From: a virus
Lineage: Duplodnaviria; Heunggongvirae; Uroviricota; Caudoviricetes
Reading direction: 5' to 3' (one strand)
Length of the DNA: 27,945 bases
IMG/VR virus record: IMGVR_UViG_2695420817_000020
Part shown: in pieces, positions 1 to 27,945 of the stretch
Layout: every line of letters begins with the position of its first letter
Position numbering within the stretch: position 1 is the first letter of the stretch
Translations under genes and position numbers: made by a program
The notes under the pieces: model-generated
Database searches by the model: none
Told to the model about the DNA's origin: nothing
Seen by the model: the letters and a program-made list of their open reading frames with translations, nothing else

Positions 1-9088: not shown

Positions 9089-10318
9089 ATGAAACTGCAT
9101 GAACTGAAACAGAAACGTAATACTATCGCAACTGACATGCGCGCCCTGAATGAAAAAATTGGTGATAACGCATGGACGGAAGAGCAGCGCACTGAGTGGA
9201 ACAAAGCAAAATCCGAACTGGAAGCGCTTGATGAACGAATTGCACGCGAAGAAGAACTGCGTCGTCAGGATCAGGCGTACATTGAAAGCAATGAGGAAGA
9301 GCAGCGTCAGAATCTTGATCCGGAAAACAATCCGCAACAGGATGAGAAACGAGCTCAGGTTTTTGATAAGTGGATGCGTCACGGTGCCAGTGAGCTGACA
9401 TCAGAAGAACGAAAGGCGTTGCGTGAACTTCGTGCTCAGGGTGTAGCTCAGGATGAAAAGGGCGGATATACCGTACCAGAAACATTCCTGGCGAAAGTTG
9501 TTGAGAAGATGAAATCCTACGGTGGCATCGCCAGTGTGGCGCAGATTCTGACCACTTCTGACGGTCGCACTATGGAGTGGGCAACAGCTGATGGTACTTC
9601 CGAAGTTGGTGTTCTGCTGGGCGAAAATGAAGAAGCCGGTGAAGAAGACACCGATTTCGGTATGGGAAGCCTTGGGGCGCTCAAAATGACATCGAAAATC
9701 ATTCGTGTGTCTAATGAGTTGTTGCAGGACAGCGCGATCGATATGGAAGCTTATCTTGCCCGTCGCATTGCTGAACGTATTGGTCGTGGTGAAGCCCGTT
9801 ATCTGATTCAGGGAACTGGTGCTGGTACGCCTAAACAACCCAAAGGGCTGGCAGCATCAGTGACCGGCACAACACAGACTGCCGCGGCAAATGCGGTGAA
9901 ATGGCAGGAAATTCTGGCTCTGAAACACAGCATTGATCCTGCATATCGTCGCGGACCGAAATTCCGCCTGGCGTTTAACGATAATACGCTGAAACTGATC
10001 AGTGAGATGGAAGACGGTCAGGGACGCCCTTTATGGTTGCCGGATATTGTTGGTGTGGCACCTGCTTCAGTGTTGAATGTACCGTATGTCATTGATCAGG
10101 AAATTGATGATATCGGGGCGGGTAAAAAATTCATGTTCTGTGGTGACTTTGATCGCTTCATTATCCGTCGTGTGCGATACATGATTCTTAAACGTCTGGT
10201 TGAGCGTTACGCGGAATATGATCAGACCGGTTTTCTGGCCTTCCATCGTTTTGACTGTATCCTGGAAGACACCTCTGCCATTAAAGCGCTGGTGGGGAAA
10301 GGTAGCGTTGGTGGTTGA
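9089..10318 (+). CDS. Major capsid protein, HK97 fold, with N-terminal delta (scaffold-like) domain
   Basis: 409 aa. N-terminal 100 aa strongly coiled-coil and charged, followed by the capsid body. Follows the protease. Confidence 0.9.
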   Translation: MKLHELKQKRNTIATDMRALNEKIGDNAWTEEQRTEWNKAKSELEALDERIAREEELRRQDQAYIESNEEEQRQNLDPENNPQQDEKRAQVFDKWMRHGASELTSEERKALRELRAQGVAQDEKGGYTVPETFLAKVVEKMKSYGGIASVAQILTTSDGRTMEWATADGTSEVGVLLGENEEAGEEDTDFGMGSLGALKMTSKIIRVSNELLQDSAIDMEAYLARRIAERIGRGEARYLIQGTGAGTPKQPKGLAASVTGTTQTAAANAVKWQEILALKHSIDPAYRRGPKFRLAFNDNTLKLISEMEDGQGRPLWLPDIVGVAPASVLNVPYVIDQEIDDIGAGKKFMFCGDFDRFIIRRVRYMILKRLVERYAEYDQTGFLAFHRFDCILEDTSAIKALVGKGSVGG

Positions 10319-10344
10319 TTAGTCTTTTTACGTAATACAGCACG

Positions 10345-10364
10345 CCGCGTAATGCGGTTTTTTT
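10345..10364 (+). terminator. Putative intrinsic terminator downstream of the major capsid gene
   Basis: CCGC - GTAAT - GCGG short stem followed by TTTTTTT. A second 8-bp perfect hairpin (GTGCCCGC/GCGGGCAC, 10365-10386) lies just before the next RBS. Confidence 0.45.
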
Positions 10365-10396
10365 GTGCCCGCGTTCTGGCGGGCACAGGAGGTTTT

Positions 10397-10720
10397 ATGC
10401 TGTTAAAAATGGAAGAGATTAAGCTTCAGCTTCGTCTGGATGATGATTTCTCTGATGAAGATGAGTTGCTTGAACTGCTTGGGAAGGCCGCTCAGAGTCG
10501 GACGGAAAACTTCCTTAACCGTACGTTGTATGCAACCGCAGATGACAGGCCTGCGGATGATTCTGATGGGCTTGTGATATCTGATGATGTGAAGCTTGCG
10601 CTCCTGCTACTTGTCAGCCATTTCTACGAAAACCGCTCAACGGTTACAGACGTTGAGAAAATGGAGTTGCCAATGAGTTTTAACTGGTTGGTTGCTCCTT
10701 ATCGCCTTATACCACTATGA
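10397..10720 (+). CDS. Head-tail connector / adaptor protein (gp6-like)
   Basis: AGGAGG upstream of ATG 10397. About 108 aa, acidic, directly after the capsid gene. Confidence 0.7.
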   Translation: MLLKMEEIKLQLRLDDDFSDEDELLELLGKAAQSRTENFLNRTLYATADDRPADDSDGLVISDDVKLALLLLVSHFYENRSTVTDVEKMELPMSFNWLVAPYRLIPL

Positions 10721-11127
10721 AAATTCGTCAGGCGCAGACCAGCGCAACCTACATTCTGCCGGACCCCGGCGAACTGAATAAACGCGTCCTGATCCGCCAG
10801 CGGGTGGATATGCCCGCGGATAACTTTGGCGTGGAGCCTCAATACCCGGTTGCGTTCCGGGCATGGGCGAAGGTTATCCAGACCAGTGCCACCACCTGGC
10901 AGGAAACCGCGCAGACCGGAGATGCCATCACCCATTACATCACCATTCGCTACCGCCGGGGGATCACTGCTGATTATGAGGTGGTCTGTGATGACAGTGT
11001 GTACCGGGTGAAACGTCAGCGCGATCTGAACGGGGCGCGGCGCTTTCTGCTGCTGGAGTGTACGGAACTGGGCGAATTTACGCAGAGTCACGGAGGCAGC
11101 AATGGCGACTCCCTTTTTTCACGTTGA
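10717..11127 (+). CDS. Head closure / head-tail joining protein
   Basis: 136 aa, start overlaps the previous stop (ATGA). Conserved position in the head-completion module. Confidence 0.65.
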   Translation: MKIRQAQTSATYILPDPGELNKRVLIRQRVDMPADNFGVEPQYPVAFRAWAKVIQTSATTWQETAQTGDAITHYITIRYRRGITADYEVVCDDSVYRVKRQRDLNGARRFLLLECTELGEFTQSHGGSNGDSLFSR

Positions 11128-11608
11128 TGTTCAGCAGCCCGCGGAGATGCGCTTTAACCGCGCCCGTGTCCGGAGGGCGTTTGTCACGATTGGGCAGCGT
11201 CATATGCGTGATGCCCGTCGGCTGGTGATGCGCCGTGCGCGGTCGGCACCGGGTGAAAACCCCGGTTATCAGACCGGACGCCTGGCTCGTTCGATTGGTT
11301 ACATGGTGCCGAGAGCCAGTAAAAAGCGAGCCGGTTTTATGACACGCATTGCCCCTAACCAGCGCAACGGGAAGGGGAACCGGATGATCTCTGGTGACTT
11401 CTATCCGGCGTTTCTGTTTTTTGGTGTCCGGGGAGGAGCAAAACGTCGTCGTAGTCATCATCGTGGTGCATCCGGTGGCAGCGGCTGGCGGCTGGCTCCA
11501 CGTAATAACTTTATGGTGGAAACTCTTGAAAAGAACCGCAGCTGGACACGCTATTTTCTGGCGCGGGAATTGCGTAAATCACTGAAGCCGGAGCGACGAC
11601 ACAGATGA
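11102..11608 (+). CDS. Tail-completion component (HK97 gp10-like / Mu gp36-like)
   Basis: 168 aa basic protein with GGAGG RBS. Lies between head-closure and tail genes. Confidence 0.6.
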   Translation: MATPFFHVDVQQPAEMRFNRARVRRAFVTIGQRHMRDARRLVMRRARSAPGENPGYQTGRLARSIGYMVPRASKKRAGFMTRIAPNQRNGKGNRMISGDFYPAFLFFGVRGGAKRRRSHHRGASGGSGWRLAPRNNFMVETLEKNRSWTRYFLARELRKSLKPERRHR

Positions 11609-12165
11609 AACTGACGCCTGTTATTGCTGCGCTGCGTGCCCGCTGCCCGTATTTTGAAAAACGGGTGGCAGGCGCGGCACAGTTCAAAAATCTGCCGGAG
11701 GTCGGAAAGCTGAGACTCCCGGCGGCGTATGTGGTACCGGGTGATGACTCTCCGGGAGAAAACAAAAGCCAGACCGACTACTGGCAGGAGCTGAAAGAGG
11801 GCTTCTCCGTGGTTGTCATACTGAGTAACGGGCGTGATGAGCGCGGTCAGTTTGCCTCGTATGATGTGGTGGACGATGTCCGGCAGATGCTCTTTAAGGC
11901 TCTGCTGGGCTGGAACCCGGAAGCGTGCGGTAACCCGATTACCTATGACGGCGGCACGCTGCTGGATCTGAATCGTCATGAGCTGATTTATCAGTTCGAT
12001 TTTTCGGTCATCAGCGAGCTGACCGAAGACGATACCCGCCAGCAGGATGACCTGAACAGTCTGGATGAACTGCGAACGCTGGCGATTGATGTTGATTATC
12101 TCGATCCCGGTAACGGGCCTGACGGCGATATCGAACATCACACCGAAATAACCCTTCCTTCCTGA
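11605..12165 (+). CDS. Mu gp37-like tail protein (tail terminator/completion)
   Basis: 186 aa, overlapping start. Two genes upstream of the sheath, as in the Mu tail module. Confidence 0.55.
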   Translation: MKLTPVIAALRARCPYFEKRVAGAAQFKNLPEVGKLRLPAAYVVPGDDSPGENKSQTDYWQELKEGFSVVVILSNGRDERGQFASYDVVDDVRQMLFKALLGWNPEACGNPITYDGGTLLDLNRHELIYQFDFSVISELTEDDTRQQDDLNSLDELRTLAIDVDYLDPGNGPDGDIEHHTEITLPS

Positions 12166-12173
12166 GAATCTTC

Positions 12174-12344
12174 ATGTTTGTGAAACCTGTTAAAGGGCGG
12201 TCAGTTCCTGACCCTGCCCGCGGCGACCTTTTGCCCGCCGAGGGGCGAAATGTTGATGAGAACAACTACTGGCTGCGCCGTGAAGCAGCGGGTGATATCC
12301 GGCGCGTGAATAAAAAGGTGAATACCGATGACGATAAGCTTTAA
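12174..12344 (+). CDS. Small protein preceding the sheath (Mu gp38-like)
   Basis: 56-aa ORF whose 3' end overlaps the sheath start by 17 nt. Below the ORF-track cutoff; conserved position in Mu-like tails. Confidence 0.45.
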   Translation: MFVKPVKGRSVPDPARGDLLPAEGRNVDENNYWLRREAAGDIRRVNKKVNTDDDKL

Positions 12345-13824
12345 CACCATTCCGTCGAATACGCTGGTTCCGATTTTTTATGCGGAAATGGATAACTCGG
12401 CGGCGAATACTGCACAGGACAGCGGAGCATCGCTGCTGATTGGTCATGCCAATAACGGTGCAGAGATTGTTGCCAACAGTCTGGTGCTGATGCCATCGGC
12501 AGACTATGCACGCCAGATTTGTGGTGCGGGAAGTCAGCTGGCGCGTATGGTCGAGGCTTATCGCCAGACCGACCCGTTTGGTGAACTGTATGTGATTGCC
12601 GTTCCGGAAGCCACGGGCGCGGCGGCAACGGTTACGCTGACGGTGACCGGCGCGGCAACCGAAACCGGCACGGTGAATGTTTATGTGGGACGTACCCGCG
12701 TGCAGGCACCGGTGACCAACGGCGATAACGTCGCGACGATTGCCAGCAGTATCAAAGATGCCATCAATGCCGTTCCGACCCTGCCGTTTACTGCCTCATC
12801 TTCGGCAGGCGTGGTCACACTGACCGCGCGTCATAAGGGGCTTTGCGGGAATGAAATTCCTGTCAGCCTCAATTACTACGGCTTTGGTGGGGGCGAAGTG
12901 CTGCCAGCGGGCGTACAGATTGCCGTGGCGACGGGTACCGCCGGAACGGGCGCTCCTGTTCTCACCGGCGCGGTGGCTGCAATGGCGGATGAGCCGTTTG
13001 ATTATATCGGCCTGCCGTTCAACGACACAGCCTCCGTTAACACGCTGGTGACCGAGATGAACGATACCAGCGGTCGCTGGAGCTATGCGCGTCAGCTGTA
13101 TGGTCATGTGTATACGGCAAAGATCGGCACGCTGTCAGAACTGGTGACCGCAGGTGACCAGTTTAACCAGCAGCACATTACCCTGGCGGGATACGAAAAA
13201 GAGACCCAGACGCCTGCCGACGAGCTGGCGGCAAGCCGTACCGCCCGCGCAGCGGTGTTTATTCGCAACGATCCGGCACGTCCCACGCAGACCGGTGAGC
13301 TGGTGGGTATGCTGCCTGCGCCGAAGGGGAAACGGTTCACGATGACCGAACAACAGACCCTGCTGTCTTATGGCGTGGCAACGGCGTATGTCGAAAGCGG
13401 GGTGCTGCGCATTCAGCGTGATGTCACCACGTACAGGAAAAACGCTTACGGTGTTGCGGATAACAGCTACCTCGACAGCGAGACGCTGCATACCAGCGCG
13501 TATGTGCTGCGCAAACTGAAATCCGTCATTACCAGTAAGTACGGGCGTCACAAGCTTGCCAGCGACGGTACCCGCTTTGGTCCCGGTCAGGCGATTGTCA
13601 CACCGGCGGTGATCAAAGGGGAACTGCTGGCAACCTACCGTCAGCTTGAGCGTGCGGGGATCGTGGAAAACTACGAACTGTTTAAGCAGTACCTGGTTGT
13701 GGAGCGTGATGCCAGCGATCCGAACCGCCTGAACACGCTGTTCCCGCCTGACTATGTTAACCAGTTGCGTGTCTTTGCCGTGGTTAACCAGTTCCGTCTT
13801 CAGTATTCAGAGGAGTCTGCATAA
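12328..13824 (+). CDS. Tail sheath protein (Mu gpL-like)
   Basis: 498 aa, immediately followed by a tube-size protein and chaperone/tape-measure genes. Confidence 0.85.
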   Translation: MTISFNTIPSNTLVPIFYAEMDNSAANTAQDSGASLLIGHANNGAEIVANSLVLMPSADYARQICGAGSQLARMVEAYRQTDPFGELYVIAVPEATGAAATVTLTVTGAATETGTVNVYVGRTRVQAPVTNGDNVATIASSIKDAINAVPTLPFTASSSAGVVTLTARHKGLCGNEIPVSLNYYGFGGGEVLPAGVQIAVATGTAGTGAPVLTGAVAAMADEPFDYIGLPFNDTASVNTLVTEMNDTSGRWSYARQLYGHVYTAKIGTLSELVTAGDQFNQQHITLAGYEKETQTPADELAASRTARAAVFIRNDPARPTQTGELVGMLPAPKGKRFTMTEQQTLLSYGVATAYVESGVLRIQRDVTTYRKNAYGVADNSYLDSETLHTSAYVLRKLKSVITSKYGRHKLASDGTRFGPGQAIVTPAVIKGELLATYRQLERAGIVENYELFKQYLVVERDASDPNRLNTLFPPDYVNQLRVFAVVNQFRLQYSEESA

Positions 13825-14180
13825 TGGCCCGTATCGGGGGAACCTGTTATTTCAAAATTGACGGTCAACAGCTATCGCTGACCGGCGGCATTGAGGTGCC
13901 CATGAACAGGACGGTCAATGATGACATCATCGGCCTGGACGGTTCAGTGGACCGCAAGGAAACTCACCGTGCGCCTTATGTCAAAGGGACTTTCAAGGTG
14001 CCGAAGAATTTTCCGGTGAACAAAATCACCTCGTCTGATGAGATGACTATCACTGCCGAGCTGGCGAACGGTCAGGTCTATGTACTGTCGTCTGCCTGGC
14101 TGCACGGCGAAGCGAACCATAATGCCGAAGAAGGCACGGTTGATCTTGAGTTCCACGGTGAAGAAGGGGATTACCAGTAA
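13824..14180 (+). CDS. Tail tube protein (Mu gpM-like)
   Basis: 118 aa, directly downstream of the sheath with an overlapping start. Confidence 0.8.
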   Translation: MARIGGTCYFKIDGQQLSLTGGIEVPMNRTVNDDIIGLDGSVDRKETHRAPYVKGTFKVPKNFPVNKITSSDEMTITAELANGQVYVLSSAWLHGEANHNAEEGTVDLEFHGEEGDYQ

Positions 14181-14449
14181 TGAAAGAGCTTGAGTTAAAG
14201 AAACCGATTACTGCTCATGGCGAGACACTCTCCGTACTGGAGTTTGATGAGCCCACCGGGAAGGATGTCCGCGAGCTGGGGTATCCCTACCAGATGAATC
14301 AGGATGAGTCAGTCAAACTTCTGGCGCATGTGGTGTCGAAATACATTGTGCGGCTGGCGAAAGTGCCGCAAATCTCTGTCGACCAGATGTCTCCGGCAGA
14401 CCTGAATGCGGCGGCGTGGCTTGTGGCTGGTTTTTTCCTCCAGGCCTGA
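14180..14449 (+). CDS. Tail assembly chaperone (G-like, zero frame)
   Basis: 89 aa between tube and tape measure. Contains the slippery heptamer T TTT TTC near its 3' end. Confidence 0.65.
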   Translation: MKELELKKPITAHGETLSVLEFDEPTGKDVRELGYPYQMNQDESVKLLAHVVSKYIVRLAKVPQISVDQMSPADLNAAAWLVAGFFLQA

Positions 14450-14598
14450 CGGCTGAATACCTCACTGATCGCTTCTTTGACTGCGCCAGCTACTGGCGCA
14501 TTAATCCTTTCGAATTGCTGAATATGCCGATCAGTGAAATTCCCTTACTGGTCAGTCAGGCAAACAGGATAGAGCAGGAGAAACGCACACATGGCTGA
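14416..14598 (+). CDS. Frameshift extension of the tail chaperone (GT-like; reached by -1 frameshift, no independent start expected)
   Basis: The -1 frame is open from the slippery site to 14598 and overlaps the tape-measure start. Confidence 0.5.
   Translation: MACGWFFPPGLTAEYLTDRFFDCASYWRINPFELLNMPISEIPLLVSQANRIEQEKRTHG
14431..14437 (+). other. Programmed -1 ribosomal frameshift slippery site T_TTT_TTC
   Basis: In the zero frame the codons are GGT TTT TTC. The heptamer fits X_XXY_YYZ, and the -1 frame continues open for 56 codons. Confidence 0.55.
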
Positions 14599-16423
14599 AT
14601 TTGAGCTTAAGGCGTTGATCACCGGTGTCGACAGGCTTTCTCCCGCGCTGTCGAAAATGCAAAAGAAAATCCGGGGATTTAAACGCCAGGCGGAAGAAGC
14701 GTCACAGGGTGGGCTGGCGCTTGGGGGCGGACTGGCAGCGGGTCTGACGCTTTCCCTGAAATCTTATGCCGATCAGGAAAACGCCGCCACCGGGCTGAAA
14801 GTCGCCATGATGGATGCGAACGGCGAGGTTGGAAAGAGCTTTCAGGACATCAATAAACTGGCTATTGGCCTGGGTAACCAGCTACCTGGTACAACGGCTG
14901 ATTTCCAGAACATGATGCAGATGCTGGTGCGTCAGGGGATCCCGGCAGAAAACATTCTGGGTGGTGTGGGTAAAGCGACAGCTTATCTTGCGGTACAACT
15001 GAAAAAAACACCGGAAGCGGCTGCTGAGTTTGCTGCAAAGATGCAGGATGCTACCGGAACGGCGTCAGAAGACATGATGGGGCTGTTCGACACTATCCAG
15101 AAGGCGTTTTATCTGGGCGTTGACGATACCAACATGTTGTCCTTCTTCACTAAAACCAGTTCTGTTCTGAAGATGGTGAACAAGGATGGTCTTCAGGCTG
15201 CACAGAGCCTTGCCCCCATCAGCGTCATGATGGATCAGATGGGGATGAACGGGGAGTCGGCAGGTAATGCCCTGCGAAAAGTTATCCAGTCCGGATTAAG
15301 CGTTAAGAAAATCAGGGACGTTAATAAAGTTATGGCCCGCCAGAAACTCGGGGTACAGCTCGATTTTACTGACGGCAAAGGAAGTTTTGGCGGTCTTGAT
15401 AACATGTTCAGGCAACTGGCAAAGCTGCGAAAACTGACCGACGTTAAGCGAACAGGTGTACTTAAGGCAATATTTGGTGATGATGCCGAAACCCTTCAGG
15501 TGGTCAATGCACTAATCGATAAAGGAAAGGATGGCTACGATCAGATCCAGCAGAAGATGAATAAACAGGCCAGCCTGAATAAACGTGTTCAGGCACAGCT
15601 TGGTACGCTGTCCAACCTGTGGGAGGCAATGACAGGGACCGCAACTAACGGCCTTGCGGCTATTGGCGGCGCATTTTCTGGTGACGCTAAAAATATCACA
15701 CAATGGCTGGGGGAGTTGGGGGAGAAATTCACGAAGTTTGCGGATGAAAATCCCCGGGTTATTCGCGGCGTCGTCGGGCTTGCTGCCGGTCTTGCGATTC
15801 TGAAACTGGGATTGATGGGCGTGGGCAGTGCCATCAGTATTGTCAGCAGGATTATGTCGATGACGCCGATTGGCATGATTGCGACGGCGATTGCTCTGGC
15901 TGCGGGATTAATTATCACTAACTGGGATGTTGTCGGACCTTATTTCAAGAAGCTCTGGGAAACCATTGGTCCTTATTTTGAGGCAGGTTGGGAACTTCTG
16001 AAGAAGGTTTTTGCCTGGTCGCCGCTGGGGATGGTGATCAATAACTGGGGACCGGTTGTTAAGTGGTTTCAGGATATGTGGGACAAGCTGAAGCCAATTA
16101 TTGAGTGGTTTACCGACAGTTCCGGTGACACGGTCGATGCCATTAACTCTGCGCAGTGGGGCGCGGGTGCTTATGATGCTTATGGGACGGGAATACCGGC
16201 GCGGGGATACACACCTTATCCGGCGGTGGATCCGGCTCAGTCAAACAACGCCTCCGATGCCACAGGCTCGAATCCCTTCATGATTAACAAAGCTTCTGTG
16301 CCAAAAGTTGATGGTGAGATCAAGGTATCTTTTGTGAATTCGCCTCCGGGTATGCGGGTTATGGAAACGCGATCCAGCGGTTTTGATGTCAGCCATGATG
16401 TTGGCTATACGCGGTTCAGGTAG
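14591..16423 (+). CDS. Tail tape measure protein
   Basis: 610 aa, Ala/Gly-rich with hydrophobic C-terminal segments. Follows the chaperone pair. Confidence 0.85.
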   Translation: MAEFELKALITGVDRLSPALSKMQKKIRGFKRQAEEASQGGLALGGGLAAGLTLSLKSYADQENAATGLKVAMMDANGEVGKSFQDINKLAIGLGNQLPGTTADFQNMMQMLVRQGIPAENILGGVGKATAYLAVQLKKTPEAAAEFAAKMQDATGTASEDMMGLFDTIQKAFYLGVDDTNMLSFFTKTSSVLKMVNKDGLQAAQSLAPISVMMDQMGMNGESAGNALRKVIQSGLSVKKIRDVNKVMARQKLGVQLDFTDGKGSFGGLDNMFRQLAKLRKLTDVKRTGVLKAIFGDDAETLQVVNALIDKGKDGYDQIQQKMNKQASLNKRVQAQLGTLSNLWEAMTGTATNGLAAIGGAFSGDAKNITQWLGELGEKFTKFADENPRVIRGVVGLAAGLAILKLGLMGVGSAISIVSRIMSMTPIGMIATAIALAAGLIITNWDVVGPYFKKLWETIGPYFEAGWELLKKVFAWSPLGMVINNWGPVVKWFQDMWDKLKPIIEWFTDSSGDTVDAINSAQWGAGAYDAYGTGIPARGYTPYPAVDPAQSNNASDATGSNPFMINKASVPKVDGEIKVSFVNSPPGMRVMETRSSGFDVSHDVGYTRFR

Positions 16424-16522
16424 TGTACAAAATGATTAATGTGTTTTTGTCTGGCATAATTTGGGTTTTCAGCTTTAAGTAGTTAATATAATCATTCCTT
16501 ACAAATGATTGAAGGGATGATT

Positions 16523-17017
16523 ATGCGTATCTTTGTTTTTTTTATATCTGCACTTTTATCTTTTAACTTGGCTGCGGAAGAGTGTAAGTTCAGCTTTAAT
16601 GAGTCAGAATTAATCTCTTCTATAGGTATTGCACCAGTTAAGCAAGAGATAATAAAGGATGAAGGAATAACTAAGCGGCAATATGAATTCAGAAGAGAAT
16701 TATCTTCTGAAGAAATGCTTAGTGATGACGCTGATGAAAAATATGAGCCGCAGTTTTATATATCTGTTTATAATCCATCATGCCCACAAAAGGTTATTGT
16801 TTGGTTTTTCAAAGACAATAAAAACACAATGGATTTAAGTAATGAGGTCCTTGCTGGTAGAGCGTTCAAATATTTAACTGGTGTTAATGAAAGTATTTTT
16901 GAAAATAAAATGAAAAAGTTTTTAAAGGTACAGTCATTTGAATCTTTTGATGAAAGGACAGATTCTAAATTTATAAAGAGTGGTGATATTTATTCCATTG
17001 ATGTTCAACTCAGATAG
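16523..17017 (+). CDS. Hypothetical secreted/periplasmic protein (moron) with N-terminal signal peptide
   Basis: AAGGGA RBS before ATG 16523. N-terminus MRIFVFFISALLSFNLAAEE is signal-peptide-like. Codon usage strongly A+T-rich, unlike the flanking tail genes. The tracked ORF starts at 16505. Confidence 0.6.
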   Translation: MRIFVFFISALLSFNLAAEECKFSFNESELISSIGIAPVKQEIIKDEGITKRQYEFRRELSSEEMLSDDADEKYEPQFYISVYNPSCPQKVIVWFFKDNKNTMDLSNEVLAGRAFKYLTGVNESIFENKMKKFLKVQSFESFDERTDSKFIKSGDIYSIDVQLR

Positions 17018-17036
17018 TAATTAAAAATATTAGGTT

Positions 17037-17092
17037 CCCGCCACATCTTCTGCGATGTAAATAACTGACAAAGCAGATTTGGCGGGTTTTTT
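17037..17092 (+). terminator. Imperfect long hairpin plus T6; putative terminator of the moron
   Basis: CCCGCC...(loop)...GGCGGG with internal ATCT/GCAGAT pairing, followed by TTTTTT at 17087-17092. Confidence 0.4.
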
Positions 17093-17107
17093 GTATCCGG
17101 AGTTTAT

Positions 17108-18436
17108 ATGACGTGGAAAGACAGGCTTCAGGATGCGTCATTTCGCGGCGTACCGTTTAAGGTTGAAGAAGAAAGTGCGGGAACCGGTCGCCGTGTGGAA
17201 ACACATGAATACCCGAACCGCGACAAGCCCTATACCGAAGATCTGGGAAAAGTCACTTTCCGCCCGTCCATCACAGCTTATGTGGTGGGAGATGACTGCT
17301 TTGACCAGCGCGATCGCCTGATTGACGCGCTGAATAAACCCGGTCCCGGCACGCTTGTCCACCCGACATATGGTGAGCTGAAAGTCTGTGTTGACGGGGA
17401 AGTTCGGGTCAGCACATCGAAAAGTGAAGGGCGTATTGTCCGCTTTGACCTGAAGTTTGTCGAAGCAGGAGAACTCTCTTACCCCACATCAGGTGCGGCG
17501 ACGGCGCAGACGCTGATGTCATCCTGTTCTGCACTGGATGACTGCATCAGTGACAGCTTCAGCGGTTTCAGTATCGATGGTGTGGCGGATTTCGTGCAGA
17601 ACGACGTTATCGGTAATGCCAGCATAATGCTGGGGTATGTTTCTGATGCGATGAAAGTGGTGGATTCTGCCGTATCGGATGCCGCCAGGCTGTTGCAGGG
17701 GGATATCTCGGTACTTCTGCCGCCGCCATCGTCAGGCAAAAATTTCGTTGAGCAGGTGCAGAAAATGTGGCGTACCGGGAAACGCCTTTATGGTAACGCC
17801 AGCGACCTGGTCACCATGATCAAAACGCTTTCCGGTGTCAGCCTCGGCAGCGATCTGCAACCGCGCGGCGTCTGGAAAACGGACAGTAAAACCACCGCCA
17901 CGGCGACGCAGCAGCGTAACGTGGTTGCCAGCACCCTTCGTACGACCGCAATCAGCGAAGCGGCGTATGCCGTCACCCGATTGCCTGCGCCAACAACTTC
18001 CGCGGTGATGCAGAATTCCGCAGTGGGGCAGGCAACAACACCCGCGCAGAGCACTGGCTGGCCTTCCGTCACGCATCCGGCACTGAACAATGCACCGGCG
18101 GTGAAAAACACGGTTGACCTGCCGACGTGGGAAGAACTGACTGACATTCGCGACACACTGAATACGGCAATTGATAAGGAGTTGTCCCGTACAACCAGCG
18201 ATGCGCTGTTTCTGGCGCTGCGCCGGGTGAAAGCAGATCTGAATGCGGATATCAACACGCGCCTTGAACAGTCTGCACGGATCATTCAGCGCACACCGGA
18301 TGAGGTTTTACCCGCGCTGGTGCTGGCGGCGACCTGGTTTGATAACGCGGCGCGTGACGCGGACATTATCCGGCGTAATGCCATTACGCATCCCGGCTTT
18401 GTGCCGGTGATCCCTCTGAAGGTGCCAGTGCAATGA
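17108..18436 (+). CDS. DNA circulation protein (Mu gpN-like)
   Basis: 442 aa. N-terminus MTWKDRLQDASFRGVPF... resembles Mu N family proteins. Lies between tape measure and baseplate genes. Confidence 0.8.
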   Translation: MTWKDRLQDASFRGVPFKVEEESAGTGRRVETHEYPNRDKPYTEDLGKVTFRPSITAYVVGDDCFDQRDRLIDALNKPGPGTLVHPTYGELKVCVDGEVRVSTSKSEGRIVRFDLKFVEAGELSYPTSGAATAQTLMSSCSALDDCISDSFSGFSIDGVADFVQNDVIGNASIMLGYVSDAMKVVDSAVSDAARLLQGDISVLLPPPSSGKNFVEQVQKMWRTGKRLYGNASDLVTMIKTLSGVSLGSDLQPRGVWKTDSKTTATATQQRNVVASTLRTTAISEAAYAVTRLPAPTTSAVMQNSAVGQATTPAQSTGWPSVTHPALNNAPAVKNTVDLPTWEELTDIRDTLNTAIDKELSRTTSDALFLALRRVKADLNADINTRLEQSARIIQRTPDEVLPALVLAATWFDNAARDADIIRRNAITHPGFVPVIPLKVPVQ

Positions 18437-19512
18437 ACGACAATGTCACGCTACGGGTAAATGGCCGGGAGTGGAATGGCTGGACATCGGTGCGCATCGG
18501 TGCCGGTATTGAACGGCTGGCGCGGGATTTCAGTGTGGAGATCACCCGCCAGTGGCCGGGAGATGAGGGTATCACCACGCTTCAGCCGCGCATTAAAAAC
18601 GGTTCAAAAGTGGAGGTGCTGATTGGTGATGAGCTGGTGATCACCGGCTGGGTGGAGGCGACGCCCGTTCGTTACGATGCCCGTTCGGTCAGCACCGGTA
18701 TTGCCGGACGCAGTCTGACCGCTGATCTGATTGACTGTGCAGCCGAACCGACACAGTTTAACGGACGATCGCTGGTACAGATTGCGCAGGCGCTTGCTGC
18801 GCCCTTCGGCATTGAGGTGGTGAACAACGGTGCGCCGTCGGGTGTTATTCCTGACGTCCAGCCTGATCACGGTGAAACGGTGATTGAGGTAATCAACAAA
18901 ATACTCGGTCAGCAGCAGGCACTGGCTTACGACGACCCGCACGGCAGGCTGGTGATTGGCGGTATTGGCTCAACGCGGGCACATACTGCGCTGGTACTCG
19001 GGGAAAACATCCTTTCCTGCGATACGGAGAAGAGTATCCGGGAGCGATTTTCTGTTTACCAGGTGGCGGGGCAACGTGCCGGAAACGACGATGATTTCGG
19101 TGAGGCCACCACCACCGCGCTGCGGGCCCGCACAGAGGACGCATTTATTGCCCGTTACCGTCCGATGTATATCAGGCAGACAGGGCAGGCTACGGGAGCA
19201 GGCTGTATTGCCCGTGCGGACTTTGAAGCCCGACAACGGGCGGCGCGGACGGATGAAACCACCTATGTGGTGCAGGGCTGGCGACAGGGTAACGGTACGC
19301 TGTGGCAGCCCAACCAGCGGGTGATTGTCTTTGATCCGGTCTGTGGTTTCGACAATACCGAACTGCTTGTTTCGGAAGTCACGTTTACTCAGGACCAGAA
19401 CGGCACCCTGACGGAAATCCGTGTCGGCCCACCTGATGCTTATCTGCCTGAACCCGAAGCCCCCGGCGCGCGGAAAAAGAAAAAAGCCAGAGTACAGGAG
19501 GATCCGTTCTGA
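18433..19512 (+). CDS. Baseplate hub / tail protein (Mu gpP/gp44-like)
   Basis: 359 aa, overlapping start. Conserved order N-P-V(gp45)-gp46-gp47-gp48. Confidence 0.75.
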   Translation: MNDNVTLRVNGREWNGWTSVRIGAGIERLARDFSVEITRQWPGDEGITTLQPRIKNGSKVEVLIGDELVITGWVEATPVRYDARSVSTGIAGRSLTADLIDCAAEPTQFNGRSLVQIAQALAAPFGIEVVNNGAPSGVIPDVQPDHGETVIEVINKILGQQQALAYDDPHGRLVIGGIGSTRAHTALVLGENILSCDTEKSIRERFSVYQVAGQRAGNDDDFGEATTTALRARTEDAFIARYRPMYIRQTGQATGAGCIARADFEARQRAARTDETTYVVQGWRQGNGTLWQPNQRVIVFDPVCGFDNTELLVSEVTFTQDQNGTLTEIRVGPPDAYLPEPEAPGARKKKKARVQEDPF

Positions 19513-20060
19513 TGAGGACGATTGAAGCCATGCAGCGACAACTCCTCGGCCTGATTGGGCGGGCCGTGGTGAAAAGCATCAGTGCCGCCACGAAATGTCA
19601 GACCGTGGATGTGTCTCTGATTGCCGGTGAACCCAAAGCCGGGGTTGAACATCTTGAACCCTACGGTTTTACCTCAAGGGCAAACAGCGGTGCGGAAGCG
19701 GTGGTGTTGTTTCCGGATGGCGACCGCTCTCATGCGGTGGTTGTTACGGTGTCGGACCGGCGCTACCGCCTGAAAGGGCTGCAGACGGGTGAGGTGGCTG
19801 TCTATGACGATCAGGGGCAGTCTGTGACGCTGACCCGGGAGGGGATCGTGGTGGACGGTGCAGGTAAAACGATCACGTTTCGCAATTCACCTAAAGCACG
19901 TTTTGAAATGGACCTGGAAGTGACAGGACAGGTGAAAGACCTGTGCGACTCCAGCGGCACCACCATGTCAGCGATGCGGCTTGCCTATAACGGGCATCGT
20001 CACAGAGAGAACGGTCAGGGCAGTAACACCGACAAACCTGATAAAGCGATGGAGGCATGA
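19512..20060 (+). CDS. Baseplate assembly protein V / spike (Mu gp45-like)
   Basis: 182 aa. Position and size match Mu gp45-like baseplate spike proteins. Confidence 0.75.
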   Translation: MRTIEAMQRQLLGLIGRAVVKSISAATKCQTVDVSLIAGEPKAGVEHLEPYGFTSRANSGAEAVVLFPDGDRSHAVVVTVSDRRYRLKGLQTGEVAVYDDQGQSVTLTREGIVVDGAGKTITFRNSPKARFEMDLEVTGQVKDLCDSSGTTMSAMRLAYNGHRHRENGQGSNTDKPDKAMEA

Positions 20061-20485
20061 TGGAACTGTGGCTGACGGTGAACGGTAAACGCACCTGCGC
20101 CAGCGCACCGCTGGATCCGCTGACCCGCGCCGTGGTGATTTCCCTGTTTACCTGGCGGCGGGCGGAGCCTGATGACAACGCCGACGTCCCGATGGGATGG
20201 TGGGGGGATACCTGGCCTGCGGTACAGAATGACCGTTACGGCTCCCGACTGTGGCTGCTTCAGCGCAGCAAACTGACCAATCAGCTGGTGCAGACGGTAA
20301 GGGGGTATATCCGCGAATGCCTGCAATGGATGATTGATGACGGCGTGGTGTCCCGTATTGATCTGGATATCCGCCGCACCGGGATTAATGAACTGGGTAA
20401 CAGTATCACTCTCTGGCGTCGTGACGGACCGGTAATGATTTCTTTTGATGATCTGTGGAGTGCGATAACGCATGGCGGACAGTGA
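20057..20485 (+). CDS. Baseplate protein (Mu gp46-like, GPW/gp25-type)
   Basis: 142 aa, overlapping starts on both sides. Confidence 0.7.
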   Translation: MMELWLTVNGKRTCASAPLDPLTRAVVISLFTWRRAEPDDNADVPMGWWGDTWPAVQNDRYGSRLWLLQRSKLTNQLVQTVRGYIRECLQWMIDDGVVSRIDLDIRRTGINELGNSITLWRRDGPVMISFDDLWSAITHGGQ

Positions 20486-21530
20486 ATTTCAGCGCCCGAC
20501 GCTGGCAGAAAATATCAGTATGCTCCGTAACGATTTATTTGCCAGGCTGGACGTCAGCGACACGCTCCGGCGCATGGATGAAGACGTGCGGGCAAAGGTG
20601 TATGCGGCGGCGCTGCATACGGTTTACGGGTACATCGATTATCTGGCAATGAATATGCTGCCTGACCTGTGCGATGAGTCCTGGCTGGCGCGACATGCTG
20701 CGATGAAACGGTGTCCGCGCAAGGGGGCCACGGCTGCCAGCGGGTATATGCGCTGGGAAGGCGTCAGCGATGGCCTGAAGGTGACCGCCGGGAGTGTTAT
20801 TCAGCGCGATGACCTGGTTCAGTACACGGCAACTGCCGATGCAACCAGCGCCGGTGGTGTCCTGCGCGTGCCGATCGCCTGCTCAAGTGCAGGCGCGGTC
20901 GGTAACGCTGACGACGGTACGTCATTAATCCTGGTTACGCCGGTTAATGGTCTGCCGTCTTCCGGCGTGGCAGACACTCTGACAGGTGGATTTGATACTG
21001 AAGATCTGGAAACGTGGCGCGCCCGCGTCATTGAGCGGTATTACTGGACTCCTCAGGGCGGGGCTGACGGGGACTATGTTGTCTGGGCTAAAGAAGTGCC
21101 CGGCATTACCCGCGCATGGGCATACCGTCACTGGATGGGAACGGGGACTGTCGGTGTGATGATTGCCAGCAGTGACCTGATTAATCCCATTCCGGAAGAA
21201 TCAACGGAAACGGCGGCAAGACAACATATCGGGCCACTGGCCCCGGTGGCAGGCTCTGATTTGTATGTGTTCAGGCCGGTGGCGCATACGGTGGATTTTC
21301 ATATCCGTGTGACGCCGGACACACCGGAAATACGGGCTGCCATCACCGCGGAGTTGCGTTCGTTCCTGCTGCGTGATGGTTATCCGCAGGGAGAACTGAA
21401 GGTGTCGCGTATCAGTGAAGCGATTTCCGGTGCGAACGGGGAATACAGCCATCAGTTGCTTGCACCGGCGGAAAATATCTCCATTGCAAAAAATGAACTG
21501 GCGGTTCTGGGGACGATTTCATGGACGTGA
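20472..21530 (+). CDS. Baseplate J-like protein (Mu gp47-like)
   Basis: 352 aa in the conserved baseplate wedge position. Confidence 0.8.
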
Positions 21531-22105
21531 CAAACGATGATTACATCCGTCTGTTGTCGGCACTGCTGCCGCCCGGTCCGGCGTGGTCAGCCAGCGATCC
21601 GGCGATTGCCGGTGCGGCACCGTCATTAACCCGCGTTCATCAGCGTGCGGATGCCCTGATGCGGGAGCTGGATCCGCGCACCACCACCGAACTGATAAAT
21701 CGCTGGGAGCGTCTGTGCGGCCTGCCGGATGAATGTATTCCCGCAGGAACACAGACCCTTCGCCAGCGTCAGCAACGACTGGATGCGAAGGTTAACCTGG
21801 CGGGCGGCATCAACGAGGATTTTTATCTTGCACAGCTTGCTGCCCTGGGCAGACCAGATGCCACCATCACGCGATACGACAAAAGCACGTTCACCTGCTC
21901 ATCGGCCTGTACTGACGCGGTGAATGCGCCGGAATGGCGGTATTACTGGCAGGTCAACATGCCAACCACCACCAACACCACCTGGATGACATGTGGCGAT
22001 CCCTGTGATTCCGCACTGCGTATCTGGGGTGACACCGTTGTCGAGTGTGTGCTTAACAAACTCTGCCCGTCGCATACCTACGTAATTTTTAAATATCCGG
22101 AGTAA
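21521..22105 (+). CDS. Tail protein (Mu gp48-like / YmfQ-like)
   Basis: 194 aa, immediately upstream of the tail fibre gene. Confidence 0.7.
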
Positions 22106-22108
22106 TCC

Positions 22109-22882
22109 ATGCATCGTATAGACACGAAAACCGCGCAGAAGGATAAGTTCGGCGCGGGTAAGAACGGTTTTACCCGTGGTAACCCCCAGACTGGCACGCC
22201 TGCCACCGATCTGGATGATGACTACTTTGACATGTTGCAGGAGGAGCTTTGCAGCGTTGTGGAGGCATCCGGTGCCAGCCTGGAGAAGGGGCGGCATGAC
22301 CAGCTGCTTACCGCGCTTCGTGCGCTGCTGTTAAGCCGCAAGAATCCGTTTGGCGATATCAAATCGGATGGCACGGTGAAAACAGCTCTCGAAAACCTTG
22401 GTTTGGGAGAAGGTTCGGCATTACCCGTTGGTGTGCCTGTTCCATGGCCTTCAGCCACACCGCCAACAGGCTGGCTGAAATGCAACGGTGCGCCTTTTTC
22501 TGCAGAAGAATACCCGGAACTGGCAAAGGCTTATCCAACAAATAAATTGCCTGATTTACGCGGTGAATTCATTCGCGGCTGGGATGATGGGCGCGGGGTG
22601 GATGCTGGTCGAGATTTGTTATCATCTCAAGGGGATGCAATAAGAAATATAACTGGAGGATTTAATATCAGACCTGGATCGAGCAGTGCTTTGATTACTT
22701 TCGCTGCTGGTGCTCTTAAAGTAGCATCAAGAGTTCAAAGTGCTTATGTCACAAACACTTCAGCCACTGACAAAATTGCTGAAGGTATAGACTTCGATGC
22801 CAGTGCTGCTCCTGGAGTTGTAACTGCATCTGAAAACCGTCCAAGAAATATCGCGTTTAACTACATTGTAAGGGCAGCATGA
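22109..22882 (+). CDS. Tail fibre protein (constant N-terminus plus variable C-terminus in the current orientation)
   Basis: 257 aa. A recombination crossover site lies about 97 codons in. Followed by a tail-fibre assembly gene. Confidence 0.8.
22386..22411. repeat. Invertase crossover site (gix/hix/pix-like), left, inside the tail fibre gene
   Basis: 26 bp CTCTCGAAAACC TT GGTTTGGGAGAA. The inner half-site is a perfect inverted copy of the inner half-site at 24244-24255. Confidence 0.75.
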
Positions 22883-23484
22883 TGAATAAAGTTGTATTAA
22901 ATAGTGAGCTTATTGCTACAAAGGCGGGGAGTGTTACCGTTTATAATTATGATGGCGAAACACGGGAATATATTGCCACATCAACTGAACATCTTGCTGT
23001 CGGTGTCGGTATCCCGGTATGTTCTTGTTTAGATGCTCCGAGCTCAAACAAAGCTGGTTATGCAATCTGCCGTTCGGCAGATTTAAACTCATGGGAATAT
23101 GTGCCAGACCATCGCGGTGAAACGGTCTATAGCACCGAAACAGGAGAATCAAAAGAAATCACCGCTCTGGGTGATTACCCTGAAAATACAACCACTATCG
23201 CCCCGTTAACGCCATATGATAAATGGAATGGTGAAAAATGGGTGGCGGATACTGAGGCACAGCATAGCGCCGCAGTAGAAGCGGCAGAAGCACAGCGCCA
23301 GTCACTGATTGATGCTGCAATGGCTTCCATTGGTCTGATTCAGCTGAAATTACAGGCCGGACGGAATCTGACGCAGGCAGAAACCGCCAGACTTAACGCT
23401 GCGCTGGATTACATTGACGCGGTGACGGCAACAGATACCAGCACGGCGCCGGATGTCATCTGGCCTGAACTGCCGGAGGCGTAG
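22879..23484 (+). CDS. Tail fibre assembly protein (Tfa/U-like)
   Basis: 201 aa with Tfa-like C-terminus (...[25 protein letters not shown]). Confidence 0.8.
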
Positions 23485-23896
23485 GCCATTCAATATCTGG
23501 CGCACTGGAAGTATCGACCAGTTCCAGTGCGTCCAGATAATCCAGCCACAAATTATATTGCGCCAGTTCCTCACCTTTCAGGCGACCAATCGCCGCTTTA
23601 CCAGGCCATTGCTTACTGTGTGTGTATTCGTTGACCTGATTAATCAATTGCTGCTTTTCCAGTTCGGCTGCGGCAATTTGTTCCTCATGAGTTGGCGGTG
23701 GAATATCAATCCATGCAGGCATTCCGTCGATGACACCTCTGTATTTTCCTTCTGGTGCTTCCTTCATAAATTCGGCGGCAACAGTGTCGTCAATTTCGAT
23801 TCCATCACCGGGCCATTCGCCGGATTCCTGATAAGCGATTTTAAGCTCCACAGGGAAAAACGCATTTTTATCGGCACTGAAAATATATTTCTGCAT
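23456..23896 (-). CDS. Alternative tail fibre assembly protein (Tfa'/U'-like)
   Basis: 146 aa on the opposite strand with Tfa-like C-terminus (...[21 protein letters not shown]). Convergent with the + strand Tfa inside the invertible segment. Confidence 0.75.
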   Translation of the reverse strand: MQKYIFSADKNAFFPVELKIAYQESGEWPGDGIEIDDTVAAEFMKEAPEGKYRGVIDGMPAWIDIPPPTHEEQIAAAELEKQQLINQVNEYTHSKQWPGKAAIGRLKGEELAQYNLWLDYLDALELVDTSSAPDIEWPTPPAVQAR

Positions 23897-23898
23897 TT

Positions 23899-24257
23899 CT
23901 ACCGTCCTATCGAAATATAACTGAATCTGTATTGCTGTGAGATATCACTGGTTGCCACACGCCACGCTGAATTACTGATATGTTCAAAATTTACAGACAA
24001 AACCTGCGGGGCAGGATTCGACGGGGCTGACTGAACGGCATCAGACATAACACTGACTGAAACCATCGGCTGATTAGGGAATGGTATAGGGAAGTGTCCA
24101 CTGATAAAGCGGGTCGTGTTTCCTGAAAAAGTGCCAAACTGAACAATATATCCACCTGGTAGCCTGAACCATCCCGAACCAGAAGCGAATGCTCCCATAT
24201 CCGGTATCTGATTATCTCCTGTGCCCACATCCCTTTTCGCCGCTTCTCCCAAACCAA
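23899..24257 (-). CDS. Alternative tail fibre C-terminal segment (S'-like); no own start, expressed only after inversion
   Basis: Minus-strand frame is open from the right crossover core to 23899. After inversion it joins in frame to the constant N-terminus (…ENLGLGE + AAKRDVGTG…). Confidence 0.7.
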
Positions 24258-24269
24258 CCTTTCAAATAT
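24244..24269. repeat. Invertase crossover site, right, just upstream of the invertase gene
   Basis: 26 bp TTCTCCCAAACC AA CCTTTCAAATAT, closely resembling hix/gix-type sites. Confidence 0.75.
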
Positions 24270-24328
24270 TTTTCTGAATCAGGTGATATTTCGCCTCTTC
24301 TCCTGTTTTTACAACAGGAGAAGCACTC

Positions 24329-24892
24329 ATGATTTACGGGTATGTTCGTGTATCAACAAATCATCAGGATACAGAGTTGCAACGTCTTGCACTTGAGTCA
24401 GCTGGCTGTGAGCGAATTTATGAAGAATATGCCAGTGGCAGAACAGCTAATCGCCCTGTGTTAAAGGAATTAATTACGGTGATGAAAAGTGGAGATGAGT
24501 TGATTGTCTGGAAGTTAGATCGGATAGGGAGAAATGTGCTGCATGCGCTATTGATGTTTCAAAATCTGCACGAAAAAGGTGTTAATTTTCGGAGTATTAC
24601 AGATGGCGTAGACCTGAAAACAGCAAGTGGTCGCTATAATTTCCGTAATATTCTTTCTGCTGCGCAGTATGAATCTGATTTGAATAGCGAGCGAACTTTA
24701 GCTGGTTTGGCTATTGCCAGATCCAAAGGCCGGATTGGTGGGCGTAGACCGAAGTTTAGCGACGAGCAGTGGCAACAGATGGGAGCGCTCATAGCGGCAG
24801 GGAAATCACGGCGTTATGTTGCACGTATCTATAACGTTGGGCTATCAACCCTATATAAACGATTTCCTGTTACTGGCATTCAAACGAAATAA
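24329..24892 (+). CDS. Site-specific DNA invertase, serine recombinase (Pin/Gin/Hin family)
   Basis: 187 aa. N-terminal catalytic motif YVRVST, ...WKLDRIGR..., C-terminal helix-turn-helix (LSTLYKRF). Adjacent to the invertible tail-fibre segment. Confidence 0.9.
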   Translation: MIYGYVRVSTNHQDTELQRLALESAGCERIYEEYASGRTANRPVLKELITVMKSGDELIVWKLDRIGRNVLHALLMFQNLHEKGVNFRSITDGVDLKTASGRYNFRNILSAAQYESDLNSERTLAGLAIARSKGRIGGRRPKFSDEQWQQMGALIAAGKSRRYVARIYNVGLSTLYKRFPVTGIQTK

Positions 24893-24932
24893 TTTAAAAG
24901 CAATTTAAAGAGTTATTTGTCTAATGTTGGAA

Positions 24933-24968
24933 GCCGCAGCCACGTCGTATGCAAGAACGTGCTGCGGC
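24933..24968. terminator. Hairpin between convergent invertase and DinI-like genes (possible bidirectional terminator)
   Basis: GCCGCAGCCACG ... CGTG-CTGCGGC stem of about 11 bp with one bulge. No strong T-run on either side. Confidence 0.35.
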
Positions 24969-25035
24969 TGGCTGGCGAACTTTCGATAGTGCGAGTATTG
25001 AATGATTTCCAGCCGTTACCGATTTTACGTGTTAA

Positions 25036-25284
25036 TTAGTGAACAAACCACTCGTCAGCAGATTCCCAGGTATCTTTCAGAGTCTCCTGAACAAAAGTTT
25101 TTGCAGAATCCTTATCTGCGGTGCGTGTAACAGAAAGGCCATCGTTGCTGGTGGCTTTTACGATCACCTCTACATCGTCATAACGTTTACTGATGCGTCG
25201 GGTTAATTCTTCCTTTAACGCATCCACAGCACCGGTTGGCATTTTAGTCATTTTTTCTTTGGCTATGCAGATTTCAATACGCAT
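25036..25284 (-). CDS. DinI-family protein (SOS-inducible RecA modulator homologue)
   Basis: 82 aa. MRIEI.IAK...P.GA.DAL..EL..RI...TWESADEWF resembles E. coli DinI. Two LexA boxes in its promoter. Confidence 0.8.
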
Positions 25285-25297
25285 AAAAGTCCCTCTA

Positions 25298-25349
25298 TAC
25301 TGTGTTTGTATACAGTATTATTTTTAACTGTATGGATAAACAGTGTCAA
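25298..25349 (-). promoter_or_regulatory. SOS promoter with two LexA boxes upstream of the DinI-like gene
   Basis: TACTGTgtttgtatACAGTA (25298-25317) and aCTGTatggataaACAGt (25327-25344), both CTGT-N8-ACAG. On the minus strand a perfect TTGACA -35 lies at 25344-25349. Confidence 0.7.
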
Positions 25350-26443
25350 GAGGTCTTATTTCTGCTCCTTTGGAGCTCTTCAAAACGATTATGTAAAGAT
25401 TTCGGATACAGTTCGGTATATACCTGCCATAGCACGTTTAATGAACGATGCCCTGTAACCTGGGCGACTTCCTCAATACTAAAACCAGCCTCAAATAAGC
25501 GACTTGCCCCTTCTCTACGCAAATCATGGTATCGCAGATCTTTAATACCTAATTTGCTTCTTACCCTCTGGAATCCCGCAGTAACAGAAGTGCTGTTATA
25601 TGGAAAAATGAATTCTGATTTTTTGGGTTGTCGTTGGACGATATCCCAGGCTTCCCCAAGCAAGGCTACTTTCATATGGTTGCCTTCCTTTTTACGTGGA
25701 TCTTTCCTGTCTCTTACGAGTATGGATTTTTGTTCCTGATCGAGATCCTCCCATCGTAATCGGCATACTTCACCGATTCGCATACATGACCACACAGAAA
25801 ATTTGAGGATATCAACGAACGGAATTTTTGAGCATTTATGTGTAGATCGTTGTTGAAGACCTTCAATGAGCATGTCCAGTTCATCAGATGCCGGTCTACG
25901 ATTACGACGATTTGATTTACCAATTAAACCAAGTTTAAGTAGATATGGACGAGCGGCTTTTGCTGGGTTTGATGTGTAATTAATTCCATATACAGGTTTG
26001 GCAGCATCCAGAACACTGCCAAGATAACTAACATCGTGGCTAACTGTAGCTGGACCTGCACCAGCGTTGTTTCTTAGCCTGCAATGTTCAATTACGTCAT
26101 TTTCTGTCAGTTCAGATAGTTTGATCGCGGAGATGTCACTATCCATAAGCAGTTCCAGCACATATCTTTTAGTACGGCCTGCTTTACCTCCGGCATTTGG
26201 GTCATTTAAATATTTGTGTAGTAAGTCACGGACTGTAAGTCCGTCAACTGCATTTGATGATGGAATGCCATATAGATCTAATTCCATCACTTTCTGTGTG
26301 CCCCATGTTTTGGCATGAGCATGTTTAGGGAATGTTTTGCTTTCCCTGTAAGTGATAACACCTTTTTCTTTGATAATCACATTACAGCGATAGCGTGGTG
26401 TGCCATCGGATTTTAGTCGTTTCTCTATGTTATAGTACGCCAT
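25346..26443 (-). CDS. Tyrosine-type phage integrase (dusA-associated)
   Basis: 365 aa. C-terminal catalytic region (...YHDLRREGASR...GHRSLNVLWQVYTELY). GAGG RBS. Divergent from dusA, 88 bp away. Confidence 0.9.
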   Translation of the reverse strand: MAYYNIEKRLKSDGTPRYRCNVIIKEKGVITYRESKTFPKHAHAKTWGTQKVMELDLYGIPSSNAVDGLTVRDLLHKYLNDPNAGGKAGRTKRYVLELLMDSDISAIKLSELTENDVIEHCRLRNNAGAGPATVSHDVSYLGSVLDAAKPVYGINYTSNPAKAARPYLLKLGLIGKSNRRNRRPASDELDMLIEGLQQRSTHKCSKIPFVDILKFSVWSCMRIGEVCRLRWEDLDQEQKSILVRDRKDPRKKEGNHMKVALLGEAWDIVQRQPKKSEFIFPYNSTSVTAGFQRVRSKLGIKDLRYHDLRREGASRLFEAGFSIEEVAQVTGHRSLNVLWQVYTELYPKSLHNRFEELQRSRNKTS

Positions 26444-26462
26444 TACACGACCTCGTTATTTC

Positions 26463-26498
26463 GGGTTCCCATAAAACGTGGGAACCTGTGCGGGAACC
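26463..26498. repeat. Clustered GGGAACC / GGTTCCC repeats in the int-dusA intergenic region
   Basis: GGGTTCCC (26463-26470), GGGAACC (26480-26486), GGGAACC (26492-26498); the first two form an inverted repeat. Candidate recombinase or regulator binding sites (inference). Confidence 0.35.
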
Positions 26499-26531
26499 TA
26501 ACGCGAGAAAAATAGCCTGAAATGTTCAAAA

Positions 26532-27569
26532 ATGCACGATAATCATGAAACACAAAAAATTAATCAAACCAGCGTGATGCCTGAAAAAACTGGTGTTTAC
26601 TGGAATTCTCGGTTTAGCATTGCTCCTATGCTTGACTGGACGGACAGACATTGCCGTTATTTCCTGCGTCTGCTTTCCCGCAATACGTTGCTGTATACCG
26701 AAATGGTGACCACAGGGGCGATTATTCACGGTAAAGGTGATTACCTGGCGTACAGTGAAGAAGAACATCCGGTAGCGTTGCAACTCGGGGGTAGCGATCC
26801 GGCGGCGCTGGCACAGTGTGCGAAGCTGGCAGAAGCGCGTGGATATGATGAGATCAACCTGAATGTCGGCTGCCCGTCTGACCGGGTGCAGAACGGCATG
26901 TTTGGTGCGTGTCTGATGGGTAATGCGCAGCTGGTTGCCGACTGCGTGAAAGCGATGCGCGATGTGGTGTCGATTCCGGTGACGGTGAAAACGCGTATTG
27001 GCATCGATGATCAGGACAGCTATGAATTTCTCTGCGATTTCATCAACACCGTTTCCGGCAAAGGTGAGTGTGAGATGTTCATCATCCACGCACGTAAAGC
27101 CTGGCTTTCTGGGTTAAGTCCGAAAGAAAACCGTGAGATCCCGCCTCTCGATTATCCGCGTGTGTATCAACTGAAGCGTGACTTTCCGCATCTGACGATG
27201 TCGATTAACGGTGGTATCAAGTCGCTGGAAGAAGCTAAAGCGCATTTGCAACATATGGATGGCGTGATGGTCGGGCGCGAGGCGTATCAGAATCCGGGTA
27301 TTCTGGCGGCGGTAGACCGAGAGATTTTTGGTTCCTCGGATACTGATGCTGATCCGGTGGCGGTAGTGCGCGCCATGTATCCGTACATTGAGCGTGAACT
27401 CAGCCAGGGTACGTATCTCGGCCATATTACCCGGCATATGCTGGGCTTGTTCCAGGGTATTCCTGGCGCGCGGCAGTGGCGGCGTTATTTAAGTGAAAAT
27501 GCCCATAAAGCGGGTGCAGACATTAATGTGCTGGAACACGCGCTCAAACTGGTGGCGGATAAGCGTTAA
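26532..27569 (+). CDS. dusA: tRNA-dihydrouridine synthase A
   Basis: 345 aa, TIM-barrel Dus motifs, near-identical over most of its length to E. coli DusA as I recall it. Followed by pspG as in E. coli. Confidence 0.9.
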
Positions 27570-27598
27570 CTTTTCACCAAAAAGTAGTCAAATTCACC

Positions 27599-27627
27599 AC
27601 GCCCTGCGCACCGTCGCGGGGCGTTTT
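27599..27627 (+). terminator. Putative terminator after dusA
   Basis: ACGCCCTGCG - CACCGT - CGCGGGGCGT stem with one mismatch, followed by a short T-rich run. Confidence 0.4.
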
Positions 27628-27650
27628 GCTGTTAAATCAATAGATTATTT

Positions 27651-27666
27651 TTGGCATGATTCTTGT
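27651..27666 (+). promoter_or_regulatory. Candidate sigma-54 (-24/-12) promoter of pspG
   Basis: TTGGCATGATTCTTGT matches TGGCAC-N5-TTGC at 14 of 16 positions including the GG at -24. pspG is an established PspF/sigma-54 target in E. coli. Confidence 0.45.

Positions 27667-27945: not shown

Follow-up and report, generated by a model that had tools for sequence, protein, structure and literature searches.

The window, by which we mean the whole analyzed stretch of 27,945 nucleotides, is an SfV-like E. coli prophage (98.6% nucleotide identity to SfV) with a Mu-like contractile-tail module. Its tail genes are arranged in the order sheath, tube, chaperone, tape measure, gp43-like and gp44-like, and the features relevant here are collected in Table 1. 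We class the module as a Mu-like contractile tail because it has a tail sheath gene, for which the SfV record carries the note 'similar to phage Mu GpL'. The tube stop and the chaperone ATG overlap by 1 nt (TAATG), and downstream of the chaperone the Shine-Dalgarno of the tape-measure gene is spaced 10 nt from its ATG.

Table 1. Tail genes of the window and the elements of the proposed recoding site
Feature	Position	Strand	Matches and remarks
Tail sheath gene (498 aa)	12328..13824	+	PF04984, PF17482, PF17481; phrog_165 E=3e-231
Tail tube gene (118 aa)	13824..14180	+	PF10618 Tail_tube E=3e-33; phrog_185
Tail assembly chaperone, short zero-frame product (89 aa)	14180..14449	+	PF10109 Phage_TAC_7
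Slippery heptamer T TTT TTC, proposed tandem -1 slip site, two tRNA-Phe	14431..14437	+	
-1 frame extension, 53 sense codons + TGA	14437..14598	+	phrog_32181 E=4e-40
AGGAG Shine-Dalgarno of the tape-measure gene	14576..14580	+	read from the sequence; inside the -1 extension
Tail tape measure gene (610 aa)	14591..16423	+	PF10145 E=1e-26; phrog_28, phrog_17727

The chaperone matches PF10109 with an E-value of 8.8e-16 and 58.2 bits (cutoff 25), over profile positions 2-78 of 79. The family description reads 'Phage tail assembly chaperone proteins, E, or 41 or 14', which is to say the family of P2 gpE and of Mu gp41, the latter being the 41 of the description. The SfV counterpart, orf13, has 98.6% nucleotide identity to the chaperone of the window. 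The protein ends in ...LVAGFFLQA*, with GGT (14429), TTT (14432), TTC (14435), CTC, CAG, GCC and TGA (14447) as its last codons, such that T TTT TTC stands in the X XXY YYZ register and three sense codons separate it from the stop.

The first-pass annotation of this DNA had noticed the heptamer in the zero-frame register (GGT TTT TTC), four codons before the chaperone stop, and both observations hold: TTC is the fourth codon before the TGA. The -1 frame is free of stops across 14308 to 14598. Counted from 14431, it runs for 56 codons including the stop (168 nt), the same number as reported before, made up of two Phe codons read a second time, 53 new sense codons and the TGA at 14596-14598. The end of this frame had been described as overlapping the tape-measure start, and indeed the stop and the ATG at 14591 share 8 nt (ATGGCTGA). 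Joining 14180-14437 to 14437-14598 gives a predicted fusion of 139 aa, in agreement with the roughly 140 aa proposed earlier. The junction would read ...WLVAGFFPPGLTAEY..., with AAAWLVAGFF on the chaperone side followed by PPGLTAEYLTDR.

With the tube gene before it and the tape-measure gene after it, the two-frame chaperone has the position expected for the G/GT type. Xu, Hendrix & Duda are said to have described, in 2004, a conserved tail-assembly-chaperone frameshift of this type. The type is further characterized by two proteins that share an N-terminus, come in a fixed ratio and are both required for building the tail. The frame one base forward, which would be entered by a -2 or +1 shift, has many stops in the window. 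With the conserved extension in the -1 frame and the +1/-2 frame filled with stops, we do not assign the locus to the -2 shift of the Mu type.

What would the extension look like as a protein? An AlphaFold model of the fusion has a pLDDT of 91.6 and a pTM of 0.82, and it presents the extension as a helical unit (H92-105, H110-114 and H118-138). Among viral structures, the full-length fusion model is best matched by tape-measure or tail assembly chaperones; first among them is a 137-aa phage 'tape measure chaperone', with 125 aligned columns and E=6e-5. Neither a sequence search nor a fold search of solved structures reported any relative, and the extension has no match in Pfam or NCBIfam. The pairwise BLASTP alignment to P2 is colinear across the junction and not significant (E=0.64). 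An hhalign comparison of the extension with P2 E' is not significant either (P=0.0075, probability 5%).

Conservation of the heptamer and of the -1 frame

How often would such a site appear by chance? The ORFs of the window have 27 in-register X XXY YYZ heptamers per 8409 codons, or about 0.3 expected for an ORF of 89 codons. Just one of the 27, the one in the chaperone, adjoins a stop and gives access to a -1 frame, 50 codons or longer, that ends at the start of the next gene; two others open -1 frames of 45-56 codons, both in the middle of a gene. What places the chaperone site above chance is the comparative evidence, not the single sequence.

The first-pass annotation had made conservation of the heptamer in homologous prophages a test of its reading, and 28 of the 29 distinct relatives examined keep it. 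We find T TTT TTY/G at the same codon in 28 loci, in which chaperone identity ranges from 98% down to about 34%. They take in betaproteobacteria and Pseudomonas, and include Derxia, Burkholderia phage BgVeeders33, a Pseudomonas fluorescens tail cluster and Stutzerimonas phage PG1, as well as SfIV, phiP27, ST64B and YeP1. The heptamer of PG1 is exactly that of P2. The heptamer is not universal, because Paraburkholderia phage IPK (an UNVERIFIED record) is without it: IPK has GGC TTC TTC followed by stops in the -1 frame, with the extension still in the -1 frame.

Phe-Phe is conserved at the protein level, and the residue before it varies (G, R, N, S or P). The codon for that residue is GGT, CGT, AAT, AGT or CCT, so that its third base is a T in 28 of 28 loci. 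The first Phe codon is likewise TTT in all 28, while Phe elsewhere in these genes is encoded by 15 TTT to 20 TTC (43% TTT), and the conserved Ala adjoining the site uses all four of its codons. A DNA alignment of 19 sequences, whose mean column identity is 60%, has a single contiguous block without any variation, and this is the T6 run. With the third-base T and the TTT fixed across changing residues, we conclude that the constraint at the site is on nucleotides and not on amino acids. The chaperone heptamer illustrates cleanly how a recoding signal can constrain synonymous sites.

The zero-frame tail past the site is variable in sequence, and also in length, with the stop 4, 9, 10, 11, 15, 16 or 22 codons past the slip codon. 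The -1 extension measures 50-63 aa among the relatives and keeps the motif YFDCAxYWRINPLELL..QANRI. Pairwise substitutions by -1-frame codon position number 717/438/1374, and with this excess at third positions the extension evolves as coding sequence. The 8-nt overlap between the -1 stop and the tape-measure ATG is present in 17 of 24 relatives.

Two sets of proteins were discarded in the course of this comparison. The full-length metagenome 'fusion' proteins P0001-P0007 have frame changes scattered over different positions, and we regard them as assembly noise and not as evidence. P0129, a candidate for a protein that crosses the junction, comes from a 208-nt fragment and is simply an upstream reading of the -1 frame.

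Probable ribosomal slippage and its alternatives

We consider it very probable, from the sequence and its relatives, that the tail assembly chaperone gene of this SfV-like prophage uses a programmed -1 ribosomal frameshift. Most ribosomes would translate 14180-14449 and release the 89-aa chaperone. In a small fraction of them, with one tRNA-Phe in the P site (UUU, 14432-34) and another in the A site (UUC, 14435-37), both tRNAs would slip one base back and re-pair with UUU UUU (14431-36). Translation would then continue for 53 further codons in the -1 frame and terminate at the TGA at 14596-98. The resulting long product, of 139 aa, would share its N-terminal 86 residues with the short one and carry a new helical C-terminal domain.

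The same 139-aa protein could be produced by the polymerase. If RNA polymerase adds one U at the T6/T7 run, normal translation of that mRNA gives exactly G-F-F-P-P-G-L..., and the two proteins are indistinguishable. In favour of this, the site consists of one repeated base, and we found no ribosomal stimulator (see below). Genomic T8 and T5 variants among the relatives, in some of which the fusion is hard-wired, also show that the run readily gains or loses bases in the DNA; a +G lineage of S. flexneri would likewise make the fusion only. Slippage of this kind is also a possible cause, according to Sharma et al., of the under-representation of UUUUUUU in all three E. coli frames. On the other hand, the window and 22 of the 28 loci have a run of only six T, and no two-frame locus has more than T7. 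Documented bacterial sites of transcriptional slippage are runs of about nine or more A/T, and because the run here is T6-T7 it falls short of such a homopolymer. Moreover, the run begins at codon position 3 in 28 of 28 loci despite differing flanks; its phase counts for the ribosomal model, because the ribosome requires that phase and the polymerase does not, with the point weakened by shared ancestry. Finally, for the homologous site of P2 the annotation is of a translational frameshift, and the title of the primary paper says the same. We thus regard slippage by the polymerase as the source of the long product as quite unlikely.

A second alternative is that the extension is a separate gene of 53-60 aa, expressed either from its own start or by termination-reinitiation at the chaperone stop. 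The window does have a GTG in the -1 frame at 14416, 15 nt before the heptamer, and it is the only upstream GTG. The extension has been called as a CDS of its own in ON470584 and in one RefSeq genome, there is a PHROG family of such calls (phrog_32181), and phage IPK offers no way into the extension from the usual site. But GTG 14416 is not preceded by a Shine-Dalgarno, as the starts of the chaperone and the tape measure are, and in 19 of the 28 loci the -1 frame ahead of the conserved motif is devoid of ATG, GTG and TTG. Nor does reinitiation fit phages of the ST64B, SfIV and phiP27 types, in which the chaperone stop comes after the start of the motif and conserved residues would be lost. A separate gene also leaves the invariance of the T run at synonymous sites unexplained, and we find this arrangement highly improbable.

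Last, that the heptamer just encodes Gly-Phe-Phe and the -1 frame is a non-functional spacer is a reading that in-register heptamers, being fairly common at the frequency given above, and the conservation of Phe-Phe as protein would allow, but it is effectively refuted by the substitution bias and the synonymous-site invariance, a 'spacer' that moreover keeps its length and its peptide motif and is predicted to fold confidently.

Returning to the programmed ribosomal frameshift, how strong is the site? By the reporter values of the PMC4066793 supplement, U_UUU_UUC is shift-prone in E. coli, at 0.121% when unstimulated and 7.6% when the IS3 pseudoknot is present, and P2's UUUUUUG gives 0.118% unstimulated and 0.77% stimulated. 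The T TTT TTC heptamer is intrinsically weak, at about 0.1% in a stimulator-free reporter. Among the T_TTT_TTC entries listed for Sharma et al. 2014 are yegX, ybcH and yddA, and no prophage cluster listed there is this chaperone.

A stimulatory RNA structure downstream was one of the things that the first-pass annotation had proposed to look for, and here the search brought up no conserved structure at canonical spacing. We found no Shine-Dalgarno-like element upstream of the heptamer and no hairpin 5-9 nt downstream of it. When the 63-103 nt downstream were folded for the window and four relatives, the z-scores were weak or not conserved. The sole hairpin reported by RNAalifold for 12 relatives begins 44 nt downstream, with a positive (that is, unfavourable) covariation term. 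This distal hairpin is a recurrent one of 8 bp, at 14482-14500 in the window; by pair counting, 76% of the cells in its stem are paired, with modest covariation, and the stem sits in the conserved C-A-x-Y-W-R codons. We rejected it as a canonical stimulator.

Because the heptamer is weak and has no canonical stimulator 5-9 nt downstream, we also considered whether the required level of long product might be reached unconventionally, with the T run perhaps doubling as a mutational switch. We would give this idea rather low odds. Candidates for such a boost would be a contribution of RNA-polymerase slippage at the T run, the recurrent 8-bp hairpin, acting from its position 44 nt downstream, and the conserved nascent peptide ...WLVAGFF. 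If the T run were a mutational switch, its T8/T5 variants could act within prophage populations to switch the making of tails off or on.

Precedents and annotation

The first-pass annotation had likened the site to the conserved chaperone frameshift described across tailed phages, Mu-like tails included. At the sequence level the comparison is borne out on every point, but the closest precedent is E/E+E' of P2 and not Mu. The chaperone short product is the equivalent of lambda gpG and P2 gpE, and the -1 extension would be the equivalent of the lambda T and P2 E' segments.

With P2, where gpE and gpE+E' are encoded in the FETUD tail operon, the window shares the PF10109 chaperone family, a contractile tail and a chaperone placed between tube and tape measure. 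The P2 site, GGT TTT TTG, corresponds to GGT TTT TTC in the window, at the equivalent ...GF position near the C-terminus, and the products are of similar size (91/142 aa in P2 and 89/139 aa here). Even the overlap between the -1 stop and the tape-measure ATG, at 8 nt, is identical in P2 E'/T. For P2, PMC3091744 reports no stimulatory structure downstream of the site, just as none was found for the window. The differences are that the A-site codon is Leu UUG in P2 and Phe UUC or UUU in the lineage of the window, that the rest of the tail module is Mu-like and not P2-like, and that the P2 frameshift is annotated and described as translational, whereas the predicted one of the window is unannotated.

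Lambda gpG/gpGT offers the same arrangement of a two-frame chaperone directly upstream of the tape measure, and there too the ribosome shifts by -1 at an X XXY YYZ heptamer close to where the short ORF ends, as we propose for the window. The lambda tail, however, is non-contractile, and its chaperone belongs to an unrelated sequence family. The lambda T segment is also longer than the extension of the window. In the same reporter, the lambda heptamer G GGA AAG gives 0.28% unstimulated versus 0.12% for that of the window. According to PMC5009743, the proposed roles in lambda are that the shared domain binds the tape measure and the tail tube subunit is bound by the extension; about 1 in 30 is the long product, and neither protein is in the virion.

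With Mu the tail module is homologous, with equivalents of the sheath L, the tube M, gp43 and gp44. The Mu chaperone is given a -2 shift in two papers that cite Xu et al. 2004 (PMC2628397 and PMC5009743). Mu gp41, of 145 aa, has no in-register X XXY YYZ heptamer, in contrast to the classical -1 heptamer of the window. The tail of the window is, in short, Mu-like in structure and P2-like in its recoding.

By analogy with lambda G/GT and P2 E/E+E', the shared N-terminal domain would coat the 610-aa tape-measure protein, and the rare C-terminal domain would recruit the tube protein and start its polymerization. The recoding site would set a fixed, low ratio of long to short product, and the finished virion would be expected to have neither form of the chaperone. 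What the sequences themselves show is the anatomy, the family of the N-terminal domain, the conservation of the site at the nucleotide level, the coding evolution of the -1 ORF and its want of a start of its own in most relatives; the occurrence of slippage, its efficiency and the binding partners we infer.

The chaperone frameshift is a known and ordinary mechanism, and what is added here is a further probable instance, in this prophage, that none of the database records examined marks. The finding leaves the understanding of the mechanism unchanged and is mainly a point of annotation. None of the GenBank/RefSeq records examined annotates slippage or has a joined CDS for the chaperone; the 89-aa product, named 'phage tail assembly protein' by PGAP, is the sole one listed, and before the tape measure the records have either a 141-nt 'gap' or a spurious 'hypothetical protein'. 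We found no paper on a frameshift in SfV, SfI, SfII, ST64B or phiP27. Some fragments of the extension are named 'phage tail assembly protein, partial', and a PGAP slippage reference behind that name was considered and dropped, as no joined CDS was found; genomic in-frame fusions are the likely reference for these fragments.

The comparison extends the P2-type T TTT TTN site over the Mu-like tail lineage in gamma- and betaproteobacteria, including the tail-only Pseudomonas cluster. Thousands of records would be put right if the 139-aa slippage product were annotated in them, and PHROG 32181 could receive a new label. The chaperone is present in 1086 of 5426 complete E. coli genomes, about one in five, and the Shigella serotype-converting phages SfV, SfI and SfII also carry it.

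Proposed slip site in the chaperone gene

The window is an SfV-like prophage; its chaperone stretch shares 98.6% identity with orf11-orf14 of Shigella phage SfV and occurs in 1086 of the 5426 complete genomes of E. coli. The tail module is of the Mu-like contractile type, in the order sheath (PF04984), tube (PF10618), chaperone, tape measure (PF10145), Mu gp43-like and Mu gp44-like, and the chaperone matches PF10109 (Phage_TAC_7, 58.2 bits vs. a cutoff of 25).

The codon phase at the site, read from the sequence, is GGT (14429) TTT (14432) TTC (14435) CTC CAG GCC TGA (14447), which therefore places T TTT TTC in the X XXY YYZ register. The tape measure starts with the ATG at 14591, which gives an 8-nt overlap with the end of the -1 ORF (ATGGCTGA). 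The first-pass annotation had claimed this heptamer register near the chaperone stop, a -1 frame open for 56 codons that ends overlapping the tape-measure start, and a fusion of roughly 140 aa. All of this is borne out, with the 56 codons counted from 14431 and a predicted fusion of 139 aa.

Features discussed in the text, in window coordinates
Feature	Position	Strand	Description
Tail assembly chaperone, short product	14180-14449	+	89 aa, C-terminus ...LVAGFFLQA*
Slippery heptamer T TTT TTC	14431-14437	+	X XXY YYZ register, as tandem -1 slippage needs
-1 extension	14437-14598		53 sense codons (PPGLTAEYLTDRFFDCASYWRINPFELLNMPISEIPLLVSQANRIEQEKRTHG), then TGA 14596-14598
8-bp stem	14482-14500		UGCGCCAG-CUA-CUGGCGCA, starting 44 nt downstream of the heptamer
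170-aa ORF	16505-17017		between tape-measure and Mu gp43-like genes; phrog_8976 (unknown function)
Low-GC island	~16350-17100		30-36% GC vs. ~52% in flanks

The 35 non-overlapping ORFs of the window hold 27 in-register X XXY YYZ heptamers in 8409 codons (~0.3 per 89 codons), among which the chaperone site is the only one both to adjoin a stop and to open a -1 frame that runs for 50 codons or more, up to the next gene. Judged from this single sequence, the site exceeds chance only moderately; the case for a frameshift rests on comparison with relatives.

Conservation among relatives, and exceptions

We gathered 23 loci from a one-genome-per-species collection and nine phage loci. T TTT TTC, T TTT TTT or T TTT TTG occupies the same chaperone codon in 28 distinct loci, including Derxia gummosa, Burkholderia phage BgVeeders33, a Pseudomonas fluorescens tail cluster and Stutzerimonas phage PG1, with chaperone identity to the window from 98% down to ~34%. 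The proposal had been staked on the heptamer being conserved in homologous prophages, and this is what we find. In a DNA alignment of 19 sequences (60% mean column identity), the six T's are the sole contiguous invariant block. The codon preceding Phe-Phe encodes Gly, Arg, Asn, Ser or Pro, always with T as third base (28/28), and the following codon is TTT in 28/28 loci, while Phe elsewhere in the same genes is TTT 15 times and TTC 20 times. A conserved Ala beside the site uses all four codons. The constraint at the site acts on nucleotides.

Past the site, the zero-frame tail runs for 4 to 22 codons and is unconserved. The -1 extension is 50-63 aa long with a conserved motif, YFDCAxYWRINPLELL...QANRI, and in 17 of 24 loci an 8-nt overlap links its stop to the tape-measure ATG. 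From the zero-frame stop to the tape-measure ATG, pairwise substitutions per -1-frame codon position are 717/438/1374, which reads as a coding signature; the chaperone body, as control, gives 916/527/2826.

Pseudomonas phage DVM-2008 of P. fluorescens Q8r1-96 retains AGT TTT TTC (positions 1746-1752 of its locus), with a 54-aa -1-frame extension ending at the tape-measure start. PMC2647930 describes the counterpart in strain Pf-5 as a tail-plus-lysis cluster, and together these suggest that the chaperone frameshift is retained in a possibly tailocin-like element.

The one relative without the heptamer is Paraburkholderia phage IPK (L039, PV588664.1, UNVERIFIED; ~1720-1993), which has GGC TTC TTC and then two -1-frame stops; its homologue of the extension nevertheless remains in the -1 frame and ends just before the tape-measure ATG. 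Either IPK reaches the extension by another route, or the record has errors.

Some genomes of relatives with seven T's (T7) at the site carry in-frame fusions of chaperone and extension at the DNA level. As an example, Pantoea agglomerans GCA_026236625.1 (L040, 1452-1459) has T8 for T7, which yields the trans-frame protein exactly as predicted (P0194, 138 aa). T5 for T7 in loci L044-L046 (1452-1456) gives a fusion one Phe shorter (P0189), and in two of the T5 contigs other tail genes are broken as well. These run variants reflect either true mutation or sequencing error in the homopolymer. In a very widespread phiP27/SfIV-type lineage of Shigella flexneri, found on at least 661 contigs (L041-L043, e.g. 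LR861788.1 1805515-1808343; gene 1201-1629), T7 is kept, and one additional G (ccggaaa to ccgggaaa), located 34 nt past the T-run, fuses the frames. The gene then encodes a constitutive fusion of 142 aa (P0193) and no short product; this lineage probably has a defective tail module. The genomic fusions are indels, not annotated slippage, and are no evidence for recoding; what they do show is a viable ORF for the fused polypeptide and an indel-prone T-run.

Known systems, alternatives and stimulators

The closest precedent is P2, whose chaperone has its Pfam family in common with that of the window. Its slip site, GGT TTT TTG, is at the equivalent ...GF position, its products are of 91 (E) and 142 aa (E+E'), its record annotates the -1 frameshift, and the E' stop overlaps the T start by 8 nt, as in the window. 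The P2 and window fusion proteins align colinearly by BLASTP across the junction, the similarity of the extension to E' being not significant. PMC3091744, which cites Xu et al. 2004 and Christie et al. 2002, places the P2 shift at TTTTTTG, without downstream structure. We consider it very probable that the window has a programmed -1 frameshift of the kind well known from tail chaperones, which would be homologous in position to P2 E/E+E'. The mechanism is of a known kind, and its occurrence in the SfV-like prophage family would be new.

The first-pass annotation had also likened the site to a conserved chaperone frameshift that includes Mu-like tails. The kind of recoding is supported and the tail is Mu-like, but Mu itself is reported by two papers to use a -2 shift (PMC2628397 and PMC5009743), and Mu gp41, unlike the window chaperone, has no in-register heptamer; therefore the tail is Mu-like and the recoding P2-like. 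In lambda, the G sequence, alone as gpG or as part of gpGT, binds the tape measure, and the T domain binds the tube subunit, with a ratio of ~30:1 (PMC5009743). By analogy, the window chaperone would bind its tape measure, and the extension would recruit the tube.

Transcriptional slippage, with RNA polymerase adding one U on the T-run, would yield an identical protein. However, at T6-T7 the run is short, it keeps a fixed codon phase, and the homologous P2 site is described as translational; we regard slippage of this type as improbable. Even less credible is a separate small gene in the -1 frame: the window has a single candidate start, GTG 14416, but it is without the Shine-Dalgarno sequence that the chaperone and tape-measure starts have, and 19 of 28 loci have no ATG, GTG or TTG in that frame before the conserved motif. 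Independent expression of the -1 ORF thus seems unlikely. Termination-reinitiation fails as a general mechanism, because in the ST64B, SfIV and phiP27 types the conserved motif has already begun where the zero-frame stop falls. That the layout of the site is due to chance is hardly believable.

In the systematic measurements of Sharma et al. in E. coli (PMC4066793), -1 frameshifting without a stimulator and with the IS3 pseudoknot is, respectively, 0.121% and 7.6% for UUUUUUC, 0.33% and 10.2% for UUUUUUU, 0.118% and 0.77% for UUUUUUG (the P2 motif), and 0.277% and 43% for GGGAAAG (the lambda motif); they rank H_HH.U_UU.Y among the most efficient motifs in that host. By these figures, the window site should be at least as shift-prone as the proven site of P2. 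The heptamer is intrinsically weak, which fits the need for a small fraction of long product.

A stimulatory downstream RNA structure had been proposed as something to look for. Folding the window and its relatives (RNAalifold) found no conserved hairpin 5-9 nt downstream, and no Shine-Dalgarno-like element was found upstream of the heptamer. The 8-bp stem in the table is found again in many relatives, with 76% of cells paired and some double changes. We reject it as a canonical stimulator, since it is too far downstream, lies within codons of the conserved C-A-S-Y-W-R motif, and has no covariation support by RNAalifold.

Predicted structure and database annotation

A confident AlphaFold2 model of the fusion, built on a 29-row alignment (pLDDT 91.6, pTM 0.82), has an N-terminal domain of a beta-hairpin plus helices, a lower-confidence linker past the shift site, and a three-helix extension. 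Among viral models, Foldseek ranks tape-measure or tail assembly chaperones highest, with one from Burkholderia phage Mica at the top (137 aa, 125 columns, E=6e-5). We found no matching solved structure for the fusion, and no Pfam or NCBIfam family for the extension.

The records of SfV (U82619), SfI, SfII, SfIV, phiP27, ST64B, AH07, YeP1, BgVeeders33, DVM-2008, PG1 and RefSeq E. coli genomes have the short protein only, with no joined CDS. A few records annotate the -1 ORF as a free-standing 'hypothetical protein', and phrog_32181 is made up of such calls. No record examined annotates the frameshift in SfV-like prophages, and, the tables of Xu et al. 2004 aside, we found no paper describing it. 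The finding carries little intrinsic surprise and is useful mainly as an annotation correction for a very common prophage family.

Fragments of 28-50 aa at contig edges in Salmonella and Shigella, dozens in number (protein entries P0133, P0136, P0138 and their clusters), cover the extension only and carry the NCBI name 'phage tail assembly protein, partial'; we found no slippage annotation. Presumably the NCBI pipeline aligns them to some full-length extension-containing reference, probably the genomic in-frame fusions.

Finally, the 170-aa ORF has a signal-peptide-like N-terminus (MRIFVFFISALLSFNLAAEEC) and lies within the low-GC island; it thus resembles a 'moron' that entered the tail operon by horizontal transfer.

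Follow-up and report, generated by a model that had tools for sequence, protein, structure and literature searches.

Positions 16424-17107 of the DNA analysed here (a viral stretch of 27,945 nucleotides, hereafter the window) constitute an optional cargo cassette, or moron, in a recombination-prone slot of an SfV-like prophage with a Mu-type tail. The junction at which the cassette lies, between the tail tape-measure gene and the DNA-circulation gene, is a cargo hotspot in E. coli, where at least five unrelated low-G+C genes are found. The term moron is used in the sense reportedly given to it by Juhala et al. 2000: variable presence, deviant composition, an own promoter and terminator, and expression from the repressed prophage. 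The gene within the cassette is already catalogued (PHROG 8976; RefSeq "hypothetical protein"), and morons of its kind, directed at the envelope and lodged in tail operons, are well known.

An optional cassette in a cargo hotspot

The gene order read across the window identifies it as an SfV-like prophage of E. coli adjoining dusA, running from terminase through a Mu-type contractile tail and tail fibres to a DNA invertase and an integrase that abuts the host dusA gene. The interval 16424-17107 is the exact gap from the tape-measure gene to the DNA-circulation gene, and an ORF scan returned a single ORF of at least 60 aa within it, on the + strand (Table 1). In base composition the interval stands apart from its surroundings: 300-bp windows over 16450-17050 have a G+C content of 0.29-0.33, compared with 0.49-0.62 in windows free of the insert. 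The ORF at 16523-17017, with a G+C of 0.311, is the minimum among 500-bp stretches in the 27.9-kb window and lies about 3.9 sd under the remainder (0.31 against approximately 0.52-0.56 in the flanks and the rest of the window). A reading of the letters and ORFs alone (the sequence-only reading) had noted a low-G+C segment of roughly 680 bp between tail genes, and these measurements bear it out. E. coli strain 104 and two further poultry isolates carry this region without a difference, and phage SKA5 carries it at 98.9% identity.

Table 1. Features of the slot and its borders; all lie on the + strand, and positions are those of the window.
Feature	Position	Strand	Basis
Tail tape-measure gene, left border of the slot	14591..16423	+	PF10145 PhageMin_Tail, E 9.8e-27; RefSeq 'phage tail tape measure protein'
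A+T-rich 5' spacer, 99 nt, with two -10-like elements	16424..16522	+	Sequence reading
-10-like element TGgCATAAT (extended -10 type)	16452..16460	+	Sequence reading
-10-like element TATAAT	16487..16492	+	Sequence reading
Predicted RNA hairpin in which the Shine-Dalgarno sequence and start codon pair with the TATAAT region	16487..16525	+	Inverted repeat, fold
Shine-Dalgarno sequence AAGGGA	16512..16517	+	Sequence reading
CDS, 164 aa plus stop, WP_001219112.1, PHROG 8976	16523..17017	+	ORF scan, PHROG profile, RefSeq
Predicted signal peptide, residues 1-18 (MRIFVFFISALLSFNLAA/EEC)	16523..16576	+	Arg2, hydrophobic core, Ala at -1, without lipobox
Terminator-like hairpin, 15-nt arms (17037-17051 / 17072-17086), 20-nt loop, then T6 (17087-17092)	17037..17092	+	Inverted-repeat search, fold
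DNA-circulation gene (Mu gp43/N-like), right border of the slot	17108..18436	+	PF07157 DNA_circ_N, E 2.9e-34

Comparison with relatives lacking the insert, which had been proposed as a check, showed the cassette to be accessory. In SfV, SfII, SfI and vB_EcoM-689R6 the flanks are 96-97% identical to those of the window, and about 620 bp corresponding to the insert are missing. In SfII, 60 nt with an annotated terminator part the tape-measure and DNA-circulation genes, and the slot of SfIV is likewise empty. The gene is therefore not a conserved structural component of all related tails, being absent from SfV, SfII, SfI and SfIV.

Among 5,426 complete E. coli genomes, the PHROG 8976 gene was found in 85, while the flanking tail genes were matched in 1,094; in 84 of the 85 carriers the gene and both of its flanks fell within a single match. 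A spread sample of the matching genomes revealed four other unrelated low-G+C genes in the same slot (Table 2), with G+C contents of 0.35-0.42. As read off the translations, four of the five cargo types, the PHROG 8976 gene included, have an envelope-targeting N-terminus. Comparison by hhalign gave no relationship between the PHROG 8976 protein and two of the alternative cargos. For the OB-fold cargo the match is PHROG 8545 (E 1.5e-49), whose label, "superinfection exclusion Sie-like", is only a database annotation.

Table 2. Cargos of the tape-measure/DNA-circulation slot in E. coli; genome counts refer to the gene anywhere in the genome, with slot position confirmed in the fetched examples only.
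Cargo	Character	Assignment	E. coli genomes
164 aa, this gene	Signal peptide (predicted)	PHROG 8976	85
176 aa	N-terminal membrane anchor	PHROG 5485	178
125 aa	bPH_1 domain		28
148 aa	Opposite strand; membrane-anchored OB-fold	PF12869, PHROG 8545	72
225 aa	Lipoprotein	PHROG 1353	55

The gene, its predicted product and the flanking signals

By its pattern of conservation the PHROG 8976 gene is a genuine coding gene, since dN/dS between two E. coli alleles is 0.18 and homologues of WP_001219112.1 span 28-66% identity; an alignment of 13 family sequences (55-66% identity) contains 39 invariant columns. The start codon at 16523, which yields 164 aa, was accepted because it agrees with the RefSeq annotation, because the PHROG 8976 profile matches over its full length (residues 1-164 against profile positions 1-164 of 164, E 2.8e-107), and because homologues share the same start residue. 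The Shine-Dalgarno sequence AAGGGA lies 5 nt before this start, so that both the 164-aa ORF and the ribosome-binding site of the sequence-only reading stand.

That reading had also proposed a Sec-type signal peptide, and the family upholds the proposal while shifting its boundary. The predicted signal peptide has a 10-residue Kyte-Doolittle maximum of 3.0, and its layout, with Arg2, a hydrophobic core and Ala at -1 followed by E-E/Q-C, is common to 14 of 15 family members; the lipobox [LVI][ASTVI][GAS]C is absent from all 15. In the family alignment A18 is near-invariant, and cleavage is likely after this residue (LAA/EEC) rather than after residue 17 as first suggested. From a predicted signal peptide without a lipobox we infer Sec export of WP_001219112.1, which, with cleavage after Ala18, would give a periplasmic protein that is soluble and acidic, with a mass of about 17 kDa (approximately 146 aa when mature, pI ~4.9). 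Cys21 and Cys87 are invariant across the family and probably form a disulfide in the periplasm. An AlphaFold2 model built with the family alignment as input is of mixed alpha/beta type and confident overall (pLDDT 88, pTM 0.80), with poor confidence just over the signal peptide (pLDDT <55 at residues 1-20).

Searches for known relatives agree with the earlier statement that no domain is recognisable. Scans of WP_001219112.1 against Pfam, NCBIfam and PADLOC (PADLOC-DB 2.0) were empty even at E 10, and searches of the PDB by single sequence and by profile returned noise only. In particular, no tail-protein family in Pfam or PHROGs matches the protein, and hhalign gave no relationship to P1 SimC. 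Across Pfam, the PDB and reference sequences, no likeness in sequence or fold was found to T4 Imm, Spackle, SieB, P1 SimC, Bor or Lom. Foldseek, run with the pLDDT-88 model against the PDB, found nothing at E <=0.001; its weak matches, DcrB and RseB, reached TM-scores of <=0.3, and both were rejected as fold relatives. In the BFVD there is one genuine neighbour, A0A8S5RVB8, a 180-aa gut-virome protein (TM 0.63); it is named "ABC transporter periplasmic binding protein", which is implausible at that size, and the name was set aside. Every database name for family members is 'hypothetical protein', and a literature search found no paper naming WP_001219112 or the tape-measure/DNA-circulation slot.

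Upstream of the gene, both -10-like elements of the spacer are unchanged in the second allele (95.6% DNA identity), and -10-like boxes were also seen by eye in the spacers of other E. coli slot cargos. A scan for consensus sigma-70 promoters called none on the + strand in the spacer (16424-16522), because a -35 match is absent. The sequence-only reading had given the cassette its own TATAAT-containing upstream region; the TATAAT is present at 16487-16492, whereas a promoter there is putative, though plausible. Other lineages differ in the room that they leave ahead of the gene. E. coli, Kosakonia and a metagenomic relative have an A+T-rich spacer of 72-134 nt, and that of E. coli contains -10-like boxes. 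In Pantoea phage AH07, one metagenomic relative and Yersinia, the gene begins 10-16 nt past the tape-measure stop, which leaves no room for a promoter ahead of it; in these lineages it must be transcribed with the late operon, unless a promoter lies inside the tape-measure gene.

The same spacer could fold, at the RNA level, into the 5' hairpin listed in Table 1 (-17.5 kcal/mol, z -3.8), and none of 200 shuffled sequences was equally stable. A transcript starting at 16498, just past the TATAAT, would be without the hairpin, which needs RNA initiated upstream, that is, read-through from the tail operon. As a lead rather than a finding, the hairpin could limit translation to the cassette's own transcript. 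It is weaker in the second E. coli allele (z -1.3), and no equivalent was seen by eye in the Atlantibacter locus. The idea that the 5' spacer of the window preserves a decayed SfII terminator was rejected, as 90 of 500 shuffles matched as well; the Kosakonia locus holds an 11-nt exact remnant of that terminator (5 of 500 shuffles).

Downstream of the gene, the hairpin and T-run that had been assigned to the cassette are real (-21.2 kcal/mol, z -4.0), but they do not appear to be its own. An equivalent lies just ahead of the DNA-circulation ribosome-binding site in every cargo variant or homologue on the forward strand that was examined, and also in the empty slot of SfII, where it is annotated as a terminator. 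Judged from this distribution, the downstream hairpin appears to be a feature of the slot rather than of the PHROG 8976 cargo. It is missing from the empty slot of SfIV and from the variant with the reverse-strand OB-fold gene. Rfam gave no match in 16424-17107.

Long residence of a small family in one slot

The family is tiny. Clustering at 90% identity gave some 20 clusters in a set of 5.8 billion proteins, and clustering at 50% identity gave 12 in a set of 1.84 billion; exhaustive profile searches for distant relatives returned about 20 clusters, every one of the PHROG 8976-type family. Named members all belong to the Enterobacterales (Escherichia, Shigella, Salmonella, Kluyvera, Kosakonia, Atlantibacter, Pantoea and several Yersinia species). 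The carriers include E. coli, Shigella, Salmonella and Yersinia isolates of animal and human origin, with many poultry or APEC strains among them.

Every prophage copy examined, whether from Escherichia, Kluyvera, Kosakonia, Atlantibacter, Pantoea or Yersinia, sits between the tape-measure and DNA-circulation genes. Among IMG/VR and GTDB loci, 47 of 47 occupy the same slot as far as the contigs reach, and both flanking genes are visible in 45. The low G+C is kept as well: in all lineages the gene has 0.31-0.42, against 0.47-0.57 in its flanks or locus, and it is low even in homologues at 28-42% identity. From lineage to lineage the PHROG 8976 protein loses identity in the rank order that the tail genes follow, and it changes more quickly than either the tape-measure or the DNA-circulation protein taken whole (Table 3). 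Its rate is close to that of the C-terminal 200 residues of the tape-measure protein (57-63% identity for the gene versus 47-58% for that segment, at diverged IMG/VR and GTDB loci). One distant homologue lies outside any phage, directly downstream of a pertactin-type autotransporter gene, and is without both the signal peptide and the first cysteine.

Table 3. Protein identity to the window copy at four diverged loci.
Locus	This protein	Tape measure	DNA circulation
Metagenomic relative L004	61%	79%	77%
Kosakonia L008	59%	81%	75%
Pantoea phage AH07 L010	40%	63%	56%
Metagenomic relative L013	28%	59%	45%

Because the slot is constant, the low G+C is kept and divergence tracks that of the tail genes across genera, these comparisons indicate that the cassette is a long-standing optional resident of its slot, gained and lost by recombination at near-identical flanks, and that its A+T-richness is a maintained property. 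The sequence-only reading had taken the segment for horizontally acquired cargo. Its accessory nature is evident from the insert-free SfV, SfII, SfI and 689R6, but a recent import is at odds with a gene bound to one slot across the Enterobacterales. More generally, the low G+C of a moron can be stable and long kept, and is no proof of recent foreign origin.

Candidate roles for the exported protein

We tentatively favour a role for WP_001219112.1 as a periplasmic superinfection-exclusion factor, a reading that is possible though short of probable. It is drawn from the mostly envelope-directed character of the slot's cargos, the "Sie-like" label on one of them, the linkage to the tape-measure gene with a similar rate of change in the tape-measure C-terminus, and the precedent of HK97 gp15. 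Under such a scheme, the protein would act in the periplasm of a lysogen, where it would bind a component of the envelope or else the tail-tip/tape-measure apparatus that an incoming phage brings. Binding would block a stage after adsorption and before DNA entry, as T4 Spackle, P1 SimC and HK97 gp15 do variously. Expression during lysogeny would come from a weak -10-type promoter within the 99-nt spacer, and the 5' hairpin, by hiding the ribosome-binding site, may curb translation from late read-through transcripts. Several points count against the exclusion reading: WP_001219112.1 resembles no known exclusion or defence protein in sequence or fold, the promoter is putative, and in three distant lineages the gene is packed closely behind the tape-measure gene. 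A further observation runs against strong exclusion of the phage's own type, in that carriers are not depleted of related prophages: a second locus with the flanking tail genes occurs in 11 of the 30 carrier genomes listed, compared with at most 12.6% of all matching records, a comparison in which kinship and order of acquisition are uncontrolled.

A bolder form of the exclusion reading, which we think unlikely when taken as a whole, would make the protein the founder of a new class of exclusion factor: soluble and periplasmic, with a fold unseen in solved structures, co-evolving with the C-terminus of Mu-type tape-measure proteins, and intercepting the tape measure or tail tip so as to block channel formation and DNA entry. 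The junction would then be a hotspot of envelope-acting anti-phage genes across the Enterobacterales, and the 5' hairpin a translation switch in favour of the lysogenic transcript.

Export and a moron slot would also suit a lysogenic-conversion factor that serves host fitness or virulence (through the envelope, stress or serum resistance, or colonisation, like lambda Bor and Lom) and has no anti-phage role. The broad spread among isolates of E. coli, Shigella, Salmonella and Yersinia, with many poultry or APEC carriers, and the position of the one non-phage homologue beside a pertactin-type autotransporter are in keeping with this, but strict linkage to one junction across genera, together with divergence that tracks the tail genes, would be unexpected for a generic host-benefit gene. 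Moreover, the protein is unlike Bor, Lom or any Pfam family, and the chromosomal homologue is missing the signal peptide and first cysteine; conversion has a rather low probability in our estimate. A candidate of the same rather low probability is an accessory of the late lytic cycle, transcribed with the tail operon and acting in the periplasm by receptor masking (like T5 Llp), lytic-cycle exclusion or modulation of lysis. The gene does lie within the late tail operon and shares its strand, its position is constant in every prophage copy examined, and in Pantoea phage AH07, a metagenomic relative and the Yersinia prophages only 10-16 nt and a ribosome-binding site follow the tape-measure stop. 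Against it, infectious SfV, SfII, SfI and SfIV manage without the gene, and the E. coli, Kosakonia and one metagenomic copy have the 72-134-nt A+T-rich spacer, with -10-like boxes in that of E. coli. In the window, the stable 5' hairpin would mask the ribosome-binding site on read-through RNA specifically, and one of the alternative cargos, being encoded on the reverse strand, falls outside the late transcript.

A position between two structural genes, kept across genera, might also suggest a part in the structure or assembly of the tail or baseplate, for instance as a chaperone or a small protein of the tail tip. However, a conserved cleavable signal peptide would lead the product away from the cytoplasm, where tails are assembled, and the gene is missing from infectious close relatives with near-identical flanks; these two features essentially exclude a structural role, to which we assign a very small probability. 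Unrelated proteins, including a lipoprotein and the product of a reverse-strand gene, also substitute in the slot, and Pfam and PHROGs offer no tail-protein family. Smaller still, to the point of being negligible, is the probability of a non-functional passenger or a spurious ORF in an A+T-rich spacer. The uniform 'hypothetical protein' names would allow it, but it is refuted by the conservation pattern, that is, by the dN/dS of 0.18, the 39 columns invariant over 13 sequences at 55-66% identity and the same-slot homologues recognisable down to 28% identity, to which the confident three-dimensional model may be added.

Returning to periplasmic exclusion, the closest functional analogues of the proposed role are T4 Spackle (Sp) and P1 SimC, which are Sec-exported, processed periplasmic proteins that halt infection after adsorption, Spackle by inhibiting the tail-tip lysozyme; both are unrelated to WP_001219112.1 in sequence or fold. 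The P1 sim gene adjoins a tail operon. Cor of phi80 and N15, Llp of T5, and Bor and Lom of lambda are exported proteins that alter the cell surface, blocking receptors or aiding virulence. They resemble WP_001219112.1 in being exported (as predicted here) and encoded by phages or prophages, but they are outer-membrane lipoproteins or beta-barrels, whereas WP_001219112.1 has no lipobox and no Pfam match, and its model is of mixed alpha/beta type without a solved neighbour.

The work on HK97 gp15 as a moron is reportedly that of Juhala et al. 2000 and Cumby et al. 2012. This gene, the first moron described, adjoins the tape-measure gene and encodes an exclusion protein that blocks DNA entry, with a specificity that maps to the tail region (PMC3594210). 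Like the PHROG 8976 gene, it is a small accessory gene of deviant composition in a late tail operon beside the tape-measure gene, absent from close relatives. HK97 gp15 has a promoter-gene-terminator layout and an envelope-located product; the counterparts here would be a putative promoter, a hairpin that appears to belong to the slot, and a predicted envelope location. The differences are nevertheless considerable. HK97 gp15 is a small YebO-related protein of the inner membrane, while mature WP_001219112.1 has about 146 aa and is apparently soluble and periplasmic; the HK97 gene belongs to a siphovirus and lies upstream of the tape-measure gene, and the PHROG 8976 gene belongs to a phage with a contractile Mu-type tail and lies downstream of it. 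The absence of any Pfam match speaks for no sequence relationship between the two proteins.

If WP_001219112.1 is an exclusion factor, then a soluble periplasmic protein of unrecognised fold would join the short list of those acting between adsorption and DNA entry, and it would open a way to study the passage of contractile Mu-type tails through the periplasm. Within the slot itself, the nearest parallel is the PHROG 8545 gene (OB-fold PF12869) of other E. coli SfV-like prophages, which shares the low G+C and an envelope-targeting N-terminus. It is unrelated, however, lies on the opposite strand and encodes a membrane-anchored rather than a secreted protein, and its 'Sie' designation is annotation only. 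The more solid outcome is the hotspot, with its at least five interchangeable low-G+C genes, four of them with an envelope-targeting N-terminus, in several hundred of the 5,426 E. coli genomes; its cargos form a compact and testable set of candidate exclusion or conversion genes.

Cargo and hairpins at the tape-measure/DNA-circulation junction

The junction between the tape-measure and DNA-circulation genes, at 16424-17107 in the window, is occupied by four unrelated low-G+C genes in other E. coli SfV-like prophages. The first (PHROG 5485) encodes a 176-aa protein anchored in the membrane by its N-terminus and occurs in 178 of the 5,426 complete E. coli genomes searched. The second, for a bPH_1 protein of 125 aa, is present in 28; the third, on the reverse strand, encodes a membrane-anchored OB-fold protein (PHROG 8545, ‘Sie-like’) and is present in 72; and the fourth, for a lipoprotein of 225 aa (PHROG 1353), is present in 55.

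Directly preceding the DNA-circulation RBS is a G+C-rich hairpin followed by a T-run, which is kept across genera and is also present in SfII, a phage with the same flanking tail genes and no insert. Its sequence is often CCCGCTTCGGCGGGTTTTTTT, and this element may act as an internal attenuator that separates the sheath, tube and tape-measure genes from the baseplate genes. At the other end of the insert, a stable hairpin (-17.5 kcal/mol, z -3.8) lies over the start of the signal-peptide gene, pairing its Shine-Dalgarno sequence and start codon with the TATAAT box. This 5' hairpin would be limited to read-through transcripts from the tape-measure gene, and would not form on a transcript that begins downstream of the TATAAT box. 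In the second allele of the gene, WP_001219113.1, the hairpin is weaker (z -1.3).

Coordinates of features in the window and in related loci
Feature	Location	Remark
5' hairpin	window 16487-16525	start of signal-peptide gene
Hairpin and T-run	window 17037-17092	before DNA-circulation RBS
Equivalent hairpin and T-run	L001:1939-1977; 3' spacers of L004, L008, L010, L013, L016, L017, L019-L021, L024, L026	L004, L013 metagenomic; L008 Kosakonia; L010 Pantoea phage AH07; L024 Atlantibacter
Alternative cargo genes	L016:816-1346, L017:900-1277, L018:756-1202 (-), L019:815-1492, L020:754-1431	
Distant homologue	L011:8001-8471; L012:6657-7127	156 aa
153-aa ORF	window 3281-3742	hydrophobic N-terminus; beside low-G+C patch
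Low-G+C patch	window 3800-4400	
74-aa ORF	window 4010-4234	inside low-G+C patch
116-aa ORF	window 4401-4751	cysteine/histidine-rich; other side of patch
Extra Atlantibacter genes	L024:5980-7778	506 aa, 93 aa
DNA invertase	window 24329-24892	resolvase-type
Tyrosine integrase	window 25346-26443 (-)	
dusA region	window 26532-27569	host

Carriers and relatives of the signal-peptide gene

Of the 30 listed E. coli genomes carrying the gene, 11 (for example, NZ_CP126931.1 and NZ_CM173879.1) contain two or three loci that match the tail genes on either side of it. Among all 1,102 matching records, the share with multiple such loci is no higher than 12.6%; the comparison is uncontrolled for phylogeny. 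Related prophages are thus not depleted in carriers. One copy (IMGVR_UViG_2541047957_000005), otherwise 98% identical, lies 241 nt rather than 93 nt from the DNA-circulation gene, and its protein match is truncated at the N-terminus.

A distant homologue (32% identity in the wide family alignment) resides outside any prophage, just 3' of a pertactin-type autotransporter. It too is low in G+C (0.37 versus 0.52), but it has neither the signal peptide nor the first of the conserved cysteines, and it may be a copy that has decayed or been repurposed. For the signal-peptide protein itself, the sole structural neighbor found was BFVD A0A8S5RVB8 from Siphoviridae sp. ctLeG9 (180 aa; Foldseek E 7e-6, TM 0.63, 13% identity), a human-gut virome protein whose automatic name is implausible.

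Other variable and accessory regions

With a G+C of 0.38, the patch at 3800-4400 ranks second-lowest in the window and may be another small moron. A second variable junction within the tail module is seen in the Atlantibacter prophage, where two additional genes, neither with a match in Pfam, separate the DNA-circulation gene from the gene for baseplate protein gpP.

Toward the right end, the DNA invertase adjoins the tail-fiber and tail-fiber-assembly genes, an arrangement that suggests a possible invertible host-range segment. The tyrosine integrase follows and abuts host dusA, and the prophage thus appears to be integrated at this gene.

Follow-up and report, generated by a model that had tools for sequence, protein, structure and literature searches.

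A site-specific inversion of the Gin/Cin/Pin type very probably sets which of two alternative fibre tips is built by an SfV-like prophage integrated at dusA, found within a stretch of 27,945 nucleotides that we refer to as the window. Comparisons of sequence indicate a real switch that is almost certainly active, and reveal its close homology to the invertible P segment carried by the E. coli prophage e14. Because tail-fibre inversion has been textbook knowledge since Mu, P1 and e14, the switch adds little in itself and is an ordinary, complete example of a well-known phage DNA switch; literature searches returned no description of it in the dusA prophage.

In the mechanism proposed here, the late operon would be read through a constant, 97-codon N-terminal fibre part (Sc) into whichever cassette faces it, while a serine invertase encoded downstream would bind two 26-bp sites, cut at their central TT/AA dinucleotide and rotate the strands. 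This would invert the 1.86-kb segment, so that a gp53-like tip would become fused to Sc and be expressed with a TfaP-like chaperone. We infer that the local invertase is the catalyst, that inversion takes place in the strain from which the window derives, and that receptor specificity differs between the two tips.

Architecture of the switch

The host element has SfV-like structural genes, shares 98% identity with SKA5, an SfV-like genome, and ends with a tyrosine integrase (25346-26443) beside dusA and pspG. Its late operon is full, comprising Q, lysis, terminase, portal, capsid, sheath, tape measure and baseplate genes. Given this complete operon and the 98% identity to SKA5, the fibres are expected to be present in virions. 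The features of the switch and its surroundings are as follows.

21521-22105: YmfQ/Mu gp48-like baseplate gene of the late operon, preceding the fibre gene
22109-22399, + strand: Sc, the constant N-terminal fibre part (codons 1-97 of ORF 22109-22882), outside the invertible segment
22386-22411: site 1, the distal crossover site, a near-palindrome reading CTCTCGAAAACC-TT-GGTTTGGGAGAA on the + strand
22400-22882, + strand: Sv, the C-terminus now expressed, of the e14 StfE type (Pfam Collar PF07484, E 3e-15)
22879-23484, + strand: U, TfaE-type assembly chaperone, partner of Sv (Pfam Caudo_TAP, E 3e-32)
23456-23896, - strand: U', alternative TfaP-type chaperone, partner of Sv' (Pfam Caudo_TAP, E 1e-33)
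23899-24255, - strand: Sv', the silent alternative C-terminus (Pfam Gp53-like_C PF21882, E 3e-9)
24244-24269: site 2, the invertase-proximal crossover site, reading TTCTCCCAAACC-AA-CCTTTCAAATAT
24297-24323, + strand: 11-bp stem-loop in which the Shine-Dalgarno sequence of the invertase (AGGAGA) is paired
24329-24892, + strand: serine DNA invertase of the PinL clade, 187 aa (Pfam Resolvase, E 3e-36, and HTH_7, E 7e-12)
24347-24418: candidate stretch matching the Cin recombinational enhancer in position (nt 19-90 of the invertase gene)

The two crossover sites lie in inverted orientation, 1858 bp apart from centre to centre, in agreement with an earlier, sequence-only reading of this DNA that had put their spacing at about 1.86 kb. 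On the + strand their cores read TT (site 1) and AA (site 2), i.e. one core inverted, and the two inner halves match perfectly as inverted copies. The same region was returned by a repeat finder as the top inverted repeat (22393-22412 / 24243-24262; 20 nt, 90%), and the 14-mer TTCTCCCAAACCAA is present in exactly two copies in the 27.9-kb window, one per strand, where 0.21 matches would be expected by chance with up to two mismatches allowed. The window thus contains two inverted 26-bp sites, each composed of 12-bp half-sites on either side of an identical, asymmetric 2-bp core, as is typical of the invertase group, with one outer half weak. The resemblance to hix/gix that had been proposed for both sites holds for site 1, which alone is a near-palindrome of this type, but not for the outer half of site 2, which agrees with the canonical half-site in only 5 positions out of 12 and reads CCTTTC rather than the GGTTTT given previously.

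Site 1 sits within the fibre gene, where it encodes ...ENLGLGE. Its crossover dinucleotide falls in codon 97, as the sequence-only reading had it (about 97 codons from the start), and site 2, said to lie just upstream of the invertase, does precede an intact invertase gene. Homology of Sc to the phages SfV, SfII and SfI extends to 22412 and then ends. Between the sites, ORFs and Pfam domains agree with the two convergent pairs of fibre tip and assembly protein that had been described, the two chaperone genes being convergent with a 29-bp overlap. Sv is 62% identical to e14 StfE and its paired chaperone 88% identical to e14 TfaE, while the chaperone paired with Sv' is 53% identical to e14 TfaP; NCBIfam assigned no specific family to the fibre parts, the chaperones or the invertase. 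The Sv tip is low in GC, which falls to 41% across 22600-23000, and it is rare: the exact 257-aa fibre was found on 4 contigs only, and an identical Sv is also recorded as orphan ORFs of 159 and 173 aa, i.e. in the silent position.

The window shows one orientation only, in which the collar-type tip and TfaE-like chaperone face Sc and Sv' is left without an N-terminus. When the segment was inverted in silico, Sc was joined to Sv' in frame, giving an open 213-aa fusion (...ENLGLGEAAKRDVGTG...ISIGR) of the kind that had been predicted. The silent cassette is closed on the minus strand by an in-frame TGA (24262-24264); previously placed just outside the site, this codon is in fact found inside the outer half of site 2. 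A simple promoter/terminator scan around the switch revealed no excess over the shuffled expectation.

Related prophages in the opposite orientation

The same dusA prophage is present in E. coli GZ2408P, where the flanks are 97.5% and 99.4% identical to those of the window and the invertase protein is 100% identical, and in this genome the segment is inverted relative to the window, with breakpoints at window positions 22398 and 24257. The predicted fusion of Sc to the gp53-like tip is annotated there as an intact gene, and likewise in phage SKA5. The same flip, together with an identical invertase, was found in SKA5 and in strain 2824, and in all three genomes the inverted homology stops at 22398 and 24257. 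On the site 1 side, homology to the flipped relatives breaks off at 22398-22412; with an inverted repeat of 14-20 bp, such comparisons locate the crossover within the repeat and not at the dinucleotide itself.

All four junction types are present among 5426 complete E. coli genomes: Sc is joined to the collar-type tip in 512 and to the gp53-like tip in 19, while the invertase flank is joined to the gp53-like tip in 46 and to the collar-type tip in 144. Since near-identical prophages are found in opposite orientations and all four junctions occur, we conclude that inversion takes place in nature. RecA-type recombination was considered as a source of the flips and rejected: the repeat measures only 14-20 bp, a length at which RecA recombination is inefficient, and in every case the breakpoints fall at the sites. 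The flipped relatives, the four junctions and the experimental inversion of the e14 core site thus uphold the proposal that this is a working inversion switch.

In a single locus (L035), the same four cassette genes were seen to lie between two different invertase genes. This arrangement was absent from all complete E. coli genomes searched, and L035 may therefore be a chimeric short-read assembly or, equally, a recombinant of two prophage switches.

The PinL-type invertase and the control of inversion

The invertase ORF is intact and couples a resolvase catalytic domain to a C-terminal HTH, the arrangement of a small serine DNA invertase. Its catalytic motif, YVRVS(9)T, is also intact, its recognition-helix and GRRPK motifs are the same as those of Pin, and its best match among solved structures is Gin (E 1e-56; gamma-delta resolvase, 1e-21). 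Its identity to Gin, Cin and Pin lies in the range 49-55% (PinE 55%, Cin 53%, Gin 49%), well below the 75-82% identity that PinE, Gin and Cin share among themselves. The protein is not a PinE orthologue and groups instead with PinL of phi80 (79% identity); it is 100% identical to the SKA5 protein, and the exact sequence is present on at least 1000 contigs. PinL-type invertases span the window protein, phi80 PinL and relatives in at least 10 enterobacterial genera, and searches of the literature brought up no functional study on PinL.

Across 92 PinL-clade loci, the silent cassette nearly always begins VGLGE..., after which at least six unrelated tip families follow, and a distal inverted site was identified within 3 kb in 47 of the 92. 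The conserved ...GLGE site marks the point at which receptor-binding tips are swapped, which is of modest value for phage engineering or typing. In addition, the outer half AA-CCTTT[T/C] has been kept in about 78 of 82 loci of the window's invertase clade, at the position where the PinE clade has AA-CGTTTATGAAAA. The conservation of this clade-specific CCTTT half amid diverging flanks suggests that the site is used by the neighbouring invertase.

In Hin, the residues K47, K/R48, K/R51, Q151, R154 and L155 contact Fis or the enhancer and are reported to be uniquely conserved in the family and invariant in the invertases that depend on Fis and the enhancer (PMC3798978). At these positions the window invertase has K, E, T, Q, A and L, so that three of the six are kept and positions 48, 51 and 154 depart from the reported residues (E, T and A). 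The classic Pin/Gin/Cin proteins (60 unique sequences) carry the reported residues at all six. Within the PinL clade (39 unique proteins), a basic residue occupies position 51 in 1 protein and position 154 in 11, while Q occurs at position 151 in 9 and L at position 155 in 14.

The candidate enhancer occupies the same nucleotides (19-90) of the invertase gene as the P1 record assigns to the enhancer in cin. An alignment with gin, cin and pin showed that the candidate Fis site at nt 23-37 has been kept and that the site at nt 71-85 is without its 5' G; neither this alignment nor a Fis-consensus scan yielded a convincing second Fis site in the invertase gene, the scan, a crude one, giving many weak hits in the first 150 nt. 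Profiles of third-codon-position entropy, in which 13 and then 47 PinL-clade genes were compared with 77 classic genes, gave only a weak signal over the region of the second Fis site: relative variation across codons 16-30 showed no drop in the PinL clade (1.18) and a slight drop in the classic genes (0.83-0.97).

The stem-loop at 24297-24323 lies in a 76-nt stretch (24270-24345) that folds at -24.8 kcal/mol (z = -3.8). This hairpin, which the phi80 record labels IR3, is kept upstream of the invertase relatives in Kluyvera, Trabulsiella, Pseudocitrobacter, Shimwellia and Apirhabdus; the base of the stem shows a C-G to T-A change. The hairpin probably limits translation of the invertase.

A broader idea, which we put forward tentatively and regard as rather doubtful, is that PinL-type invertases form a separate lineage of tail-fibre invertases that lacks the classic Fis/enhancer activation surfaces and uses an asymmetric proximal site, AAACC-AA-CCTTT, with inversion being independent of Fis or gated in some other way, e.g. 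by the hairpin at the ribosome-binding site. PinL represents an uncharacterised clade that, judged by its sequence, is predicted to relate to Fis in another way; if it were Fis-independent, it would give this group its first natural enterobacterial phage invertase that does not depend on Fis.

The lack of three of the six contact residues and the burial of the ribosome-binding site in a hairpin would also fit a scheme in which the segment is inverted in trans by other Pin-family invertases (PinE of e14, PinQ of Qin, or P2-like or Mu-like enzymes), the local PinL-type gene being weak, silent or uncoupled from Fis. The core sites are moreover those of e14, which PinE and PinQ invert, and the same cassettes adjoin Pin-type invertases in other prophages (P0018), cassettes being freely shared among phages with different invertases. 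We nevertheless consider catalysis in trans improbable: the local ORF is intact and its product 100% conserved on at least 1000 contigs, in many genera the PinL clade is accompanied by a pair of inverted sites, and the CCTTT outer half specific to this clade has been maintained beside the gene while the flanks diverge.

Relationship to e14 and other invertible segments

The inversion switch in the window can be set beside several known systems, of which e14 is the closest. The invertible P segment of e14 was reportedly described by Plasterk and van de Putte in 1985. The segment and PinE have been described by Goldberg et al. 2014 (PMC4272514) and Kirigo et al. 2025 (PMC12529663), and inversion at 5'-TTGGTTTGGGAGAAGG-3' / 5'-CCTTCTCCCAAACCAA-3' has been established by sequencing, PCR and qPCR (PMC12529663; PMC4272514). 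The e14 segment is inverted by both PinE and PinQ, its inversion makes chimeric proteins, and StfE2 blocks T2 adsorption (PMC12529663).

The two loci share the order ymfQ, constant N-terminus, site, tip and chaperone, reversed chaperone and tip, site and invertase, and each combines one StfE/TfaE-type cassette with one gp53-like/TfaP-type cassette. Both the crossover sites and the StfP constant part are held in common: site 1 is identical to the stfP-side site at 26 of 26 positions, the inner half and AA core of site 2 are shared (14/14), and Sc (residues 1 to about 101) is one residue off StfP. The segments are also similar in length, at 1797 bp in e14 and 1858 bp in the window. In contrast, PinE belongs to another clade and is 55% identical to the window invertase, and the proximal outer half is CGTTTATGAAAA in e14 rather than CCTTTCAAATAT. 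Furthermore, e14 is a remnant at icd, whereas the window prophage is complete, lies at dusA and is not part of the e14 element in icd. Relative to the MG1655 reference, the segment of the window is flipped, with the collar-type tip being the one expressed. The comparison shows the e14 P segment to be a decayed copy of a switch that SfV-like prophages of E. coli and Salmonella commonly retain in intact form.

Given that e14 has the same constant part and sites and that its StfE2 blocks T2 adsorption (PMC12529663), the switch could be imagined to serve chiefly the lysogen, with the fibre-derived protein of one orientation blocking the adsorption of other phages. This seems quite unlikely, as e14 is a defective remnant whereas the window prophage has a full late operon and 98% identity to the SfV-like SKA5 genome, and its silent cassette is closed by a TGA, without a leader such as e14 stfE has.

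The closest named invertases are PinL of phi80 and the related proteins of HK225, mEp237, mEpX1 and Citrobacter phage Omnitron (74-80% identity). The phi80 PinL group shares with the window the invariant helix-E motif GRYNFRNILSAAQYESDLNSERT, the hairpin at the ribosome-binding site and a proximal half-site of the CCTTT type; however, pinL in phi80 lies beside pseudogene fragments of a collar-type tip, without a working site pair, whereas the switch in the window is complete. Such cassette fragments beside phi80 pinL, the IS66 insertion that splits the invertase of strain 1217KP, the pseudogenised fibre of SM107 and the highly mosaic nature of the region, in which same-orientation coverage of the window's 3 kb stays below 80% in every complete genome, might point to a frozen relic, its orientation differences stemming from rare ancient events or homologous cassette exchange and its present flipping rate no longer meaningful, but this is highly improbable, as GZ2408P and SKA5 differ by a clean, site-bounded inversion between flanks that are 97-99% identical, every part is intact in the window, and so short a repeat would hardly sustain RecA recombination.

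As an inversion switch, the window locus also follows the plan of the Mu G segment with Gin and the P1 C segment with Cin, in which a constant Sc is combined with alternative Sv/Sv' tips and U/U' chaperones, and a small serine invertase adjoining the segment is paired with 26-bp sites that have a 2-bp core. Gin of Mu is also the nearest solved structure to the window invertase. The fibre is much shorter in the window (257 aa) than in Mu (504 aa) or P1 (about 990 aa), as is the segment (1.86 kb, compared with 3 kb and 4.2 kb), and the invariant Fis-contact residues of Gin and Cin are not retained in the window invertase.

Hin and its hix sites, which bring about flagellar phase variation in Salmonella, share with the window both the recombinase family and the architecture of the sites, and the outer half of hixR starts with CC in place of GG, as does that of site 2. 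Hin differs in that a promoter is flipped rather than coding cassettes, in that the hin gene is located within the segment, and in its Fis/enhancer contact residues, only half of which are conserved in the window invertase.

Organisation of the switch and its prophage

The sequence-only reading had proposed two 26-bp crossover sites in inverted orientation about 1.86 kb apart, and this was borne out: a repeat finder returned both sites as the top inverted repeat of the window (22393-22412 against 24243-24262; 20 nt, 90%), and they lie 1858 bp apart from centre to centre. Each strand of the window has a single copy of the 14-mer TTCTCCCAAACCAA, where 0.21 matches would be expected by chance at two or fewer mismatches.

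Features of the switch and of the prophage end
22109-22882, plus strand: fibre gene, tail-collar domain
22386-22411: site 1, the distal crossover site, CTCTCGAAAACC-TT-GGTTTGGGAGAA, read from the sequence
22879-23484, plus strand: chaperone gene, Caudo_TAP
23456-23896, minus strand: chaperone gene, Caudo_TAP
23899-24252, minus strand: tip gene, Gp53-like_C
24244-24269: site 2, the invertase-proximal crossover site, TTCTCCCAAACC-AA-CCTTTCAAATAT, read from the sequence
24329-24892, plus strand: invertase gene, Resolvase and HTH_7
25036-25284, minus strand: DinI-like gene
25300-25315 and 25328-25343: perfect LexA boxes (CTGT-N8-ACAG)
25346-26443, minus strand: tyrosine integrase gene, directly adjoining dusA
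26532-27569: dusA, followed by pspG

As proposed, one site lies about 97 codons into the fibre gene, codon 97 containing the central dinucleotide of site 1. The resemblance to hix/gix claimed for both sites held for site 1, which alone is a near-palindrome, but only in part for site 2, whose outer half, CCTTTCAAATAT, shares 5 of its 12 bases with the canonical half-site. The TGA closing the silent frame, previously placed just outside the site, falls within this outer half (24262-24264). ORFs and domains confirmed the arrangement of two convergent pairs of tip and chaperone genes followed by the invertase and, when the inverted sequence was built in silico, the constant N-terminal part of the fibre gene (Sc) read in frame into the minus-strand tip, as had been predicted, to give a 213-aa protein (...ENLGLGEAAKRDVGTG...ISIGR). 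The convergent chaperone genes run 29 bp into each other at their 3' ends (23456-23484); the overlap is bracketed by an 18-nt inverted repeat (23403-23420 / 23529-23546; 83% complementary), which arises because both chaperones share a C-terminal motif (LDYIDAV / LDYLDAL).

The surrounding prophage carries a full late region (Q antiterminator, endolysin, terminase, portal, capsid, sheath and tape measure), which also encodes Mu-type baseplate proteins gp45-48 and a YmfQ-family protein, and ends with the DinI-like gene and then the integrase adjoining dusA and pspG. Since the integrase lies directly beside dusA, the prophage belongs to the dusA-integrating class. Escherichia phage SKA5 matches the first 25 kb of the window at 98.4% identity over 89% of that stretch, and the SKA5 record holds a 123-nt dusA-like fragment at the corresponding place. 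The serotype-converting Shigella phages SfV, SfII and SfI are 97-98% identical to the structural genes; this homology spans the entire structural module and breaks off precisely where site 1 ends, at 22412; the site thus also marks a module-exchange boundary. The two LexA boxes (0.25 expected by chance across the whole window) closely precede the DinI-like gene, so that the prophage is predicted to carry an SOS-regulated DinI homologue, as does phi80 (dinL).

Opposite orientations in related prophages

The same prophage is found at dusA in E. coli GZ2408P, with flanks 97.5% and 99.4% identical to those of the window and an identical invertase protein. In that strain, the whole interval from window position 22398 to 24257 matches the opposite strand (86-96% identity), and the predicted fusion of Sc to the gp53-like tip is annotated as an intact gene. 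Phage SKA5 and strain 2824 are flipped in the same way, at identical breakpoints. We also searched 5426 complete E. coli genomes with 400-nt queries, counting a junction if at least 80% of it was present in one piece.

Junctions in complete E. coli genomes
Sc to collar tip: 512 genomes
Sc to gp53-like tip: 19 genomes
gp53-like tip to invertase flank: 46 genomes
collar tip to invertase flank: 144 genomes

The window's rare collar tip is also recorded as orphan ORFs of 159 and 173 aa, which represent the same tip in the silent position. Such comparisons place the crossover within the 14-20-bp repeat, a resolution that does not reach the dinucleotide. The flips in GZ2408P, SKA5 and 2824 and the four junctions support the earlier claim of a functional switch. 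The feature is a tail-fibre inversion switch of the e14/Mu/P1 type, and the SfV-like prophage at dusA that houses it is a common one.

It is possible, and compatible with this reading, that other Pin enzymes flip the segment in trans, given that the core sites are shared and that PinQ inverts the segment of e14, the cryptic prophage of E. coli K-12 (PMC12529663). A role in host defence, like that of e14 StfE2, would be secondary, as the prophage looks, from its gene content, able to make virions. A frozen relic is unlikely: although decayed versions occur in E. coli 1217KP (related locus L006, 3774-6787, in which an IS66 element splits the invertase gene and the segment is oriented as in the window), in E. 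coli SM107 (related locus L001, 3110-3631, with the fibre gene annotated as a truncated pseudogene) and in phi80 (cassette fragments only), all parts are intact in the window and clean flips distinguish prophages that are 97-99% identical.

A PinL-clade invertase

Judged by its fold and sites, the window protein that probably drives this inversion switch is a DNA invertase. Its closest named relative is PinL of phi80 (79% identity), after which we name its clade, and the SKA5 protein is 100% identical. Identity to Gin, Cin and PinE is 49-55%, whereas these are 75-82% identical among themselves. Public contigs encoding exactly this protein, from E. coli and Salmonella, number at least 1000, and relatives of 65-82% identity occur in Kluyvera, Trabulsiella, Pseudocitrobacter, Morganella, Erwinia, Citrobacter, Shimwellia and Apirhabdus.

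Dimers of Gin, Cin, Pin and Hin bind two sites, synapse and cut both strands with a 2-nt stagger, before a 180-degree rotation and religation. By homology, dimers of the window invertase would bind sites 1 and 2 and synapse, both strands would be cut at the central TT/AA with the same stagger, and rotation through 180 degrees and religation would follow, the asymmetric core forcing inversion rather than deletion. The invertase shares a GRRPK arm and a recognition helix (G-x-STLYKRFP) with Pin, which fits the identical inner half-sites. Transcription of the cassettes would come from the upstream late operon, so that product would be made only from the cassette joined to Sc and the chaperone behind it.

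An 11-bp hairpin, CTTCTCCTGTT-TTTAC-AACAGGAGAAG (24297-24323), pairs the Shine-Dalgarno sequence of the invertase; the 76-nt stretch containing it folds at -24.8 kcal/mol (z = -3.8). Relatives from five further genera keep it ahead of their own invertase genes, with one compensatory change (C-G to T-A at the stem base), and it is annotated as IR3 in the phi80 record. The hairpin is probably a translational brake, which would keep invertase levels, and hence the flipping rate, low.

Six residues are reported to set apart, by their conservation, the invertases that depend on Fis and the enhancer: Hin K47, K/R48, K/R51, Q151, R154 and L155 (McLean et al., eLife 2013, PMC3798978). All 60 unique classic-clade (Pin/Gin/Cin) proteins from the compared loci have the reported residues at all six positions. 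The window invertase, with K, E, T, Q, A and L, departs from this signature, and among 39 unique PinL-clade proteins position 51 is basic in one, Q151 is found in 9, a basic residue at 154 in 11 and L155 in 14. The helix-E start GRYNFRNILSAAQYESDLNSERT is invariant in the PinL clade and different from that of the classic clade; Fis-independent mutations of Hin and Gin map to this region. A candidate Fis enhancer in the 5' coding region of the invertase gene keeps one of its two putative Fis sites, and the other lacks its 5' G. This uncharacterised PinL-clade invertase thus fails one published family signature and may differ in its dependence on Fis. We consider it unlikely that inversion across the clade needs no Fis or is gated in some other way.

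The site next to the invertase varies together with the clade: about 78 of 82 PinL-clade loci have AA-CCTTT[T/C] there, and most PinE-clade loci have AA-CGTTTATGAAAA. Beyond this site, the sequence diverges. In a further related locus, L035 (IMGVR_UViG_2671180349_000011, 436-3564), the window's four cassette genes are bounded on the left by a classic Pin-type gene and on the right by a PinL-type gene, without the constant fibre part; over its right flank the locus shares 99.97% identity with window 24243-27889. This pin-segment-pinL arrangement was found in no complete E. coli genome, and L035 represents either recombination between a pair of prophage switches or a chimera of short-read assembly.

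Tip exchange and likeness to the e14 P segment

In nearly all of 92 PinL-clade loci, the silent cassette beside the invertase starts with the site-encoded peptide VGLGE..., and then runs into a tip from one of six or more unrelated families, among them collar, gp53-like and glycine-rich; a distal inverted site was present in 47 of the 92 within the 3 kb available. The common start followed by unrelated tips suggests that the site serves both as crossover point and as a junction for tip exchange between phages, a view that fits the end of SfV homology and a low-GC patch over 22600-23000. GC content drops from about 55% to 41% within 22600-23100 (the fibre tip and the first part of the chaperone gene), related genomes are unaligned over roughly 22650-23200, with exact bounds that vary by relative, and the exact 257-aa fibre is found on only 4 public contigs. 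The receptor-binding tip thus looks as if it had been acquired recently.

The switch is closely homologous to the invertible P segment of e14. Gene order is shared (ymfQ, stfP, tfaP, tfaE, stfE, pinE), the stfP-side site is identical to site 1 at 26 of 26 positions, and the pinE-side site has its inner half and AA core in common with site 2. StfP is one residue apart from the constant fibre part, and TfaE is 88% identical to the expressed window chaperone. The window differs from e14 in the MG1655 reference in that a StfE-type collar tip occupies the expressed position. For e14, whose core repeat is the same as that found here, inversion has been shown by sequencing, PCR and qPCR (PMC12529663; PMC4272514).

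Follow-up and report, generated by a model that had tools for sequence, protein, structure and literature searches.

A gene of the DinI family that stands behind two LexA boxes at the end of a prophage raises the question of whether the phage carries an SOS-driven influence on RecA of its own, and of whether the site and arrangement of such a gene are in any way out of the ordinary. We addressed this question in the window, by which we mean the whole stretch of DNA analysed, 27,945 bases long. The part from 24900 to 25500 (601 bases tested) is 100% identical to ETEC H10407, and the window lines up with the prophage of that strain, which is essentially phage SKA5, with lambdoid early genes and a Mu-like contractile tail. 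The insertion site is the 5' end of dusA, and the integrase gene is divergent from the restored dusA.

The dinI-like gene (25036–25284, minus strand, 82 aa, ATG at 25284) lies between a gene for a Pin/Cin-like serine DNA invertase (24329–24892, plus strand), with which it is convergent, and one for a tyrosine integrase of the dusA-targeting type (25346–26443, minus strand), which is upstream of it and co-oriented; dusA, the chromosomal integration target (26532–27569, plus strand), marks the prophage end. The first-pass annotation had described two CTGT-N8-ACAG boxes over a promoter with a consensus TTGACA, directly upstream of a DinI homologue and between invertase and integrase genes, and both the coordinates and the features that it gave are correct. 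It had also proposed that the prophage carries a DinI under SOS control, and at the level of the sequence this stands up (operator quality, overlap with the promoter, conservation and alignment with DinI), but the significance that it attached to the location does not. Our reading is that the locus is very probably a self-contained prophage cargo cassette, or "moron", comprising a promoter under SOS control, a gene of the DinI family, a short 3' untranslated region (UTR) and a terminator hairpin. The feature reads as an already known, widespread and already annotated SOS-box/DinI cargo cassette, and the practical value of the analysis lies in the correct annotation, that of a standard SOS-inducible DinI cargo gene with nothing surprising in its sequence.

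The promoter and its two LexA operators

The 27,945-base window has exactly two copies of the motif CTGT-N8-ACAG, against an average expectation of 0.25 from dinucleotide-preserving shuffles. The proximal box, CTGTATACAAACACAG (25300–25315), covers the predicted transcription start, and the distal box, CTGTTTATCCATACAG (25328–25343), fills the spacer that separates the −35 hexamer from the −10. From 25349 to 25282 the minus strand reads TTGACA-CTGTTTATCCATACAG-TTAAAAATAATA-CTGTATACAAACACAG-TATAGAGGGACTTTT-ATG. The −35 hexamer TTGACA (25344–25349, minus strand) is the consensus and contains the TGA stop codon of the integrase gene (25348–25346), and the predicted −10 hexamer TAAAAA (25321–25326, minus strand) follows at a spacing of 17 nt; an alternative −10, AAAAAT (25325–25320), would give a spacer of 18 nt. 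In a promoter scan, TTGACA with an A/T-rich −10 was the best promoter-like match of the region (10 of 12 positions), and the promoters annotated in mEp460 and VT1-Sakai are of lengths that agree with the 17-nt spacer. In either form (TAAAAA or AAAAAT) the −10 element of the dinI-like promoter is weak, and the transcription start is a predicted one, at about 25312–25314. The distal box occupies the whole 17-nt spacer, the proximal box begins 5 nt past the −10 hexamer, and a putative Shine-Dalgarno sequence, GAGGG (25291–25295, minus strand), is read 6 nt upstream of the ATG.

Both boxes score well as LexA sites. Against the 20-nt LexA consensus, TACTGTATATATATACAGTA, the proximal 20-mer, TACTGTATACAAACACAGTA (25298–25317), matches at 17 of 20 positions and the distal 20-mer, CACTGTTTATCCATACAGTT (25326–25345), at 15 of 20; with up to three mismatches allowed, the proximal site is the sole match in the window, where none is expected. 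A scan in the style of the heterology index, with a matrix rebuilt from 29 known SOS boxes of E. coli and values that are approximate and indicative only, ranked the two sites as the best two 20-mers of the window (3.4 for the proximal and 5.2 for the distal, the third being at 11.8). With the same approximate matrix, the known SOS boxes range from 1.1 to 9.9 and that of chromosomal dinI scores 4.3, which places both putative operators within the range of bona fide LexA sites. A search for a LexA-controlled antirepressor found no further CTGT-N8-ACAG in the whole SKA5 genome, where the dinI pair stands alone.

Conservation of the operators

The upstream regions of the IMG/VR copies of the cassette fall into 21 distinct variants, every one of which has both boxes. 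When the 18 gap-free variants are compared, none of the 16 half-site positions varies, as against 13 of the 49 other positions between the −35 hexamer and the ATG (Fisher one-sided p = 0.016, for 18 close cassette variants). We also surveyed the upstream regions of 17 DinI genes, namely the window copy, 15 other phage or prophage homologues and the chromosomal dinI of K-12; the phage homologues came from E. coli, Klebsiella, Salmonella, Aeromonas and Yersinia, with protein identity down to 37%. A CTG-N10-CAG box is found 31–37 nt upstream of the ATG in 16 of the 17, the exception being Yersinia YeP1, which has no such box and has another ORF immediately upstream. The proximal box is kept at homologues of 37–70% protein identity in E. 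coli, Klebsiella, Salmonella and Aeromonas, as well as at chromosomal dinI.

The distal box is limited to the E. coli 82-aa subfamily (the window, mEp460, cdtI, Stx2c phages, PhiR12_5 and VT1-Sakai); in VT1-Sakai it is a CTGG variant, in BP-4795 it is degenerate and in Klebsiella P18-100 it is absent. This putative second operator, filling the spacer and specific to the E. coli 82-aa subfamily, is a small addition to the known picture. The palindromes might be chance matches or decayed sites with no regulatory role; however, two sites stand where 0.25 is expected, both within 44 nt and on a promoter upstream of a DinI gene, their scores lie in the range of bona fide operators even if the matrix is approximate, and their half-sites are invariant across variants and conserved across genera. 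The probability that they are meaningless is, in our estimate, close to negligible, and on the sequence evidence a chance origin is excluded for practical purposes.

A second alternative is that the LexA sites serve the integrase gene, either as a roadblock or terminator substitute or by coupling integration and excision to the SOS response. The geometry would fit such a role, in that the boxes begin 2 nt past the stop codon of int and both genes are read in the same direction. However, cdtI, Stx and VT1-Sakai phages have this promoter and its boxes with no integrase gene upstream. The boxes thus travel with dinI and not with int, which makes control of the integrase very unlikely, and being downstream of int they cannot repress its promoter.

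The DinI-like protein

The gene product is, by its sequence, a DinI-family paralogue with a single domain, colinear with E. coli DinI. It matches Pfam PF06183 (DinI) at 70.9 bits against a cutoff of 24.2 (E = 1.1e-19, profile positions 1–63 of 63) and phrog_189, "RecA filament binding protein DinI", with E = 5.7e-31 (positions 71–149 of 151), and its residues 1–81 align with residues 1–79 of E. coli DinI (1GHH/7YWA, E = 3.7e-13). Identity to E. coli DinI is about 45%, judged by eye from the alignment. The motif TWESAD(D/E)WFV is conserved between the two proteins, and the C-terminal helix retains all five of its acidic residues (E67, D71, E74, D77 and E78, corresponding to E65, E69, E72, D75 and D76 of DinI). 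This helix is described as the RecA-binding, DNA-mimic surface by Voloshin et al. 2001, as cited in PMC3121763. The window protein is less acidic, with a net charge of about −2 compared with about −5 in DinI (counted from the sequence), and its effect on RecA could differ in degree from that of DinI. In the DinI-like proteins of the Stx2c (PV98-693) and Stx1a phages, the first helix contains a 4-residue in-frame duplication, AVDALVDALKEE, and the length is 86 aa.

Chromosomal dinI (b1061) resembles the window gene in length class, in the N-terminal strand, in the acidic C-terminal helix and in having a LexA box over its promoter; it differs in having a single box, which overlaps the −10 hexamer, where the prophage gene has two, and in a 3' UTR and canonical terminator that are unrelated to those of the cassette. 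It is among the most strongly SOS-induced genes of E. coli (49-fold with AZT; PMC11228462). Tum of coliphage 186 is likewise a LexA-repressed phage gene with a DinI-like domain (discussed in PMC3121763), and PHROG 189 covers both. Tum is unlike the window protein in its length of 146 aa, of which the N-terminal part is an antirepressor domain and the C-terminal half is DinI-like. A fusion of this type was considered for the window and rejected: the 82-aa protein matches the DinI half of the PHROG profile alone, and is therefore not a Tum-type fusion.

Distribution and usual place of the cassette

The promoter and gene start are present in 1241 of 5426 complete E. coli genomes, or about a quarter, with up to three copies per genome, and the carriers include O157:H7 EDL933 and O104:H4. 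They are also present in 134 phage records, among them many Stx phages, mEp460 and cdtI. The integrase–dinI junction is shared with the siphovirus mEp460 and is covered to at least 80% in 637 complete E. coli genomes. The taxonomic spread is drawn from a tblastn search of phage records; a search of genome contigs with the single protein returned four near-identical loci.

The claim that the location of the gene is notable is contradicted by the other carriers, since the usual site of the cassette is the att-proximal end of the prophage, after tail-fibre or cargo genes. It lies about 0.2–2.4 kb from the prophage end in Stx1, Stx2 and Stx2c phages, PhiR12_5, Klebsiella P18-100 and BP-4795, only 225 nt from the yehV attachment site in VT1-Sakai, and between cdtABC and the integrase gene in phage cdtI; its neighbours include cdt genes, the ends of Stx phages and different integrases. 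Because the att-proximal place is the norm, the position in the window is unremarkable, and the dusA-type integrase gene merely happens to be on that att side.

The implied novelty of the locus does not survive either. In AP000400.1 (VT1-Sakai), a "putative promoter of H0001 and H0002" is annotated at the homologous promoter and "LexA protein, putative SOS box" at the homologous proximal box, with H0001 named "DNA-damage-inducible protein I"; in JQ182728.1 (mEp460) the same promoter is annotated. These database records mark the proximal box only, and the distal box goes unmarked inside the annotated promoter. At 95–100% protein identity, VT1-Sakai H0001, mEp460_021, cdtI gp30 and CP-1639 dinI are the same gene as that of the window. 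The cassette is ordinary because it is common in E. coli prophages and has already been annotated.

The cassettes of Stx and other lambdoid phages share with the window the TTGACA promoter, both boxes, the 3' UTR, the hairpin and the place at the att-proximal end of the late region. The window copy differs from them in that it abuts, on one side, a dusA-type integrase gene that has its stop codon inside the −35 hexamer and, on the other, an invertase module, and in that it has lost the T-tract of the terminator. Further cargo on the same strand comes after the SOS-controlled dinI in some phages, namely ORF84, a "putative avirulence protein", in BP-4795 (248–1908 of the locus examined) and the YkgJ-like ORF H0002 in VT1-Sakai (1501–2106 of the locus examined). 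The arrangement suggests that these cargo or virulence genes may be co-transcribed from the LexA-controlled promoter.

Boundaries of the cassette and its 3' region

In a megablast comparison, similarity to unrelated lambdoid phages spans about 24934–25349, from the hairpin to exactly the −35 hexamer, and similarity to other phages stops at 24920–24934. The cassette has a promoter and a terminator of its own, the limits of similarity coincide with both, and this is so in otherwise unrelated phages, as is the mark of a moron; it moves among them as a mobile piece of the phage mosaic. The exact boundaries, as drawn from these alignments, appear to be a modest addition to the known picture. Downstream of the gene, a 3' UTR of about 69 nt (24967–25035, minus strand) is common to all copies of the cassette, which ends in a G+C-rich hairpin (24929–24966) that is likely a terminator and whose stem covaries among copies. 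A T-tract follows the hairpin in mEp460 and others; in the window copy it is missing, because similarity ends where the invertase module is joined on. Without it, transcription may continue past the hairpin and enter the invertase gene in the antisense direction.

The constancy of this 3' region leads to another alternative, namely that the cassette acts mainly through RNA, its 3' UTR being processed to an SOS-induced small RNA. There is a precedent in Klebsiella, where chromosomal dinI is LexA-bound in ChIP and the 3' end of its mRNA is cut to yield the small RNA DinR (PMC10907235). In the cassette, the 69-nt 3' UTR and the hairpin accompany the gene in every copy, and the region folds better than shuffled sequence (z = −2.7). 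The 3' UTR is, however, as variable as the synonymous codon positions (0.19 variable sites compared with 0.22, about an equal rate), and it has no sequence similarity to the 3' UTR of K-12 dinI. Its pairing with the ftsZ leader is no better than that of shuffles (193 of 300 as good), whereas the K-12 control stood out (8 of 300), which is weak negative evidence because the RNAduplex test is crude and poorly suited to sequences so long. Rfam gave no match in the cassette region at the gathering score, and none on the dinI strand even below it. Taken with the precedent, these results leave a main role through RNA highly improbable, and a cassette that acts through its protein is the reading that we retain. 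On the plus strand, the hairpin (24929–24966) is matched weakly in Rfam by the final 37 positions of CssrB, a small RNA of the Shigella chromosome (23.5 bits, where the gathering score is 76; E = 0.011 for a search of 551 nt). In Shigella prophages this shared hairpin, which may be bidirectional, might form the end of CssrB.

Comparison with the Gifsy prophages

[quoted passage not shown] 2011, PMC3121763). Gifsy DinI accumulates after mitomycin C (PMC3121763), and in a study of the SOS regulon the prophage dinI genes of Salmonella were induced 4.6- to 23-fold by nalidixic acid (PMC8072944). The Gifsy genes are like that of the window in that a prophage dinI lies behind a LexA box and a sigma-70 promoter, with a similar distance from the proximal box to the ATG. 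They are unlike it in their length (74–79 aa), their nin-region location, their single box and the genes that follow, a small antirepressor gene and irsA/DUF1367. An operon of the Gifsy type was considered for the window. No minus-strand ORF of at least 20 aa is present in the 143 nt between dinI and the convergent invertase gene, and the window cassette is therefore not such an operon. A Gifsy-type placement in the nin region was likewise rejected, the window gene being instead between the invertase and integrase genes at the prophage end. For the E. coli 82-aa prophage subfamily, our literature search found no LexA-binding, expression, transcriptomic or deletion data.

Proposed mechanism and prophage induction

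The anatomy of the locus, its place in the DinI family, the conservation of its operators and the mobility of the cassette are read directly from the sequences compared. By analogy with these homologues and with the established biology of DinI and LexA, which suggest LexA binding, SOS induction and RecA binding, we propose that in the lysogen two dimers of host LexA would sit on the promoter, one in the −35/−10 spacer and one over the transcription start. LexA on both operators would bar RNA polymerase from the promoter, and the gene would be held tightly repressed. When DNA is damaged, RecA* would promote self-cleavage of LexA, both operators would be emptied, and the strong promoter, with its consensus −35, would fire. 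From the presence of two operators we infer tighter repression, and probably later release, than at the single-box chromosomal dinI. The 82-aa protein would then act like chromosomal DinI, its acidic C-terminal helix binding RecA filaments and stabilising them, and would restrain some co-protease reactions, classically the cleavage of UmuD. The outcome would be an extra dosage of DinI during the SOS response, added to that of the chromosome. Any effect of the cassette on prophage induction would be secondary.

At physiological stoichiometry, DinI mainly blocks the cleavage of UmuD rather than that of LexA or CI. This weighs against an alternative in which the prophage DinI chiefly sets the induction threshold of its own or of co-resident lambdoid prophages, damping or prolonging the RecA*-dependent cleavage of CI. 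Several observations are in line with such a role. The CI repressor, which is encoded outside the window and was read from the near-identical SKA5, has HTH_3 and Peptidase_S24 domains (the H10407 annotation calls it a LexA family protein) and is thus of the RecA-cleavable type, so that induction tuning stays within reach. Lambdoid and Stx prophages are enriched for the cassette, of which a genome often has several copies (up to three), and DinI modulates the co-protease activity of RecA according to Yasuda 1998/2001 and Lusetti 2004, as cited. [quoted passage not shown] This is the only related genetic test, and it was negative; no published test for the E. coli 82-aa subfamily was found. Altogether we consider a chief role in induction unlikely, and the preferred reading remains that of a cargo gene that would add to the DinI dosage of the cell. 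The literature that we searched contained no test of whether extra LexA-controlled DinI copies alter RecA* activity enough to affect CI cleavage, Stx-phage induction or SOS mutagenesis in strains with several prophages. If extra copies of DinI do affect RecA* in strains with several prophages, this would matter for the antibiotic-triggered release of Stx.

A LexA-like protein and other features of the prophage

The same prophage encodes a 108-aa protein that consists of the LexA DNA-binding domain alone (Pfam PF01726, E = 3e-19), with no S24 cleavage domain. Its gene (H10407 NC_017633.1, 4695509–4695835; SKA5 8484–8810, minus strand) belongs to the nin region, some 1.5 kb to the left of where the window begins, and is flanked by genes for a DNA methyltransferase and RusA. 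The recognition helix (RS.NAA.EHL) matches that of E. coli LexA. Such a protein would escape cleavage and could occupy SOS boxes, the two at dinI among them. We searched the literature for work on proteins of this kind, with the LexA DNA-binding domain only, and found none; the predicted protein is a modest addition beside the cassette.

A more elaborate scheme would join this protein to the cassette. In prophages with a RecA-cleavable CI, a DinI paralogue under two operators would be made only after deep depletion of LexA and would act as a timer of RecA*, stabilising or blunting it and so shifting the induction threshold of its own and of co-resident lambdoid prophages, those of Stx phages included. 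Once the lytic genes were on, the LexA DNA-binding-domain protein could re-occupy the SOS boxes, again with the dinI pair among them, and the phage would first exploit and then shut off the SOS response of the host. We regard such a circuit as distinctly improbable.

At the other end of the prophage there is a partial dusA fragment, about 4 kb from the chromosomal lexA-dinF operon, and this nearness is probably a coincidence. Next to the invertase gene, and served by the invertase, the window contains an invertible tail-fibre segment of the Mu G or e14 P type, bounded by 20-nt inverted repeats (22393–22412 and 24243–24262) that are 90% complementary. The repeats enclose alternative C-termini of the tail fibre and two opposed genes for its assembly.

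Follow-up and report, generated by a model that had tools for sequence, protein, structure and literature searches.

Organization of the int–dusA junction

The analysed stretch, hereafter the window, comprises the 27,945 nt of IMG/VR virus record IMGVR_UViG_2695420817_000020, and its right-hand part sets an integrase gene directly beside the 5′ end of dusA. In the list of open reading frames, int occupies positions 25346..26443 on the minus strand and encodes 365 aa, and dusA occupies 26532..27569 on the plus strand and encodes 345 aa. The genes lie on opposite strands and are separated by a gap of exactly 88 bp (26444..26531), as described in an earlier note made from the sequence, which had placed the integrase start 88 bp from that of dusA. 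By Pfam, the integrase falls in PF00589 (E 1.1e-20) and DusA in PF01207 (Dus; E 7.8e-105). The dusA ORF is chimeric, intact and open across the junction, and its product exceeds the cut-offs of NCBIfam TIGR00742 (581 bits) and NF008774 (560 bits).

Positions 1..26627 form the right-hand ~26.6 kb of a prophage carrying an antiterminator, lysis genes, terminase, an HK97-type head, a Mu/SfV-type contractile tail, an invertible tail-fibre segment, DinI, int and a phage-borne dusA 5′ end. This region matches phages SKA5 and SfV and is collinear with the annotated prophage of H10407. Specifically, 89% of positions 1–25000 matches SKA5 at 98.4% and 68% matches SfV at 97.8%, and the late genes in the window are all open and 97–98% identical to these sequenced phage genomes. 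Within the window, neither a tRNA gene nor an attL or displaced dusA fragment is present.

The phage DNA extends beyond the integrase gene. While the earlier note correctly located the boundary near the dusA 5′ end, its statement that the phage module ends at int needs refining, as phage sequence continues 96–104 bp into the dusA ORF, to 26628–26635. The end coordinate that it gave, 26640, coincides with the end of a 19-nt attB-like motif, GCTCCTATGCTTGACTGGA (26622–26640), which matches the published Citrobacter rodentium attB at 17 of 19 bases.

Crossover point and comparison of att sites

The comparison covered the empty site (K-12 and Z1323HEC0475), both junctions in the sister lysogens H10407 and UPEC_U013, and attP in phages SKA5 and mEp460. 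Across the K-12 attB, the H10407 attL and attR, and the SKA5 and mEp460 attP, the only common block is ATGCTCGA; each flank goes with either phage or host, the right one independently of the left. The same segregation is obtained when the native-type attB of Z1323HEC0475 is combined with attL and attR of UPEC_U013.

In the window, the crossover block ATGCT(C/T)GA spans 26628–26635, flanked by the last phage-diagnostic base at 26627 and the first host-diagnostic base at 26636. The attR core itself reads ATGCTTGA (26628..26635) and covers dusA codons Met33 and Leu34 and the first two bases of Asp35. All DNA to the left of the crossover is of phage origin, including the 88-bp spacer and DusA codons 1–32, and all DNA to the right is of host origin, beginning with the remainder of dusA (codons 35–345; 26636..27569, plus strand). 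The window shows 0 mismatches to H10407 over 25000–26632 and 39 mismatches beyond, and positions 26628–27945 are 100% identical to Z1323HEC0475, an empty-site strain. Alignment with unoccupied dusA loci, which the earlier note had suggested as a check, places the end of phage-type sequence and the beginning of host sequence within this block. The refuting scenario raised there, a dusA 5′ end identical to that of empty-site genomes with the prophage boundary at a tRNA, is excluded by the differing 5′ end and the absence of a tRNA boundary.

The remaining forms of the site are present elsewhere. The attP form occurs in the SKA5 and mEp460 genome records and in five IMG/VR contigs; in the two phages, the 96-nt dusA′ segment, the 88-bp spacer and int adjoin the core, followed by the other phage arm. 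An attL with the same core is present in both sister lysogens, where the H10407 side is annotated as a pseudo 'tRNA-dihydrouridine synthase, missing C-terminus' and UPEC_U013 has an equivalent fragment. A displaced dusA 5′ fragment, proposed as a second check, thus exists at the other prophage end in these lysogens, the window stopping short of its own attL. Collectively, the comparison establishes the position of the junction and the phage origin of the dusA 5′ end, together with the attP, attL and empty attB forms in other genomes.

Core alleles among hosts are ATGCTCGA, ATGCTTGA and ATGTTAGA. Core position 26633 is T in the window and C in all phage attP sequences found, and UPEC_U013 has the T core at both junctions; either the infecting phage had the T variant, or a core mismatch was tolerated and repaired. 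Narrowing the crossover to ATGCT by means of the T at 26633 was rejected, since T at both UPEC_U013 junctions is impossible from a simple exchange between attP(C) and attB(T). The attR core falls inside the attB of C. rodentium and the 7-base core region that were published for phage 1720a-02 (PMC6328086).

Phage-borne dusA 5′ end

The phage-borne dusA′ segment (26532..26627, plus strand) provides the start codon and codons 1–32, including a replacement β1 strand, RFSIAP. It is identical to the segment beside int in the SKA5 attP, which is annotated there as a 40-aa 'tRNA-dihydrouridine' CDS. The K-12 DusA N-terminus reads MHGNSEMQKINQTSAMPEKTDVHWSGRFSVAP, from which the first 32 residues of the window's protein differ; the two proteins show 10 amino-acid differences, all in residues 3–30, and are identical over residues 31–345. 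The unusual N-terminus noticed earlier is therefore real, although the K-12 sequence set against it, MHGNTEMQ, was one residue off. At the DNA level, 18 mismatches to K-12 fall in the 96 nt before the core compared with 28 in the 934 nt of dusA after it, so that dusA′ is 81% identical to the K-12 5′ end as against 97% for the remainder of the gene. No DNA homology of dusA′ to the native-type 5′ end of Z1323HEC0475 was found.

DusA codons 1–32 are phage-derived, with the frame intact and RFSIAP kept, and the same dusA′, spacer and int next to the core in the SKA5 and mEp460 attP bear out the suggestion that the phage supplies a replacement 5′ end. No clear Shine-Dalgarno sequence precedes the annotated dusA start codon, and translation may instead begin at another in-frame ATG, at 26577.

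Integrase and candidate arm-type sites

The integrase (25346..26443, minus strand) contains the RHRH tetrad together with the tyrosine nucleophile of tyrosine recombinases. The catalytic residues are R222, H306, R309, H332 and Y342; all five are invariant when the protein is aligned with homologues of Yersinia phage YeP1, Mixta, Pectobacterium and Morganella. Over 364 aa the protein shows 100% identity to Int of phage 1720a-02, and it is 98–99.7% identical to the integrases of mEp460, SKA5, phiSTEC1575-Stx2k and Lys8385Vzw; a search of solved structures returns matches to Xer-type catalytic domains only. Variability is greatest in the N-terminal ~70 residues, and the C-terminal half is nearly invariant across genera. 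No Pfam arm-binding domain was detected in residues 1–70, the weak Int_N match (E 0.038) covering residues 72–165.

The DAI (dusA-associated integrase) family and the dusA-specific elements were defined by Farrugia et al. 2015, NAR 43:4547 (PMC4482086), who described insertion sites flanked by semi-conserved direct repeats (attL/attR) and excision of the element as a circle, restoring wild-type dusA. In the window, int lies directly beside the dusA 5′ end, the insertion site is conserved, the 5′ end is replaced in frame, and the DNA across int and attR is identical to that of the H10407 element listed by these authors, which together identify it as a DAI. The earlier statement that a dedicated integrase family at the dusA 5′ end is an established pattern is accordingly well founded, Table S1 of the same paper (PMC4482086) listing the H10407 element, to which the window is identical over 25000–26632. 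A divergent int directly upstream of dusA is also found in Mixta, Pectobacterium, Morganella, Xenorhabdus and Grimontia.

Analysis of the attP region reveals a short repeated motif, GGGAACC, with four copies within 235 bp around the SKA5 attP core compared with 0.57 expected by chance. Three copies lie on the int arm, and the far arm carries GGGATCC and a further GGGAACC. The three int-arm repeats are intact in the window, as an inverted copy at 26464..26470 (minus strand) and direct copies at 26480..26486 and 26492..26498 (plus strand), and these repeats in the leader are candidate arm-type integrase binding sites. Of 69 viral contigs with an integrase of this type, only one departs from these motifs, whereas the intervening spacers are variable; where int has been lost, the motifs are degenerate.

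Diverged integrases are accompanied by other motifs at the same positions, namely GGGGTGCTG in YeP1, Mixta and locus L077, and GGTGTAC in Xenorhabdus. This joint change of the candidate arm-site sequence and the integrase across genera seems less documented, and it suggests that DAI-family integrases may have arm sites evolving in concert with their N-terminal part. When viral contigs were scanned with the integrase alignment, nearly all matches were E. coli copies at 99–100% identity, which added little to the test of cross-genus covariation.

Candidate dusA promoter

A candidate for the phage-supplied dusA promoter is the extended −10 element TGtTATAGT at 26428..26436 (plus strand), which overlaps int codons 3–5 and has no good −35 element. 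The motif TGNTATAGT or a close variant lies 190–202 nt upstream of the core in 11 of 12 int-linked loci with an MHxN-type dusA 5′ end, the exception being Pectobacterium locus L057, where TAAAAT takes this position. In 31 element-free native dusA loci of enterobacteria, the same motif, exact or slightly varied, is positioned 99–110 nt upstream of the core. These positions suggest that the start of int in the elements is fused to a sequence mimicking the host promoter. The overlap of an extended −10 for dusA with the first integrase codons seems less documented.

A standard scan found no sigma-70 promoter in the 88-bp spacer, and relaxed-scan candidates at ~26517–26567 on both strands were weak and overlapping and were not relied on. 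For another dusA element, dusA expression from an element-supplied promoter has been demonstrated with a lacZ fusion (PMC8409611); this experiment and the conserved extended −10 are the grounds for proposing a phage-supplied promoter here.

Integration model and alternatives

The segment 25346–26640 almost certainly represents the attR of a temperate phage whose structural genes are of the SfV/SKA5 type and which became integrated site-specifically in the 5′ end of E. coli dusA. In this account, the dusA-associated integrase recombined the phage attP with a chromosomal attB formed by the dusA Met-Leu-Asp-Trp codons, with strand exchange inside the 8-bp ATGCT(C/T)GA. The attP carries, beside int, a look-alike of the dusA start, consisting of a candidate promoter, 88-bp leader, start codon and 32 codons, so that integration rebuilds a full-length, in-frame dusA at attR. 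The host promoter and first codons would remain at attL, some 40 kb distant and beyond the window. The predicted attL to the left of the window would consist of a host dusA 5′ fragment, ATGCT(C/T)GA and TAGGATGTACC; in a native-type host, a 5′ fragment ending CGATTGCCCCG would be joined to ATGCT(T/C)GA and TAGGATGTACCG, with a PrtN-family gene nearby. PrtN-family genes are located on the far arm, opposite int, in H10407, UPEC_U013 and mEp460, and this arm lies outside the window. Integrase-dependent excision and integration ~100 bp into dusA have been shown for phage 1720a-02, which has an identical Int and of which a Δint mutant forms no attP (PMC6328086), and excision requires the PrtN-type directionality factor RdfN in another dusA element (PMC8409611).

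That the junction is real and the element a decaying, immobile remnant with a non-functional integrase or sites is unlikely. In other genera, decayed integrases are often found beside element-type dusA 5′ ends, with Int residues 1–92, 1–43 or 1–19 left in loci L077, L079 and L060, and the prophage's own attL and RDF gene lie beyond the window; however, the integrase here is full-length, retains every catalytic residue and matches an experimentally active enzyme at 100% identity, the three repeats are intact and the late genes in the window are open. The core T variant, absent from every phage attP found, could also be taken to indicate an immobilized element, but the sister lysogen UPEC_U013 has the same T core at both junctions, so no heterology would block excision.

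The divergent first 30 DusA codons could in principle be allelic variation of a hypervariable host segment, with the prophage boundary upstream of dusA at the int end or in the spacer, as element-free E. coli genomes do have two very different dusA 5′ ends (1123 versus 4303 genomes). This possibility is already refuted by the attP sequences, in which the exact 96-nt segment and spacer are joined to the other phage arm in SKA5 and mEp460; additionally, the window equals the H10407 prophage up to 26632 with a host part that is 3% different, and the empty-site strain with the identical host part has an unrelated 5′ end. RecA-dependent homologous recombination between phage dusA′ and host dusA, for which the 81–83% identity to the K-12-type host 5′ end over ~110 nt would offer a substrate, has practically no probability given that one 8-bp block holds the crossover in K-12-type and native-type hosts alike, the latter without homology left of the core, and that deletion of the identical int abolishes attP formation (PMC6328086).

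Site-specific integration by the DAI places the prophage right boundary at 26628–26635, inside dusA, and for annotation the dusA ORF is a phage–host chimera rather than a pseudogene. The prophage whose right-hand end lies in the window is an ordinary one of E. coli, and insertion at the dusA start with a replacement gene start has been known since 2015. The finding as such matters little, as the system is well documented (Farrugia 2015, Balasubramanian 2019, Rivard 2021) and some 1 in 7 complete E. coli genomes contain it. The side observations on candidate arm sites, promoter overlap and a possible fossil gene start seem less documented and could matter more.

Frequency and origin of the K-12 dusA start

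Among 5426 complete E. coli genomes, 733 (about 14%) cover at least 80% of window positions 25000–27945, and attL junctions are found in 663 genomes of K-12-type hosts and 80 of native-type hosts. A K-12-type dusA 5′ end, with 32 codons (MHGNSEMQ...), a ~88-nt leader and a promoter, is present in 4303 of the 5426 (79%). The other 1123 have zur directly upstream, 18 codons (MPAESH...) and a promoter 99 nt from the core.

On balance, we lean towards a joint reading in which the K-12 dusA start is the fossil of an earlier dusA-specific element, the ancestral form surviving in the 1123 genomes, with the promoter over the int codons and the arm sites in the leader as linked features. As part of this joint reading, the placement of the promoter over the first int codons and of arm sites in the leader means that integrase occupancy of these sites could modulate dusA expression. 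In the K-12 yjbM–dusA spacer, the search for integrase remnants gave weak collinear matches (E 0.019 and 1.5) and tblastn returned nothing, so the fossil idea is founded on architecture and not on residual int sequence. Neither a displaced native 5′ fragment nor a far-arm (P′) remnant was found between zur and yjbL in K-12, and homologues of DUF2713 (YjbL/M), sought as island cargo, had no matches in phages or in 80 enterobacterial dusA loci. If the reading is true, one mobile element after another has replaced the promoter and N-terminus of a housekeeping gene, today's phages enter the scar of a predecessor, and the interpretation of data on the K-12 DusA N-terminus and promoter would be affected.

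Comparison with known systems

The closest known system is the dusA-specific prophage of H10407 (NC_017633.1 4684277..4723914), listed in Table S1 of Farrugia et al. 2015 (PMC4482086). It shares with the window an identical DinI-int-spacer-dusA′ segment (25000–26632) and agrees with it in core, in orientation and in the order of the SfV/Mu-type late genes. In contrast, the H10407 prophage occupies a K-12-type attB with a yjbLM-like DUF2713 gene upstream and core ATGCTCGA, whereas the host part of the window corresponds to strains in which zur is the immediate upstream neighbour and the core reads ATGCTTGA. Differences extend to some late genes, such as those for the tape measure and tail-fibre tips.

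The Stx2d phage phi1720a-02 (KF030445) of C. rodentium, whose Int is the identical one noted above, integrates ~100 bp into dusA, with a 'PhidusA′' ORF fused in frame and the core in the same motif (Balasubramanian et al. 2019; PMC6328086). Unlike the window's prophage, it is a lambdoid Stx-converting phage with another structural module, so that the int–attP cassette alone is shared. This illustrates the modular exchange of the cassette among phages, as also seen in mEp460, SKA5 and the Stx2k phage.

IMEVchUSA3 and other Vibrio dusA-specific elements bring a new promoter, a new N-terminus and the PrtN-type RDF RdfN for excision (Rivard et al. 2021; PMC8409611). IMEVchUSA3 resembles the window in its dusA target and in the length of the new N-terminus (61% identical to K-12 across the 35 residues compared), but it is a mobilizable island rather than a phage, with rdfN under AcaCD from IncC plasmids (PMC8409611).

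More distantly, SXT and e14 likewise integrate in a conserved housekeeping gene and bring a substitute gene end that keeps the host function, while using other integrase families and other target genes. The e14 element inserts at the 3′ end of icd, and replacement of a 3′ end needs no promoter. SXT inserts at the 5′ end of prfC (cited in PMC8409611).

The layout of the candidate arm sites invites comparison with lambda-type heterobivalent integrases. Unlike in lambda, Pfam detects no arm-binding domain in residues 1–70 and the repeats are located in the presumed dusA leader, an arrangement with no parallel there. As in the lambda-type systems, a short motif is repeated on both attP arms, three times on the int side and once or twice on the far side, and the candidate motif varies with the N-terminal part of Int while the catalytic half and the core remain constant.

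Junction between prophage and host dusA

A tyrosine recombinase gene, int (365 aa, 25346–26443, minus strand; PF00589, E 1.1e-20), lies next to dusA (345 aa, 26532–27569, plus strand; PF01207, E 7.8e-105; NCBIfam DusA models over their cut-offs), with exactly 88 bp between the two oppositely oriented ORFs, as the earlier note had given. All DNA left of int is phage DNA, while pspG follows dusA in the same way as in E. coli K-12. Escherichia phage SKA5 covers 89% of positions 1–25000 at 98.4% identity and SfV covers 68% at 97.8%, and the window is collinear in gene order with the annotated prophage of E. coli H10407.

Comparison with the empty K-12 locus reveals no homology upstream of dusA, and within the gene the first 96 nt are only 81% identical, against 97% for the remainder. 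All ten protein differences (10/10) fall in residues 3–30, so the earlier note was right in substance that the DusA N-terminus is unlike that of K-12. The 81% figure, together with the absence of tRNA genes from the window, excludes a dusA 5' end shared with empty-site genomes or a boundary at a tRNA.

The junction was positioned by comparing the empty host site (attB) of K-12, the left and right junctions of the H10407 prophage (attL and attR), the attR of the window, and the phage sites (attP) of SKA5 and mEp460. A single block, ATGCTCGA, is common to all of these, and the flanks assort independently around it: the left flank is of phage or host type, while the right flank is either CTGGACGG (dusA) or TAGGATGTACC (far phage arm). 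In the window this core reads ATGCTTGA at 26628–26635, spanning codons Met33 and Leu34 and the Asp35 codon up to its second base. Given this independent assortment, the phage provides the 88-bp spacer and dusA codons 1–32, and the host provides the sequence from 26636 on. The proposed boundary at the dusA 5' end therefore holds, but the phage module does not stop at the integrase. SKA5 has an annotated 40-aa 'tRNA-dihydrouridine' CDS adjoining int, and the displaced dusA 5' fragment expected at the other prophage end is present in H10407 as an annotated truncated dusA pseudogene; the window does not extend as far as its own attL. The observation of a prophage at the dusA 5' end is confirmed and its reading as an element supplying a new start is supported, although such insertion is already known, ordinary and already explained.

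Host background, frequency and core variants

Positions 25000–26632 are identical to the H10407 prophage, with 39 differing positions beyond, whereas the host part (26628–27945) is 100% identical to strain Z1323HEC0475, in which the site is empty, zur is the immediate upstream neighbour of dusA, and the gene begins with an entirely different 5' end. UPEC_U013 is a lysogen in a Z1323HEC0475-type background; its attR is identical to that of the window, and its attL consists of a native 5' fragment, ATGCTTGA and TAGGATGTACC. A UPEC_U013-like attL/attR configuration is predicted for the source genome of the window. At least 80% of window positions 25000–27945 is covered in 733 of 5426 complete E. 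coli genomes. The attL of this phage type occurs in 663 genomes with a K-12-type (MHGN...) dusA 5' end and in 80 with a native-type end (zur adjacent), and integrase relatives in IMG/VR number about 300.

The window core has T at 26633, the allele found in hosts of the native-type lineage, and UPEC_U013 carries the T core at both junctions. All phage attP copies found carry C (ATGCTCGA); in IMG/VR, five contigs have this form and no contig has the T form. The explanation is either that T-type phages circulate unsampled or that a mismatched core is tolerated and then repaired. The core differs between hosts (window 26633; L090 and L089, both UPEC_U013; L103; L098). One contig from a more divergent host has an attR with ATGTTAGA, and a second element copy in the same genome has its junction in non-dusA sequence (ATGC joined to GTGGCTGG), apparently a secondary site. 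A further record, CP169086.1 (L009), is labelled Enterobacter hormaechei B17-3; its DusA shares 98% and its Zur 97% identity with the E. coli counterparts despite an Enterobacter-like DusA N-terminus, and it may be mislabelled or recombinant.

Neighbouring phage genes

A DinI-like gene (25036–25284, PF06183), on the same strand as int, lies between int and a serine invertase gene (24329–24892; Resolvase and HTH_7). The DinI–int pair is kept together in mEp460, SKA5 and E. coli lysogens, and promoter-like hexamers occur nearby at 25349–25320 and 25277–25250. The invertase gene adjoins a segment bounded by 20-nt inverted repeats 1830 nt apart, AAACCTTGGTTTGGGAGAAG and CTTCTCCCAAACCAACCTTT (22393–22412 and 24243–24262), which bracket alternative tail-fibre tips together with genes for tail-fibre assembly. 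The region is an invertible host-range segment of the Gin/Cin/Pin type.

Candidate integrase arm sites

The 88-bp spacer contains three copies of GGGAACC, one inverted (26464–26470) and two direct (26480–26486 and 26492–26498). SKA5 attP has one or two further copies 45–60 bp past the core, giving four exact copies within 235 bp where 0.57 is expected by chance. The arrangement recurs as a 7–9-bp motif, one inverted and two direct, at offsets −164, −148 and −136 from the core (window 26464–26498; SKA5, 2748–2980; Yersinia phage YeP1, 1250–1480; L055, L057, L061, L066, L077). Elements with diverged integrases retain identical offsets with another motif, namely GGGGTGCTG, shared by YeP1, Mixta and locus L077, or the Xenorhabdus motif GGTGTAC; the YeP1 far arm has two further motif copies. 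The repeats are degenerate where the integrase has decayed. Across 69 viral contigs of this integrase type (68 at 98–100% identity, one at 89%), substitutions hit the inter-repeat spacers, and one repeat copy is changed only in the 89% locus, L176. Between genera, the integrase differs in its N-terminal ~70 residues and hardly at all in its C-terminal half; Pfam detects no arm-binding domain. From the fixed offsets, the motif change with integrase divergence, the decay with int loss, the substitutions falling mainly in the spacers and the variable N-terminus, these repeats are probably integrase arm sites co-varying with the Int N-terminal region. The word 'arm' is absent from the text of Farrugia et al. 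(PMC4482086).

Candidate dusA promoter and start codon

An extended −10 motif, TGNTATAGT, is conserved upstream of dusA among Enterobacteriaceae. It precedes the core by 99–110 nt in 31 enterobacterial dusA loci that have no element, and by 190–202 nt in 11 of 12 int-linked loci with an MHxN-type 5' end. In the window it occupies 26428–26436, overlapping int codons 3–5 (MAYYNI); counterparts are at 3899–3909 in Z1323HEC0475 and at 6578–6586 in K-12, and the survey drew on 80 genome loci (L009–L088). In Pectobacterium, the int amino acids at codons 3–5 are changed while TAAAAT stays in the same place, which argues for constraint on DNA rather than protein. On this sequence evidence, the motif is the best candidate for a phage-supplied dusA promoter, and the element seems to bear a duplicate of the host promoter, joined to the start of its own int gene.

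At the annotated start of the phage-borne dusA 5' end (dusA'), ATGCAC(G/C)AnAAT (26532–26543, encoding MH-x-N) is conserved across elements although the following codons are unrelated, which suggests a DNA-level signal that may be the −10 of the opposite-strand int promoter. The true dusA' start codon could instead be a further in-frame ATG at 26577 (MPEKT...), which lines up with the native-type start; neither ATG is preceded by a clear Shine–Dalgarno sequence.

The K-12 dusA start as a possible element scar

Complete E. coli genomes fall into two clean groups: the native-type 5' end is present in 1123 and the K-12 type in 4303, together all 5426. The native type has zur adjacent, about 18 codons before the core (MPAESH...) and the promoter motif about 100 nt upstream, and matches that of other genera, among them Enterobacter, Kluyvera, Klebsiella and Buttiauxella. 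The architecture of the K-12 type is that of the elements: 32 codons from MH-x-N (MHGN...), TGGTATAGT at −188, and 1.6 kb of 34%-GC DNA (yjbL/yjbM) separating zur from dusA (K-12, 5085–6765, compared with Z1323HEC0475, 3792–4008). The 96-nt K-12 5' end shares 81–83% identity with the dusA' of living E. coli elements, and these share only 72–93% with one another.

Other genera exhibit graded integrase decay beside element-type dusA 5' ends. Int remnants span residues 1–92 and 268–314 in Xenorhabdus (L077), 1–43 and 342–358 in an unclassified Pseudomonadota MAG (L079), and 1–19 in Photorhabdus (L060), all three with the MHxN type, and 246–353 in Vibrio (L084), where the dusA N-terminus is of a different type. 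Five further loci (L027, L062, L065, L073, L076) have an element-type start with no detectable int. Element scars at dusA seem common, and the K-12 dusA start has, by its architecture, the look of a scar left by an older dusA-specific element. Counting against this, no clear int or attL remnant was found in K-12, and no phage homologue of YjbL/M. Rivard et al. regard the N-terminus of K-12 as native and describe an element N-terminus of the same length and 61% identical to it (PMC8409611); the literature search found no mention of a scar. Only three of these observations may go further than the literature searched: the candidate arm sites, the mimicry of the host promoter and the K-12 start as a relic.

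Comparison with known dusA elements

Residues R222, H306, R309, H332 and Y342 form the catalytic set of the integrase, whose sequence matches Int of Stx phage 1720a-02 at 100% identity over 364 aa. That phage integrates 100 bp into dusA through a 7-base core and carries an in-frame 'PhidusA'', and its delta-int mutant completely loses attP circles (PMC6328086). The dedicated integrase family invoked in the earlier note is that defined by Farrugia et al. in 2015, whose Table S1 includes the H10407 element (4684277..4723914; PMC4482086); its int/attR side is identical to that of the window, and the tabulated boundaries coincide with the core derived here. In another dusA element, Rivard et al. 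(2021) showed that a functional promoter and a new N-terminus come from the element, and that excision depends on RdfN, a factor of the PrtN type (PMC8409611). PrtN-family genes are present in the far arm of H10407, UPEC_U013 and mEp460, an arm that lies outside the window.
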